Of a stretch of DNA of 64,000 bases, positions 1 to 64,000 are shown piece by piece. The notes beneath the pieces are model-generated. The model had not been told where the DNA came from and made no database searches. It saw only the letters and a program-made list of their open reading frames with translations. The stretch is taken from assembly GCA_964187785.1 (NCBI GenBank), contig OZ076410.1:20274001-20338000 (forward strand), given 5' to 3'. A program made the translations under genes and the position numbers. This DNA comes from Amphiscolops sp. MND2022 (taxonomy: Eukaryota). How positions within the stretch are numbered: the first letter of the stretch is position 1; every line of letters begins with the position of its first letter.

Positions 1-3000
1 CTGTATCAGAAAAGATCCAGAAACTGTTCGACAGTCGTCTAAAGGCTGAAACAGAATTGAAAAAAAATCAAACCGAGATCATTGACGCCGTGAACAACTC
101 CGAACGTCGTGTCAGCGTGGAATGATTATTAACGTTATGTGATGAATAAATGACCAAAGCATTTTCGAAAAATGAACAACATTTGGAACTTGCGAAAAAG
201 ACCAACGACCCGGCATCAACATCTGCCGATCTGGAGAAGTGATTACATGAGACAACTGTGAACAATGACGAAATTCTGAAAAGGGCTAGAGAATACATCG
301 ACGAACAACCTCAGTCAGAAAAACTATCACAAAACTCTCAAAAAATAACCACTGTCAGGACTAAATCCAGCAAGGCATCCAGCTCTAAGTGGTCAAAGAC
401 GTCGAGTCAGCGGCAACGTGACCTGATCATTGCCCAACAACGTCGAGTGGAGATCGAAAAACAGAATGAAGCATCTCTACGTTTGGCAAAACAGAAACAA
501 GAGCTAGAGCTTGAAAGAAAAGAACTAGAAATAGCAAAAATGAGAGAACAACAAGAACAACTGCGAAAACATCAGGAAGGACTTCGCAAAGAACAAGAGT
601 TGAGAGTACTGAAACTAGAAGAAGAAAATAGAAAGCGACTCGGCGAAACTACTTTGGCCGAATTGGAGCTCCGAGAGGTTCTGTCAGACCTCCACGTTGA
701 CTTCCACGACACTTTGTCACGATTAAGTGCCGCAAGTCACAAGGCTGAGACAGAACGAATCAACGAGTGGAATAACAATTCTTCACCAAATGTAGTCGAA
801 AAGAACATTCAGTCTACCAGTGAAGCCCCAGTAACTTCAGCCCCAAATGAAACACTAAATACCTACACCCTAGTTCCTCCCCCGCAAACTGTAGCGAACC
901 AAGCGATCGCGGAGGCAGTCATGATAACAACCGGAAATACAGGTGGCCTGATACTAAATGCTAGTGTTCCACAGACACTTCCAAGTACTCTACCCGTACC
1001 AATTGCCCTGCAAGTCGCACCTCCAACTAGTTCTCCGACCGGAGTTCCCACGGTATCGGTACCTTCTCTCATCGTACCCATGACGAGTTCAACTACATCA
1101 ACCCGAATCATCAACACTCCGAACCAGGCAGCCCCGCAGCAACCGTCCGTACTGTTCAACCCAACAACGTCAGTACCTGTCAGTCACATACTTCCTAACT
1201 TGTCCGCATGAACATTTCCGACAGTAACAACCAACCCTCCCACGCAACTCAGAACACTTTTACAAACGAGCCAACCGACGATTACCACCACAACGGAAAC
1301 AGCAGTTGGAAGCACCCCAGTAACCACGATGCCCGTAATGCCTGTAACTCATGGAGGGACAGTCTTTTACGTACCACCGTCAGCGGTTACAGTTCCGGCC
1401 CCAATTCCGACAAATGATCAGCCGTCGTCATCATTCCCTAGTGCAACGGCAGCACCATTTATACTATCAGGATCGAGTGCGGTACTGCAACCAAACCCTA
1501 CTCACTTCAGTCTTCAAGACGTTGCGCATCTACTAGCTTCAACAAAGAAAGACCACCTACCAGAGTGGAAATTGTCTGAATACAATGGGGACCCGATTCA
1601 TTGGCACGAATGGTTCGGACAATTCAAGAGCGCTATTGACATAGCTCCACTCAGAGATGATGACAAGCTGACTTATCTGAAAACTCTGGTAACTGGAAAG
1701 GCCAAAGTTGCAATTGCAGAATTCCCCTACTGCGGAGCTATGTACAAGCACGGCCTCAAGACCCTTGAGCAGAAGTTTGGCCAATCACAGGCAGTAGTAA
1801 CTGCTTACTTGGACAAACTAGCTAACGTTCCACCAGTGAAAATGCATAACAGCGAAAGCATCATAAGCTACTCCGCAAGAGTTAGCTCTTTGGTTGGGGT
1901 ATTCCGTTCGCCTAATGATGTCCAAGACATATTTTGCGCATCTTTACTGGGTCAAGCAGTGCAGAAGCTTCCGCCGAATATGAAAGAAGCATGGTCAATC
2001 CATCCTGTAAAGCGCAGCCTAGACCGACCGACATTGATTGATTTCAATGATTGGGTGAAAGATAAAGCCGAAGCCCACGAACGTATGAAAACCGCTTCAG
2101 GCAAAGTCAAAGGCGACGAAAATGTTTCAAACACCGCAACTAAGTCGAAAACAACTTCCAAAGTGTTTGCTGCAACGACCTCAACGAACCAAGTGCAATC
2201 TAAACTCGAAAACGTACCGACAAATTGTGTAGCTTGCAAAAAGAAATACCCTCTGTCGAGATGCCCCGTGTTCATCAAGAGAAATCAAAACTAGTTGCCG
2301 ACAACAAGCTCTGCTTCTCTTGTTTTCGAGCTAATCATTCATTCAGGCAGTGCCCCCAGCCTCGCAAATACACTAAAGAAGATTGTGAAAGCTCCCATAA
2401 CACATTTCTCCACGGTGCCGAGCGACGTTTTCCAAAAAATTTGAAACGCCGAATAGAAAACATCCTGAAACTTCGACCTGTTTTGGAGCGACAAAGATGA
2501 ACAACCAAGTCGCAGAGAGCTCAGGCATACCTTCAGTTGTAGATGTTAAAGGACTCCTGTAAATAACAGAAGTAGAATTACACTCCAACGAACAATCAGA
2601 AAGGTCCTTAGCACTCTGTGATTCCGCCTGCAGCCACTCTTGGATTTCATCAAGGTAACTGACAAGCTGAATGCAAAGGGCACACCGACGAAGCTGACAG
2701 TGCATGGCATCAACTGCCATCAAGTTGTAAACACTCAAATGGTGGAGCTCAAGTTGACACCGGTTCATTCGGGTAGCTCTAGCTCCTCCTTTGCAATCAA
2801 ACCATATGTGAGAGACGATCTTCAAGTTGGAACCGATGTTACAGACGTAGAATCACTGAAAACAATGTACCCCCATTTGAAACCATTTCTTTTGACGAAG
2901 TACAGCTATGCTGATGTTGACATGATCCTGGGTCAGGACGTGTTCCACTTTATCCGCCCACTGGAGTATTTCGACTCCGACCATAAAAATACTCCAGTCG

Positions 3001-6000
3001 CCGTCCGTTTTTCGTTGGGCTGGGTATTAAGTGGACCGCTACCGTCGACTTGAGGGTTGTTTTCAACATGTTTCAAAGCTGTTACAACAATCAAAAACAC
3101 TGATTCTGAACTAGCCGAACAACTCCGCAGCTGGTATAACATAGAACCATACTGAGCTTCCAAGCAAGTAGACTACTGTTCCGCAGCCGATGCGAGGGCT
3201 GAGAAAATACTTGAGGTAACCACATACCATGACGGATCCCGATACCAAGTTGGTATGTTGTGGGCAGAAGACGAAAGTAATTTGCTGAATAATTACTTCC
3301 CAGCCCTTGTTCAACTGAAATGCCTCAAACGCCGTCTTGGGAAAGACGCGGAGTTGAAAGAACGTTACACTCAGATCATCAAAGATGACGTTTTGAAAGG
3401 ATACATTGTTGAAGTGGACAATCTGACTGTTTCAAGACGAACAAGGCTCGCGAGTGGTTTTTACCGCACCACCCAGTAGTCCATCCACATAAACTGGGTA
3501 AAGTTCCACGTGTGTTGAACAGCGTCGCCAAGTTTCATGGCCAGTCCCTGACTAACGCACTTTTGACCGGACCGGACTTACTACAAAGCCTTTTTCATAT
3601 CCTATTCCGATTTCGACAATATCCACATGCCGTGTCCGCCGACATTGAGGGAATGTTACTCCAAGTTGGAGTAATTCCAGAAGACAGACAGTCACTTCGA
3701 TTCTTGTGGCGTGAAGGCCCAGCCTCTGAAATTGCTGTTTACTAAAATGTTCGACATATACTCGGGTCTAGAGACTCGCCAAAATGTGCGAATTACGCCT
3801 TGAGGCGGACAGCAACAGACAACAAAGCAACGTTTCCCGAAGCCGGCAGAAGTGTCCTAGCAATTTTTACATGGACGACTACCTGAAATTGAGTTTAACT
3901 GTTGAAGAGGCGACCCTGAAAGCCAAAGATTTAGTGACATTACATTTGCTCGGAAGTTTCAAGTTAACAAAGTTTGTTTCAAACGTTCCGTCGATCGCAG
4001 CAAAGCTCGAACCCGGCTCCAACGCGCCAACAAAGGTAAAGGAAATTCCAAATACCGGAGGTTCTTCACACGTGTTAGGACTGAAGTGGAACCATTCCAC
4101 TGACACCCTAGTTGTCAGCCGAGGAACCAAACCCGATGTGAAGCCGAACGTGACCCAAAAGGTTGTACTAAGTTTGGTATCCGCAGTGTACGACCCCATT
4201 GCTCTTGTCACCCTTTACACGGTAAAAGCCCGACTACTGCTCAAGGACATCTGGCGATTCAATGGTCAGCAATGGGATGACGAGCTACCACTGGAGTGAA
4301 GAACTTCCAAACCTGAGTGACATCACCATTCCTCGAGCATACTTCGTCGGAGAGTTTGAAGCACTGGAGTTACATTTGTTCGGCGACAACTCACAGGAGG
4401 TGTTCAGCGCGGCAGCGTTTCTCCGAGCAAAAATCACAGCTAAAGATAGTGGGTCAACAGCGGAATTAGCCTTTGTCTTTGGAAAAGCCAGAGTAGCACC
4501 CATGAAAGCCTTGACAATTCCGAAGCTTGAACTTCAAGCATCATTACTCGCCTCAAGGCTAAGAAACGAAGTTCAATGTGCACTGACTATGAAGATAGAC
4601 AAAGTTTTCATGTGGACAGATATCACCACGGTTCTACAATGGATTCACTCAATGGAAAAGCAACGAGTCTTTGTAGCCAACCGGGTTGCGGAGATACTAG
4701 AGGTCACAACAACCGACGAGTGGAACTACGTTCAATCTTGTGAGAATGCCGCTGATGCAGGCACTCGAGGACTCTCAGCGACGGTGTTACCAAACAGCAT
4801 CTGGCTTAAAGGACCAGATTTCTTAAAAACATCTGACTGGCTTTTTAGGCCGTCGGAACAGTCATAGTTCAAAGTTAAACAACGGAATGACACTTCTAGC
4901 GACGAAAAGCCATCTTTTTGAGACGAGACGGTTCTCAACGCCAACGCAGGCATTAACACATCAACTTTCGAGTGGCAGAAGTACAGCTCTTACGGGAAAC
5001 TTCTGCATGTCACCGCCTACATCTTGCGCCTCCTACCAAAGAACGAGGCATACCGCTCCATTATCGGTGCCATTACCAACCCGAGTGAGGTCGAAGATGC
5101 CCAAATCAAATTATTCTATATTACGCAATCCGAGTCCTCTCAGTAGTTCTTCAAAAATTCTACAGTTTTCCCCTTTCATCGGACGCCAAGGCTTACTTCG
5201 GGCAACAGGTAGAACGAAGAAACTCGATGTACGTTCTACGTTTCCGTTAAGAGGTCGACAGAAAAACGATGGTGATTCCTGTTTACTTGCTTGACTACGA
5301 GAGCTGTCCACTTCGAAGTCGTGCCGTCAATGGACACTAGCAGCTGTGTAATGGGAACATAAAGGTTTATCGCCCGCCGGGGTATCCCATCAGTTTTATG
5401 GTCAGACAACGGAACGAATTACATTGCCAGTGGAAAAGAACTCTTCCAGGACATTTCGAATTGGAATCAGCAACTTTTGACTGAGGCCCTCGTCAAGAAA
5501 CGTATCTCGTGGAAGTTTAACCCACCTAGTGCGCCACACCATGGTGGTGTTTGGGAACGCGTCGTCAGGATTTTCAAACACGTTTTTTACGCTGTTCTTT
5601 GAAATCGACGCTTAATCGACGAGATCCTTATTACAACATTTTGCCTTGTGGAGCAAAGTTTGAATGCACGACCACTGGTACCAGCCAGCTTTGATGCTAC
5701 CAATTTGGCGCTCTGACCCCAAATCATTTCTTGTTGGGAACCGCGGGTTCCGTCTTACCGTCGCATCAGCGAGCCGAAACAGACCATCGCAAGCGGTACG
5801 TACGTATCGCAAGCGGTACGTACGCACAAGCTTATTCTGATGCTATCTGGAATCGATGGTTGAAAGAATAACTCCCTCACTTAACAAGCGTTCTAAAAGA
5901 CCAAGTCAACCGGGGAGACAACTTAAAACCGGAGACTTAGTTTGGATAATCGAACCGTCGAGTCCAAGAGGACAATATCTACTAGCTCGCGTGACAAAGT

Positions 6001-6120
6001 TGAACTTCGACAGCGATGCCATCGCACGTTCTGCCGAACTGAAGGCCACTACCGGACGCCTCGTTCGCCCCGTTGAAAACTGTCCCCAGTCCTTCCCTTT
6101 CCCAAAGCTGAACCTTTTTA
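1..6120 (+). pseudogene. BEL/Pao gag-pol pseudogene with many stops and frameshifts and an internal integrase deletion
   Basis: The ORF track shows the polyprotein broken into more than 10 pieces across frames. Near 5225-5245 the sequence jumps from the KKLDV-like region straight to FYVSVKR, removing the integrase H2C2 zinc finger present in the intact copy. Confidence 0.93.
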
Positions 6121-6320
6121 GTTGTATCACCGAATATTTGATTCCGATGTCATGAAACAAAATTATTCTCAATATTAGTACGAGCATAGTACGAACATGT
6201 AAAACCTTATTCATACTCATCTCAACATTTAAACACAAAATCTATGTAATGCGCTCTCACAAGAAAACTCCTTTTTTTGAAAAAAAACAACTAGTTTCGC
6301 ATATTCTTGGGCCCGGAGGT

Positions 6321-6647
6321 TGTTGCATGCGCAATTATTTACAAATAAGATCAGATTAAAATCGCTCATTTTCAAGGCGCTATGGCCTTATGGTTATAGC
6401 ATTGGCTTACTAATCTAAAGGTTCGGGTTGAATCTCGTTAATATTTGGAAGTGTGCAAAAATTCATACAAAAAATTATATTTTGATTTTCAAACTTTGCT
6501 ATCTCGAAACTTTAAATATTGTTTATTAACATTTGTAAACAAGTTGTTCTTTTGTTCGATTCAAACATTTATTTCGAATGTGAAAATGATCACTACGGCC
6601 GATAATACATTGAGAAATAGAGTATTGATTCTTTTCCTGTTTTTCTA
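6321..6647 (+). repeat. 3' LTR of the degenerate BEL element (~327 bp, TG...TA)
   Basis: Starts TGTTGCA right after cttgggcccggaggt. Shares blocks such as tttgctatctcgaaacttta and atttgtaaacaa with the 342-bp LTRs of the intact element. The 3' end is placed by analogy (cctgtttttcta vs cagtttcttta). Confidence 0.75.
6376..6440 (+). other. tRNA-derived (tRNA-Arg TCT-like) cassette inside the BEL LTR; degenerate, not a functional tRNA
   Basis: GGCGCTATGGCCTTATGG...GCATTGGCTTACTAATCTAAAGGTTCGGGTTGAATCTCG resembles the eukaryotic tRNA-Arg(TCT) pattern GCATTGGACTTCTAAT..AAAGGTT.CGGGTTCGA. A box is recognisable; B box lacks one base. Confidence 0.6.
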
Positions 6648-7413
6648 CCAAAGAAACGAGATATAACCGTCGAAGGCTATATTGCTTTTAATTTGGAGAT
6701 TTCAGATGATCTTACGGTGACCTCTGAAGTAATCGCTACGTTTCGCGCTGTAAATGTTTTTCTTACTCCAGCTGCCCTACTTTTCGAGTTCTTGAGCGCA
6801 CAAGTGTGAAAAAATGGGGGTAGGTAATTGGGGGTCGTTTTTGAGGTTCAGTGAGAATCTTCGTTTTGCGCAGTTTGTTCGGTCACAGATAATATTTAGT
6901 CGGAAACTGGTCATTTTTCAAACTAAGGTGTTTTTCAAGAAGTTGTACAGAGTCATAAATATTGGGTGTTAGTTTTTCTGCAGCGCACCAGACACTTGTT
7001 AGGTGTTATGCAAGCAAATAATTTGGCTGTGTGACTAGTTAAAAGGAAAATCGCGTTGAATTATGTTTTTTTAGTGTTTGATCACATTACCATTCTTGGT
7101 TTCAAACACTAATAAAACATAATTCAACGAGCTGTGGTGCGTGCTTATCGTGCAGCAGTAAGGTCGTTACAAAACGTAGTTTAGGCTAAGAGAATCTTAG
7201 TGCTTTTTTCGCGAAAATCGACAAAAACGGCCATTTTTACCAGAATACACGTTCTAGAAAACTGAAAATCACTTTTATAAAAGCTAGCGACATGAAAAGT
7301 ACAACCATGTACTAATTTTGCCGGAGCGTGGCAACTGACCGCAGATTGCGTTATATTTGACTGTACGTTAAATGCGGTGGGTCAATAGTGTTGTTGGAAA
7401 ACAGTATCTTGTC

Positions 7414-7441
7414 AAATCCGCCTTGCGGGCTTCCTAACTAT
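7414..7441 (+). other. Short GC stem-loop (CCGC-CTT-GCGG) followed by CTTCCTAACTAT; possible Helitron/Helentron-like 3' end
   Basis: Hairpin seen directly. The assignment rests only on resemblance to subterminal hairpins of rolling-circle elements. Confidence 0.25.
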
Positions 7442-8714
7442 CTGAAATTTTGTATGCGATCGTAAATTTTACCCGCCAAGCCTAACAATACGACAGGAGT
7501 GTCCTCTCTGCAAGTTTTGGTGATCAAAAGTGACAAAGTTTTAATGTAACGTAAGTACCGTTTTTTTCCTGTGTAATTTTACAAAATATTCAGTTTTCAT
7601 TAGCTGTTGGTTAGCAGGCAGCTGATAGTGCACAAATGGATGGAAATTGGTACCGTAAATGTAAAAGTGCAAAAGTGCCGGGGTATCCCAACGATATCGC
7701 ACTATGCACAACAAAAATTGTGTTTTCTCGACATTTTTCCATGATTTTGTAGGAGCGTTGCAAGTAACTAGTCACGGTGACTAGTAACACTAGCGCAATG
7801 AAAATCAGATCACTTTGTTTTGACCTGCCATTGAGTTCTAATAATAGTTCCTTTAATAGTTCTTTTCTTGAAATGTCTACAAAACGACTAGTAAAAATCC
7901 CTCTTGCTTTTTCGCGTTAGTAACGTTACACATTGTAGCAACTGAAAACAATGATGCAAAACTTGACAGGTTCCGATACGCGTCTGTTGAAATTTTTTTA
8001 AAATTATTTCTTCTATAGTTCTCAAGTCAATCTGGATAGTGTGTGGATTACTAGCTAACTTTTGTTCATTACTTTTCAGACAATATTTGTTGTTTCACAT
8101 ATAGCAGTCCTTACGACTTATATACGGGACTGGTGTTGATTCTTCTATAAATTTGGTTATTAGATCACTCATGTCTATGGTGCTCTGACCTCAGGTCTAC
8201 GTATGTAAATAAAGAAAGTAATGTTGAAATTCTCATTTTATTTTGGGGGTGTCTATAAATTGCAGTGGCAGTAGTGTCACGTATTACTGAAAACAGGAAA
8301 AAAGCTCTTTTGAAAGCTCTGAATGAAATGCACAGGGCTTTGCTTTCACCCAATTCTGGTGTGGGAGTCGCAAAATCTCTTATTCTGGGAGTTTTTCAAC
8401 AGCTAAACTTTCGTTTTTGCAAGAAACATACCTCGTTAAATTGTTTTGTTCTTGGCTTGATCTATAGGAAATTGCTTGTAGCATTACTTTTAGCCGTAAC
8501 TTTTCTCAGAAAATTTTGCACTTTAAGGGGGACTGTTAATAGTTGGATTACTATTTGTTGATAATTTTTACCGGTTGATTGAAATATCCGTCTGGTAATT
8601 TTTCAGTTAGTACTATAGAGAGTAGCCGGGGGAATGACCTCTTGGGCTTGAAAACTATTAGGTGATTTGGGTACTCCTGGGGTTTTGAATCCAGTCAAAG
8701 GAAGCAATTGAGTA

Positions 8715-9545
8715 CCCTGGTCGAGAAAAAATGCGTTCCTTGCAAGGATCTTGCAAGATCCTTGTAAAAATGCAATTACTTGTAAGATCTTGCAAGGAAA
8801 TTTGTTCCTTGCAAGATCTTGCAAGGAAATGTTTTCCTTGAAAGATCTTGCAAGGAAATGTTTTCCTTGAAAGATCTTGCAAGGAAATTTTTTCCTTGAA
8901 AGATCTTGCAAGGAAATTTTTTCCTTGAAAGATCTTGCAAGGAAATGCTTTCCTTGCAAGATTCTTGAGTTCAATGTACTCCATACTGAGAAATTATGTT
9001 AACGTAGTCGTGATTTGAGAATAATGTCAAAAACGTTAATAACTAATATTTCAGAAGGGTAATTTAACAAATTGAAAAATATTTTCAATCGAAATATTAT
9101 GCACAGTCTAATTTCAAATCAATAACTGGTACATAACACAATTGGTTGGAAAAAATTTTCAGAATACTCTGAAACTATGTTTTAAATGTTGCGTCACTGA
9201 AATGTACTACTACTTTTCAAATAACTTCACTAAGATCACACTTTTAGAGATATTTTCTAGAGTTTGCATCTTTTTGGTGGTTGAATCCTCTAGTAAGTAA
9301 ACCCCGTTCTGTGACAGAATCTAATAGTCACGATGCATAGTCAACTTGAAGTCAAAAACAATGAATATAAAAAAATTGTCGAGAACCTTCCACGAAATTT
9401 TTCTCCTTGGAAGAATCTTGCAAGGAAATTTTTTTTCTTGCAAGATTCTTGCAAGATGTCTTGCAAAAAAATGCATTATCTTGCAAGACCTTGAAAGAAA
9501 ATCTTGCAAGATCCTTGCAAGGAACGCATTTTTTCTCGACCAGGG
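8715..9545. mobile_element. Non-autonomous foldback/MITE DNA transposon, TA TSD
   Basis: TA-CCCTGGTCGAGAAAAAATGCGTTCCTTGCAAGGATCTTGCAAGAT at 8713 and its exact reverse complement ending CGACCAGGG-TA at 9547. Both arms are rich in CTTGCAAG motifs. No coding capacity. Confidence 0.85.
8786..8960. repeat. ~6 tandem copies of a 29-bp self-palindromic unit (AAGATCTTGCAAGGAAATGTTTTCCTTGA) in the MITE left arm
   Basis: Read directly; explains the repetitive spurious ORFs 8603-8974 and 8658-8984. Confidence 0.9.
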
Positions 9546-9845
9546 TAGTGTCTGCAAAAAGCTCGTGAGCACATCAACACCTGTGGGGCCTTCACCGACC
9601 GTCCTGATTGTTCCAGTACATTAGTTAGTAGGTAAAGAAAAGGTTCTTGAAATATCCTGTTATGCTGGATAGCGAATTTTATCATAAATGAAAGTAGCCA
9701 AATCGGTACTCCGCAAAAACGCCTTTTTTTGCCGAAACTCGGAAATACGGAAAACTTAGCCATTCTTCTCTAAGGATCTTCGACAGATTTGAAAAAATAA
9801 TAATAACAATCTAGGTCTCTCCAAAACGACTTTATTGAATCCAGT

Positions 9846-10012
9846 CCTTAATGAGCAATAGTCCAAGAGTGAAACTAAGCTTTTGTATCTTAAAGAGAAG
9901 CATGCAGTACTCCAAATATCCGAAACTACTATTTTCGGATATTTGGAGTACTGCATGCTTCTCTTTAAATTACAAAAGCTTAGTTTCACTCTTGGACTAT
10001 TGCTCATTAAGG
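9846..10012. repeat. 167-bp near-perfect inverted repeat (hairpin/MITE), bounded by TTAA on both sides
   Basis: Arms of ~80 bp (CCTTAATGAGCAATAGTCC...TATCCGAAA / TTTCGGATA...GGACTATTGCTCATTAAGG), 7-nt loop, 2 mismatches. The same peptide is read on both strands in the ORF track. Confidence 0.9.
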
Positions 10013-10940
10013 CGCGTATATCAATGCGCGTAATGTGTGACAAGTGTAAAACTTCCAAAAAAATATTCGCGCTCTGATTGGACAAAAATCGAACTAGCAG
10101 GATCCTGCTAGTTCGTTACCGGGATGTGTATCGTAATGTACAGAAAAATAAACATACATGGTTGCCATTATTATTTTTTTTAAGATGTAAGTAACGTTCA
10201 GCAGACGGATGACGTGCTTTGGCTGGGAAAATGCTTAAGTAGCACAAACAGGAGACCATAGTCTACATACAAGCCTAAACACTAATGTTTGTTTTCAAAA
10301 ATACGGTTTTTTGGGACTTTTCTAACTCCAGGGAATGCTCTCATTCTAGAGTTCCGTGGCGACGTGCTGTCGAAACACGCCACACAAGAACGTAGGAATT
10401 GCATACCTTGGACTTCCCACATACTTCGGAGGGCTAAAAATGTCAATTAGCTGATATAATGTAATTAGCTGACAGGTAAAATTACAGGATCACTCATTCT
10501 GAAACACTTGAAAAAAGGACCATTTGTACAAGTACAGCTCTAAAAAGTTTAAATCGAAGCCTGCCTCACCAAGGCTTAATTTGTAGGATATTCGATAACG
10601 AATTTTGTACTTGCTGAAATTTAGGAGTTTTCAGGCAAAAACCGGCGATTTTGGCATTTCCGGGTGTTTCCTGTTGTGATGTTGCTGTACGGGAGACGTC
10701 TCTGCACGTTATCTGTCACGGTGCAGACGTTCTACAGGGTGTTCTGTCTAAGAGTCATGTGTTCTCTTTTGACCTTTTTCCGTCTTTGAGATTGATTTGG
10801 GTCAAATGGGTAGAATCCCTCCCAATGGGCCATTTTGTGTGCGGCATCACATCGAATTTCCGAAATTTATCTTTTGAATAGTTTGGAATATTTTTGGTCA
10901 CCCGGCTAGTGGACATTATATCTCACGTCCTATCGTTGTG

Positions 10941-11282
10941 TAAAGAAACTGTATATTCGAATCGGCTAATAATACAGTCCGTTTGCAAAGAGTTTTTTGA
11001 CCGCAGTATTAAAACATTCAAAGACATCAGTGAATAAATCAAAACAACTTGCAAAAGATCAATGTTGTTTACAAATATAATTAAACAAATTAAAGTTTCG
11101 AGATAGCAAATTATTTGAATGATATTTGAAAAATATATTTTACTATTTTCAGAAGTAGCAAATATTTGACGGTTTCGGGAATCGATCCGGTAACCTTCAA
11201 ATTCCGAGTCCCATACTCTACCGACCGTGCTACGGTCACTTAATTTTGTTTGTTTTAATTCAACCATATTTGCTTTGCAACA
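10941..11282 (-). repeat. 3' LTR of intact BEL element (TG...TA)
   Basis: Direct repeat of 19681-20022; differs at agatagc/agattgc and tacggtc/tacgttc. Confidence 0.97.
11167..11239 (-). other. tRNA-like cassette (tRNA-Lys-like pattern, Pol III A and B boxes) within the BEL LTR; second copy at 19907-19979
   Basis: GTGACCGTAGCACGGTCGGTAGAGTATGGGACTCGGAATTTGAAGGTTACCGGATCGATTCCCGAAACCGTCA: A box TAGCACGGTCGG, B box GGATCGATTCC, tRNA-length spacing. Stems are imperfect. Confidence 0.65.
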
Positions 11283-11294
11283 TCCTCCGGGCCC
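11283..11294 (-). promoter_or_regulatory. Polypurine tract-like plus-strand primer site (GGGCCCGGAGGA)
   Basis: Abuts the 3' LTR TG; conserved (GGGCCCGGAGGT) at 6309-6320 in the degenerate copy. Confidence 0.8.
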
Positions 11295-11442
11295 AAGAAG
11301 GTGTGAATGCAAAAAACTGAAAAAACTTTTTTACTATTTTTTTTTTCGGAAAACGGTTTACATGGAATTTTGATGTACATGTTACATTTTACTCATATTA
11401 GGCATGATTACAAGCAAGAACAAAATTGAAGAAGGTTGAAGA

Positions 11443-14400
11443 TTAGGAAAGATTGGGAGAATCCGGGGACGGGAGAACGGGTGCGAGTTTGACGATGGGT
11501 CGAACTAAGTTTCCTGTTGCTGTTTTCAGTTCTGCAGAGCGGGCGACTGAGTCGGTTCCGTAGTTCAACTTAACCACTCGCGCAAGTGGGTAATGTCCTC
11601 GTGGACTCGTCGGTTCGACAATCCAGACGAGGTCTCCGGTGATGAGATCTCGCTCTGGTGGAGCCGACCACTTTGAACGACGGTTAAGTGAAGGGACGTA
11701 CTCTCTTAACCAGCGTTCCCAAATAGCATCAGAATATGCTTGAGCACGGACGTAACGCTTACGGTGGTCAATGTCAGCACGTTGGTGAGATGGCATCGTG
11801 GAACCCGCGGTTCCCAACAGGAAGTGATTAGGTGTTAGAGCGTCTAAATCCGTGGCGTCTGAACTTGCAGGTACGAGTGGGCGGGAATTGAGACTCTGCT
11901 CGACTAAACAAAACGTAGTTGTCAAAATCTCATCTGTTAGTCGCCGGTTTCCAAGAATCGCGTAGAAGATGTGTTTAAAACTCCTTACAATACGTTCCCA
12001 GACACCTCCATGGTGGGGAGCACTTGGAGGATTAAACTTCCATTGGATCCGTTTTTTGACGAGCGTTTCCGACAAGGTTTGTTGGTTCCAAGCTGCTACG
12101 TTTTGTAACAATTCCTTTTCGCTGGCAACGAAATTTGTTCCATTGTCAGACCACAAGACAGATGGAGTGCCCCGGCGGGCAGCGAAGCGCTCTATTCCCA
12201 TCACACAACTACTAGTGTCCATGGTAGGGACAACTTCGAAGTGAACGGCTCTAGTAGTAAGACAGGTGAAAAGGAAACCCCATCGTTTCTCTGTTGACCT
12301 TTTAACAGAAACGTAGAAAGGTCCGAAGTAGTCGATGCCAGTATTAGTGAAAGGAGGTTCTCTGTAAGCTAGTCTTTCGCGGGGAAGATCTGCCATTATC
12401 GGATTGATTGTATTAGCTCGTCGTTTCCGGCATGTAACACACTTCGAGACAACTGTTCGCAGGGATGCTCTAAGTTTGACGATAGCGAACTGTTGTTGCA
12501 CTAGCGCCCTCAAATAGTCAATACCTTGATGACAGTGTGTTTGATGGAGATGTTCTAAGAAAAGCCGGATAACAGGATGTCGGCTGTCGAGTAGAACTGG
12601 GTGTTTGGCATCAAAGTTGGACACTTCGAGTCGTTTCGTTCGACCGGTTGCTCGCAAGAGGCCTTGAGGCCCAATGAAGGGGGAAAATTGAAGGATTTTG
12701 GAAGTACTGTTGAGTGGAGATCCTTTCAACAGACTCGTCTTCTCTGTAGGAAAAGACTCATGTTGCACGAGGTAGAAAAGTCTACATTGAGCATTCTCTA
12801 GTTCTTGGGGATCAGTGACAGAGCCCGAAATGGAACGGTATCCTTCGTTTTTCGGCAGTAAGCGCAAAGCGTAGGCAACAACGCGCAGGAGTTTCTCGTA
12901 CGAGCTATACTTCTGCCACTCGAAAGTTGATGCGATGCTAGCTACTGTTGCACTTAATGCAGTGTCAGTTTCGAAAGTAGTGTAATTGGTTTCATGAAGC
13001 TCTGTCGTTTTTGCTTTCAGTTTGAATTTCACGTTTGTTGGTGGTACAAATGGCCAGTCGGGAGTTTTCAGAAACGAAGGTCCGGTGAGCCAAGGGCTGT
13101 CGCGAAGTGACTTGGCACAAATTCCGCGTGTCCCAGCATCTGCCGGGTTATCACTTGACTTCACATAGTTCCATTCGTCTACCGTACTGAGTTCTAGGAT
13201 TTCTGCTACACGGTTTGTAACAAAGACTGGCTGCTTTTCTAACGAGTTGAGCCAATGCAGGACCGTCGTGCTGTCAGTCCACATGAAAATCTTGTCAATT
13301 TTTAACGTGAGGGCATTTTGAATTTCTTTTCGAAGTCGTGCGGCGAGTAATGAGGCCTGTAACTCGAGCTTGGGAATCGTGAGGGCTTTCATAGGTGCCA
13401 CTCTAGCCTTTCCGAAGACGAAAGCTAGTTCCGTACTGGTCCGGTTAGCAGCGGTTACCTTTCCTCGTAAAAAGGCGACGGCGCTAAAAACATCTTGTGA
13501 GCTATCACCAAACATGTGAAGCTCCATTGATTCCACACGTCCTTCGAAGTAGCTCCTTGGTATTTCAATTTCGCCCAACATTGTTAACTCTTCACTCCAT
13601 TCAATGAACTTGGTTACAATCTCATCTGGTAGGTCATCGTCCCATTGTTGACCACTTAGTCTCCAGATGTCTTTCAACAATAACCTCGCTTGAACGGTGT
13701 AGGGAGCCACGAGGCCAATTGAGTCGTACACCGCTGAAACTAAGCTCAACACTACCCTTTGTGTTATCTTTTTCGTGGTGTCTGGACTTGTGCCTCGACT
13801 CACTACAAGGGTATCAGATGAGTGATTCCATTTGAGTCCCAAAACGTGTGAACACTCTTCAGCGCTTGGTATTTCTTTTTCTTGATTCGATGTGAGGTCT
13901 GGTTCGAGCTTGGTTGGCAGCTGGCTCACGTTAGAAACGAATTTGGTTAACTTGAACCCGCCTTTTGAAAGTAGTTTTACTAGGTCCTTCGCTTTGTTGC
14001 TGGCATCTTCCACGGTAGGACTTGATTCCAGGTAGTCGTCCATGTAGAAGCTTCGACGGACACTTTGAGCTGCTTGCGGAAAATCGCTTTGATTGTCGGT
14101 ACCGGTGCGTTTCAAGGCGTAGTTGGCGCACGTAGGCGAGTCTTTGGAGCCAAAGATATGCCGGGTGTATTGGTATACAGCTATTTCGGAAGCTGGGTCT
14201 TCCCGCCACAGGAAACGAAGTGACGGTCGGTCGCGTGGAATAACTCCAACTTGGAGAAACATTCCTTCTATGTCGGCGGAAACAGCATACTTGAACTGTC
14301 GAAAACGGATTAGGATGTGGATTAAACTTTGTAGCAAATCCGGTCCAGTTAACAAGGCGTTGTTCAGGGATTTACTTTGAAATTTTGCTGCCCCGTTCAA

Positions 14401-17400
14401 AACTCTGCGGACTTTGCCAGGTTTATGTGGGTGGACAACTGGGTGGTGCGGCAGATACCACTCGCGAGGGTTGTCCACTTTGAAGCAGTCTGTTTTGTCG
14501 ATTTTCTCAATGTACCCTTTCTCCAAGTCGTCTTGGATTGTTTTACCGTAGTGTTGTTTCAACTCGGGGTCTTTGCTGAAACGCCGTTCCAGTGATTTTA
14601 GCTGTACCAGGGCAGAAAAGTAGTTATTCGGCAAGCTACTTCCGTCTTCTGCCCACAACATTCCCACTTGGTACCGGCAACCATCGTGGTACGTTGTTTC
14701 GTCAAGTATTTTCGACGCCCTCGCGTCGGCAGCGGAGCGCGAATCTGCTTGTTTGTACGTTCCGTACGATTCCATATAGTACCAGCTACGTAGTTGGTCA
14801 ACAAGTTCGGTATCCAATTGTTTGTCACAAGTAACAGCTTTAAAACATGTTGAATAGAAACCCGAGGTCGACGGTAGTGGCCCACTCAAAACCCAGCCCA
14901 ATGGTAGACGGACGGCAACTGGAGTATTTTTGCGGTCGGAATCAAAATACTCCAGCGGGCGGATCGAGTGAAACACATCCTGACCAAGGATCATTTCCAC
15001 ATCAGCGTAACTGTACTTTTTCAAAGCGATTGGTTCGAGGTGTGGGTACTTTGTTTTCAAAAAATCGACGTCAATGAAGTCAGTTCCAACACTAAGGTCC
15101 TCCTTGACGTACGGTTTTACAACAAAGGGCGAGCAAGAGCCACCTGAATGAACGGGTGTCAACTTAAGCTCTACCATTTGTGTGTCAACAACTTGGTTAG
15201 AATTAATCCCGTGGACGGTGAGTTGGGTTGGTTTGCCATTAACATTCAACTTTTTTGCCAGATTCGCGGAGATCCAGGAATGGCTGCAGGCAGAATCACA
15301 CAGCGCTAAAACTTTTTCCGACTTAACATGTGACTGAAGTTCGGCTTCCGTTACTTGTAGTAATCCTTTGACATCTGTGACGGAAGGCATGCCTGAGCTT
15401 TCTTCTGGTTTCTCGCTGTTTATCGATGTGCCAATGCAACCAGATGTTTCGGGTTTTACTTTGCTGCTACTGACAATATTCTTTGTGAAAATCCGCTCAG
15501 CTCCGTGCAAGAAGGTGTTGTGTGAGCTTTCACATCCATCTTTGGTGCACTTGCGGGGCTGTGGACACTGTCGGAACGAGTGATTGGGTTGGAAGCACGA
15601 AAAACAAAGCTTGTTGTCCGCCACAATTCTTGCTCTTTCCGTGGGTGTCTTTTTTCTGAAAACTGGACATCTCCACAACGGATGTTTGTCTTTACAGGCG
15701 ACACAGTTTGACAGTTGTTCCACTTTACTCTTCGAATTCGAACGTTGTTGGCTAGACGAGGCTGTCGAGGCAAAAACTTTGGAGACAGTTTTAGTCTTGG
15801 TTGCAGTGATGGTACTGTCTTCGGTTTTTGGCTTGAGGGACGCTGACTTCATGCGCTCGTGCGCTTCAGCCTTATCTTTTAGCCAGTCGTTGAAATCGAT
15901 CAGTGTTGGCCTGTCCAATGTTCGCTTCACCGTGTGCATTGACCATGCTTCTTTCATATTCGGTGGAAGCTTTTGCACCGCTTGTCCCAGCAGTGATGCA
16001 CTGGATAGATCTTGAAGGTAATTCAAAGAGCGGAAGACTCCGACTAAAGAACAGATGGTCGCCGAGTAACTGATGATGTTCTCACTGTTGTGCATCTTTA
16101 GAGGTGGGAAGTTCGATATCTTGTCGAGGTACGCAGTTACTACAGTCTGGGGCTGGCCGAATTTTCGCTCTAAAGCCTTTAACGCGTCTTTATACATTGC
16201 TCCACAGTAAGCGAATTCGGAAATAGCCGTCTTGGCTTTACCTGTTACGAGGGTCTTCAGGTATGTTAGCTTGACATCGTCTGTTAGTGGGGCCGAATCG
16301 ATAGCGCTTTTGAATTGGCCGAACCACTCGTGCCACTGTAGCGGATCGCCACTGTATTGCGCTAACTTCCACTCGGGCAGATGGTCTTTCTTCGTTGAAG
16401 CTAACAAAAGCGCAAGATCTTGAAGAGAAAACCCAGTTGTACTTGGTTGCTGTATCAACGTGGTTCCTGCAGGCACAAACGTTGGAGCGGTTGGACTCAA
16501 AGTCGTGGTTGGTTGCGTTGTGGTAGTATATACAGTGGGGTTACTAAGAGTTGTCAGCGGAACATAATACACAGCTCCCCCACGCGTAACGGGTATTGAT
16601 GGTACGCTGCTGACCGGTGTGATAGCTACAGGAATGGTAGACACACTTGTGGGAGGTGTCTGGGGTGAAGCTGTTGTAACAATTGGTGTCGGATTAATGG
16701 TCGGGTTAGGGAATGTCCATGCGGATAAGTTCGGTAGGAGGTGGTTCACCGGCATTGTGAACGTTGGCATCCTTGGCGGTACCAATGGCGGCTGCGGGAC
16801 GTGTGAGAAAGTACTGGTTGCCTGGAGAATAGGCAACTGTTGTGAAATGACCGATGTTGATGGTCCGGGGACTGGCACGGTAGGTTCCGTAGGTGTAAGT
16901 GATGTTACTGCCTGTGCTACAGCATTAGGACCCACGGTTGGCACCGGGACATCTGTTGTTGGGACACCAACTGCTGTTGGCGCTTGGTTTGTACCGTCCG
17001 GTGTCATGGTAGTTGGATCAGCATTACCCAGTGGCGGAAGCGAAGATGTCACTGCGGTAGTAGTAGCAATCGACGTTGCAATGCCAATGGGAACCACTGC
17101 TTGCGGTTGGTTATTGTTGATAGTAACAACCGGGGAGTTGTTGATCCATTCGTTTATCCTTTGATTCTCGTTGGCTGCGCTTGTACCACTCAGTCGTGAC
17201 AAAGTTTCGTGCAAATCCTCGTTGGCTTCGGAAAGATCATCTTGGAGTTCCAACTCCACAAGGTGAGCTGCTGCCAGTCGTTTCCGGTTTTCTTCTTGTA
17301 GCTGCTCTAATTCGAGCTCTTGCTTCTGCTTAGCTAGTCGTAAAGCGGCTTCGTTCTGCCTTTCTACCTCTTCTCGCTTATGCTGAGCAATAAGCAATTC

Positions 17401-17826
17401 GCGTTGTCTTTGACTGGAGGACTTAGATACCTTGCTACTAGAAGCTTTACTGGATTTCACCTTTTTTGAAGTCCTAGCTGAAGATTGTGATGACCGTTCA
17501 ACGTTAGGGCACTGGTCTATATACTCCCTTGCACTCCTGAGAATTTCATCGTTTTGAACAGTGGTGTCATTCAGCCACTTTTCCAAATCGGCTTTTACAG
17601 ATGCAGGGTCACTTGTTTTCTTAGCAAGTTCGAGGAGCAGTTCATTCTTGGCGAACGCTTTAGTCAAGGCCTCTTCGCAGTGAGTGACCAACCGTTTTAC
17701 GCGGACGCGTCTCTCGGCATTGTTAACTGCTTCTGTGACTTCTCTTTGAGTTTTGTTCAGGTCGGCCTCGGCTTTCGCACGACTTTCAAACAACTTTTGT
17801 ACTTTCTCGTGAACGGGGTCAGACAT
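11443..17826 (-). CDS. BEL/Pao Gag-Pol polyprotein, 2127 aa (Gag with three Cys-His knuckles, aspartic protease, RT, RNase H, integrase)
   Basis: KKDHLPEWKLAQYSGD (DUF1759-type gag); CVACKDKHPLWRC, CFSCFQPNHSFRQC and CTKDGCESSHNTFLH knuckles; LCDSAC protease; FYMDDY RT; HMFGDSS RNase H; HLHQTHCH...CVTC zinc finger; GIDYFGP / WSDNG / VWERI integrase DDE. The order PR-RT-RH-IN is typical of BEL. Confidence 0.97.
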   Translation of the reverse strand: MSDPVHEKVQKLFESRAKAEADLNKTQREVTEAVNNAERRVRVKRLVTHCEEALTKAFAKNELLLELAKKTSDPASVKADLEKWLNDTTVQNDEILRSAREYIDQCPNVERSSQSSARTSKKVKSSKASSSKVSKSSSQRQRELLIAQHKREEVERQNEAALRLAKQKQELELEQLQEENRKRLAAAHLVELELQDDLSEANEDLHETLSRLSGTSAANENQRINEWINNSPVVTINNNQPQAVVPIGIATSIATTTAVTSSLPPLGNADPTTMTPDGTNQAPTAVGVPTTDVPVPTVGPNAVAQAVTSLTPTEPTVPVPGPSTSVISQQLPILQATSTFSHVPQPPLVPPRMPTFTMPVNHLLPNLSAWTFPNPTINPTPIVTTASPQTPPTSVSTIPVAITPVSSVPSIPVTRGGAVYYVPLTTLSNPTVYTTTTQPTTTLSPTAPTFVPAGTTLIQQPSTTGFSLQDLALLLASTKKDHLPEWKLAQYSGDPLQWHEWFGQFKSAIDSAPLTDDVKLTYLKTLVTGKAKTAISEFAYCGAMYKDALKALERKFGQPQTVVTAYLDKISNFPPLKMHNSENIISYSATICSLVGVFRSLNYLQDLSSASLLGQAVQKLPPNMKEAWSMHTVKRTLDRPTLIDFNDWLKDKAEAHERMKSASLKPKTEDSTITATKTKTVSKVFASTASSSQQRSNSKSKVEQLSNCVACKDKHPLWRCPVFRKKTPTERARIVADNKLCFSCFQPNHSFRQCPQPRKCTKDGCESSHNTFLHGAERIFTKNIVSSSKVKPETSGCIGTSINSEKPEESSGMPSVTDVKGLLQVTEAELQSHVKSEKVLALCDSACSHSWISANLAKKLNVNGKPTQLTVHGINSNQVVDTQMVELKLTPVHSGGSCSPFVVKPYVKEDLSVGTDFIDVDFLKTKYPHLEPIALKKYSYADVEMILGQDVFHSIRPLEYFDSDRKNTPVAVRLPLGWVLSGPLPSTSGFYSTCFKAVTCDKQLDTELVDQLRSWYYMESYGTYKQADSRSAADARASKILDETTYHDGCRYQVGMLWAEDGSSLPNNYFSALVQLKSLERRFSKDPELKQHYGKTIQDDLEKGYIEKIDKTDCFKVDNPREWYLPHHPVVHPHKPGKVRRVLNGAAKFQSKSLNNALLTGPDLLQSLIHILIRFRQFKYAVSADIEGMFLQVGVIPRDRPSLRFLWREDPASEIAVYQYTRHIFGSKDSPTCANYALKRTGTDNQSDFPQAAQSVRRSFYMDDYLESSPTVEDASNKAKDLVKLLSKGGFKLTKFVSNVSQLPTKLEPDLTSNQEKEIPSAEECSHVLGLKWNHSSDTLVVSRGTSPDTTKKITQRVVLSLVSAVYDSIGLVAPYTVQARLLLKDIWRLSGQQWDDDLPDEIVTKFIEWSEELTMLGEIEIPRSYFEGRVESMELHMFGDSSQDVFSAVAFLRGKVTAANRTSTELAFVFGKARVAPMKALTIPKLELQASLLAARLRKEIQNALTLKIDKIFMWTDSTTVLHWLNSLEKQPVFVTNRVAEILELSTVDEWNYVKSSDNPADAGTRGICAKSLRDSPWLTGPSFLKTPDWPFVPPTNVKFKLKAKTTELHETNYTTFETDTALSATVASIASTFEWQKYSSYEKLLRVVAYALRLLPKNEGYRSISGSVTDPQELENAQCRLFYLVQHESFPTEKTSLLKGSPLNSTSKILQFSPFIGPQGLLRATGRTKRLEVSNFDAKHPVLLDSRHPVIRLFLEHLHQTHCHQGIDYLRALVQQQFAIVKLRASLRTVVSKCVTCRKRRANTINPIMADLPRERLAYREPPFTNTGIDYFGPFYVSVKRSTEKRWGFLFTCLTTRAVHFEVVPTMDTSSCVMGIERFAARRGTPSVLWSDNGTNFVASEKELLQNVAAWNQQTLSETLVKKRIQWKFNPPSAPHHGGVWERIVRSFKHIFYAILGNRRLTDEILTTTFCLVEQSLNSRPLVPASSDATDLDALTPNHFLLGTAGSTMPSHQRADIDHRKRYVRAQAYSDAIWERWLREYVPSLNRRSKWSAPPERDLITGDLVWIVEPTSPRGHYPLARVVKLNYGTDSVARSAELKTATGNLVRPIVKLAPVLPSPDSPNLS

Positions 17827-18239
17827 GATATTGTCGAAAGTGGGAATCGGTAAATGTTTGTACTTTTCCCGACGTCAACCAAACAATTAAGTTTGGACAC
17901 AGTTCAAGAAAAGGTTTAGTGGCGAGGAATACGGTGTCAAGCAGTGACAGCACGGTGTTTGTACAGTGCTTAGAGAAAGAAACTGGCGGTTATTTTTGGT
18001 TTTAAGTTAAAAGTAGTCACAGACTACATGGACGCAACACGATGAACTCAAAGTCGCGTTGAAGAAACGCGGTCTCAGTTAAGAGTGGAGCGGGCGAAGT
18101 ACGAAACGTTTTTTCAGAGTATCAACCAATCATTCAAGACTGGACGCAACTCTGAAAAAGGGGGATGAGCTGAAGAGACTTCAACCGATCAGTGAAGTTC
18201 GGACACTATCTCAACAGCTAGAAGAAGCGGGGGGGGTTA

Positions 18240-18845
18240 TTAAGACGAAGGCAGCGAGGAAGCCTTCTTTATAGCTTTACGTGCACGCTTGCTGGGCCTT
18301 TTGGGGCGACTTTTGTCAGTTATTGCAGACAGTTGATTCTCTTTCCGCAGGAAAAAATCTAAATTTTTCAGCTCAAGCTCTGGGCTCTGATGCAGCGCCT
18401 TGAAATTTTTGAGAAACTCGGGATCCTTTTGTTTTTTCACAGATACAAAATCTTTGACGATGCTGAACACTTTGATACAATGATCAGTTTGCAATACTTT
18501 CAATTCTTCGAAAATGTACGGAGTGCGGTTACGTTGGCAATACACCAGAGCACAAAGCTTGTCTTGAAGATTTTTTACGATTTCAATCAAATCCAACTCA
18601 GATAAAGCACGAAAATTATTGCTATCGTGTTTTGAAATACTATTGTTCAGAACATCGTGCCAAATTACAATGTCTTTCAGGTCTTTTGAAAGTAAGTTCT
18701 GAACGATCTTTCTGGGATTTTTTGTATTTGGATTCAGACTCAGACCCGGGATGGTATAGATTTTATCTTTAAAATGTTCTTTTTCATCGGGAGTTAACGT
18801 TTCTATTGCATGGTGCAAAGAACTAGCGGCCAATATGAAAACCAT
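18240..18845 (-). CDS. Extra 201-aa ORF upstream of gag-pol; SGNH/GDSL hydrolase-like fold with basic C-terminal tail
   Basis: Motif spacing resembles SGNH blocks: ILAASSL (I), YTIPG (II), IVIWHDVLNNS (III), FKALHQS (V). Ends SRPKRPSKRARKAIKK (NLS-like). Lies inside the TSD-bounded element on the same strand as gag-pol. The fold call is by eye. Confidence 0.6.
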   Translation of the reverse strand: MVFILAASSLHHAIETLTPDEKEHFKDKIYTIPGLSLNPNTKNPRKIVQNLLSKDLKDIVIWHDVLNNSISKHDSNNFRALSELDLIEIVKNLQDKLCALVYCQRNRTPYIFEELKVLQTDHCIKVFSIVKDFVSVKKQKDPEFLKNFKALHQSPELELKNLDFFLRKENQLSAITDKSRPKRPSKRARKAIKKASSLPSS

Positions 18846-19662
18846 GCGTGTTTCTCAATATGATATTTTTTTTCACAACGTTGAATAAACAAAAAAATCC
18901 TTAGACTGTTTTTTTTCAGCAACACGGATACCAATATAAGGACTCAACAGATTTTCAACATTTTTATATTTTGGAACAAAGTTACATTGAAATTTCGGGG
19001 CTCAAAATAACTAGGTTTTGTTTTCACTGATTTGCTATCTCGAAGAAAAAAAACAATGAATGGATTTTACATGTCTTTTGTTTTTCAATTACTCACGACC
19101 GTAATGCTTCATCGGCACCGTTTCGGGGTTTGACCGGCTGGGTAAACTCATCGGTGGGTTCTTGAGAAGGGAGCTGATAGCGTTTCTTCAACTCTGTAGT
19201 CCCATTCCTCAATCAGAATGAATGTGGGCGATGACTTCTTCCTGCGAGGGCCCGTAACTTTGCCTCCCAATCGAAACGTCCTCAAGTCTTTCTCAAATCT
19301 CGTTTCGCACAGTCAATGTTCTGTTTGTTTATTGCTTTCCATTCGATAAGTAGGAAAGCAGGCCTCAATGAATGTGCTGGTGGTAAGAAGAAAGAGGTAA
19401 GAGTATTGCTGGTGACAGGAGCAACAATATTACAGCAATCTCGTCGGGCTTGTCTCGCAGTGGGGGATTGTTCCTTCGGTTCCTCTTCCTTCTGAGGCGG
19501 TTGGGGTAGCGATGTTCTTCTCTTTCTTCAGCCTCAGTAGTTACTTTCTTCCCTTTCCCGCTTCCTTCTACAAGGGATTCCCGCTTGTTCCCGCGACTGA
19601 TAAAGCTCTGCTTTTCGAGGGGGCTAGAAAATGTGTGTTCAAAATTATCGTTTTGACGTAAG

Positions 19663-19680
19663 ATCCTGGTCTGGACACCA
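19663..19680 (-). promoter_or_regulatory. Primer binding site TGGTGTCCAGACCAGGAT
   Basis: 18 nt immediately 3' of the 5' LTR, starts TGG (complement of tRNA CCA) and ends GGAT (T-arm). Cognate tRNA not identified. Confidence 0.85.
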
Positions 19681-20022
19681 TAAAGAAACTGTATATTCGA
19701 ATCGGCTAATAATACAGTCCGTTTGCAAAGAGTTTTTTGACCGCAGTATTAAAACATTCAAAGACATCAGTGAATAAATCAAAACAACTTGCAAAAGATC
19801 AATGTTGTTTACAAATATAATTAAACAAATTAAAGTTTCGAGATTGCAAATTATTTGAATGATATTTGAAAAATATATTTTACTATTTTCAGAAGTAGCA
19901 AATATTTGACGGTTTCGGGAATCGATCCGGTAACCTTCAAATTCCGAGTCCCATACTCTACCGACCGTGCTACGTTCACTTAATTTTGTTTGTTTTAATT
20001 CAACCATATTTGCTTTGCAACA
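19681..20022 (-). repeat. 5' LTR of intact BEL element
   Basis: Direct repeat of 10941-11282, followed by the PBS on the minus strand and flanked by TSD TTGTG. Confidence 0.97.
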
Positions 20023-21375
20023 TTGTGTTATCCTTGTTTTCTTACAAAAATAATGTTGCGTAATTCTACTTTCTTCAAAATTTCGAATATCCTCTATTAA
20101 AGAACTCGCCTCACTTTTAAAGCACAACTCTCCGATTTGATTACAACTCTATATGCTGACAACAACTCGATAATGGAATTCTTTGTTTAACAATAGCGCC
20201 ACTCATAAGTAATTTCATTCGGTTTTCGAAACTCAACACAAACTTCATTTATGGCAATCGCTTCCTCAAACACCCAAAATATATGTTAACAGAACAAAAA
20301 TTAAATCTGGAGTAACTAATTTCCATCTTTCTCTTCACGCATCTCCTAACTTTGAAAGTCTTCAATTTCGTATAACTCCTAATCACTCCCCATTTAAAAA
20401 AGATGACAGGAGTCTCAACTTTCTAGATCCAACCCGTTCGCATGCAACACGTATGCCACAACTTCCTAATATTGACGATTGCGCCAATGTATCAATACGA
20501 AATCCACCAGCTCTAGTATACATGTAAGCACACACCTATTTGGAACTACAACCCAAAATTTCAAGTGTTGTCTGGCTCAAATCACTACAAAGCAATCTTC
20601 AACACAAAGACTCCTCAATCATGCCCCTTTCACGTCTCAAATATCAAACACACTTTCATGAATACCTCCTCAGTTATTCAACCAAAAACCTATTCACCCA
20701 TACACATGTTTTTACGACACAATCACGATGAAACAATATACTCTTTCTTTCATCACTAATCAACCTGTCTCAATCACACCAACGTTACATCGAACTGCTC
20801 ATTTGTTACACAATTCGATTGATAACTACTACATGTATATGTAACTATTCATAACTGTTATAACTATTCATAATCCTCTACCATAATCGGGCGCATCCAA
20901 GTGCATTAGTTACGTTCGAAAATGGACCTCAACCACTTTACATTCAATCGTTTTTGAGCTGGTATGATCTTCATCCACATGTCTATAAAACTGATTGGTC
21001 CACTTTCAACAAGTTTCCAAAAATATATATGTCTTTCAAAAACATGTATACTACGCAAAATTGAAGACCTCTCTCTTGTTAAAAGGAAAAGGGATTTTTA
21101 TTTCTTTCCGCTCTTAAAGTTTAAATCTTGGTAACACAAGGACGGTACAATGTACATCACTATACAATTATTCTCTAATGCATTGAAAGATTTGTTCAAA
21201 GGCTTTCTAGAAAAGAAGACACTTTGCAAACAAAAAACTATTCAAATATTCATTAGGCTCATTTGAACTTTCGATTCCACTTCGTTAACGTGTTAACATG
21301 GTTGACTCCGAAGACATAACACCTGGGAATACCGAAACTCAAGATCGTTTTCCTGGAAATAACACTCTTTCCAAT

Positions 21376-22027
21376 TGTCATAACCATCTTCATCACTTTG
21401 ATTAGAATCCACAGAATTCTCTCTACGGTGATTTACCCGGTTACTACTCATCGCTACTAATCCGGAGAAGTCTTTCTGAACATCCTGAACCGCTTGGCTA
21501 ACATTTTCTGGATGCAGTTCATTTGACCGAAAGTCCCTGTGACGATGTACTTGACTAAAATTACTTGGATGCGGTCCATCTGACCAAAGGTCCAAATTTG
21601 TATTTTTGGCTGAATTTTGGCCTGCAAAAGCCTTTTTCATGCTCGGTAAGACCTTTTTCTCAAATGCAGTGTTAATTGCATCGAATATGCGCGTATTTAG
21701 GTCCATTTTCATTTCCCCAAGTTTTTTAGACATTTGTGAAGAAATTTCTGAACTAATTACTCTACTAGTTTCCACAGTCAAACCACTATTCTCACTGAGA
21801 TTATTGTTTAGGTAAGAACTGTATTAAATATCATTCTGGTTCAGTTTTTCATCTTGTCTATTTGACTTTATGTCTGCTTCCCTTTCACTATTCTCTTCTT
21901 GCACTTCGTTGTTATCTCTTCGATAACTTCCTAACATTACCTCGAGATTTTCAATATCTGACATTACGTCAGATTGTCTTGACTGTTTCTCTTTTGCTAT
22001 CTGCTTCCTAGTTGAAGGATCATTCAA
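21376..22027 (-). pseudogene. LTR-encoded Gag-leader-like ORF (~217 codons, one internal stop at 21824-21826)
   Basis: ORFs 21824-22027 and 21293-21781 are in the same frame, separated by a single TAA. The frame is open up to the LTR terminus (GAT GGT TAT GAC A|). The Gag assignment is by analogy with the 16-kb element. Confidence 0.65.
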
Positions 22028-22958
22028 GAGAGAAGTTCGATTTCAACAGTAAATTGTGAGAAATAACAAATTGAGCAGTATCTTGTATTGAGTGTAGTTA
22101 GCGTTAGAAAATAGTGATCCTCTTAGCAAGAAGTTCCGAGTATATATAATTACACCACCATGACACGCATACATTTGTGCGTCAGGTAGCTAAATTTACG
22201 TTCAAATCAGGCTAAATCTAGCTTTTACTCATTTATTAGGTCGTCAGGTTCTAAAAATAGATTGGGATACAAGACATTACGCCATTTTGGGAGGGGAGAT
22301 ATAAATAGCATCTACCAAGTACCGTGTTACCTTACATGTTAATAATTCTAGATTAAATCAACACTCTAGATTACATCATCAATAATTCTAGATTACATGT
22401 AGCGGCAGCATCAATTTTCAACAAAATAGCAATTCTGACCGAACGTCAGCGTGACTGCAATGGATGGCTCGTTCTGCATTCTGATTAGCTAAAAGATGTT
22501 AGGACCACGCGTCAACTTGGTTGCAAGATCAAGTTACTTGGGCACGTTTCCAATGTCTTAGCCTGTATCATAAGCTGGTAAAGCTCCTTTTAGACACATT
22601 TAGTGCTCACTTACACACTCATTGTACCGAAGTATATGCCGCACCATCAATGTTTTAAAGTTACTAAACTAATTACAAATGAAATGATAATAGTGCGATA
22701 TTCAAAATAGTTCAAGTAGTGAATTGCCGTCAAATGGACTTTTAGTCAAGACATTGAAATATCACTGCAAACAAATTGCCAATTTATTCTAATTTACACT
22801 AAATCGTATTAGAAATGAGACTTTACTCATCGAATAAGTGACGTAACACATAGTTTTTCAAGTGTTTCATATAGGTAGTACACCGGGTCCAGGGTTACTT
22901 TGATCGTATTCTGGGGCAATTTGATAATACATGCCATCACAGGCGGCGGCCTGCGACA
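21376..22958 (-). mobile_element. Solo LTR (1583 bp) of a Ty3/Gypsy family with LTR-encoded Gag leader
   Basis: Minus-strand termini TGTCGCAGG...TTATGACA, TSD CCAAT at 21371-21375 and 22959-22963. The ORF from 22027 runs to the LTR end. Confidence 0.85.
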
Positions 22959-23984
22959 CCAATAAATTTCAAACTAGCACTGATCTTACTGATTCACAAA
23001 CGTCTTATCACAAGTGAATCCAAATGACACAATTAACGAATCAAAACCACAATCAAAAATTAAAGTAACTTTGTCATAAAAATGTTCACTCCGTGATAGC
23101 TCATTCTTGTAATATACATCGCAAACCACAATCAAATAAAGATCCTATACCTTCAAATTCTTGTATCAAATAGTACCAAAGGTACTGCAATCGGTTTCGT
23201 AGCAGTTGCTATGGTAATAATTTACTATGTTCCTCTCAAAACTCGCGACTCCTGTCTGATTTTCTATCACGTTTGTTTCTTTATACAGATATTTTATTAA
23301 ACATCCTCACTCATAAAACGCCTTTCTATCCAACAACAATAACATCAAGTTATAATCAGCATGTTAGAAAATGATCTCAATCTCAAATCAAAACATAGAA
23401 AAGTTGTTCACCTTGTCAATGCCCATATCGTCGCTATTACATATCTCGTTATCGACCTTAATGTGTCCACTCTCAATAATTTGATCAAAGCTCTTTCCAT
23501 ACATTTATAAAACACCCTCAATCTCGTTTTGAAAGACCTCCATCAATTTAAAACACTCTCTGTCATTACCAACAATCTGTAAACATAGTGGTTACAAACA
23601 AAGTGTTCACAAAAATTATGTCTTCTCAAAAATTTAGATTTGTCCACCTTTTTTAAAAGTGCTCAGACAAATCGTGTGAAAGACAAATCTGTCATTGTTG
23701 CAATTTTGAAAGATATGATTTATGCATTAGATTTGGAGATCTCATTGAGATAAAATTGAGAAAAACTATTTTTACATTCGTGAGCGGAAGTGGATTGTCA
23801 CATTTCCTATAAAATCTGGAACCCCTCAAAATTGTGCAACTGAGACCGACATGTCACAATATTTTTCCAAGCGATACAAATGAAATACCAGAACGTCTGA
23901 AAATTTTATATTATGAAAGTGTAGGAGGGAATGATAAAAGTGAAAGGCGAAATCACAGCTATCAAAACAAATTGTTTGACTATC

Positions 23985-26080
23985 TGTCACGACCCGCTCC
24001 CGGTCGGGATTATTCTTGCTGCAGTGGCGTGCAGGAATTCAAAAGGGGGAGAGGGCACGGAAGGCCTAAGCAAAGCTAAGTAAAATACTGAACTTACCTT
24101 GTCTAAACTACAGCACGAACTAAGGATTAACGGAAGCGCAACGTGAAATATCCAAAAATGATCTTGAGCAAAATAGGATTTCCGATTTAGAGTTTTCACA
24201 TGTAATCACTTTACTACATCCGGTTTTGTTTCTGAAAAATCCATGACAATCTAAATACTAAAAAGAAACATTCATAACACTGGGATCAATTTTTGTCCTC
24301 TCCACACTGAAATGAAAACATTAGTTAATTCCGTGGTCCCAACGGAATGCATGCGATCTAAAATAAGGAAAATACAGAGAGAATTTAATAGACTTGTTTC
24401 CAAAGTCTGAAGTAGTTGTTAAAAGCCACTCAAATTACAGTCAAGTAATTTGAATAAACCTTTACAACGCTATGGCAACGTCAATCAGATAAACAAGTTG
24501 CTGGTATTCCTAATTTAACGAACCAATAGCGTCGCTGCTAAAGACGGCATGTTTGCGCTCGAGCTAGTAAGGACCATTCTAATGACGTCATTAAGAATGA
24601 ATTTAAAGATGGCGAATTGCTCCGCTCTAGCTTCGCTAGCTGCTAAGCTAATCTTAATACGTACGTAGCATCTACGGGACGAATTGTAAGCTAAGGAAAC
24701 TATAGCTAATCTTAATACGTACGTGACATCTACGGGAAAGATTGTAACTTGGCAAAACTATACTTAATGTTAATACATGCAAAATAACTGTGGAAAAATC
24801 TGAGACTTAGGGACTAATGCAGTATATCAGGACATTCCTTGGAGCACGTAGAATTTTGTTAGGATAACCAAAATATTGTAGGATTCAATTATTTCCTCCC
24901 GATTTTCTCTGTTCTTTAAGCAATCTAAACGTTCGTGCTGTAGGACCAAGGCAAAAGTGAATTTCTTAATGGAAGGTGCTTTTCTTACTTTTAAGAAAAT
25001 GATTTACGTACTCAGTACGTCTTAAAATGTTGTTGCTTTCCATGTTGTTTGTTATTTTGTAACCATGTTTGCTAGTATCATGTAAAAATCACGCAGATTT
25101 ATCGTTGCCAATTTCTGGTTTATAATAACCAAATTTCAGTTTGTATTTGTCACTTTCTCGGTATCATTTGTTCCTTATCAAACATTTAATTTCAGTAATC
25201 CAAAAACTTCACCGAAATATTTCCGTGACGAATTTCGCTTGTCACTCTTTTGCTGCAAGTTGAAAATTTTGCCGCTCATAAGATGAATCATTGTTCATGC
25301 CCGCGTGCCTTTCGTGATGGAAGTTTAACTAGACATTTATTTTGCCGCTCTTTCGAGATTAAACCGGAATTGAGGATGGTGAACAAAAATGAATTCAACA
25401 AGTACTCCGCGAAAGGGACGTGACTAGGAATTTTAAATTATGAACAACTAGTTAAAGGATTGAAATGATAAGGATGACTAAGTAATTTTTATGAACAAAA
25501 TGGATTTTTAGGATTCCTAGGAATTTTTAGGTGAGGAACAAATGATGCTGAGAAGGTATATATAGTTGTAGATACTTTGAAAGATTTAATCAATCTTTTG
25601 TTTCCCAATTAATCAATTTGTTCTGTTGATACAATAAAACTCGCTTCTTCGACGAATTAACACATTTCCGAAGACTTCTCTATCATAAACTTCCAAAGAT
25701 GACTACTAGAAGCCAGAAAAGGAAAGCAGTTGAAGAATTAGTCTCTACTGAAATCGAAACACCAGTACCAGAAATTAGTCTGAGCGAGAATCCCGTAGCG
25801 GGAACAAGCAAATCTCCCAGAGTCATTTCTGAAAACTTAGAAAATATTAAATCGGCTCTGAGAAAAGAGATAATGACTGATCTTACTAAAATCTTAGCCG
25901 AGAACCAGAAGGAAATGCTAAAACTGATAGCTCCAGTAACTAAAAAACAAACCCTAGTTAGAGCTTCTGAAGAAACTGATTCTGATCCCGAGAACATCCC
26001 GGAAAATGCAACATCAACACCTATAAAAACCAAATCCACTGCGACTACTAATAAGATTACCCCGGTAAATAGTCGTAACA
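23985..26080 (+). mobile_element. Solo LTR (2096 bp) related to the 16-kb Gypsy LTR
   Basis: TGTCACGACCCGCTCCCGGTC...AGTCGTAACA termini match TGTCACAGCCCGCTCCCGGTC...TGTCGTAACA of the 16-kb element. TSD CTATC at 23980-23984 and 26081-26085. Internal ~60-bp tandem repeats at ~24640-24780. Confidence 0.92.
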
Positions 26081-26091
26081 CTATCATTTAA
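25699..26091 (+). CDS. LTR-encoded Gag N-terminal leader (130 aa; last 3 codons from flanking DNA)
   Basis: MTTRSQKRK...PVAGTSKSPR...NQKEMLKLI...TP.K...SRN is homologous to MSTTRSQKRK...VAGPSKPKSPR...SQKEMLKLL...TPTK...CRN of the Gag at 57464. Confidence 0.75.
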   Translation: MTTRSQKRKAVEELVSTEIETPVPEISLSENPVAGTSKSPRVISENLENIKSALRKEIMTDLTKILAENQKEMLKLIAPVTKKQTLVRASEETDSDPENIPENATSTPIKTKSTATTNKITPVNSRNTII

Positions 26092-26139
26092 ACACAATAA
26101 ATCAACACTACAGTCTTCCCTAGATTTACAAAAATACAA

Positions 26140-26335
26140 ACCTTGCAAAAAACTTGCTAGACGTCTTGCAAGACCTTGCAAAACAATGTATTATTCTTGC
26201 AAGACGTCTTGCAAGAATCTTTCAAGACAGACATTGACCTTGCAAGAATCTTGCAAGACAGACATTGACCTTGCAAGAATCTTACAAGGAAGACAATGAA
26301 CTTGCAAGGAAGACGTTAAACGTGCAAGAGTTTGC
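26140..26335. repeat. Cluster of CTTGCAAG motifs, fragment of the same foldback family as 8715-9545
   Basis: More than 10 CTTGCAAG-like motifs, including a tandem GACAGACATTGACCTTGCAAGAATCTT duplication. Confidence 0.65.
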
Positions 26336-26811
26336 GGGAAAAAGTCATCCTATAAGATTTAGCAGGGAATGTTACAATCCTGGAATGATGCTTGAGTAAA
26401 AGTTCATTTGATCTTCACGGTGTCTGATAAGCTTCCAGTTCACGGTTCCTTTCGAGACAGTTCAAAATTTTTGATGGTTCAAAATTAATTCATGCAATAC
26501 CAATTCCATGAAGTTAAATTAGGAATGCGTTTTTACAGTGAGATAGAAATTGATATGAGTTGTCGCTATGCCGTAAACTACATCTCTTCAAATGGATTTT
26601 CAGTTTTCATCTTTATAGGAATTTCGTGTTTTTATTTTCCGACCTCAATTTTCAAAGGGAGAAGAAAACCATGATTTTCGATGCGTTTTTTTCCAAATTC
26701 TGCCGAAACTTCACTTGACTATCTCCATCCACCTGACTATCTCCAATGGAGATAGTCAAGTGAATTGAGATTTCCCATCCACTTGACTATTCTACTTGAC
26801 TATTTTCATAG

Positions 26812-26892
26812 TTAATATGGCCCAGTTGGTAGTGCAACCGCCTCTCAGTCAGTAGTAAGTGGGTTCGAATCTCGCCTTCTCCAGACTTTTTT
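26812..26892 (+). pseudogene. tRNA-derived Pol III unit (SINE head or tRNA pseudogene)
   Basis: A box TGGCCCAGTTGG (26818), B box GGTTCGAATCT (26862), T-run at 26887-26892. No convincing acceptor stem. Confidence 0.6.
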
Positions 26893-28295
26893 GAGAAGTC
26901 GGAAAATATCCCGGTGCTTAGCAGGCGTCTTGTTTAGTCATCAGTTGTTTAAATTTTAAATTCCAACATCATCTATTGTCAACAGGCCCTCAATGATTGC
27001 GTACATAGAATAGTGATGATTAGATCCAGTTCTTTTTTTTTACACATAAATCGGTGTTACTTTTTACTTCAATTTTTGTTTTATTATTTTCCGCCCTCAC
27101 AATGTATTGTGTGAAGGAGGTAAATTATAATCTTTGTTGTGTTTTTTGGCAAATTCAGCCAAATCTCGTTCATTATATTTACACCACATCCTCATTCCCG
27201 TTTTGAAAGACCTCCACCAAATTAAAGCACAATCGTTCGTTATTATTTGATATAACCATGATATAATTTCATGTTGATTAAATTCACATCCGACTTTTCA
27301 TCTCTTCATCTTGTCTAGTCCTCAATGTACTGATCTAACGATGACTTATTTCTAAGCTTCCTTAATTTCACGTTCCACCTTTTTCTATCCATTTTGTCAA
27401 GACCTTAAAGTACGCGCCTAGTAAATAATTCATTTCAATTTATAAGCGTTGTCTACCATATTATTGGATTATTGGAATTGAAAATTATAAAGCAATTCGG
27501 ATTTGCACCTCCATCAAAACGGACAATAAACTTTTCATCGCCAGTTGTTCCTGATAAGACCTATTACTGCAGCTCTGTTAGTGTCTCTCTTAAAGTACTT
27601 TGTCTCCATTAAAGTACGCCGTTCACACCCCTTTGTTTAGATAACATAACACCTAAAATAACATCTAAGACAACAAGTATTTCAACTGGTGCAAACAATT
27701 GGCTTTTTCTTTCGAAAACCTCTCTTCTCAACTAACCAAATCCTTGGTTCGATCGATTCTTTTTGGTGGAAAATTTTTCTTCTGTTCCAACTATTTAACT
27801 GGTTCGATATCAACTATCGCTACACATTTTCTTTACTAACTTGAAGGACGACTCGGCTTTGTCCGTATACCCTATTCGTGACTAACTATAGAAAAAAGTG
27901 ATTGGACATCTTGTTGACACACCAGTTTTCTGTTCGTTCTAATTAAATAAAATTGGTTCGATTTTCTTACCGGTGCATGGTTTTTATGTGTAGCATATAT
28001 TCTATATATGCAAATATGGTACGGACTAAATATTATGTGAACCCGTGAACCCATGAACCCGTTAACCCGTCCCAAATATATAGCGGGAAGTTTGGTCGTG
28101 TTTCTATCTAAATCAGCAGAGTATTTACGATTCTATTAACTAATTCTACGGAGTTCGCGTTAATCTTTGTTACATCTAATATTTGAGGGATATTCGGTAA
28201 TGATAAATCAAGACAAGTCATAATATAAAAGTTGTCCACATGTGAAACTGACTGCATTTAGCTCCTCGACTTTTGTTCACAATATCGGGCATTTT

Positions 28296-28465
28296 TCTTT
28301 TTCACCTTGAGGAGGTGACTTAGTAGGACTTGAAGTCTGGACTTTGTCGAAGAGTGGTCTGTAGGAATTTCCACGGCATTTTTCTTTTTCACCTTGAGGA
28401 GGTGAATTAGCAGCACTGGTAGGACTTGAAGTCTGGACTTTCCCGAAGAGTGGGCTGTAGGAATT
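28296..28465. repeat. Imperfect tandem duplication of an ~80-90-bp unit
   Basis: CACCTTGAGGAGGTGA...GTAGGACTTGAAGTCTGGACTTT...CTGTAGGAATTTCCA occurs twice; it produces the repeated GNSY.PLF.KVQTSSPT peptide in ORF 28277-28597. Confidence 0.8.
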
Positions 28466-31400
28466 TCCAGGGCGCGAGGTTCCATAATCATTCATCTCTT
28501 CTTTAAGAACTTGTTCCAGCCCAGCCGCCATAGTCACTGCTCTCAGAAGAATCAAAGTTTGCAGCAGCTCGTGAGCGTCAGCGGCTGAAACAATCACCTC
28601 TAACTAATGAAAAACTGTTAGTTGAAAATGTGAAGACCCAAGCTGAAGTAAAAATCGGGCATAACGTCAGCAATTCGGATACAGCGTAGCATTCGTCGAG
28701 GTAGACGTTTTGCGCAAAAATTTATTCAATAGATTTCAATTCTAAAAAAAATCAGAAGTTCGACTCGGGTTAGTTAGATGCAAAGTGTCACTCTTTTCAA
28801 TTTAGTTGAAGAGAAGTTCCTTTCAGGCTGACAACGGTTTTTTTATTGAAAAGATCAAAAAATCCAAAGCACCGAGTTTTTGGGGGAATTTAGGACGCAT
28901 GTAGATCAAACAACTAGAGTTTTAACTATTGAAAACATGAAAATAGGAAGAGAAGACCTTGTAGTGAAGTGAAAGAAAACTCGAAAGTCGCGCAGTGCCA
29001 AAACCACTCGAAGGGTTGCCATTTGGCCACATTCAGTTTCATTGAGTTAAGAAGGTGTTAGAACCGAAGGGGGACCCTTTGGCACCCCTGGATGAAATTT
29101 TGATCTTAGGTTAGTTGTGTTGCACAACAACTACTTCCTCAAGCGAAATTTAACAGTGACAAAAACAGAAGGGAGGGCATTTTGGTCTCGTCTACATTGG
29201 CAAAAAGACAAAACAGCGCGTTGTCCTTACACGTATACCTGAATCACCACTAAGAGACACAAGTGCTAACAATTGAGCAACGTTTCAGTGATTTCAGACA
29301 AATACTGGTTGGTTAAAAAAAAAGAAATAGAAACTTGAAAGTCTCCAAAACTGTGCATCTGTAAGCTAAATCGCTACAGGTAGATTTCTGAGTGTGTCGG
29401 CCCTCCGATCGCAGACATGTCTTCAAGCGTGTAAAATTCGCAAATCAGCACTGATTTTGCGGAAACCATGCCACGAAGTTTGGCCTTTTTCGGAATCCGA
29501 GGGGCTGGCCTTATTCGTTACCCGGTTTCAAATTCTGGAAACCGGGACCAAAAATATGCCGACAAATTTGTGGATTCCACAAAATGCATTTTTTTCAGTG
29601 AAGACGGTGCCCAGCTCAAGACTTGGAAGGTGCTCATGCTTTTCTTTTTCACTAAAACGTCAAAAACCCTAAAATTTGCTCTAAACACTTAGAACTTTGA
29701 GTTCTCTCAATTTTTGTGTTCCCTCGTTGTAGCTCCCTTGGCAACTATCCTGGAGTAAATGGGAAGGTGAAGAAACTTTTGCTAGAGTGTTGGAGAGAGA
29801 AATCCCAAAAATTCAATTCTAACAGAAACATTCGCGCTTTAATTTCAGCGGTGCGGGCTTGGTGATCTGGCTATCTCTTCCGTGTGGCACTCTCCTGATA
29901 CGTTGTCAGATATTTGGTCAGAAAAATTGGAAGCAACTATGAAACTGTCTTCTGTTGGCCAATCTTCCTCCCTTGAGTAAGAAGTGTAGTCAGATGCTAT
30001 ACTAACATTCAAATTAATCACCTCCGGTTTTCTTTCCGATACATTTGCAGGGTTGTTAGGTTGCGTCGCGTTGCCCGCACCTCCACTTGCGAAGAACAGA
30101 GGTGCTCTCATGCAACCCCATGACTTAGTCTTTTGGTTACAACTTTTTTCTACCTTTTTTCAGGACGTCTCAAAAAGAGTCGAAGTCACTTCTAGCGGTT
30201 GCAGCACCAAGAAACTTGCACGGCTTCCTTTTTTGATACGTGGGGCCGGTGAATGCTCCTTCGATGTTGCAAGGACAACTATGTGGGTCACCACGTTTTT
30301 TTAGACGATGTTTGCTCTTTTCAAATTTTTTTATAAAACGTTCAAGTGTCTCGCAATTTTCACAGAAACGTCAGAAACGGTCAAAACTTGGTCACTGGAT
30401 CCCTAGTAGGGTGGGGTATGCTAGAAAAAAGTAGAATTTTTGGTAGAATGCCGATGTGAACATTCGGTTTGATTTAGACGTGCTGTACTTTTAGATACTC
30501 TAGAACGTGCTTCATCTTTTTTTTCTATGTTCCCCCTCACTGTGTAGAGCTGGTAAGCTCGCGTTTTTGTCAATCAGCATGATAATAGGTGTTAGTTACG
30601 AGAGTGAGAAAAAATTGATTCCACTCTTCGATTAGGGTTACGAACAGATCCGCAAAAATGTTGGACGTTTTCTTCCCTTGGTAGCGTTCTAGTGAAGATA
30701 TTTGTTTGCACATTTTTCAAAAGTTATAGCGCTGATCGACACAGACCTTGGTACTTGCTGTCAATAAGTACGCAAAATGCTAGTCCAAACGTTCAAAAGA
30801 AGCTCAGGAACTTCTCTGGGTTTTCGAAAGTGCCTTGATAATAATTGAAAAAGTCAGGTCCGTCCAGTCCAGAAAGAGCAACTGCACATAAAGGTTCATT
30901 GCGTTGCATTATCGAGGGTGACGCTGGGATAAGCCCTTAATAACCCATGTCCATGAGATATAATTTCAACAGTTTTTAAAGAACCTTCGGCAAATATTCT
31001 CTTTTTTTTTTCTATCAGATAGATGCTTTGAAGAGCATTTCTCAATTTTGGGTAGCGTTTGGTCCAACAAACTTCCTGGTCAATCAATTACTTTAGTGAC
31101 GGCGTTGAAACTGTAAGCGTTCTTCAGGTAGGGTCACGATATCTACGATCCCATCCTACTTTTAGGAAAAGCCCAGTTTGATAAAAAACTCGACTTTTTC
31201 AATGCGTTAGTGACTTTTTTCAATACTGAAAAGGAGTTTTTCAATGCGGTTTTCACTGTACGACGTTAAATTTTACGTTCAACCAGAAATATCGGGTTTT
31301 AATTTATTCAAAGCTTTAAACTCCTACCGAGTGTTTGATACTTTTTAAGATTACTCTAAAACAACATCAAAGTCAAGGTTTTTGGGACCAAACTAAAGTT

Positions 31401-33429
31401 TAGACTCTCTTTAGGTGCAAAAAAAACTTTTCGACACTTTGATGTGCACTGCAAACTAATTTTAGCACACATAAAATCTTTTAGGGTTCCGATTGCTCCT
31501 CCGCCGCCATTGTTTGTCTTGCCTAAACAAATTGTAACAATACTATTTTTTTCCTCACAAAATATGTTTTGCAAAGTGCTCATAAGCGAACTTTGGATAC
31601 TTTAGTATCCGATGGCGAACCATTTGGGATTTTGAGCCACTCCTATTTTTTCCTGCAGGGTTTTCCACTCGTGCAGGTATTTTGCCTCAAAAGTGTTTAA
31701 AAGGCTTTTTTCGCTACCAATCCACGAAACAACGTTTGTTTTTCCCACAAAAAAATGCAAAAGTTCAAAGACACTTACAGGCGGCTCGCAATGGTATTTG
31801 CAAAGATTGCACTCAAAAATTGATGCAATCGAGAAAGTTTTTTGCACTACATAAATTTGCAGATAACCGGGGTTGAGAAATCGCACTTTTTTATTATACA
31901 TCCTCGCCCAAGCTAGAGTCAAACTGCTTAGACTGTTAGCAATGTGAGCACCTGTGCTACAATTTCACTGAACATCTTTCACGAGAAATGGGGAGATCGT
32001 AGACACTCATTTCGGCCAGTTCTGTATCTCGTCCGAGCATGGTTTGTCCTTTCTTCCATCCTCGTTTCATTACAGTGCCAAAAGTGAGTTAGCACCTTTT
32101 TGCGCTACTAAGTCACCGAATTCCACTAACAAACTTTTAAGCATGTTTTTCACTAATTTTCAATGGATTCTGTGTGGCTTTTTCTGGAGGCCACTATAAT
32201 ATCTAGCTAAAGTACAAAAATGCATGAACCGGAATCCACTGCTTTTCACTGCCGACTGAATTGAACCAATCCGTCAGGTTATTTCACTTTTCAACAAAGT
32301 CTGCTGAAATTTACAGTGAACTTCACTGTGGCTTTCAGGGGATTCCACATTGGCTCGCACCCAATTCCGCTTTTCAACTTGAGGAAATGCCTTCGAAAAG
32401 AGTGCAATCGACTGTAAGCCAAAGTGGAATCCACTAAACGGTAAGAAAGATTCGTAATCCACTCAAACTTTTGAAATCCACTCAAACCATGATAAATTAG
32501 TTTTGAACGTAAAATCCTGTGAAGTTTACCTAAATTTTCATCAGTAATCTTTCATTTCAATTGAGTATTGAATATGTTCTGAATTTTTTTTGTGACATTT
32601 TCAAAGCTGATTCTGTTTTTTAATTCTCACAAATGAAGACTTGAATGAACACGTCAATGAAATTGAATAAACTTTTAATATTTCTTTCTTCGAAATTTTC
32701 ATTGTGTTCTGTTTAATGTATCTCACAAACAAACATATGAATGACTACGTTATTGAAAGACTTTTTTTGTTTTTTTTTGTTTCGGGCCGTTGAATACAAG
32801 TTCTGTTCTGTGAAGCAATAGATGAATGATAGGAACTTTAAATTTTTTTTAATAAATGATAACTTACACCTGATGCGTTCCCTCCTTTGACACGTTTCCA
32901 TTTTCCGCCCACATTTTTTCGCAGAGGAAGGTCATAATCGGTGATGCTTTTCTTCCAAATTCCGTCAAATCTCCACTTTACTCCACTTTTATAAAATCTG
33001 GTGCTTATAAAAAGACCTGCCATTTTTCACAGCACGCTATATGCAAACTTTTAACGTCATATGCGAAGTGAATCGCGTTTCACAACGATGAAGCGGAGGT
33101 TCGAAAATAATTGAGACTATTCGCGTTTTTACGTTTTATCCGAACTATATTGAGTTGTACTAAGGAGGAGGCGGAGGTTCGAAGAAAAACTCTCGCATTT
33201 GGAAGCGAAAGAATCCCGGAGCACAGCGGGCGTCTTTTTATAGGAATTCAGTTGTAAGTCTTGTTTGCGTCTTTGATAAAGTCAAAAAAAGGGGTCCTTT
33301 CTGTCCTAAAATATTGTGATTTTCAAGTTGAAAAAAGTGTCTCTTTAATATTTACAAGTTTTTGCTGTCTGTTTTTTTCCAAGTAGAAAGCACTCAGCAT
33401 TATGTAAAGCAACTTAGTAGTACTTAATT

Positions 33430-36270
33430 CAACTCTCGGTCAAATGAGCAACAGAATTAGTGACTGGCAAATCCTCCGCTCAATGTCGAAACACGTTGGA
33501 GACACGACAACTAACAGAACAACTCGCTGAAGAATCGTTCCACATTGTTTTTGACAAAAAGTCACAGCGAATCCTACCACCTACCAGTGAACGCATGTAA
33601 GGCATTATAGTTTTAGCTTAACGTGCAACCGAAAGTTTCCAAAGAGGTGTTGAAGAATTATTTGGACAGCGTGCTGAGCAGTAATTTCATTGAAATTATG
33701 TTGCAAGAATGATTGAGGTTGAAGTTCAAGGTGAAATTGAGACGTATCAGAAGACCTAACAGGTAGGAAAACGAAGATACTGATGTTGATAGTCTATTGG
33801 TTTCAACATTCTGGATCAATTGATACATTATTTATTTGCTCAATGCAACTGTCTACGGGTTTAGAATGTCAGACTTCGGAAAATTCAATCTTTCCTTAAA
33901 TGATGGGAAAGAAATCTTAGATTCCAAATTTGTAGACCATCGAGTCACACGTTACAAAAATGTCAGAAGTAACTTACTTCAATCGTGGTTGAAATGGTTG
34001 TAGGGACGATTTTATTCACAAATTACCAGTTAGAAGACAGCCCCCCGGTATCTATTTTTGTTGCTTCAAAAACAATGAAACTTGTTTTTACGCGGGGCTA
34101 TATTGACTTACCGTGGAACGAAACGAGAAAAGAAATCGTTTCAAAATACTTTGACGGTAGATTTTCTCCCGGTATCGGTACGTTTTCAAATGATCAATTT
34201 TTTTTCTACATTCCATGGTCGAAAAAACGCCCTTTGAAGTGTTTGTCTCTGGATTGATATTTCAAGAAGACTACAGAAGATAGAAGACTTTCTTTTTCAA
34301 AAACAAGACAAGCAAAAGTCAGATATGAAAATTGCACATCGAAAAGTGGCACTGAACTAATGAAAAAAAAATTTGGACCGAAATCCTTAATTTTTCCGGA
34401 ATGGTATACATATTCACCGATTCTCGGATTAGCCTCATTTCTCAAAGAACAGCAAAAGAAACGTAGCGCATGGCCAAAAGGAGTGCAAGTGGTACTTACA
34501 TTCGAAACTTGTTTACGAGTCTGTTGGAGGCTAGGGGCTCGTCCGACGAGTGCTTCAGGGTCGAACTTTCAATCAAAATGAAAACTAGCAACATGGAAGA
34601 CATACACCATGCATTTCGACAAACGCTAGTTTAGATTAGTTCAGATTGTGGAAGCGTAGTACCATTACATCAAAAGAGCCACTAGCCTCATAATGAAACA
34701 GTTTGTTGCCATTTGCGTGCCTGAGTGAAACTACTCTGGATTTCGATACAATCTACTGAGTGCTGCGACAGTTTGCGTCCTTAGTTTTACAGCAAAAAAC
34801 CAATCCTGAATTTTGTAAAATAGGATGACTGAGGTACCGTCTAGAATTAAGTATTTCAAACAGCCTAGTAAGCAGCCAATCATCCAAGTCTGTCTTCTGT
34901 TTTGCATTACCTCGTGGCAAAGATGATCAATACGCAATGGAACAAAATTTTGACCTGTCTATGCTTGGCAACCTAGAATCCTATTTGGCTATACAGCAAG
35001 ACAAAAGAACTACAAAAGTTGGACTTTGAAAATACATACATTGTTGAGAGCCCGTTCTTGGCGCGATTTGTGGTTTGATAATTCACTGAACATTCACGTT
35101 CTCAACCCGCACATATTCCGGTATGTATGCGATGAACAGTTTATCCCCACCTCCTGCTCAGATGTCGAAGGAAGACGAACGTCTTTGAAGATCTCATTCA
35201 GACAACATGTTCCTAGAGAAGCATTATCAAGCTTAGTAGATGTCGGAACAGTTTGCCCAGACGCGACGCACATGATAACGCGTTTCACGGAGTATGATAT
35301 TAGAAGAGAGAGGCTGCTCAGAAAGTGACTATTGACATACATTATAAGAAGCTTTGACCATGAAACGCTTTGAAAGTCATTTGACAAGCCAAGAAGCAAG
35401 GAGACGGTGTTTTCAGTTAAATATCACCCACAAGAACGTGGGTATAGCCCCGGGAACGGAAGGACCACTAATATTAGCAGGATTGAATGCACTCACAGTT
35501 AAAGCTGAACCAGAAGAACTTAGACGCGCTCAACTTGGAATAATCACGAACCCTTACGAAGCAGTTTGAACGACCGAATAACTTCTTGGAACAAAGAAGA
35601 TGGATACAACTTGGGTGCTGCAAAAGTACTGAAAGTCTTCAAAACCGTATTAATTTGACAAACGAAACCAAGAAACGAATAAAGATCTAGGTCTATTTAC
35701 GACGCATGTGAGCTTCTACGACAAAGTTTAAGCCAATATGCTATTCGGTTCATGAGTCTGGTAATATTTGATGTCGACACTTACAAACAATGTGGTGAAA
35801 CATACTATCAATTCATTTGGTTTTTCTCCGGTCAAAAAGGGCCACCATTCAAGCTTAAGCTTCCACTGATAGCCCAACTAATTGAAAGCGAATACATTGT
35901 GAAACCATGGAATCACCTCTGCCAAAGCTTCAAAAAATCGAACCACAATGCGAAGAGAATATTTCAAACAAGAACAATGAGAGGCTGTGGCACCATTTAC
36001 CATCAGAATCCACCATATCTGGTTACCGCTATTTCATTTTGCAGGTTTCTGGATGTTTTCAACAATGTCCGAAAATGTTCAAGTGTTTTCAGAAAAACAC
36101 TCACCACTAAAGAGGTTCTTGAGGGTGCCAAAACTTTTTTTACACATTTGTAGAGCTCATCTGGCGTTACCCGGCCTTGCAATGGGCGACAAGAGAGACA
36201 AGAGAAAAATTTGCGGCCTCAGAATCGAGATTGATGGAAAGAGGTTTCAGGTTTTCAAGCATAGTTAGTT
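33430..36270 (+). pseudogene. Run of decayed, co-oriented coding fragments of unknown origin
   Basis: Several plus-strand 70-130 aa ORFs (33985, 34360, 35026, 35354, 35752) with protein-like composition, separated by stops and frameshifts. No family recognised. Confidence 0.3.
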
Positions 36271-36679
36271 TCAAGCGTGGGCTCACACAGGATTCGCTTG
36301 AAGGTAGAATTTAAGGAAAGAAGAAGAAAGTAGAAAATGGAGGTGTCGTATTTGAGAATCGTAGAGAACTTAGTGAGGCAATGGGAATTCAAACACCCTG
36401 AACTTTCACATTTTTGTCTGAGATGAAAAGGACCTTACTACCGCTACTGGCGATAAACAGCAATTAGAAGCCATGAGAACAAAATTGAAGCTCCATCTAC
36501 ATTGGTCCGCGCGCTATTTGTCAACAGAAGCCGCAAACACATAAAGTAAAAGTTATCCAATAACAAGCCGGGAACGACATAAGTCGGCGCCATATCCAAG
36601 GCTCAAAAACAGCGAAAGGATTTCCAAGTGTCAAGAATTCTCTTTTACAGTACTCGAAAATCAAAAAACTAAAAAATGG

Positions 36680-37130
36680 ACCGAGTGGCGCCCCGGGGCC
36701 CGCTTGTGCGAGCCCTTGGCGCACTAAAACGATGACACTTCGTCACTTTTGAAACTGTCACAACTTTTGTCGCAGTAGAAGAGGGGACCCTTTGGAGAAA
36801 AAACATTTCGAAAAAAGGTCTCACCATGCCGCAAAATTGAAAGTGTGACCCTTTGGCAATTTTCAACATACATTCTTTCACAAAACATTAAAAAACTGAA
36901 GAAGGGAAAACTTTTTATTTCGGAAACAAATCTCACAAAGCCGAAAGATACCAAAAACCTTTTGGGGATTTTCGATATCCATTCTGTCGCAAAACATCGA
37001 AAAAATGAAAGGGGACCTTTTGGGGAAAACAATTTTTCCAAAAAAAGGCAGGCAGTGCCGAAAAAAAGTTAAAAAGGGAACCCATTGGTCTCGCCATGTA
37101 TGGTATATTACGCGGGAAAACAGGAAAAAA
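36680..37130. repeat. Interspersed repeat fragment with recurring GGGACCCTTTGG motifs
   Basis: Motif variants at ~36784, 36846, 37012 and 37077; another at ~29070. Confidence 0.45.
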
Positions 37131-38899
37131 CCGTTTCAGTCCTTTTCGCTAAACCAAATGGTGCAATTTGACACCATAATATTTGGCAGAACTATTGAGA
37201 ACTATTTCGGTCAGTTCGTGTGGATTGCAAAAGGAGTCACTATAATAGAGTCGCGTTTCGCTTATAACGCACCGACTAAAAAGAAATTGTCTCTTGCAGC
37301 TTTGGCTTGAAAACGACTTGCGTCAGGGGTATCAAATTCATCACTTTTGAGTAATTACTCGAACTGCTGAAACCTGCCTTCATTCTAGACCCTGAAAAGG
37401 AATTCTTAACGCGTGGAATTTCGATAAACCCGATGCAAGGAAGTGAACTCGATCCCTCCTAATGGATCAAGAGATGGTAACAAATCAAAAGCGAATGTGG
37501 CTTTGAAAAGATGCCGAAACGATCTTGTGAATCAACTAAGTTCCAGCAGTTGATAATCTTGTCTTCTGGTTAATTCAAATGCTTGTTACAAAATATGATG
37601 TTGTAGACATATTCTTTCATCTTTGCTTGTGGTAGTAAAGGTTCTCAAAGGAATCTAGCAGTGTTGTTTTTTAGAGCTGAATCAGAAAGAAATCTAACTT
37701 ACTTTTGAACAATACTTTGTTTGAACGGATACTTTGTTCTAGCAAGTACTACCATGGGGTAGCTACAGGAGTAGAAGAAACACCAGTTATGTCCAGTGAA
37801 AAATGTTAGTCCTGGATAGTTTTGAGTTTTATTGCAGTGTATTCCAAGCTTTTGGATAGGATAGCATCCTTCATCATGGGAAAAGCGGTAAGTGGAATTG
37901 ACTGAAATGTGTAAGTACCTTGACGGTGATTTCTACAAACAAATGCTAAAACATTTGAAACCAATGGAATTTCCAGGAAAAAGAACTGTTCAACTTGTTC
38001 AAAGTCATTTTGAACGAAATCATGAACAATTTTGATGAATGAAAGCACGATAGATTCCATAAATAGAAATTGTTGAATAGGTTTCACCTAACTATTGTGA
38101 CTTGAATGATGTACAATTATGTACAAACATACAGTTATCTTGCGTGCATTTAAAAAAGAGGTAAAATTTCCAGTCGTTTTGTGTTCTAGAAGGTATCTGC
38201 TTTTTCCGATTTTCACTTTGCTTTAAAATGTTTGTTTTTGCTTACAATTCAGTTGTTAAACTCCATTCGTTCACTCAGCACAAGTGGAATGAATCTGGAG
38301 AAACTGTCAATCTAATTCACTCGTGTGCATTTGTAGCGTTACAAAACGTTACGAAACGTAGAAAGTATATTGGATTTTGATTGGCTGCCGACGTGGATGT
38401 AGAAATTGTTTCCCTAGTTCAAGGTAATGAATATTTTTGTTCAATCTATTAATTCAACCGCTCGCTGGGTTTCGTTACCCTTCAGTAAGCCTTTGTTTGA
38501 TCTGTTAGTCTTCCACTTCTCTTATCTTACACGTAGCCTGCTTCTTCGAATCAAAATCCTGAGTTTTTTTCTTCAAAAAGAATAACCCTAAAGTTTGAAA
38601 CACGAAGTGAAAATGTCAGTTTCAGTTTAAAATATTTGAAAGTCCCCTCTGATTTTTGAAATCAACTCAGTTTTAAAGGAAGGTTTTTTGGTACAGTCTG
38701 AAAGTAAAATTTTATGATTCATTTGTCTCGATTTTTTTGTATGCATAGTAAGTAGTGAAAAAATGTTGAGTTTGTTTAGAAAAATTTTGGTAAAGACTGG
38801 ATGATCTGTAGTTTTGAAAATTTTTGACCAGTGACGCGTTGATGAAAAGACGTACGTTTTAAGCGTCCATAATGCTCAGTGTTGTTTTTGTTCTTACAT

Positions 38900-39800
38900 G
38901 CTTGTTGCTTTTTCCAATTTCCGGATCAGGTATTGGCGTAATGCAAAGAAAAAACTGAGAAATCGGTTTCTAAATACGATTAGTGCTTCGCAATATTAGC
39001 ATGTACATATGCAGAAGACCTCAAGAGAGCATTATTTTGACTACGATTTTCGAGATAATTTGTCGTTTTCAAACTAATGACGTACGAAATTAAAGAAATT
39101 CCAAAGAAACGAACGATTCGTCTTCATTTTGAAATGGGAGGTTCGAAAATACTTTGGGGTTTTGAGGAAATGGCAAGTACACATGTAATAGAATTCAACA
39201 AAATGTTTCAGCTTCGATGGCTAGGTTGGTTTGTTGTTTCATTTTCGTGAACAATTTTTGACGTACGACATTTGGAAAAAATAGAATAGTTTCTATATTT
39301 TAGAATCGGAGGTTTTAAATACGCTTGGACTTGGAGTTTTGCCACGTACACATGCGGGGAACCAGGGGAACATTGTATTGGCTGCGAATTTTGTGTTCGT
39401 TCGTGTTTCCATTTTCCTGATCAGATTGGGCGCACGCATAGAAAAAAAACAAGAAACTTGACTCTTATAATTTGAAATGGAAGTTTCATATACAATTAGG
39501 AATTTGAAAAAAAAACCATATACACTTGCAGGAAATTTCAGAAAACATAACTTTGGCTTCGATTTTTAGACCTATTTTATGCTTCTATATCTTGAACAAA
39601 CATTATTGACGTACGACAAAAGCGAAAAACTGAAATTCGGAATAATTTGTGTTTTTTTACATGGGAGGTTCTAAATACAATTGGGGAAATGAATTTGTAG
39701 CATCTACACATGCAGGAGACTTCAGGGGAACGTTACATTGGCTTCGATTTTTGTGTTTTGTTTGTTCGTTTGTTTTGATCAGGTATTGGTGTGCGAGTTA
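38900..39800. repeat. Degenerate tandem array, ~175-180-bp period, ~5 units
   Basis: TGACGTACGA at 39078, 39259 and 39607; recurring GGAGGTT..AAATAC, TACACATG and TTGGCTTCGATTTT blocks. Confidence 0.65.
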
Positions 39801-42395
39801 TTTTTGGAGGTGAAAAGTGGCCCCTCTAAACCACTCCTAGTTGAGATCAAACAGAGCCAACATGAAGCACACAGTAAGTGAATAGTTTCAAAATGGCAAA
39901 TAGACTGTAGTGTTCCGAGCTACACGGGATACCCCACCATTCGAGCAGCTCCAGTTTGAATACAATGACCCCATTGCTATTCACTCTTTCTAGGAACGTG
40001 ACAAATAGCTGCTTATATGTGACAGATGGAGTCGTCAGATCACTTCATTTTTCAACCAATCATTTTTGCGTCGTTGTGTATTCAAAATTTAAGGACTTTT
40101 GTATTGAAACTACTTGCGATTTGGTGATTTTACAATACTTTTTTCAGAAACAAATGCTTTCTGTACAAACACCGTGAATAACAAGTTCAGGGAACCTTGG
40201 AAGGTCTTCTTCATCTATATCTAGATGAGGGGTTCTTTGAGAGCAATAAGTTGACTTTCACGCATGAACGTCCAATCTAGCGTGTAATTCAATTCGAAAA
40301 ATTGGTATCCACCATGAGTGGATAGAAAAATGAAAACTAGGTATACTTAAATTACACGGAAGAGCTTTGTGAAGTTTCGTTGCCCACCATGAGTCAATCG
40401 AAGAATGAAAACAAGTTACAGACAAACTATAGCGGTGAGAGTATTTCGATAAAAACATCTTCGATAAACAAAAGAATCAGTAGCAACATATCTGAATCAT
40501 ATAAATAGGTTTTGAATCGTTCCCTTTGTGAAATTTGTTTGCTGCTTCTGAACAATGTATCTCACAAATGAACACGTGAAGGAAACTTTTGTAGGCTCTG
40601 ACGTAACATGGAATCCACTTTTTCCCGATAGTTGATAAAAGTTACTAGGTGGTGTAAAAACAAGACAGTGAATTCCATTAAAACACTGCAGTGGAGTCCA
40701 CTACAGTCAAAGGTGGAATCCACTGCGGCCAACATGGGAGTCCACTGCAGCAATCATTGAGCGTTTAGCGGAATCCACTGCAAGCTCCGCATGTTTAGGG
40801 CATTTTATAGTGGAATTTAATGCACGCAGCGAATTCCGCTGAAAGATAATCTACCAAAAGGTTGAATCGACTGAATTGTAGCAGCTTTTGTCATTGGATT
40901 ACGCTGCACGCTTTCTCATACTGCCCTCTATCAAATTCGACTGCAAAATTTCAAAGTACCCACTTTCGCAGAAAAGCTGGAAAAGGCTTCAGAACACCTA
41001 TTAACTCCGATCGCGGTGCAACAGCGGCACGCTAGACCAATATCTAGTGACCTCATGATAGGACGAAGAAAGTTTCACAAGTATCTGGTAAGAAATCCCC
41101 AAATTAACATCACATGGGAAATTTTCAAAAAACACAATTGGACAGCAGGCGAAAAGCCTGTAATAACATACGTTTGTGCTAAAACAGCTGAGGAAACTCT
41201 GCCGTTTCGTCTCCAGTCAGAGTCGGGTCGCTCTTGGTGTCAATCATCAAAGAGTCGGCTCTTTCACAACCAACAAAAGACTCCAAGGCAATCCCTCTGT
41301 GGTCGCCGAAAAATGGATGTCCCCATGTAACCGCAAACAGTCGCCGTCGTTGCTTCTCAGTCCGTGAAGATGGAGGAACGTGTGACTTGCGTGACAAGTC
41401 CATTTTGCCTGCTGAGGTAAAAAAAAACGTCACGTCATGAGGAAGTCCCGCCTCTAAGGAGCACTTGCCGAGCTGTTCCAGTATGTATTTGCTGTCAGTA
41501 ACGTGAGATATGTTTCCTCTCTTCGAAATTACTGCTCAGACAGCCTTCAAAACGCAGAAGGTGGTGCCAAATGTAAATTCGTCTGGATCACAGGAAATTA
41601 CGAAACAGTAGCCCACGAGCTAATGCATCAAGCAAATAATATCAAGTTGATAGACCGCAATATAGCCGGAAATGTTGGAGTGAGAATCGGTTTGAATAAT
41701 AATTTGAATAAGTAATTTACAGTAATTGTCTTTATTATCATTAATTTGAATTTTACACTGCCCTTGTATATGTGAAATCTTTTGTATTTTATCATAATGT
41801 GAGGAATTTCAGTGTTTTTTTAATACGATAAATTACAGCATCACTTACTTTCTGCGGCAATTAGTAGGGGGACACAAACACCGTAGGCTCAATCAAGCAG
41901 AGAGACTCATTTCAAGCATATATTTCAAGAGGTAGCTTCATGCTAAAGAAAGCACAAGTTTTAATTCTCCGTTCGTCTTGGTATGATTAGCAATTCGCTA
42001 TTTGAGTTCATTTCGCTAGAATTCGGAGTTCTTTTAACCTGCTTTTTTGTTGCTGTTATGATTTTAGTCCTTTCCAATTCTCCGGACAGGTCGTTTTAAA
42101 GTCACCGACTCGATGAGCGGACTATGACAGGAAAATTGAAGTTCCCTGATCTTGGACGAATTTTTCATCCATTATTTGAGACGGGATCGTTAAAGTATTT
42201 TAAACTTTATAACTGAATTATAACTTATTACTGCCGACTTCGAAAAAATGACAGCAAAATGCATTTCTATAGTACTTGCTTGGTAAAGGTAGACTTTAGT
42301 AAGAACAACGGAACAGTAGAGGTCAACTGAGAGGACTATTTTTGTAGTAAATATGGTCATTTTAAATTTCAATTGAGACGTAAAACATTGCTGAC

Positions 42396-42644
42396 CTGAA
42401 TCAGCCAACAGTGTAAAAATGTACGAACCGTCTCCTCTTGGCTTATCTTCGTAACTTTCGTCCACTTCATTCTCGAATCTGAACCTGGCTGCGAAACTTT
42501 GATATGCTTTTTCGAAGATTTCATTGCGTTTCTCTAGCGATTCTTTCTCGTAGTCCATTCCACTATCCTGAATTTGCTTCTCCAATTGTTGCTCAAAGTT
42601 AACCAGGTGCTGTTTCACACATTGCGTGGTGGGCCGGTTGCCAG
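42396..42644 (-). CDS. Putative downstream exon of the ZZ-kinase gene (kinase subdomain XI plus coiled-coil-like tail)
   Basis: Acceptor ATAAAG| at 42645 in phase 1 joins the donor at 60591 to give CIDPK-A-GNRPTTQCVKQHL, the expected C-x-x-P-x-x-RPT end of a kinase domain. Candidate donor TTCAG|GTCAGC at 42396. Confidence 0.55.
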
Positions 42645-43270
42645 CTTTATGAATCAGAACAATATTGAATTAGAAACTTGAAAGTATAGCAGTAATACAT
42701 CTTGTATGTTTTAGTACAGAATAGTCAATTATTGCAGCAATTATCAGTATTAGTCTTCAGATTTTTGAATAAATATCGTCTCCAGAGTTATTCGAAACTT
42801 CGAGTGATTTGATTATCAAATATGTTTTCTCTCGGGATCTTCCGAGCAAATACAAATTGAAAGTTGTTCGAAATCAATTTGGGATTTGCTTACATTCGTG
42901 TTAATTTCACGTGCATCAAATTGAAAGAAGGATGTTACTTGACTTCAGCTGCTGGCTTGTTTTGGTATTACAGTTTAAAAAACTCAATCACAAATGTTGA
43001 AAACTTGAAAAACCCCGATGAAATCCCAAAATCTTGAAATGAAGTTTTCAGGCCTTGGTCTTGGAATTAAATCGATTACTATTATCGTAAATTTGCTTTA
43101 AATAACAATTTAATGTCTTTTGATGTGAAATTGGCTAATGCAATGTAACGTCTACCAAAAAGGACGAAATTTCCAAAAATTCGAAAATAGATGGCACAAA
43201 AAATGGCCGACATAGCAGGTCCCCAAAATCAGTCTAGAAGACAAAAAAAGATAGCAGAACACCCCAACAC

Positions 43271-45703
43271 TGTTACGACATATTATCGAGTCGTTTTGAG
43301 TAGAACTTATCCTAACTGATTTTGTTGGAGTATAGAAACTCCTAGTTTCCTCTTCTACCTCTTCTTCAGTGTTTTCCCTAATGATCCCTCTTGTTTCAGG
43401 CTTAAGGAGTTTCAACATCTCCTTCTGGGATTCAATAAGAAGATTTTTGATCTCTGACGTTATTTCTTCCTTTAAGGAAGCTCTCAAACTTTCAAGAAGA
43501 CTATTCTCAATCCGGGGGGATTTTGGTTTAGAAGGCCCCGCTACCTCATCGTCCTGATTCGAAGAACAAAGATTTCCTACTACTATGGGTGAAATCAAGC
43601 CTTCACTTACATTCTCACTGGTGCTTTGCTGATCGTTCTTTCTTTTTTGGCTTCTTGTTGTTGACATTTTGTAGAAAAGTTTGATCTTGAAGAATTGAAT
43701 TTGTTTCAAAGATTTTTCTGACAAAGTAGAACAAGGCGAGAGTAGAATTGAAAATTCAACTGAATTGTACAATTACAAAAGACTGAGTCCCTTAATCATC
43801 AAATCCTATCATATTTATACCCTCCCAGCATCATTTGATCACGAACAAAGCCCTAATTTTCCTCGAACAATTAGTCATTTCCTGTATTTTCGATGAAAAA
43901 GTCATTTTGTTCCCAATTTTACGTCGACATTTCGTCAATTTTTGAGACACGATGATCTTCATTTAGCATTAGTCATCAGATTTGATCATATCATTTCATC
44001 TCGGCGTCCTTTTGCTTCCTCCCAAGCAGGAAGTAGATATTACTTCAGTCTGTCAAACCGGAAATGCTTCCCTGTTTTACTGCTTTGGTTCGCGGGAAAT
44101 TGACGCTGAGATGACGCTGACGTGAACAACAAATACCTGATTTTGAACTTCGCTTTGATAAAAATGCTATGACTAATTCCAAAATAGGAATATTTAAACG
44201 ATGCCAGGACAATATTTTATGAATTTGGACTCAATCCTTTGATAGAGATGTGAATGAAATCACGATATGAAAATAATACTTTGTTGGCAACTTTGCCATG
44301 TCGCGTCAAATGCGACAAGATTTATAAAATTAACAGCAACGTTTGTTAAATGACAACACCAACACAACATAAATAACTGGGTAGCAACGGATGAATTAAT
44401 ATTGCAACACTTCCGTTATTGCGATCTAAACGCTTAGATTGAAGTATAAAATGGAAGCACCGCAATATCTATATGCAAAAGGTAAAAATCAATGAAAGGA
44501 ACAACTATAACATTTCAAACATTTTATGAAAATACATTTCTACTACAAAATATATCGTGTATATGGCTGACATGAGAATAAACTGTGACCATTAAGAACA
44601 TATATGCGTAGAAAATTCCCTAACCCAATATTTATATACAAACCTCTTTTTAAATCCGGGCATATGACGACTAGCCAACGACAAGTTTGAAAACTCATTA
44701 CATGTAGGAATCATTATAATAGTTTACTCTTTTAATTCGGAAACACCGACAAAATACTTGTTTTAGCGTTCAAATTACTTTACACAATTTCCCTAAGCTA
44801 AATAACAGTTTAATTCGTCGGAAAAACTTAAATATCCCGTCAAATTCAGTTGTTCGTTTGTTTCAAAACTTGGCAGCGTCATATTGACGAGTTTTCTAGT
44901 CAGAAATCTGAACCTCAAAACTTGGCAGCGTCATGTTGACGAGTTTTCTAGTCAGAATATAAAATTTGCCAAGTCTGACGCATTGCTGACGAGTATTCTA
45001 GAAATGAATAGCTAGCTAGCTGCCATCGCTGTGACGTCACAACGGCGGTTAATTGGAATGATTTCCTAGAATGGTATTCTATATAGGCGGATAATTGGAA
45101 TGATTTCTAGTAAGCGTAGACGAGGCAGTGACGTCAACTGGTATACCTTTCAAAACTTGTCTGCGACCTGTTGACGACAAATATATATGTAGTGTTATTC
45201 TCACTGGTATAATTGTTTGTTTTACGCAGAGTTGCCGTCCTAAACCACTTTAATTGCTGTTCAAACGCAATTAACTAGCCTTATTTTGACAAGGCGTAAA
45301 TTCCTTATATGTATTTCAAAGTGTTCTTTTCATTTTAGATTTGGCTAATGTGCTCTCTGGAAACAATTTGTACTTGTATTTCTATTTAGATTGGCCTATG
45401 ATCTTTCTTCAAGACGCATCTTAATTTAATTTTCAGGTGGAAAAATGTCCAATCTGGCGTGATAGAAACGTCTTGCCGGAAATGCATGAAATCATTTTTA
45501 AATTGCTTCTCCGTTTCCATTTTCATTTTTAGACATGCGCTGACTAGTCGTGTCTTATTTGTCACAGATTATTTTTTATTTCGAGTTTTAAAGTTTAAGT
45601 TAATAATTGAAGTACCATTTGGGGAATCTTGCGTTGCATCCGTGCCCTCTTCCAATTCCCACACGCCTGCAACCACAAGCCAGACCGGGAGCGGGCTGTG
45701 ACA
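43271..45703 (-). repeat. 3' LTR (2433 bp)
   Basis: Direct repeat of 57068-59499. Contains a copy of the Gag leader ORF (43152-43772 in the track) and tandem ~52-bp repeats with TGACG motifs at ~44865-44960. Confidence 0.97.
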
Positions 45704-46328
45704 GGGCCGGTCTTCTGGGATTGAAGCCGCCTCCAGGCAGACGAGGCAAGAACGTCATTGAGTTGTTTTCTGTACTGGGACTGTTTGGAGTATTAACTTC
45801 ACGCGGCTCGTCAAGATCGTTCAGACTGCTTACTGGCAAGAAGTTTATCTTTTTTGGTGATCCAGGTGGTGTTTCGAAATAGGAATCTGCGTCTTCCTGA
45901 TTCACTTGCTCCAAATATTCCAGTACCCTGCTGCTTGTCACTGAGTCTGATTGTGATGCGGGCTCTTCCACTACAAACACGTCAGAGCACATGCTTTCGT
46001 CGGGACTTTCTGGGCTGTCTGGTAGTCCTTCATCTTGTCGTCCGCCCTGATTGGTGCTGGGGGCGCGAAACTGGGGGTCAATAGTGTCTAGGCTTAAGTT
46101 GAGCCTCAGCCTTTTGCAACTTGACTCTAGAGAGTCCGTCGAGATATCTAGGTATTCCTCTTCATCAATCGCTGCCTCTGTGGAAGAGTGAGACAACTCA
46201 AGCACAATTCTGTAGTTTGAAACGGGCTTCTTCGAGAGGGGTGTGGAAGACCTCTCTGATATTTCCCCTTCTTCTTCTTCACTAGAGGAGATGTCGATTA
46301 GCTCGAACACGTTTTTGAAGCTGTTCAT
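45600..46328 (-). CDS. 242-aa acidic, Ser/Glu/Pro-rich, probably disordered accessory protein; C-terminal ~34 codons run into the 3' LTR
   Basis: Uninterrupted ATG-initiated ORF, sense to gag-pol, inside the element. No recognisable domain. Confidence 0.55.
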   Translation of the reverse strand: MNSFKNVFELIDISSSEEEEGEISERSSTPLSKKPVSNYRIVLELSHSSTEAAIDEEEYLDISTDSLESSCKRLRLNLSLDTIDPQFRAPSTNQGGRQDEGLPDSPESPDESMCSDVFVVEEPASQSDSVTSSRVLEYLEQVNQEDADSYFETPPGSPKKINFLPVSSLNDLDEPREVNTPNSPSTENNSMTFLPRLPGGGFNPRRPALSQPAPGLACGCRRVGIGRGHGCNARFPKWYFNY

Positions 46329-46817
46329 TTTCTGCTGAGCACAGTTTATTTCGGAGTTCCACTTGTCGAGGCGATAGATTGTAGCACAATGAATTTAAGG
46401 TTGTTTTAGGATTAAAGCGAATGTCAGGAAAAATCCCTCTATTCTGATTGGTTATCCAATCGTTTTAATCCTTTTTTGTTGTCGTTATGACAACGCCAAA
46501 TTCTATTGGCTGCAAATTGAATTAGCTTGCTTAGCCAAATTTGTCAACGTTATGCTGACGTCATTTCGCTTGCTTAGCTAATTTTTGATTTTGTCACCGT
46601 TATGATGACGTCATTTTAGGATGTGGGATTAATTTTTTAACCCCGATAACCTTTTTGTCGACGTTATGCCGATGTCAATTTCGTCGATTCTTTAACCAAC
46701 TTTTGGTGCTGACGTTATGCCAGCGTCAATTTCGTTGGTGGTTTACCAACTTTATGTTTTGTCACCGTTATGATGACGTCAATTTTCGGTTGTTTTTCAG
46801 ATTCCAACTGTCTCTGA
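46329..46817. promoter_or_regulatory. Putative internal bidirectional promoter with 5-6 copies of a ~21-bp motif GTCA(C/A)CGTTATG(A/C)TGACGTCA and CCAAT boxes
   Basis: Lies between divergent ATGs (46328 minus, 46818 plus). Motif copies at ~46478, 46543, 46593, 46657, 46708 and 46761 contain CRE-like TGACGTCA; GATTGGTTATCCAATC at ~46446. Confidence 0.6.
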
Positions 46818-49800
46818 ATGGATCGTAATCCTCCTCCTTCTCGACGTGACACCGGCGCACAGAGTGGGAACGATACTCAATTCCTTTTTTCTGAAGGAGA
46901 CATTTACCATAGTGATGGTGATGTCATTCGTCGTCAAGCAACTGGTAAGTTTGTAATTCCCCGAACCATTAAGCTTTTGTGGATAATACTTATACCAGAT
47001 AGGCCTTTTCTGATTTTTTGTATTTCCATAGCTTAGATTTTCTGACGCGTCGATACGGGAATGTCTTGTTTGTTGCTAGATCCGCCTCCTTCTCCTCCTC
47101 TGGCTGGTGATTCTGTCGCAGAGTTCAGGGCTTCTCTTCCAGGGGATCTTTCTGGAATCTTGATTGAGCCTCTCGCAGAGTCGACACAGGGGGTCGGTGG
47201 GATAGAGACTGGGGTCACTGCTTCAGTTGTGCCAGTCCCTCCTTCATGTTGTTCCGGAGACTCAGATGTTCCTCTGGCAGTTCTTGCTAAAGATGCCAGT
47301 AGAGTCGACAAAGATGCCACTCACGAAGGTGAGGGGTTACCCCCCCCCCTCTTGAACAGAGAAGTACAGGGGTTCTGGAAGCAAATACTCCCCGATTTCG
47401 GAAAAGAGTTGCAAGGGATACTGGGTCTGAGGGGTCGAAAAGTAAACGTGGTGAGTTATTTTCGTTGCTGAGATTTTTATATTGTGTCGTAGGTCTGTTT
47501 ATGTAGCTCGGTTGTTTTTGTTATACTTCCATGTTCTTTTGTGTCTTTGTTGTGTATCGTGGCATGGTTGTCAGACTGTCGTTTGCTTGTTGTAGTGCAA
47601 TTGATGGATCCTGTCACGAGTGGTTCAGATCTGCCGTCGACATCAAAGCCACCGAGTGAGACTGTTTTCCGGTTCGGGGCACCAGTGGTTCGATTCAGTG
47701 TGTTTGATAGTGACAGTGAGCAGGCTGCTACTGGAGTGTTGCCAAGTACGTCGTCGCGACGGGTCGGACTGGCTGCTGCAGGACTTTCTGATGCAGAGGG
47801 GCATGCTTTGGACCCGTTTGTCACCCGTAAGTTTGTTGGTTTGGCAGTATTACTGCTACTTTTGTTTTCCGTTTGCCGTTGTTTACCGACTATGTGGTGC
47901 TTCCGTCTTATGTGAGGTGCGACTTGTATGCGCATTTGTTATCGTGATGTCTATTTGTTGTAGGTTTTGAGGAGCTGATCAGTCGAATGGAGACGACTCT
48001 GGAGAGTGCAGATCGGAGTCGTAAACGTGTGTACAGTCCGCGAAATCGGCTGCGTCGGGACATGGTCACTGGCAATCCAATTTACGAACTCTTCGTCAGT
48101 GGTTCCAGCACTGGTTCAGACAAGCTGTTCCACTGTATGATCTGCCAGCGAGACGTGTCCATGGAATCACGTGGGGCGGGCGAGTTTAGTCGTCATTTCT
48201 TCGGAAAGCGTCACTGGGTATTGGATGTAACGTACCGTGTCCAGAACGGTCTGCCAGTTTTCAATCGACTGATGGATCCAATGGTGCTCAGTGAGACGCA
48301 GCTGGAGGAGTATCGGAATCGCCCCAGCAAGGGAAAGAGCGAGGGGTATAGTTTTCCCGAGGATTTGCTTCCCGCGTGTATGCAAGCTGACTCCAGTGTG
48401 CCTTTGATGTCGATGGTAAACTGTCTCATCGAGCTGTTGCGTTTTGGTGGCAGTTACGTGCTGCTGCGGAAGTTGTGGGGGTGCTTCCGGGCTACCCTGG
48501 GTCCTAAGGACCCTCTTTATGATGTGCGTTGGAGTCGTCCCGAGTCTTTGGTGAGTATTCTAGAGTCTGATGTCTTGTCTTGCTATTTTCTGTTTGGGGA
48601 GGGGGGTAGTGGGTACATAGTAGTGTCTTTTGTGATATTTCCCATGTGTCGTAAAACATGAAGTGTTGTTGTATTTTAGTCGCTGATCTGTCAGGCGTTA
48701 TTTCCACGAGTGCTACGATCTCTGTTTGCCCGAATTGGCTCTTTCCGGGAGTACAGTGTGTCCTTTGCTGAGAGCGGAGGGTATCACAAATGTGTTGTTC
48801 AGACCTTTGACGAGCATACCCTGATGAGTATTTGTGTCAGGGTCGAGGCCGCTGGGCAACGTGTTCCCGAAGCTGAGCTAGCTGGACTGTCGCGTGTGAT
48901 TGACAGCACCACTGCATGCCAGATGCCTCTGTCGTGTCAGGGATGTAGTCCTACCCTGTTGCGCGTTCTGAGCGACAATCGTGTGGACGGTCGGGAATTT
49001 TTGATGTATCGAGAATTCTCTGTGGACGTCTTCCTGTACTGCTATCGGCTCGCTCACCAAGAAGTGTTCGGTGTCCTGGAGACGACCACGATGATAGACT
49101 TTCTAGTGTTGCGGTTGCGCGGTGCTATTCAAGAACCTTGGTGTGAGAGTGCTCCATGTCTCCGTCGCTGCATCGTTGCTGGTCACGTGGATTTCGCTGA
49201 TCTTCGTGGTGTGGTTGTTGACCTGATGGCAGTGTGGTCACATGTTCAGGACTTCGTGAAGCGTACTGGGCCCCGACACTTCAAAACCGTCGCTGGCCGG
49301 GTAATGATTTTGGTTGAGTTTTCTTCTCCCCGTTTTCTCTCTCTCTTTCTTTTTTTTTGTTTGGGGTAGAGTAAGTTCTCTTTCCTATGTAGTTGTGGTT
49401 TGCCTATATTGTTATTCTTTCGATCGGAGTTTTGATTGTGGGGCAACTGGTGTTATAGATGCGCGGCACTGACTGGCATATCTATTCAGAGGCGACTGTG
49501 CGACTGCACCTGGGTCTTCTGTTGCATGTCCTTGAACTCCGTTAGTATTCCGTTTGAATATTTCGTTTTTCGTGTAGTTGGATGGTGATATTTGAGTGAT
49601 AGCTATATTGGGTGGGTAGGAGGGGGGTAATTTGTAATAGTCGTGATTCATGGGTTGTGTTTTAGACTCCTGTTCTTTCAAGAAACAATCATCCGGTCGC
49701 AGCGATTACGGTTTCCATGGGTACATGGAAATTTGCCAGTTCGTGTATTGTCTTCTGTCGCGGAGTCGAAAATTTGGATCGCTGCCATGTCTGAACTCGT

Positions 49801-50888
49801 GGAAGAGCTATATGGATCTTGAAAAATTGGACGAGTTTGAGAGTGTTTCGCCCCGCGATTTCCTTTGCAATCATGATTTTGGTGCTGAGCTTCGCAGTCA
49901 CAAAGGGGGAGAGTTTCGTGTATTCGAGAGCCTTTGCCCGAAATTTATTGATCGCCTTGTTGTCGCTATTTTGAGTCAACAGCCTGTCACTGGAGAGTTT
50001 TCTCGTGGAGTCTACTGTTTCTGTCCTGAGCTGTTATTCGAAGGAGATGATCAGCACATGTTGATGTTGTTCCAGACGTTAATTCGTGTATTGGAGCGGA
50101 GTGGGGCTGTGTCTTCTCAGGAAGCGAAAACTGCCAAGGAAGAGTATGCGACGTTCGTTGTGGATGCTCGGTCTCGCCATATTGCTAGTGGTGCCAGTGC
50201 AGAGTCGATTGATGATGTGAGACACCATCTCCTATCCGATTACTCTTTCCAGTCCCGCAAGTCATTGTGTCGCGTCTTCAAGTTGTGTTGTTTGGCAGTA
50301 CTGAGGCCTCGTATGGATTTCCCTGTTGTGGAAATCGATCTCAGTGATTGTGTTGTTCCTGCTCTGGTGGTTGCAACGTGCATACAAGGCGTCCAAAGCT
50401 GCGTTATGTCATCTGAGTTTAGGTTGAAGTCCTTCTTTACTCAGTTTACGATGGGTGAAGTCCGAAAATCGATTGCTGGTGCCAGTTCTTTTATGTCGTC
50501 TGGAAGTTTTGATCCGTGGGATGGTTTATGCGGGATTAATCAGTCTGCCTTTGTTAATCGGTATCGTCGGCTTTTTGATGAACGAGTGGGTCGCAAGCGA
50601 AGTGTCAGTGGTGAACAACCGAGTGTCGAGAGTGATGGTGACTATGAGGGTTCCTCATTGTCGGAAAAATCTGCCGCATCTGTTATTTCAGCCCCTGCTG
50701 ATCCTACTTCTAGTGGGTCTAGTTCGTTCCGATTCAGCAAGACGAGAGTGTATGGGAGTGTTGCCTCGTTGTTGGGACGGAAGAAAAATGTTGATGTTAC
50801 TGAAAGCACTAAAGGCAAGAAGAAGTCGAAGAATGTGAGTAAGAAGAGCGTCAGTGAAAGTGGAGAGTCATCTTCAAAGAAGGAGTGA
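46818..50888 (+). CDS. Antisense 7-exon gene, ~1039 aa: zinc finger plus catalytically inactive hAT-transposase-derived protein
   Basis: Exon model 46818-46944, 47080-47328, 47596-47826, 47964-48550, 48680-49300, 49459-49540, 49666-50888. All introns are GT-AG, phases are consistent, total 3120 nt with no internal stop. CMIC...HFFGKRH zinc finger; YSVSFAES at the position of the hAT S(F/L)DES motif; LMAVWSHVQDF, EFSRGVYCFCPELL, AKEEYATFV and RKSLCRVFKLCCL resemble hAT insertion and C-terminal regions. The exon 2/3 junction has an alternative in-frame solution (47450 to 47493). Confidence 0.75.
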
Positions 50889-51108
50889 TCGCAGTCTGTG
50901 CCTTTTCAAACTTTTTGTAGTGTAGATTTAGTATCTTGAAACTGTTTGTTTCTTTTGTTGCCGTTCATTCCATATATAGTAAATGAAAAATGATCAGGAG
51001 AGAAAAGGAAAGAAAGAGTCAGTTGTTTGAAAAGTTAGGGCCGTAGTATGCCCGTTAATTGAAAATCGTCAGGCCGGTTCGGTCTGGACTCCTGATATTA
51101 TCTTTTCT

Positions 51109-54100
51109 TCAATAGTGAGTCGTAGTAAAAGCGTCGAGGCGTCTGAAGTCAGGATCAGCGTTAGGTTTAGGATTAGGTCGTAAGTTGTACTTCGCTGTTT
51201 TTCTTGGGTTATAGCCGACAACTGTAGGCGGTGATTTTGGGGGAATAGGCGGACTTTCAATGGGTGGGGGGCGCCGTATGTATGGGTTATCCCCTACGTC
51301 TGTAGTGAGATTTGAAAAGTCTGGAGACGTCGGCGTTTCGTCATGCGTGTCACCAGTTTGATTGTCTTGTATTTGTCGTGATGTTATTTCGTCATCTGTG
51401 TTCGTCATTTCTTGTGCGGCAGTCTGTTGGCTGTTTCCCGCATTTCGTGTCGGCTCAATTTCGTCGATTTGTTTTCCAAAATCCATTTCCCAGGATACTG
51501 CGTACCATTCGTTATGCGATACTTTGACGTCTGGATCAGGAAGATATTCATTTGTTCGTACTGTGACGTCAGGCAGTCGTTGTTCTGGCACGTAGGGACG
51601 TATTCTAATGCGATGTAGCGTCTGCGTGTATCTCGTGCCAAGTTTTCGGATCGTATAGTTATTATTTGAAAGTACTTTGATTACTACATACGGACCTGTC
51701 CAGATGCAATCTTGAAATGCAAACTTTGTTGACTGATTGTCGGCTTTCGGGTTGAGTATGTAGCAATAGTCGTTTATCTTGAGTGGGGCTGCGGACGCTT
51801 TTCGGTCGTAGTATTTTTTGTTTTTGAGATAGGACAACATAATATTGTCTTTTGTTGTCGCGCGCACTTCGTCAATTTGTTTTTGTAGTTGATCTGCTAG
51901 GTCGGATTTAGGTGTAGTTTTCCATTTCGGTCGAATGCCTAGCTTTAAGTCGAGCACGTTGTAAGGTATGCGTCCGTGGAATACTGTGGATGGCTCGCAG
52001 CCTAAAGTTTCGTGATACGATGTGTTGTAGTTCATGACTGCAATCTGGACGTATTTGTGCCACATTGAACGTCTTTCTCCCGTTGATATTTTTAGTGCTG
52101 TTTTGATTGAAGCGTGAGTTCGTTCCAATATTCCGATTGTTTGGGCATGTTTTGTGGAAGCGTGACTGATTTGAATTTCTAATATTTGCATTATTTCTGC
52201 CACTACTTCTGATCTAAATTGGGAACCTTTGTCCGATAGGATTAGAGTTGGCAAGTATGCATGTCTTGTCATGACGTCGACAATGCATCTTCCAATTGTC
52301 TTCGCTGTTACATTTTGCGTTGGGTATGCGAATAGGTAGCGTGAGAATACATCAATCATTGTGACAATGTTTTGATATCCCGCCGAGTTTGGTAGGTTGG
52401 GTAATACGTCAATTTCCAAGATGTCCTTCGGGCCCAAGACGTGTTCCGTGTTGTTGATCATTTTCGGTCTGATCTGGGCATTGTTGATTCGTTTGTATTT
52501 GATGCAGTCCTCGCATTGCATTACCCATTGTCTGATACGCTTCGCTAATCCTGGGTAGTAATATTTAGATCTACATTCCTGGATCATTTTGGTGATTCCT
52601 GGGTGTTTACCCATTTGTCCGTGTATTGCTTTTAGGAGTTCCGCAATTAGGTGTTCGGGGATTAATATTTGATGATGTGTGACTTGACCACATTCGCCGT
52701 AATATTTTCTCATTAGGATGCCGTCTTTGACTATTAGTCTGCTTTCATGGATTAATAGTCGTTTGGCAGTCGGGTCAGTTTGTAGAAGGTGTTTGTCGTA
52801 TTCCTCGCAAATTAGTTTCTTTTTGATTGTTTTGATAACTAAGTCTGAGTCTTGTTCGACTCTGATACGTGCATCTTCTTTGATTGCTCCGAAAGTATAT
52901 GATGCTCTATTTATTGGGATTGGGGTGGTCTCTTGGATGGTCAGTTTTATTTTTGTTGGCGCTTCGTCGTTCGCGCTTTGTCTAGCTTTTTCTTTTTGAA
53001 GGAGGATCTCTTCTTCTGTTTCGATTGTTTCGTCAGGTAGGAAGAATAGTTGTTCCTCATCTGCTACATCTGTGGATTGTAGGTTGACTTGTATTGGTCG
53101 GATTGTTATGTCATCTCTGATTTTTAGTTCAACTCTTTCCTTGGGGTTGAGGTCAATTCTCGATAGAAAGTCGGCTGCCGTGTTTTGTGTCCCTGCCACG
53201 TGCATGATGTGGAAATTGAATTGTAGCACATAATCACATGCGTTCCATAGTGTGGGGGGAATCGCTTTTGTTTGGAAGAACCTCGTTACTGATCTGTTGT
53301 CTGTCATCACTAGTGTTGGTAGGGTTGCTTCCCACAATATGTGACTGTATTCCAAAAAGGCGTGGTATATTGCCAGGAATTCTTTGCAGTATATTGACAT
53401 TTTCAGTTGTGCTGGCGAGAATACTTTTGATCCGAATGCAACGGGCGCGAAAGTTTTCTTTTTGGAGTTTAGTTTTTTTTTGTTTTCTTCTTCAATCATT
53501 AGTGCGTACCCTGATGCTCGGAAACTGGCATCTGTCATTAGGACATATTGTCGTCCCGTGATCGGTTGCTTGAGGGCTAGACCACAAGCTTCTGCTAGTG
53601 CTGCGTTGATTGCTTTGTAGTCGTCGGTTATTTTGATCTGTTTGTCTGTTTTTAAGAGTCCGTAGAACCCAATTAGTTTTTCAGACAAGCGCGGTATGTA
53701 GTTGCGGTAGTAGTTGACGAAGCCAATGTATCGTTGGACTTGTTTCTTTGACTTTGGGAATCTGACATTTGATAGGAATTGGTGAATTTTGTGATCCTGT
53801 GGGGCAATTCCTTGTGGGGTGATTGTTCTGCCTAAGAATTCTACTTGTGTTACTCCAAAATGACACTTGTCAATGGATAATTTAAGTCCCGCTCGTCTGA
53901 TGCACTCGAATACCGCTCTGATGTTTCGGATCAGTTGCGTCACAGTATTTGCAGCTTTGCCTATGTCGTCTACATATTGTGCACACTGATCAGCTTTGAT
54001 TACTTTATCCAGGTATTCTCTCATGAAGCTTGAGAATGCCGATAGTGCTCTGCTCAGTCCTTGTGCTAGGCGTTTGTAGGCGAAAGTTCTGCTTGCGAAG

Positions 54101-56034
54101 TTGAACGCTAGCATCTCGATTGATCTTCGGTCTGCCATTTGTAGGCAGTGGTACGCTTGGGAGCAGTCTAGTTTACAAAACAATTTCTTTCCGGCTAAGT
54201 GTTGGGCTGCATCTGACAGTGTGCTGACTGGGTGATTGTTGTTGATGTAGTCGTCCGATATTAGCGCGTTGATTTTTCGGAGGTCGACAAGTAGGCGTAG
54301 TTTGCCATTTGGTTTACGCTGTGCGAAGATCGGGCTGGCGTATTTTGAAAATGGCAAAGTTGTGATTATGCCGTATCTGTGCATTAGTGCCAGTTCGACT
54401 GTTAGGTCTTCTTTTAAGTTGATCGGTACTGGTAGGCTTTGTGTATATATGGGGCGTTCGTCCTTCGGGGTCAGTTTCACCTTGAACTTGTTGTTGATGC
54501 CAATGTCGAGTCTGTGGCGTGCGAAAATGTCGTTATACTCGACTATTGTTTGTTCGAGCTGTTTCCTGTCGTCCCCTTCAATCTGTGAGCCTTCCCATTT
54601 GAACATGTTAAGGAACTCGTTTCTTGACTCTTGGTCTTTGGTCGGGTCGAGTTGTTCTTTCCTCATGAGTTCGCGAATCTCATTGAGTATGCGTCTTTGG
54701 ATTGGTGTGTGTTCCTCTTCATTTCCTGGATTTTCGGGCGTCGGGAACCAGAGGTTGTCGTCGTTCTGCTCGTTATTTGTAGATTTCATGAGTTCATTGA
54801 CGTACATATGTGCATCATCTGGGTCTTGTAGTGTGTTCAGAGCTGCGACGTCTATGGGACGTATTTGTTTTGTGTCCTCTGGTTTAAGTATTTGTAGTTC
54901 TGCCAGTTTGGTGTGATTTGTGATTGTGTATGGGAACTCCGTTAGGTTGGCTATTCTGATGTTGATTCTTTTGTTGTGGGCGGTAGCTAACGCTGGTGCA
55001 ACGATGATGGTGGCTGTTTCGTCGAACTGTGGTAATGGTTGCACTGCTCCTGTAACGTCGGTTGTATTGGTGGTGATGACTATTGCGTTTACGGTTGTTG
55101 TTTGTTGTGGAGGCAGTGTCTGGTTCCCCTCAGTCATGATATGGAGTGGTTTGGGGTTACAATTTTTCTTTTCATCTGTCATGGCTAATGTCATTTCGAC
55201 ATGGGGGAAGGTGATGGTCCCATTGGCTGTATCTATCACTGCTTGGTGATTCCTCATGAAGTTCAGTCCTATTATTGGGAAGGACGTTTTTGAGAGTATC
55301 ACGAAGGTGTCTGTGAAGGTATACGTTCCTATGTTGAATTGTATATCGGCTGTGGCTATTGGTTGCTCCAGTTGAGCGTTTGCGCATTCGATTTTGAAAG
55401 GAGGTTGTGGATACTCTTTTATGACACAGTTGTCACTGTTCATTTTGATTGCATTGTAGTCCGACCAGGACATGGCATTGATGAACGCACCTGAGTCTAC
55501 AAGTCCATCCATTGTTATTTCGCCAAATTCTAGTGGCAAGTACAGCATTCGCCTCCTGCTCTTGAGGACTATAGTCGAGTGGAGAGGTAAGTACGTCTCT
55601 CCGTCCTTTTCAGTAACATACTCTTTAATAGAGTTGAGAGATGTGGGGAAATCTTCTGGGAAGATAGGTACTTGGGTGGAGCCGTGAGTATCTTCCTTTG
55701 TTAGTGGTGACGGTGGTTGGTCTTCATGTGCGTTTTCAGTTTGCTCTATTTGGGTTGCAGTGGATTGTGTTGTGTTAGTGAGGGATGGCTGTATGAGATT
55801 TGGGTGTTGTTTATGGTCGTCTCCATGGTCCTCATCTGGTGTTTGTTCCTTTTCGGTTTGTATGAGGGGTCTTCGTATGGAGGCGAGTGCCTGACGTCTC
55901 AGCCAGTCCTCTGTTGGGGTTCCATCGCATTCTATTGTTGTATCTTTTGTGTAAGCTGTTGGGGGGTCCTCTGGAGAATACGCCCTCGCATCTACTGTTT
56001 CCCCGAAGCGCAGACGCGGCGTAATTAGTTTTTT
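51109..56034 (-). CDS. Ty3/Gypsy Pol (protease, RT, RNase H, integrase), -1 frame relative to gag
   Basis: LVDSGA protease; YVDDI RT; VLMTDAS RNase H; HGQMGKH...CEDC zinc finger; IDVL / SDKGSQF / ILERTH integrase. By manual translation the frame is open from the slippery site (56034) through the track ORF 51109-55548. Confidence 0.96.
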   Translation of the reverse strand, partial: KKLITPRLRFGETVDARAYSPEDPPTAYTKDTTIECDGTPTEDWLRRQALASIRRPLIQTEKEQTPDEDHGDDHKQHPNLIQPSLTNTTQSTATQIEQTENAHEDQPPSPLTKEDTHGSTQVPIFPEDFPTSLNSIKEYVTEKDGETYLPLHSTIVLKSRRRMLYLPLEFGEITMDGLVDSGAFINAMSWSDYNAIKMNSDNCVIKEYPQPPFKIECANAQLEQPIATADIQFNIGTYTFTDTFVILSKTSFPIIGLNFMRNHQAVIDTANGTITFPHVEMTLAMTDEKKNCNPKPLHIMTEGNQTLPPQQTTTVNAIVITTNTTDVTGAVQPLPQFDETATIIVAPALATAHNKRINIRIANLTEFPYTITNHTKLAELQILKPEDTKQIRPIDVAALNTLQDPDDAHMYVNELMKSTNNEQNDDNLWFPTPENPGNEEEHTPIQRRILNEIRELMRKEQLDPTKDQESRNEFLNMFKWEGSQIEGDDRKQLEQTIVEYNDIFARHRLDIGINNKFKVKLTPKDERPIYTQSLPVPINLKEDLTVELALMHRYGIITTLPFSKYASPIFAQRKPNGKLRLLVDLRKINALISDDYINNNHPVSTLSDAAQHLAGKKLFCKLDCSQAYHCLQMADRRSIEMLAFNFASRTFAYKRLAQGLSRALSAFSSFMREYLDKVIKADQCAQYVDDIGKAANTVTQLIRNIRAVFECIRRAGLKLSIDKCHFGVTQVEFLGRTITPQGIAPQDHKIHQFLSNVRFPKSKKQVQRYIGFVNYYRNYIPRLSEKLIGFYGLLKTDKQIKITDDYKAINAALAEACGLALKQPITGRQYVLMTDASFRASGYALMIEEENKKKLNSKKKTFAPVAFGSKVFSPAQLKMSIYCKEFLAIYHAFLEYSHILWEATLPTLVMTDNRSVTRFFQTKAIPPTLWNACDYVLQFNFHIMHVAGTQNTAADFLSRIDLNPKERVELKIRDDITIRPIQVNLQSTDVADEEQLFFLPDETIETEEEILLQKEKARQSANDEAPTKIKLTIQETTPIPINRASYTFGAIKEDARIRVEQDSDLVIKTIKKKLICEEYDKHLLQTDPTAKRLLIHESRLIVKDGILMRKYYGECGQVTHHQILIPEHLIAELLKAIHGQMGKHPGITKMIQECRSKYYYPGLAKRIRQWVMQCEDCIKYKRINNAQIRPKMINNTEHVLGPKDILEIDVLPNLPNSAGYQNIVTMIDVFSRYLFAYPTQNVTAKTIGRCIVDVMTRHAYLPTLILSDKGSQFRSEVVAEIMQILEIQISHASTKHAQTIGILERTHASIKTALKISTGERRSMWHKYVQIAVMNYNTSYHETLGCEPSTVFHGRIPYNVLDLKLGIRPKWKTTPKSDLADQLQKQIDEVRATTKDNIMLSYLKNKKYYDRKASAAPLKINDYCYILNPKADNQSTKFAFQDCIWTGPYVVIKVLSNNNYTIRKLGTRYTQTLHRIRIRPYVPEQRLPDVTVRTNEYLPDPDVKVSHNEWYAVSWEMDFGKQIDEIEPTRNAGNSQQTAAQEMTNTDDEITSRQIQDNQTGDTHDETPTSPDFSNLTTDVGDNPYIRRPPPIESPPIPPKSPPTVVGYNPRKTAKYNLRPNPKPNADPDFRRLDAFTTTHY
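55981..56034 (-). promoter_or_regulatory. Programmed -1 ribosomal frameshift signal: A AAA AAC plus 3' stem-loop
   Basis: Heptamer AAAAAAC (56034-56028) directly before the gag TAA, followed after ~6 nt by a CGCC-GCGTCTGC / GTAGATGC-GAG-GGCG stem. The -1 frame is the pol frame. Confidence 0.85.
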
Positions 56035-57464
56035 GAGTCATTTTCAGATTGTGAAGTCGTCTGGGGGACGGAGGTATCTTTGGTTCGTTCCTGTAAGTTG
56101 TGGCGTTTGGGTCGTGGGTCATTGGCTGAATTGGCCCCGTTCCAGCAATCTTCCGTTTTGTGGGTCTTGCCACATGTATCATATTTGAGTGGGTTGGATG
56201 TTGTTCGGTTGGCTGGTCCGTTATTTCTCCGCGGTTGTTGCCATTTGTCTCTTTTTAGTTTTCGGCATTCAGCTTTGAAATGTCCGAATTTGTTGCAATA
56301 GAAGCAGTATCCTTTTCTAGTGTTCTGGGTAGTGGTTTCATTCGGTTTCGTCTCGGTTTTTGATGGAGTTGGTTCTATTTTGTTGAGGGGTACTAGCGTT
56401 ACCTCATCTGGGGCTCCAAGACCGTTTAGGCGCATTTCTCGTTCTAGGTGAAGTACAATGTCGTTGTAAGGCTTATCCTCGAGGTACGCTCGATTGAGGA
56501 TTTTCTTGACATGGTCCGGCATTTTGGCGTATATTGCTTTGTCTATGAACTGTTGGGCTTCAGCTCCAAATGCTTCTTTTGCTGTTTTCTGAAGTATATC
56601 CAGAAATTCGTGCAATTTCTGTGTTGATGGATCGAATCTTAGCGCATCCCATTCGCATCTGGCCTTTGCCATCGAGAGGTAGTCTCCAAATCGTCGTTTG
56701 AATATTGTCATGATTTCGTCGAGCGAGTCTTTTTTCGAGTCCTCGATGTTGCAGAAAGCTTGTAGTGCGTCTCCTCGAAGTAGGGAGTGGAAATAGTTGA
56801 TTTTCTGTATTTCCGTGAGGTGTGGATACATTTTGATGTTGTTACGAAAAAGGTCTTCAAATAATTCAAATTTTTCCGATTTCCCGTCGAACGTTGGGAG
56901 GGATGCCGTTAATGCTTTTGGCATAGGCAGCGTAGTGTTGTCGCCTTTTTCTGATGTGAACAAAGTTCTCGCTACAATTGGACGTTCTTTTGACGTCGGT
57001 TGACTTTGAGACCGGGCTTTCGTTCGTTTTGGCTGGTTAGTGGAGTCGGTTAGAACTCCTGTCACCATGTTACGACATATTATCGGGTCGTTTTGAGTAG
57101 AACTTATCCTAACTGATTTTGTTGGAGTATAGAAACTCCTAGTTTCCTCTTCTACCTCTTCTTCAGTGTTTTCCCTAATGATCCCTCTTGTTTCAGGCTT
57201 AAGGAGTTTCAACATCTCCTTCTGGGATTCAATAAGAAGATTTTTGATCTCTGACGTTATTTCTTCCTTTATGGAAGCTCTCAAACTTTCAAGAAGACTA
57301 TTCTCAATCCGGGGGGATTTTGGTTTAGAAGGCCCCGCTACCTCATCGTCCTGATTCGAAGAACAAAGATTTCCTACTACTATGGGTGAAATCAAGCCTT
57401 CACTTACATTCTCACTGGTGCTTTGCTGATCGTTCTTTCTTTTTTGGCTTCTTGTTGTTGACAT
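56025..57464 (-). CDS. Gag (~479 aa); first ~132 codons lie within the 5' LTR
   Basis: LPTFDGKSEKF capsid-type motif; CFYCNKFGHFKAEC CCHC knuckle; second knuckle YDTCGKTHKTEDC. The ATG at 57464 (MSTTRSQ) is chosen because it is conserved in the solo LTR ORF at 25699; the track ORF extends to 57569. Confidence 0.92.
   Translation of the reverse strand: MSTTRSQKRKNDQQSTSENVSEGLISPIVVGNLCSSNQDDEVAGPSKPKSPRIENSLLESLRASIKEEITSEIKNLLIESQKEMLKLLKPETRGIIRENTEEEVEEETRSFYTPTKSVRISSTQNDPIICRNMVTGVLTDSTNQPKRTKARSQSQPTSKERPIVARTLFTSEKGDNTTLPMPKALTASLPTFDGKSEKFELFEDLFRNNIKMYPHLTEIQKINYFHSLLRGDALQAFCNIEDSKKDSLDEIMTIFKRRFGDYLSMAKARCEWDALRFDPSTQKLHEFLDILQKTAKEAFGAEAQQFIDKAIYAKMPDHVKKILNRAYLEDKPYNDIVLHLEREMRLNGLGAPDEVTLVPLNKIEPTPSKTETKPNETTTQNTRKGYCFYCNKFGHFKAECRKLKRDKWQQPRRNNGPANRTTSNPLKYDTCGKTHKTEDCWNGANSANDPRPKRHNLQERTKDTSVPQTTSQSENDSKN
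57055..57067 (-). promoter_or_regulatory. Primer binding site TGGTGACAGGAGT (tRNA-Leu-like), inside the gag reading frame
   Basis: Directly abuts the LTR CA. One mismatch to the familiar tRNA-Leu PBS TGGTGTCAGGAGT. Codes for M-V-T-G-V. Confidence 0.75.
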
Positions 57465-59499
57465 TTTGGAGAAAAGTTTGATCTTGAAGAATTGAATTTC
57501 TTTCAAAGATTTTTCTGACAAAGTAGAACAAGGCGAGAGTAGAATTGAAAATTCAACTGAATTGTACAATTACAAAAGACTGAGTCCCTTAATCATCAAA
57601 TCCTATCATATTTATACCCTCCCAGCATCATTTGATCACGAACAAAGCCCTAATTTTCCTCGAACAATTAGTCATTTCCTGTATTTTCGATGAAAAAGTC
57701 ATTTTGTTCCCAATTTTACGTCGACATTTCGTCAATTTTTCAGACACGATGATCTTCATTTAGCATTAGTCATCAGATTTGATCATATCATTTCATCTCG
57801 GCGTCCTTTTGCTTCCTCCCAAGCAGGAAGTAGATATTACTTCAGTCTGTCAAACCGGAAATGCTTCCCTGTTTTACTGCTTTGGTTCGCGGGAAATTGA
57901 CGCTGAGATGACGCTGACGTGAACAACAAATACCTGATTTTGAACTTCGCTTTGATAAAAATGCTATGACTAATTCCAAAATAGGAATATTTAAACGATG
58001 CAGGACAATATTTTATGAATTTGGACTCAATCCTTTGATAGAGATGAGAATGAAATCACGATATGAAAATAATACTTTGTTGGCAACTTTGCCATGTCGC
58101 GTCAAATGCGACAAGATTTATAAAATTAACAGCAACGTTTGTTAAATGACAACACCAACACAACATAAATAACTGGGTAGCAACGGATGAATTAATATTG
58201 CAACACTTCCGTTATTGCGATCTAAACGCTTAGATTGAAGTATAAAATGGAAGCACCGCAATATCTATATGCAAAAGGTAAAAATCAATGAAAGGAACAA
58301 CTATAACATTTCAAACATTTTATGAAAATACATTTCTACTACAAAATATATCGTGTATATGGCTGACATGAGAATAAACTGTGACCATTAAGAACATATA
58401 TGCGTAGAAAATTCCCTAACCCAATATTTATATACAAACCTCTTTTTAAATCCGGGCATATGACGACTAGCCAACGACAAGTTTGAAAACTCATTACATG
58501 TAGGAATCATTATAATAGTTTACTCTTTTAATTCGGAAACACCGACAAAATACTTGTTTTAGCGTTCAAATTACTTTACACAATTTCCCTAAGCTAAATA
58601 ACAGTTTAATTCGTCGGAAAAACTTAAATATCCCGTCAAATTCAGTTGTTCGTTCGTTTCAAAACTTGGCAGCGTCATATTGACGAGTTTTCTAGTCAGA
58701 AATCTGAACCTCAAAACTTGGCAGCGTCATGTTGACGAGTTTTCTAGTCAGAATATAAAATTTGCCAAGTCTGACGCATTGCTGACGAGTATTCTAGAAA
58801 TGAATAGCTAGCTAGCTGCCATCGCTGTGACGTCACAACGGCGGTTAATTGGAATGATTTCCTAGAATGGTATTCTATATAGGCGGATAATTGGAATGAT
58901 TTCTAGTAAGCGTAGACGAGGCAGTGACGTCAACTGGTATACCTTTCAAAACTTGTCTGCGACCTGTTGACGACAAATATATATGTAGTGTTATTCTCAC
59001 TGGTATAATTGTTTGTTTTACGCAGAGTTGCCGTCCTAAACCACTTTAATTGCTGTTCAAACGCAATTAACTAGCCTTATTTTGACAAGGCGTAAATTCT
59101 TTATATGTATTTCAAAGTGTTCTTTTCATTTTAGATTTGGCTAATGTGCTCTCTGGAAACAATTTGTACTTGTATTTCTATTTAGATTGGCCTATGATCT
59201 TTCTTCAAGACGCATCTTAATTTAATTTTCAGGTGGAAAAATGTCCAATCTGGCGTGATAGAAACGTCTTGCCGGAAATGCATGAAATCATTTTTAAATT
59301 GCTTCTCCGTTTCCATTTTCATTTTTAGACTTGCGCTGACTAGTCGTGTCTTATTTGTCACAGATTATTTTTTATTTCGAGTTTTAAAGTTTAAGTTAAT
59401 AATTGAAGTACCATTTGGGGAATCTTGCGTTGCATCCGTGCCCTCTTCCAATTCCCACACGCCTGCAACCACAAGCCAGACCGGGAGCGGGCTGTGACA
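57068..59499 (-). repeat. 5' LTR (2432 bp)
   Basis: Direct repeat of 43271-45703, followed by the PBS and flanked by TSD AACAC. Confidence 0.97.
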
Positions 59500-60590
59500 A
59501 ACACATCCCAGAGAACCCCAGAAACGGCAGAATAACAACCCCGGAAAAGAGAGATAGAGTCTCAGTGTGTGTCGTCTATCCCAGCAGGAGACAAGACACC
59601 TTGGAAAACTCAAAATGGAGGTACCACCTTCTTGTGGATCACCCCAAAGACTCGAAAAACTCCATTACGACGCCAAACAGGGAACTTTTGACTGCAACAG
59701 ATCTGTTGCAGTGTGGTGTGGATTCTTCACATTGATTACATTACGTGGTTTTTCAAGAAATGAGGAAAGTGGAGTCCATGAAGAGACCCAGCAGATGCTT
59801 TTGCTAATTGATTTTGTCGTTAATTTAGCTGTTTCACAGTTTTTGATAGAGCTGGATCTAGTGGATCATTACCTTAGATACTTTTCCTCAATTATAATGT
59901 ATTTTAACTGAATCCTGTCATTGGACCTCGGAGTTTTGTAGGAAGTTGCAGGAACCCTAAGATCCGTTTTCACAGGCTTGTGGGACGTGTCCGGACTTTA
60001 AGAGTGCCGGCATGTTGCCTCGGAGCTCTAATTTGAGAGCCTCCGTATACGTATGAAAAGTCTCCCTAGTAGACCATTTTTGGGAGAAAAACTAGTGTCT
60101 AGGGTTATAGTAAGACAATGGTATCATGTTTAAGCACCCTAGGCATTATCTCACTTCTAGTATGTACGCACCTAGCTGGACGGCACACAACACTTTTCTG
60201 TTGCTAAATCTTGTTGTATCTAACATTTGTGAGAAGATGTAGACACGAACATATCGCCAATGCGATCGATAGATTTCTCGTCAAAAAAATTTGGAACAAA
60301 TCGAACTCCTTTTTATTTCCCTGATGGTTATCTAACTAACAGAAAATAGCTTTCGATGAACTGTTGTTGAAAAAGAATCGTTGCAACCAAATATGCTATA
60401 AGTTTTAAACGTATCGTATTTCTGATTCTATAATCGTTTCAAAAATTTCATTTCAAAACCAGAGAACTTCAAGCAAATCTATCGAGTGACCTAATATTTA
60501 TTGTACTTTTTTCATTGTGTCTTTCAATGCCAACGTTTACTCATCATTTTGTACTGCCCTTTGATAAATTAATATAAACTTTTCAGTTAC

Positions 60591-61787
60591 CTTTCGGGTC
60601 GATGCAAGGTGATATCATTGATCCGAAGTATGGAACTTTAGTAGGATCGTTGCAGTCAGCTTGCTTTAGCTCCACGTTTCGTTTGCCTGTCATTATTTCA
60701 TTGAAGAGAAGCCCAAAAGCGTAAATATCATACGAAGGGTGACAAACGTTGGGATGATTGGTGGGATAATAGAGTCTCTGCTGTATATTACGAACATTCG
60801 TCTTGGTTGTGTCAGGGTTGAATGCAATTCCTAGGTCTCCAAGTTTCACAGTTGTTCGATCTGTGAGGAATATGTTGTCAGGTTTCAAATCTTTGTGAAT
60901 AATGCCTTTTTTGTGCATACGAAACAATCCTCGTATAATGTTTTCGCAGAAGAAAAACTTCCTTCGTTTGCTAACTTTGCCGTAGGACGAACTTCGTATG
61001 AATTGTTCCAAATTTCCCAACGGCAGATACTCCAAAATCATGAACATGGTATTGCCGCCGCTGATCCGTACCCTTTGATTTCCACTATGTAGTCGCAGAA
61101 GAATTCTTCATATATTTGAATTTCGTTTTTTAAAATTTCTTGCGTGGTCTGACTCAAAGATGCCAAATCTTTAGTCCTACACGATTTAATAGCTGCTGCA
61201 GATCCATTAATGTCACATAGATGAACCTCCCCAAATGCTCCTGCACCTAGTTTCTTCTTCAAGGAAATTGTTGCTCCTCTAATTTTGTAATCTTTCGGAA
61301 TTGTTTGGACCAGCAAGCAATGATAGCGTTCATGAGTTCTGACAACTTTCTCCGATTTGTAGCAGTTGTAACAAAAACGATAGCCTCGACAATCATCACA
61401 TATAAAGAGAAGGCCTTCGATTTTTTCTTTGTCACTACATGATATGCATGTATGATCATGAACGATGTTATTACTGCATAAATACTCCTGCAGTGGCTCC
61501 AATCCAGCAGCAAAATGCAATCCCAGTTTGGATACAATTTCTGGAACTCTTATCAGCAGAAGTGGGTGATTTATTCTATGATTTCCACTTTGCTTTCGAT
61601 CTTCGAAACAGTTTGAGCATAGATCATAATCTTCACAAATAGCACACTTGTATCGGTAACCAAAAATGTTTTCCTTCGAACATGCATCACAAATAACTCC
61701 GTAATGACAACCAAACTCTCTTAGCACTAGTTTCTTTACAGAATGATCAAGTTTCTCAATTCTGGGATCTCTGTGTACGTAGGCCAT
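60591..61787 (-). CDS. Host protein kinase with two N-terminal ZZ-type zinc fingers; single-base frameshift near 61065 (pseudogene or sequence error)
   Basis: CDAC...YKCAICEDYDLCSNC...H...H (ZZ); second ZZ-like CISC...ICDDC...FCYNC...H...H; GAGAFGEVH, AAIK, NE, HKDLKPDN, DLG and DIYAFG kinase motifs. Acceptor TTTCAG 6 nt before the ATG; donor AAAG|GTAACT at 60591. Confidence 0.85.
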
Positions 61788-64000
61788 CGAGTCCTGAAAC
61801 AGATTTTTGTTTTATTGCTACTCGTGGTACGACCTCATAAGAATTCACAAAAAATGACATATGATCAAAACAGGTTTTATTCGAACTTTTATATCGAACC
61901 ATGAAAATCAGTTGTTTCATTACATTTCCATTCATGGTTTAAACCCTACGTAACTACGCAATGAAGAATTCAATGCGAACGATCTGTTTTTTTGCAAAAC
62001 TCTCAAGAAAAAAAGAACAAACAAAAGAAATTGCACAGGAGTCAGACGTATGAAATTGTATGAAGTTCATGTATTCCAGTTAAGATATTGACTTATATTT
62101 TTTGTACTATGAAATCAACTTGAAGTTGGTTTCTCATTATTTTCCGATCCATCGTTGTCCATTGATTGCACTGTCAAACGTTGAGGCCACTTACATTAAG
62201 ATGGAATATAGAACTAAGACCTCGGGTATGTGATTTTCTTACTTGTACACTTTAAGAAGGTCACAATTCTCGAGTATATTTAGTCAATAATGGCACCTTG
62301 AACAATATCGAAAAGTAAATTTTGACTTCGCTTTTAATTTAGACAAGCATTCCGAAATATCACATAAAAAACTATCACTTGCAAAGTTGTCTCGTAATAG
62401 TGGTTTAGATTAGACAGAACCTTTCGAGAAGAAAGTGAACTAAACAAAACTCCTAGACTTTTGGGTTTCTACACTATTTCGAAACCCGCAAAAGTATTAG
62501 GTGTTTTGAATTTCATTTCTAAACAAAGGTCCCATTCTTTTATAACAGGATTGTAAATTGTATCTTCTGAATTTTACTGCTCAATAAAGGCTCCAACTCT
62601 TACACAACTTAGTAAAACTTGTAAAACAGAGGAATTATAATAGCAGTAAAAATCAAACTTTACTAACGGCTTTGTTTTGTTTTTAATTTTAGTTCTTTGA
62701 CCACAACGTCTTTGGATGCAATAGTGGAATGACTTTGTACAGTTTATATGGAAGCATTTATATGGAAACATATGGTTCCTTGAATGAAGTTTTTCAACAT
62801 GTTGAGACCGAAATATTGCTACATTGCTAAAAAACCAGTTCCAGTGCAACCAGTTCTGAGCCGCATGTGATATGAATATTTACTCATACGATGGTATTAT
62901 TGAACCAATGATCCAAAAAATTGAACAAAGCTTTAGTTTTACTTTTAGATATTTTATATTTGAAGCAAACTTCAGTCTGGCGTTGCGCAGTTACAAAGTA
63001 CCAAGTGAGTGGAATCTGTTTTACGGTTGTCGTGTCTTCAAAAAATTCTCAAGAATTACACATAAAGGTGGACCGGAATTTTTGGGAGAGTTAGCTTTCA
63101 GTGTTTGAACAATAACATGCACAGACGCCAGTTTAAATTAACTCCCGTAATCGATTTCTATCGTTGACAATGACAATCATGCGTGTGCTTAATTTTATCA
63201 GTAGCATGATGTATGATTCAACAATACAGTTTATAGAGAAGGTAATTGTCTCCCATTGTTGTCAAGTTTTTGCGCTCCAGATAGTAAGAGAACCACTCAA
63301 AAAATTCGAAAATGGAAAATTGGATCAACACGCAATTCAACCTAAATTTTGAATTTCAGTTCAGGTGCGTTGTCACGACAAAAATCATACAAACGGCTGG
63401 TTTACAACGGCAATTTTGATACCGATGTTATTTCTTTTCATTTTTCATTCATTTTCTAACGGTTTTTCTTCACTTTTAGGTTTTGGGCGATATGCCAAGT
63501 TAGACGGCCCATTCATTTATTTGTATCGTCCAGCAAGAGACGCACATGCTAGAGATGGGATAATGCTTAGGTCGCCTCGACAAGAGACCATGGTTTTACG
63601 GCAACTCTAAACATCAATTTCCCTCCCAAAAGGGTCTCCTAGTGTAACGTCCAGCAAAAGACGTCACAAAAATTCGATGAAATGTGCGATAGCAAAATTT
63701 CTAAATCAAGATGGCCGACCTGTCAGGTACTGGAAATTGAAAAGGATGATGAAAAATAGTGCGAAAGAACCCCGCACCCAGCCCGAGAGAGAACACACCG
63801 CCACAGAAGTATCCCCGAAATCGCCGTGTTGTGCCATCTCCCTCGGAAGACGTCCCAGCTGCCAGCAGAACCCGAAGAATGGCCCAAGAGATGAAGAAAC
63901 TCAGAAGTTTGCATATTTTGCATGTGCCACCTAGTAGGTCCAAGACCAAGGCTCGCTGAAACTGACGCCTGATGTTTCGTTAGCCTGTTGTACCATATTT

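Follow-up and report, generated by a model that had tools for sequence, protein, structure and literature searches.

Architecture of the Gypsy element

The 64-kb stretch of DNA analysed here (the window) contains an autonomous Ty3/Gypsy LTR retrotransposon that is both young and intact. The element lies on the minus strand (43271..59499) and comprises 16,229 bp, 11.4 kb of which are internal. It is flanked by a perfect 5-bp target-site duplication (AACAC; left copy 43266..43270, right copy 59500..59504) and bounded by a 3' LTR of 2433 bp (43271..45703, minus strand) and a 5' LTR of 2432 bp (57068..59499, minus strand), the ends of which read TGT...ACA on the minus strand. Alignment of the LTR pair yielded 99.589% identity, with nine substitutions (three transitions and six transversions) and one 1-bp indel. 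An initial annotation of this DNA had reported the same element size, 2.43-kb LTRs of about 99.6% identity and a perfect duplication, all of which are borne out. Its description of the element as unusually large holds in part: 16.2 kb is large, but fits within the range of Ogre elements (16-25 kb) and is much smaller than planarian Burro (>30 kb), going by the sizes given in the giant-transposon review (PMC6431247).

The gag gene (56025..57464, minus strand) encodes 479 amino acids from its first ATG and includes a CCHC knuckle, while pol (51109..56037, minus strand) spans 1642 amino acids from stop to stop and encodes protease, reverse transcriptase (RT), RNase H and integrase (H2C2, core and C-terminal regions). 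Both reading frames are open (57464-56025 and 56037-51109), as originally annotated. In Pfam searches, the pol domains followed the Gypsy order PR-RT-RH-IN, with the protease scoring below cut-off, and no chromodomain was detected in the integrase; the best solved-structure match of the RT is Ty3 RT (E 5.9e-26). For gag, DUF1759 scored above cut-off and Retrotrans_gag and zf-CCHC below it; the start of gag presumably resembles acoel worm proteins. A slippery heptamer, A AAA AAC (56034-56028), is located directly upstream of the gag stop with pol in the -1 frame and, together with a predicted 9-bp stem, constitutes a -1 frameshift signal (55985..56034, minus strand). The gag ATG is found 397 nt inside the 5' LTR, and the primer-binding site is therefore located inside the gag ORF. 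The candidate site (57055..57067, minus strand) starts with TGG and abuts the 5' LTR; no tRNA gene was found within the window. In the 147 nt preceding the 3' LTR, the PPT region, the longest purine run is 6 nt. Pol and the 3' LTR are separated by 5405 bp of cargo (45704-51108), matching the 5.4 kb noted previously.

ORF3 and a dispersed repeat array

The sense component of the cargo, ORF3 (45600..46328, minus strand), encodes an acidic, Ser/Pro-rich protein of 242 amino acids for which no Pfam family scored above cut-off. ORF3 crosses the place of the PPT and continues into the 3' LTR, which includes the final 104 nt of ORF3 along with a second copy of gag codons 1-132. Three SUMO-interaction-like hydrophobic/acidic motifs are present in the protein. 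The generic SIM pattern is mildly enriched (three found; 359 of 10,000 shuffles reach three), and a stricter pattern was defined only after the sequence had been inspected.

Six dispersed repeats of about 27-31 nt, several of them with a TGACGTCA core, occupy 46473..46786 (starts at 46473, 46540, 46588, 46652, 46703 and 46756). ORF3 and a gene on the opposite strand, described below, start on either side of the array and run away from it; we consider the array a candidate bidirectional promoter as well as a candidate binding array. Tandem Repeats Finder missed these dispersed repeats.

A predicted spliced gene antisense to gag-pol

The plus strand of the cargo appears to carry the exons of one predicted spliced gene with five to seven exons rather than a single ORF. 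Five exons joined between 47604 and 50888, on the strand opposite gag-pol, encode 911 amino acids without a stop and are separated by four GT-AG introns of 125-158 nt. Exon 1 (47596..47826, plus strand; ATG at 47604) and the 82-nt exon 4 (49459..49540, plus strand) were placed by GT-AG borders and phase match. Exon 2 (47964..48550, plus strand) encodes a zinc finger and a helical region resembling DNA-binding and dimerisation domains, exon 3 (48680..49300, plus strand) an RNase H-like core (strands 1-5) and the start of a helical insertion, and exon 5 (49666..50888, plus strand) the helical insertion domain, a C-terminal hAT-like segment and a basic disordered tail with 15 K/R among its last 60 residues. 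The last of these exons corresponds to the second cargo ORF of the initial annotation.

The exon model agrees with natural proteins that need no splicing model. Single-ORF relatives of 709-890 amino acids are collinear with exons 2, 3 and 5, and a profile built from 22 of them matched exon 2 (E 3e-35, positions 27-213), exon 3 (E 2e-35, positions 215-411) and exon 5 (E 5e-49, positions 454-849), with no other match in the window below E 0.2. Exons 1 and 4 were not scored by this profile; the exon 4 peptide is present in 13 natural read-through ORFs, and exon 1 is without homology support. Aligned directly, residues 74-910 of the 911-aa model match the natural 890-aa ORF P0331 at 25% identity (E 2e-70). 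Base composition also separates exons (T 0.25-0.31, GC 0.47-0.55) from introns (T 0.41-0.50, GC 0.37-0.42). Homologs fall into 61 clusters for exon 3 and 83 for exon 5. Among 14 near copies, exon 2 is 99% identical compared with 82% in the intron read-through, and across the 61 exon-3 homologs the exon is 63% identical compared with 36% in the intron read-through. At the exon 5 acceptor the corresponding values are 48% and 53%, a comparison over seven residues only.

Joining exon 3 in phase 0 to an acceptor at 49683 was considered and dropped, as homologs are conserved from 49666 and the 82-nt exon 4 is present. Two mixed fragment alignments (A3 and A5), in which exon 3 was stacked on exon 5, were left out, and an alignment with a misplaced exon 2 (A4) served as a search query only.

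Up to two further exons may lie upstream. The first candidate (46801..46944, plus strand) has an ATG at 46818 and a donor GTAAGT at 46945 and was recognised solely by splice signals and exon-like composition; the second (47080..47450, plus strand) overlaps an ORF (47061-47468) that belongs to a cluster of four. Joined, they encode an ORF of 168 amino acids, the stop codon of which overlaps the 47604 ATG, with two frames offset around a C10 run (47341-47350).

Copies and relatives of the element

When clustered at 90% identity, the components of the element form groups of similar size: 23 members for gag, 37 for ORF3, 39 for exon 2 and 37 for exon 5. Within the ORF3 cluster, the 14 members listed are 92.6-98.3% identical. 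For five of the six full-length non-self gag members listed, a contig of equal size carries one of the listed antisense-unit members, which serves as a proxy for co-location and not as evidence of adjacency. The reading of this locus as a young Gypsy element with non-env accessory genes is thus upheld, gag, ORF3 and the antisense exons recurring among near-identical copies. An assembly artefact or one-off chimera is scarcely credible: the locus itself is known from the assembly alone, but a perfect target-site duplication surrounds a single element, and its components recur together elsewhere by the contig-size proxy.

More distant relatives are numerous. Sixteen of 22 single-ORF clusters contain 18-104 members, and the family tree shows deep divergence; the Gypsy context of the divergent and single-ORF relatives is extrapolated rather than read from their flanks. 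Locus scans of JGI metagenomes, IMG/VR and GTDB yielded no relatives.

The antisense product resembles hAT transposases

Structural analysis was based on P0447, a single-ORF relative about 25% identical to the antisense product, to which the window exons are tied by profile. The AlphaFold model of P0447 (mean pLDDT 76.6) retrieved Hermes in all of the top ten Foldseek rows (best E 5.4e-5), and comparison with Hermes by VIA gave a Z score of 13.1 over 396 aligned residues (rmsd 4.9), the next best Z being 6.6. Atlas features of P0447 scored 0.93 against clusters of the Dimer_Tnp_hAT, DUF4371 and ZBED5 type and 0.92 against the zf-C17orf113 cluster; the match comprised 164 shared features, where same-family matches typically have 170. 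Folded alone, exon 5 (pLDDT 63.9) gave no Foldseek match at E 0.001, a best Z of 5.0 and a best Atlas score of 0.81, and neither Pfam nor PDB sequence profiles identified a hAT family in the cargo.

Similar to Hermes (8edg, 8sjd, 4d1q, 6dwz and 2bw3), the protein is organised into an N-terminal zinc finger, a helical domain, an RNase H-like core that a large helical insertion interrupts and a C-terminal segment, a layout also found in host-domesticated hAT proteins of the ZBED5, FAM200, ZMYM1 and C17orf113 type. The zinc finger, C-x2-C-x16-H-x5-H, is encoded at 48134-48214 in exon 2; its ligands are retained in 22, 21, 21 and 22 of 22 rows, and it did not match Pfam zf-BED. Unlike Hermes, with which it shares 9-12% identity, the gene is not bracketed by recognisable TIRs: of 49 inverted 11-nt pairs around it, none is accompanied by an 8-bp duplication. 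It also differs from both Hermes and the domesticated proteins in being carried by a retrotransposon, where Hermes belongs to a DNA transposon and the domesticated proteins to host chromosome loci. The cargo very probably represents a hAT-derived spliced accessory gene, and it appears that the lineage took in a hAT transposase gene long ago.

The DNA-transposase ancestry of the antisense gene had escaped the initial annotation, which described the element as virus-like. Its observation that the cargo has no signal peptide or transmembrane helix stands: ORF3 has no TM-like stretch (best 19-residue Kyte-Doolittle mean 0.45), and the hydropathy peak of the antisense product (1.79) falls among helices in the core of the fold model, its N-terminal start being hydrophilic. 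The proposal that the cargo replaces env and renders the element infectious draws on its position between pol and the 3' LTR and on the presence of a sense ORF3, yet is very improbable, because ORF3 is devoid of a hydrophobic stretch and the large cargo gene is antisense with the fold of a nuclear DNA transposase. No env-like feature was found in the cargo, and the virus-like label is not supported.

Apparent loss of the catalytic aspartates

The DDE triad of Hermes consists of D180, D248 and E572, as given in PMC2533014. In the window, the residues at the equivalent sites, which were placed from the order of the strands and the hAT motif and not by residue-level superposition, are Ala and Gln, both in exon 3, and Glu in exon 5. 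None of 24 rows has an Asp within strand 1 (237-243) or at 296-299 at the end of strand 4, and in the spliced group the mapped first and second sites have Asp in 0 of 39 and 0 of 46 rows. The third site is acidic in all 24 rows of the single-ORF group and in 36 of 51 rows of the spliced group. One position past the mapped first site, D or E is found in 34 of 39 spliced rows, and D follows the second site by one position in 4 of 24 single-ORF rows. Judged from these alignments, the antisense protein is most likely catalytically dead; residual chemistry or metal binding is possible in view of the acidic residues next to the mapped sites and the acidic third site.

These results also bear on the idea that a hAT DNA transposon, nested in the element or hitch-hiking with it, makes up the cargo, whether as a relic or as an active enzyme with an unusual active site, and that the many relatives are DNA transposon copies. 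This would account for the hAT fold, the high-copy clusters, the retained third acidic site and the distant relatives without observed Gypsy context. It is nevertheless quite improbable: a TIR pair with 8-bp duplication is lacking, the frame is open over five exons, strands 1 and 4 are without a conserved Asp in both subfamilies, the clusters are as large as those of gag and ORF3, and among copies exon 2 (99% identical) is more conserved than gag (about 96%).

Proposed function of the antisense protein

Taken together, we favour the reading that this Gypsy lineage keeps a disarmed hAT transposase as a permanent antisense, probably DNA-binding, accessory factor, at a probability of roughly 0.6. 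An internal promoter at 46400-46800 would drive the antisense gene in the direction opposite to gag-pol, and the transcript would then be spliced. Its introns would survive retrotransposition because the genomic RNA is complementary to the strand that bears their splice sites. The protein, presumably unable to cut DNA, would bind it via the zinc finger and helical domain and, given its basic tail, may act in the nucleus. Its most likely job would be to activate its own element family, or to counter its silencing, in a sequence-specific manner by acting on the six upstream repeats or on the LTR; TnpA and VANC play such a part for DNA transposons. ORF3, which has SUMO-interaction-like motifs, may assist it as a partner effector. 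We regard a regulator role as slightly favoured by the odds.

The same hAT-derived gene might instead act at integration, binding cDNA ends or host chromatin and carrying or tethering the pre-integration complex, for nuclear import or target choice. The binding of transposon ends is well established for hAT transposases, and a basic tail alongside an integrase without chromodomain would suit such a task. A role in the pre-integration complex has also been proposed for plant antisense ORFs (PMC7264820). This option is a minor possibility, as a separate antisense message has no visible route into the particle and the repeat array is located at the internal promoter region, away from the LTR ends.

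Alternatively, the protein could be a decoy or dominant negative that poisons competing DNA transposases or soaks up host silencing factors, or antisense RNA could tune gag-pol. The full-length fold is retained despite the missing catalytic Asp residues, and PMC7264820 discusses regulation by antisense RNA. Both versions are unlikely: with only about 10% identity to Hermes and with deep divergence inside the family, the protein would hardly form mixed oligomers with active hATs, and the protein-level constraint at the exons speaks against an RNA-only role. Returning to the favoured accessory-factor reading, its broadest form is tentative, at somewhat less than even odds: an animal Gypsy radiation of dozens of families, in three subgroups by intron content, would have domesticated a dead hAT, much as hosts tame DNA transposons, as a sequence-specific anti-silencing or transactivating protein that binds a repeat array in the internal promoter of each family, with a poly-SIM ORF3 partner. 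No antisense accessory gene of an LTR element would, on this reading, have had its origin traced before.

Comparison with known systems and significance

Antisense accessory genes have been described in plant and fungal Gypsy elements, and reviews treat their origin as well as their function as open (PMC7264820, PMC11963269). Retand (Tat-lineage) elements of plants encode antisense TRP28 ORFs, with further examples in Grande (gene23) and RIRE2 (PMC11963269, PMC7264820). According to these descriptions, they share with the present element a long region between pol and the 3' LTR (2.9-6.6 kb in Retand-type elements, 5.4 kb here), an antisense accessory ORF common to families or copies, nearby repeats and a proposed DNA-binding regulatory role. 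In contrast, no TRP28 (Transposase_28) domain was detected here in Pfam searches, the host is an animal, as BEL/Pao neighbours also indicate, and the gene has multiple exons. Moreover, a hAT origin is traceable here, whereas both papers, where they address origin, report no TE similarity supporting a nested-TE source (PMC7264820, PMC11963269). The brtn gene of Boty/BcGypsy1 in Botrytis, as outlined in PMC8365987, is likewise an antisense accessory gene between pol and the 3' LTR of a Gypsy element, but here the product is a transposase-fold protein of about 900 amino acids accompanied by a sense ORF3.

Spm TnpA and VANDAL VANC are, in the accounts available, TE-encoded accessory proteins with repeats in non-coding parts of the element as targets, which here are predicted. 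TnpA, described as deriving from a transposase, offers a transposase-to-regulator precedent (10.64898/2026.08.24.746577), and the targets of VANC are given as repeats (PMC5735166). Unlike these proteins, which serve plant DNA transposons of their own class, the putative regulator here would have passed from a class II into a class I element. Bdelloid LTR elements (PMC5408684) and Burro (PMC6431247) are also animal Gypsy-like elements with captured non-env genes, but their cargo is listed as GDSL esterase, DEDDy exonuclease, TM or coiled-coil ORFs or polyprotein domains; the available text of the bdelloid paper does not contain the word transposase, and that of the giant-transposon review does not contain hAT. 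The acoel genome paper (PMC9911081) attributes half of the genome to LTR elements, with no mention of gypsy or such cargo in the text available from it. Among the literature titles and abstracts searched, no hAT-derived gene in an LTR retrotransposon was found.

Of note here is an antisense accessory gene of traceable origin, namely a hAT fold without catalytic aspartates, and with it the proposed domestication of a transposase by another transposon class and not by the host. The proposal makes the testable prediction that the zinc-finger protein recognises repeats within its own element, and it suggests a fold-based re-examination of TRP28, gene23 and brtn. The relatives form a natural series in which the gain and loss of introns within a retroelement can be followed, and the accessory gene may help explain the flourishing of LTR elements in this animal genome.

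Anatomy of the Gypsy element

The element at 43271..59499 (16,229 bp, minus strand) is a real, young Gypsy retrotransposon. Its LTRs (43271-45703 and 57068-59499) form one long near-perfect direct repeat in a self-comparison of the window, run from TGT to ACA on the minus strand and are flanked on either side by the target-site duplication AACAC. Exact alignment, as called for by the initial annotation, gave 99.589% identity with 9 substitutions, of which 6 are transversions, and one single-base indel. Gag (479 aa, minus strand, from the ATG at 57464) and pol (1642 aa, minus strand, 56037-51112) are both open. The measurements on which a recently active element had been proposed are all borne out. 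An artefact is considered next to negligible.

Pfam places protease (below cut-off), reverse transcriptase (RT), RNase H and integrase on pol in the Gypsy order, and Ty3 is the closest solved match to the RT. Pol reads in the -1 frame; the heptamer A AAA AAC immediately precedes the end of gag and is followed by a candidate 9-bp stem. The gag ATG is located 397 nt into the 5' LTR (57068-57464), thus placing the primer-binding site within the gag ORF and 132 gag codons on every 3' or solo LTR. A candidate primer-binding site beginning TGG adjoins the 5' LTR. No clear polypurine tract was found before the 3' LTR (45704-45850, longest purine run 6 nt), and ORF3 coding continues through this expected place into the LTR. 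As to the further claim of an RNA genome well above the usual Gypsy size, 16 kb is not extreme compared with the planarian elements described in PMC6431247.

The neighborhood contains further mobile elements. At 25702-26085 lies what is left of the gag start carried in the LTR of a related family (33% identical to gag residues 3-134). On the minus strand, 11446-17874 is occupied by a BEL/Pao element whose 2143-aa polyprotein (Peptidase_A17, DUF5641, DUF1759) is open, and a 343-bp direct repeat (10941-11283 and 19681-20023) lies on either side of this ORF. The repeats, which are probably its LTRs, are 99.4% identical, suggesting that this element is young too. A second, broken BEL/Pao-like element at 243-6071 (plus strand) is ~70% identical to it in DNA. 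The presence of BEL/Pao elements nearby is indicative of an animal as host. A ZZ zinc finger and protein kinase gene in two frames (60586-61811, minus strand) lies ~1.1 kb from the 5' LTR of the Gypsy element.

Two divergent cargo units

The 5405-bp interval between pol and the 3' LTR (45704-51108) contains two divergent units. Of the two cargo ORFs initially annotated, the sense one, ORF3, stands; antisense-strand ORFs at 47493, 47948, 48680 and 49647 are probably exons of a spliced gene. ORF3 (46328-45600, minus strand) encodes 242 acidic, Ser/Pro-rich residues, its last 104 nt lying within the LTR. It has no hydrophobic stretch, in agreement with the earlier reading that a transmembrane helix is missing, and a role as env substitute appears extremely improbable. 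Three hydrophobic and acidic motifs in ORF3 are presumably of the SUMO-interaction type; they are a weak lead because 359 of 10000 shuffles also reach three matches to the generic pattern. Six dispersed repeats of 27-31 nt lie between the starts of ORF3 and the antisense gene; a motif with TGACGTCA, resembling these repeats, is found at 24577.

The predicted antisense exons (plus strand, 47604-47826, 47964-48550, 48680-49300, 49459-49540 and 49666-50888) are joined across four GT-AG introns of 125-158 nt, with matching phases and no stop across 911 codons. T content is 0.25-0.31 in exon blocks versus 0.41-0.50 in intron blocks. Among 14 listed near copies, identity to the window is 99% in exon 2 (2583/2618 residues) and 82% in intron read-through (384/470); across 61 exon-3 homologs the corresponding values are 63% and 36%. 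A post-hoc pattern located the exon 3 donor in 43 of the 61, with Val (GTN) there in 42. At the acceptor of exon 5, a comparison over 7 residues did not discriminate between exon and intron side. The exon 4 peptide was found in 13 natural read-through ORFs, in some of them as the first 11-14 residues only. Upstream, two additional exon-like blocks (46801-47604) would together encode 168 aa, and the stop codon of this ORF shares bases with the ATG of the hAT-derived one (TGATG). A second open frame extends from a C10 run (47341-47350) as far as the donor site at 47451. The 168-aa ORF could be read by stop-restart translation, belong to a gene of its own or reflect an offset between frames.

A large protein family with probable hAT transposase ancestry

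The antisense protein family is large and old. Searches with exon 5 and exon 3 recovered 83 clusters among 5614 candidates (38-98% identity) and 61 among 300, respectively, and an exon 5 profile matched 782 representatives at E 0.001. These include P0331, a single 890-aa ORF aligning to residues 74-910 of the spliced model (25%, E 2e-70), which itself recovered 63 clusters among 8000 candidates scored. All matches listed for the exon 5, exon 3 and P0331 searches are unnamed ENA proteins. Single ORFs of 709-890 aa make up 22 of the 63 clusters, 16 of them with 18-104 members. A profile of these 22 matches window exons 2, 3 and 5 collinearly and nearly full length (positions 27-213, E 3e-35; 215-411, 2e-35; 454-849, 5e-49); exons 1 and 4 did not score with it. 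A tree of 47 chosen rows separates three groups: window-like spliced sequences (22 rows, support 99/95), single ORFs spanning exons 2-5 (19 rows, support 100/100), and ORFs ending inside the exon 5 equivalent. This pattern suggests intron gain or loss within the family.

Pfam and PDB sequence profiles of the cargo gave no match, nor did exon 5 modelled alone give a fold match. The model of a single-ORF relative, P0447 (24-row alignment, pLDDT 76.6), consists of three strands, a helix, a strand, a helix and a long helical insertion. The hAT transposase Hermes fills all top ten Foldseek rows (best E 5.4e-5; next family 0.097) and is alone among 48161 chains in reaching a VIA-align Z of at least 8 (Z 13.1, 396 residues, rmsd 4.9; next 6.6). 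Atlas features score 0.93 to the Dimer_Tnp_hAT, DUF4371 and FAM200-ZBED5 RNase-like clusters, with 164 features in common. Judged by the modelled fold of this relative, the antisense cargo is an accessory gene of new, traceable origin, most likely descended from a hAT transposase.

On the basis of strand order and a hAT motif, the putative catalytic sites 1 and 2 were placed where strands 1 and 4 end. Asp is absent from both in all 24 single-ORF rows and in the spliced group (0/39 and 0/46), the window carrying Ala and Gln, while the inferred third site is D/E in 24/24 and 36/51 rows. Hermes requires D180, D248 and E572, according to the available portion of PMC2533014. Counting against a clean loss, an acidic residue lies one position past site 1 in 34 of 39 spliced-group rows, and Asp one position past site 2 in 4 of 24 rows. 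The four zinc ligands of exon 2 are kept in 22/22, 21/22, 21/22 and 22/22 rows. The product retains DNA-binding parts and a basic tail and has probably lost DNA cutting. A nested or atypically active hAT is very unlikely; of 49 inverted pairs bracketing the gene, none carried an 8-bp duplication. A role as an integration cofactor is an unlikely alternative.

Association with the element and proposed function

Clusters at 90% contain 23 (gag), 37 (ORF3), 39 (exon 2) and 37 (exon 5) members, of which 15 each were listed. Largest-contig size, a proxy for co-occurrence that says nothing on adjacency, matches listed antisense-unit members for 5 of 6 listed full-length non-self gag proteins (21513, 431724, 348217, 840691 and 104447) and for 7 of 14 listed non-self ORF3 proteins. 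By this proxy the antisense gene would travel with the Gypsy element among near copies. For divergent and single-ORF clusters, locus scans (JGI metagenomes, IMG/VR, GTDB) were all blank and gave no Gypsy context. Listed copies are 95.6-96.7% (gag) and 92.6-98.3% (ORF3) identical to the window, indicating that the family was active over time. In near copies the antisense product is more constrained than gag and is therefore probably needed by the element; a decoy or RNA effect seems quite unlikely.

The architecture is of a known kind; the origin of the accessory gene is new. In plants, Retand, Grande and RIRE2 likewise carry antisense accessory genes in the interval that separates pol from the 3' LTR (PMC11963269 and PMC7264820), as does Boty in fungi (PMC8365987). 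The same two plant sources call the origin of such genes unknown and a nested-TE origin unsupported, whereas the gene in the window is traceable to a hAT transposase. Among animals, non-env cargo is similarly carried by LTR elements of bdelloids (PMC5408684) and planarians (PMC6431247), as far as the accessible sections describe. No hAT-derived gene in an LTR retrotransposon was found in the open-access literature searched by title and abstract, and hAT is not mentioned in the accessible parts of two recent surveys.

We propose a model, held overall at a probability of about 0.6, in which the hAT-derived antisense accessory gene is a regulator of its own Gypsy family; the regulatory role taken by itself is slightly more likely than not. 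The element, as its anatomy shows, replicates like any ordinary Gypsy. An internal promoter region near the six repeats may drive ORF3 in one direction and the hAT-derived gene in the opposite one. Splice sites opposite the genomic RNA strand would go unread in replication, so that the antisense introns persist. The accessible part of a 2026 preprint (10.64898/2026.08.24.746577) has Spm TnpA derived from a transposase and leaves LTR elements unmentioned, and VANC proteins target element repeats (PMC5735166, in the portion available). By analogy with Spm TnpA and VANC, we lean towards the view that the antisense product activates cognate copies in a sequence-specific manner or counteracts their silencing.

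Follow-up and report, generated by a model that had tools for sequence, protein, structure and literature searches.

A Ty3/gypsy element of Amphiscolops sp. in which gag starts inside the 5' LTR and reads through the LTR end and primer-binding site

Background

Coding sequence inside U3 is familiar from HIV nef and MMTV sag, and retroviral gag starts downstream of the primer-binding site (PBS). The original prediction for the locus described here took it as established that gag starts downstream of the PBS in LTR elements; this describes the typical case, but it does not stand as a universal rule, as yeast Ty1 is a well-known exception. The available part of PMC4974528 describes a Ty1 Gag that begins within the 5' LTR, with the PBS forming part of the GAG reading frame. 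The corresponding part of PMC5454406 gives a 334-bp LTR, an RNA beginning at about nt 241, a 53-nt 5' UTR and a PBS at RNA nt 95-104, in which silent changes are possible; arithmetic on these figures places about 14 Ty1 codons inside the LTR.

For gypsy elements, a literature search of partial coverage, with Repbase and GyDB outside it, returned no description of a gag that starts hundreds of bases inside an LTR. The accessible portion of PMC11117352 reports a pol/LTR overlap only, and that of PMC6451197 does not address a gag start in the LTR. The part of the PMC13524379 supplement that was available lists LTR ends against an offset stated as 3,000 nt from the GAG start; many annelid LTR ends fall past 3,001, yet so do several LTR starts, and a literal offset would not allow this. 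Taken as a lead, these entries mean that LTR/gag overlaps may be commoner than described.

Here we analysed a window, that is, the whole stretch of 64,000 nucleotides from Amphiscolops sp. MND2022 (contig OZ076410.1, positions 20,274,001 to 20,338,000), together with related elements in the same genome and in metagenomes.

Results

Self-BLAST of the window returned one direct repeat of 2,433 columns at 99.6% identity, which is the LTR pair of a 16.2-kb Ty3/gypsy element on the minus strand with the following parts.

57068..59499, minus strand: 5' LTR, TG...CA, 2,432 bp (self-comparison)
43271..45703, minus strand: 3' LTR, TG...CA, 2,433 bp (self-comparison)
59500..59504, minus strand: 5' copy of the 5-bp target-site duplication GTGTT, with the 3' copy at 43270-43266
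56025..57464, minus strand: gag, 479 aa, with leader, spacer, capsid (~190-346) and zinc knuckle
51109..56037, minus strand: pol, 1,642 aa, order PR-RT-RH-IN (Pfam)
56028..56034, minus strand: A AAA AAC adjoining the gag stop, a likely -1 frameshift site into pol
45600..46394, minus strand: ORF3, acidic, of no known family, its last 34 codons within the 3' LTR
47948-48661, 48680-49369 and 49647-50888, plus strand: three antisense ORFs, likely exons of one gene

Only ten differences separate the two LTRs, so the insertion is young, and the element is recently active. The traits of Ty3/gypsy (Metaviridae) are present: the pol order, paired TG...CA LTRs with a target-site duplication, a PBS, and a Gag with capsid and zinc knuckle; 5-bp duplications flank the LTRs of relatives too. 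Pfam placed Asp_protease at pol residues 163-269 (weak, E 0.012), RVT_1 at 574-739, RNase H at 806-935 and integrase at 1126-1295, and the best solved relative of pol is Ty3 Gag-Pol (E 1.8e-43). Membership of Ty1/copia (Pseudoviridae) was rejected, as the integrase does not precede the RT; the element is Ty1-like at its 5' end only. All RT relatives listed for it (at least 120) are without a name, and two related pol proteins (P0454 and P0471) carry a precomputed match to PF00692, which we take to be dUTPase. For Gag, Pfam gave DUF1759 (E 1.9e-9) with Retrotrans_gag and zf-CCHC below the cut-off, a fold search ranked the PNMA2 and Arc capsids on top, all hits being weak (best E 0.038), and the ESM Atlas neighbours were generic Gag and zinc-knuckle proteins. 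The A AAA AAC before the gag stop is read as a slippery site, presumably of the kind known from retroviruses. Purines make up 8 of the 15 bases before the 3' LTR in the window element and 5 to 13 of 15 across families. In three of the six families 5-8 of these 15 bases are purines and the polypurine tract is unclear, here at 45704-45718 (minus strand) and also in L053, and this stretch doubles as ORF3 coding sequence.

Elsewhere in the window, a BEL/Pao-like element with 343-bp LTRs at 99.4% identity and a 2,143-codon open frame occupies 10941-20023 (minus strand), and a broken, inverted BEL/Pao-like element about 70% identical to it lies at 243-6071 (plus strand), the label of both being our assumption from domain motifs. 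There are also a 167-bp near-perfect palindrome (9846-10012) and a 29-bp tandem array of palindromic units (8736-8978).

Three features describe how gag crosses the end of the 5' LTR.

57069..57464, minus strand: LTR-encoded Gag leader, 132 codons, with a basic N-terminus, disordered linkers and one helix
57066..57068, minus strand: junction ATG, formed by the last A of the LTR and the TG of the PBS; Met133 of Gag
57055..57067, minus strand: PBS, 13-nt complement of the host tRNA-Leu(CAG) 3' end plus CCA, coding for M-V-T-G-V

The gag ATG at 57464 lies 397 nt inside the 5' LTR, close to the 400 nt originally estimated, and its frame is stop-free to 56025, passing uninterrupted across the LTR end and PBS (CGT AAC A/TG GTG ACA GGA, the slash marking the LTR end). 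The terminal CA and the PBS TGG form an in-frame ATG at 57068-57066, as had been noticed, and this ATG is present in 30/30 copies of the window family. The leader, predicted to be about 132 aa long, has 132 codons and contains both RSQKRK, a candidate nuclear-localisation signal, and EIKNLLIESQKEMLKLL. A gag that starts in the LTR and continues across its end and the PBS is thus real, and the finding of the same frame in five families bears out the proposal that the integrase attachment (att) site and PBS are under dual DNA and protein use. A host tRNA-Leu(CAG) gene was called by ARAGORN in one of five loci checked, and the tRNA-Leu 3'-end pattern has 845 matches in the genome and 0 in the control. 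Many of the 845 matches, among the first 100 listed, fall in a tandem array (G000:C8:35587798-35641273) whose repeat unit measures about 296 bp. The PBS sequence of the window element is absent from the table of PMC13524379 in its available part.

Homologous Gags group at 79-98%, about 55% and about 30-45% identity. Among the 111 homologues in which 100 residues or more precede the capsid motif, 99 have an M-V-T-G-like motif in that stretch, although these are mostly close relatives and not independent. We examined 20 kb around each of 14 elements from four other families in the same genome. Thirteen have paired LTRs of 1.5-2.2 kb, and in 13/13 the 5' LTR ends at the A of the junction ATG (in three of them the alignment overran the LTR end by 1-5 bases by chance); the fourteenth is without a paired LTR. 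The LTR end follows the gag start by 343-586 nt in these four families, leaving 114, 127, 189-193 and 195 Gag codons inside the LTR. BLASTN among the LTRs of the five families gave no match, and when leaders were aligned and compared with shuffles, one pair was clearly above them (0/200) and the other pairs gave 6-163/200. The same junction in families with unalignable LTRs indicates that the layout is ancestral to the whole lineage and no quirk of one copy.

A sixth family, on the metagenome contig locus L132, shows the same junction after 129 codons, its LTR end being placed from the motif alone because a single LTR copy is present there. L132:2-11624 reads pol, antisense gene, ORF3, one LTR, gag and pol; it may be a tandem pair with a shared LTR, a one-LTR circle or a collapsed assembly. 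Among 102 scored candidates in this genome, a P0150 query at E 1e-200 or 1e-140 did not find the P0150 family, and a close relative was located in L132. Pattern matches that encode a relative numbered 0/415 in IMG/VR and 3/277 in the JGI metagenomes. In some families (P0160, P0206 and L132:9740-9795) the junction peptide H/D-M-V-x-G is tandemly repeated 2-4 times, which suggests duplications of an att+PBS unit inside gag.

The junction ATG results from an LTR ending in CA that abuts a PBS starting with TGG, a combination that always gives ATG in one frame; YNYAACA is the general consensus of LTR ends in the relevant part of PMC3601003. One of the other two frames at the junction is closed by the PBS's own TGA, so a gag that crosses has two frame options. 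Inheritance locks the choice, and once set the frame is hard to change because one alternative hits the PBS TGA and the other needs two compensating indels. As att and PBS function fully explain the conservation of the ATG, this conservation says nothing about initiation.

The original prediction had proposed a short Gag from the junction ATG, and this part was not upheld. In such a scheme, long Gag would be accompanied by a short capsid-plus-nucleocapsid Gag, made through an internal transcript, re-initiation or internal entry, perhaps as a copy-number brake of the kind of Ty1 p22. Its appeal lies in the presence of the ATG not only in every window-family copy but also in 59/60 copies of three other families, in a purine at -3 in 4/5 families and a G at +4 in all (the window copy, with A at -3 and G at +4, has good context), and in a position 58-83 residues before the capsid motif, so that the Met133 product would hold the entire capsid. 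Moreover, Ty1 produces an N-terminally truncated Gag from an internal mRNA, according to the section of PMC4974528 available. However, the -3 base belongs to the terminal repeat and tracks it, being A, G or C, with C in one whole family and in L132. Between gag start and junction there are four AUGs in the window copy, three of them kept in 29-30/30 copies, and 13, 4 and 18 in the reference copies of other families, which makes simple leaky scanning implausible. In addition, each of the three frameshifts that the leaders of the 30 copies contain is a single event, so no leaderless lineage is seen replicating. We consider two Gag isoforms quite unlikely; the second start codon is probably incidental to the DNA signals that meet at the LTR edge.

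Judged from codon variation among copies, the leader is coding and under purifying selection. For the window family, we used the best 30 of 40 scored DNA matches, window copy included, leaving out columns where fewer than 20 codons were clean or a stop was the commonest codon and applying no transition correction. Leader variants shared by at least two copies comprised 37 synonymous and 22 non-synonymous changes and 0 stops (pN/pS 0.16, p=7.7e-12), with 12, 11 and 36 variants at the three codon positions. The two other frames of the leader gave pN/pS values of 1.36 and 1.36, the 396 nt upstream of the leader gave 1.00, 0.57 and 0.75 in three frames, and the gag body gave 0.11; one upstream control frame gave a singleton-variant signal (0.43, p=0.001). 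Both leader halves are constrained (0.28 and 0.09), and the start ATG of gag is kept in 30/30 copies.

Three further families were represented by 20 of 78, 20 of 65 and 20 of 76 listed places, as plus-strand copies spread over protein-ranked lists, and their leader pN/pS values of 0.25, 0.23 and 0.20 (0.34, 0.31 and 0.26 with transitions weighted threefold) are biased downward because the copies come from such lists. Off-frames of these leaders gave 1.06-2.03 and upstream LTR controls 0.52-1.07 (0.67-1.46 transition-corrected), two of the controls giving a shared-variant signal before transition correction (p=0.03 and 0.018). Codon-level conservation in the 3' 400 nt or so of the LTR, proposed as a check on the prediction, appeared as frame-specific purifying selection in 4/4 families tested, the test covering four of the five families with the P0087 family left out. 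The leader is mostly disordered in the model described below and poorly conserved between distant families, as might be expected of a frame that is untranslated or open by chance, with Gag truly starting at the junction ATG. This explanation is refuted in substance by the frame-specific selection and the invariant start codon, and we regard it as extremely improbable.

AlphaFold2, run on a 46-sequence alignment, modelled the capsid at ~190-346 and left the leader disordered save for one helix at residues 55-88 (pLDDT 70-94).

57201..57302, minus strand: codons 55-88, amphipathic helix predicted to self-associate (model)

A three-copy fold of residues 45-100, run without the alignment, scored 0.37 against 0.01 for the best control, with partner pLDDT of 71-72 and 83% contact agreement between runs. 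The mark for self-association was reached by 21/30 solved homo-pairs and 0/23 monomers in a microbial two-copy calibration (animals 7/16). The modelling therefore supports self-association of helix 55-88, with the qualification that amphipathic helices may pass easily. Basic residues account for 4-7 of the first 15 in all five families, and from its sequence the basic tip of the leader may act in nuclear localisation or RNA binding.

Upstream of the gag ATG, two candidate promoter elements were found.

57611..57616, minus strand: TATAAA, a likely TATA box, 152 nt before the gag ATG
57578..57583, minus strand: TCAGTC, matching the initiator TCAKTY, the likely transcription start, 33 nt after the TATA

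TCAKTY is the initiator consensus in the part of PMC3601003 consulted. Both the TATAAA and the TCAGTC are conserved; TCAGT is present in 30/30 copies, and an AUG between initiator and gag start in 0/30. The chance of an AUG-free 5' UTR is 0.04-0.39 per family, so each such case is individually weak, and an AUG lies within 125 nt upstream of the gag start in 4/20 and 3/20 copies of two other families. TATA motifs occur 136, 139 and 197 nt before the gag start in three other families; within 260 nt of the start, a search for TATA[AT]A was negative for two of the five families and for two of the three copies from another family. A search for a conserved AATAAA at the R/U5 border was negative in five families, and L132 has an AATAAA 61 nt before the junction ATG. 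By analogy with some elements for which the available part of PMC3601003 reports a dual TATA/poly(A) role, such a role is possible for the TATAAA.

In each of the six families ORF3 stops 14-34 codons into the U3 of the 3' LTR, always in the same frame, and its long frame is intact in 11/15 elements. It is acidic with a low-complexity look and has an IDISSSEEE stretch, which to us resembles a SUMO-interacting motif. The antisense ORFs are likely one gene of about 850-900 aa, with single frames of 794-880 aa in L066-L071, and each of the six families has homologues, at 22-48% identity. A check for an envelope gene after pol, as carried by errantivirus-like gypsy elements, gave no Pfam family above the cut-off for either ORF3 or the antisense ORFs, and ESM Atlas returned nothing usable for the longest antisense ORF; the antisense gene has a CxxC...H...H motif and, in one family, a faint zf-BED match (E 0.78).

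A further signal lies within the leader itself.

57402..57407, minus strand: GTAAGT, splice-donor-like, after codon 19; family-specific, in 30/30 copies

With this donor, the leader could be common to two proteins, namely long Gag, translated from unspliced RNA, and a regulatory protein whose first codons are spliced to ORF3. The conserved GTAAGT and the AG dinucleotides right before the first Met of ORF3, in the same phase, fit such an arrangement, as does Cer1 of C. elegans, in which Gag N-terminal exons are joined to a 3' ORF to give CERV, according to the available text of PMC10309623. Against it, two invariant codons are unremarkable given the rate of variation observed, ORF3 carries a Met of its own in every family shown, and the acceptor is without a clear pyrimidine tract. 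A GTAAGT-like donor is absent at the equivalent place in four other families, and a lineage-wide conserved splice donor was accordingly rejected. As both leader halves are constrained, splicing at codon 19 cannot be the sole fate of the RNA. Our assessment is that a spliced second product is unlikely.

Discussion

The original prediction that the element can make a long Gag with an LTR-encoded leader is supported by selection in four families, by a TATA and initiator upstream without an intervening AUG, and by the predicted helix 55-88. We consider it highly probable that this is a gypsy element whose gag runs from 397 nt inside the 5' LTR through the PBS, that one long Gag is likely its product, and that the junction ATG likely serves only as an internal Met.

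In the mechanism that we propose, RNA would start near 57583, ribosomes would scan about 120 AUG-free bases to 57464, and translation from the first AUG of the genomic RNA would likely yield one long Gag. Through the leader, the capsid would be preceded by a basic tip and a helix that self-associates, as in other gypsy Gags with N-terminal extensions, and Gag-Pol would arise by -1 frameshift at 56034-56028. If replication follows the standard LTR scheme, R and U5 of both new LTRs would be copied from the RNA 5' end and U3 from its 3' end. Lying in R/U5 downstream of the predicted start, the gag leader would then be inherited from the copy that is translated. An overlap of gag and LTR should therefore cost little, as selection on the protein reaches both new LTRs. 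ORF3 in U3 would mirror the gag leader, its 3' LTR copy being the one that is translated and visible to selection.

These elements show that a capsid gene can harbour the LTR end, integrase site and primer site one third of the way along its length, and that this placement can persist across families whose LTRs are otherwise too diverged to recognise. Pipelines that treat LTRs as non-coding, or that seek gag only after the PBS, will truncate such Gags, and gene callers will report many false genes of 130-200 residues from solo LTRs. The window holds one such frame.

43152..43667, minus strand: leader copy of the 3' LTR, an open 171-codon frame with 132 Gag codons and 39 of flanking host DNA

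Many library proteins match Gag residues 1-133 and then stop. First-look candidates numbered 2,530 by DNA and 15,528 by protein, which are not copy numbers. A solo LTR carries a promoter, a start codon and a predicted oligomerising helix, which suggests a testable way in which trans-acting Gag fragments and chimeric genes could arise. In its most far-reaching form, the idea would be that a very successful, undescribed gypsy lineage moved both coding ends into its LTR, making each solo or 3' LTR a ready-made gene head equipped with promoter, AUG-free leader, start codon, basic tip and oligomerising helix, and that leader peptides made by the many scattered LTRs as fusions to flanking DNA co-assemble with Gag through the helix, acting as a copy-number brake or giving rise to new host genes; we hold this to be a long shot.

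Parts of this arrangement have counterparts in other systems. As in HIV nef and MMTV sag, the last 14-34 codons of ORF3 lie in U3. The Retand (Tat) elements, a plant gypsy lineage, share a long region between pol and 3' LTR with antisense ORFs, but have a TRP28 domain, to which the window element has no Pfam match, and a gag start in the LTR is not mentioned in the available part of PMC11963269. Cer1, also Ty3/gypsy, likewise has an N-terminal coiled coil before its capsid (PMC10309623, in the part available), so the leader protein itself is not strange, but its address is. The 5'UTR of Cer1 reaches past its 492-bp LTR (positions 957 and 1175 are called 5'UTR), so its gag does not lie in the LTR, and its primer is tRNA-Pro. 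The closest parallel is Ty1 of Saccharomyces cerevisiae (Ty1/copia, Pseudoviridae), as both elements start Gag in the LTR and code through the PBS, and since the principle is known from Ty1 the surprise is limited. The present elements differ from Ty1 in having 114-195 codons in the LTR, including a predicted structural helix, and in being gypsy rather than copia, with tRNA-Leu(CAG) as primer, LTRs of 1.5-2.4 kb, an antisense gene and an ORF3 that ends in the 3' LTR. What is new here is the scale, the predicted self-associating helix encoded in the LTR, and a second ORF that ends inside the other LTR end.
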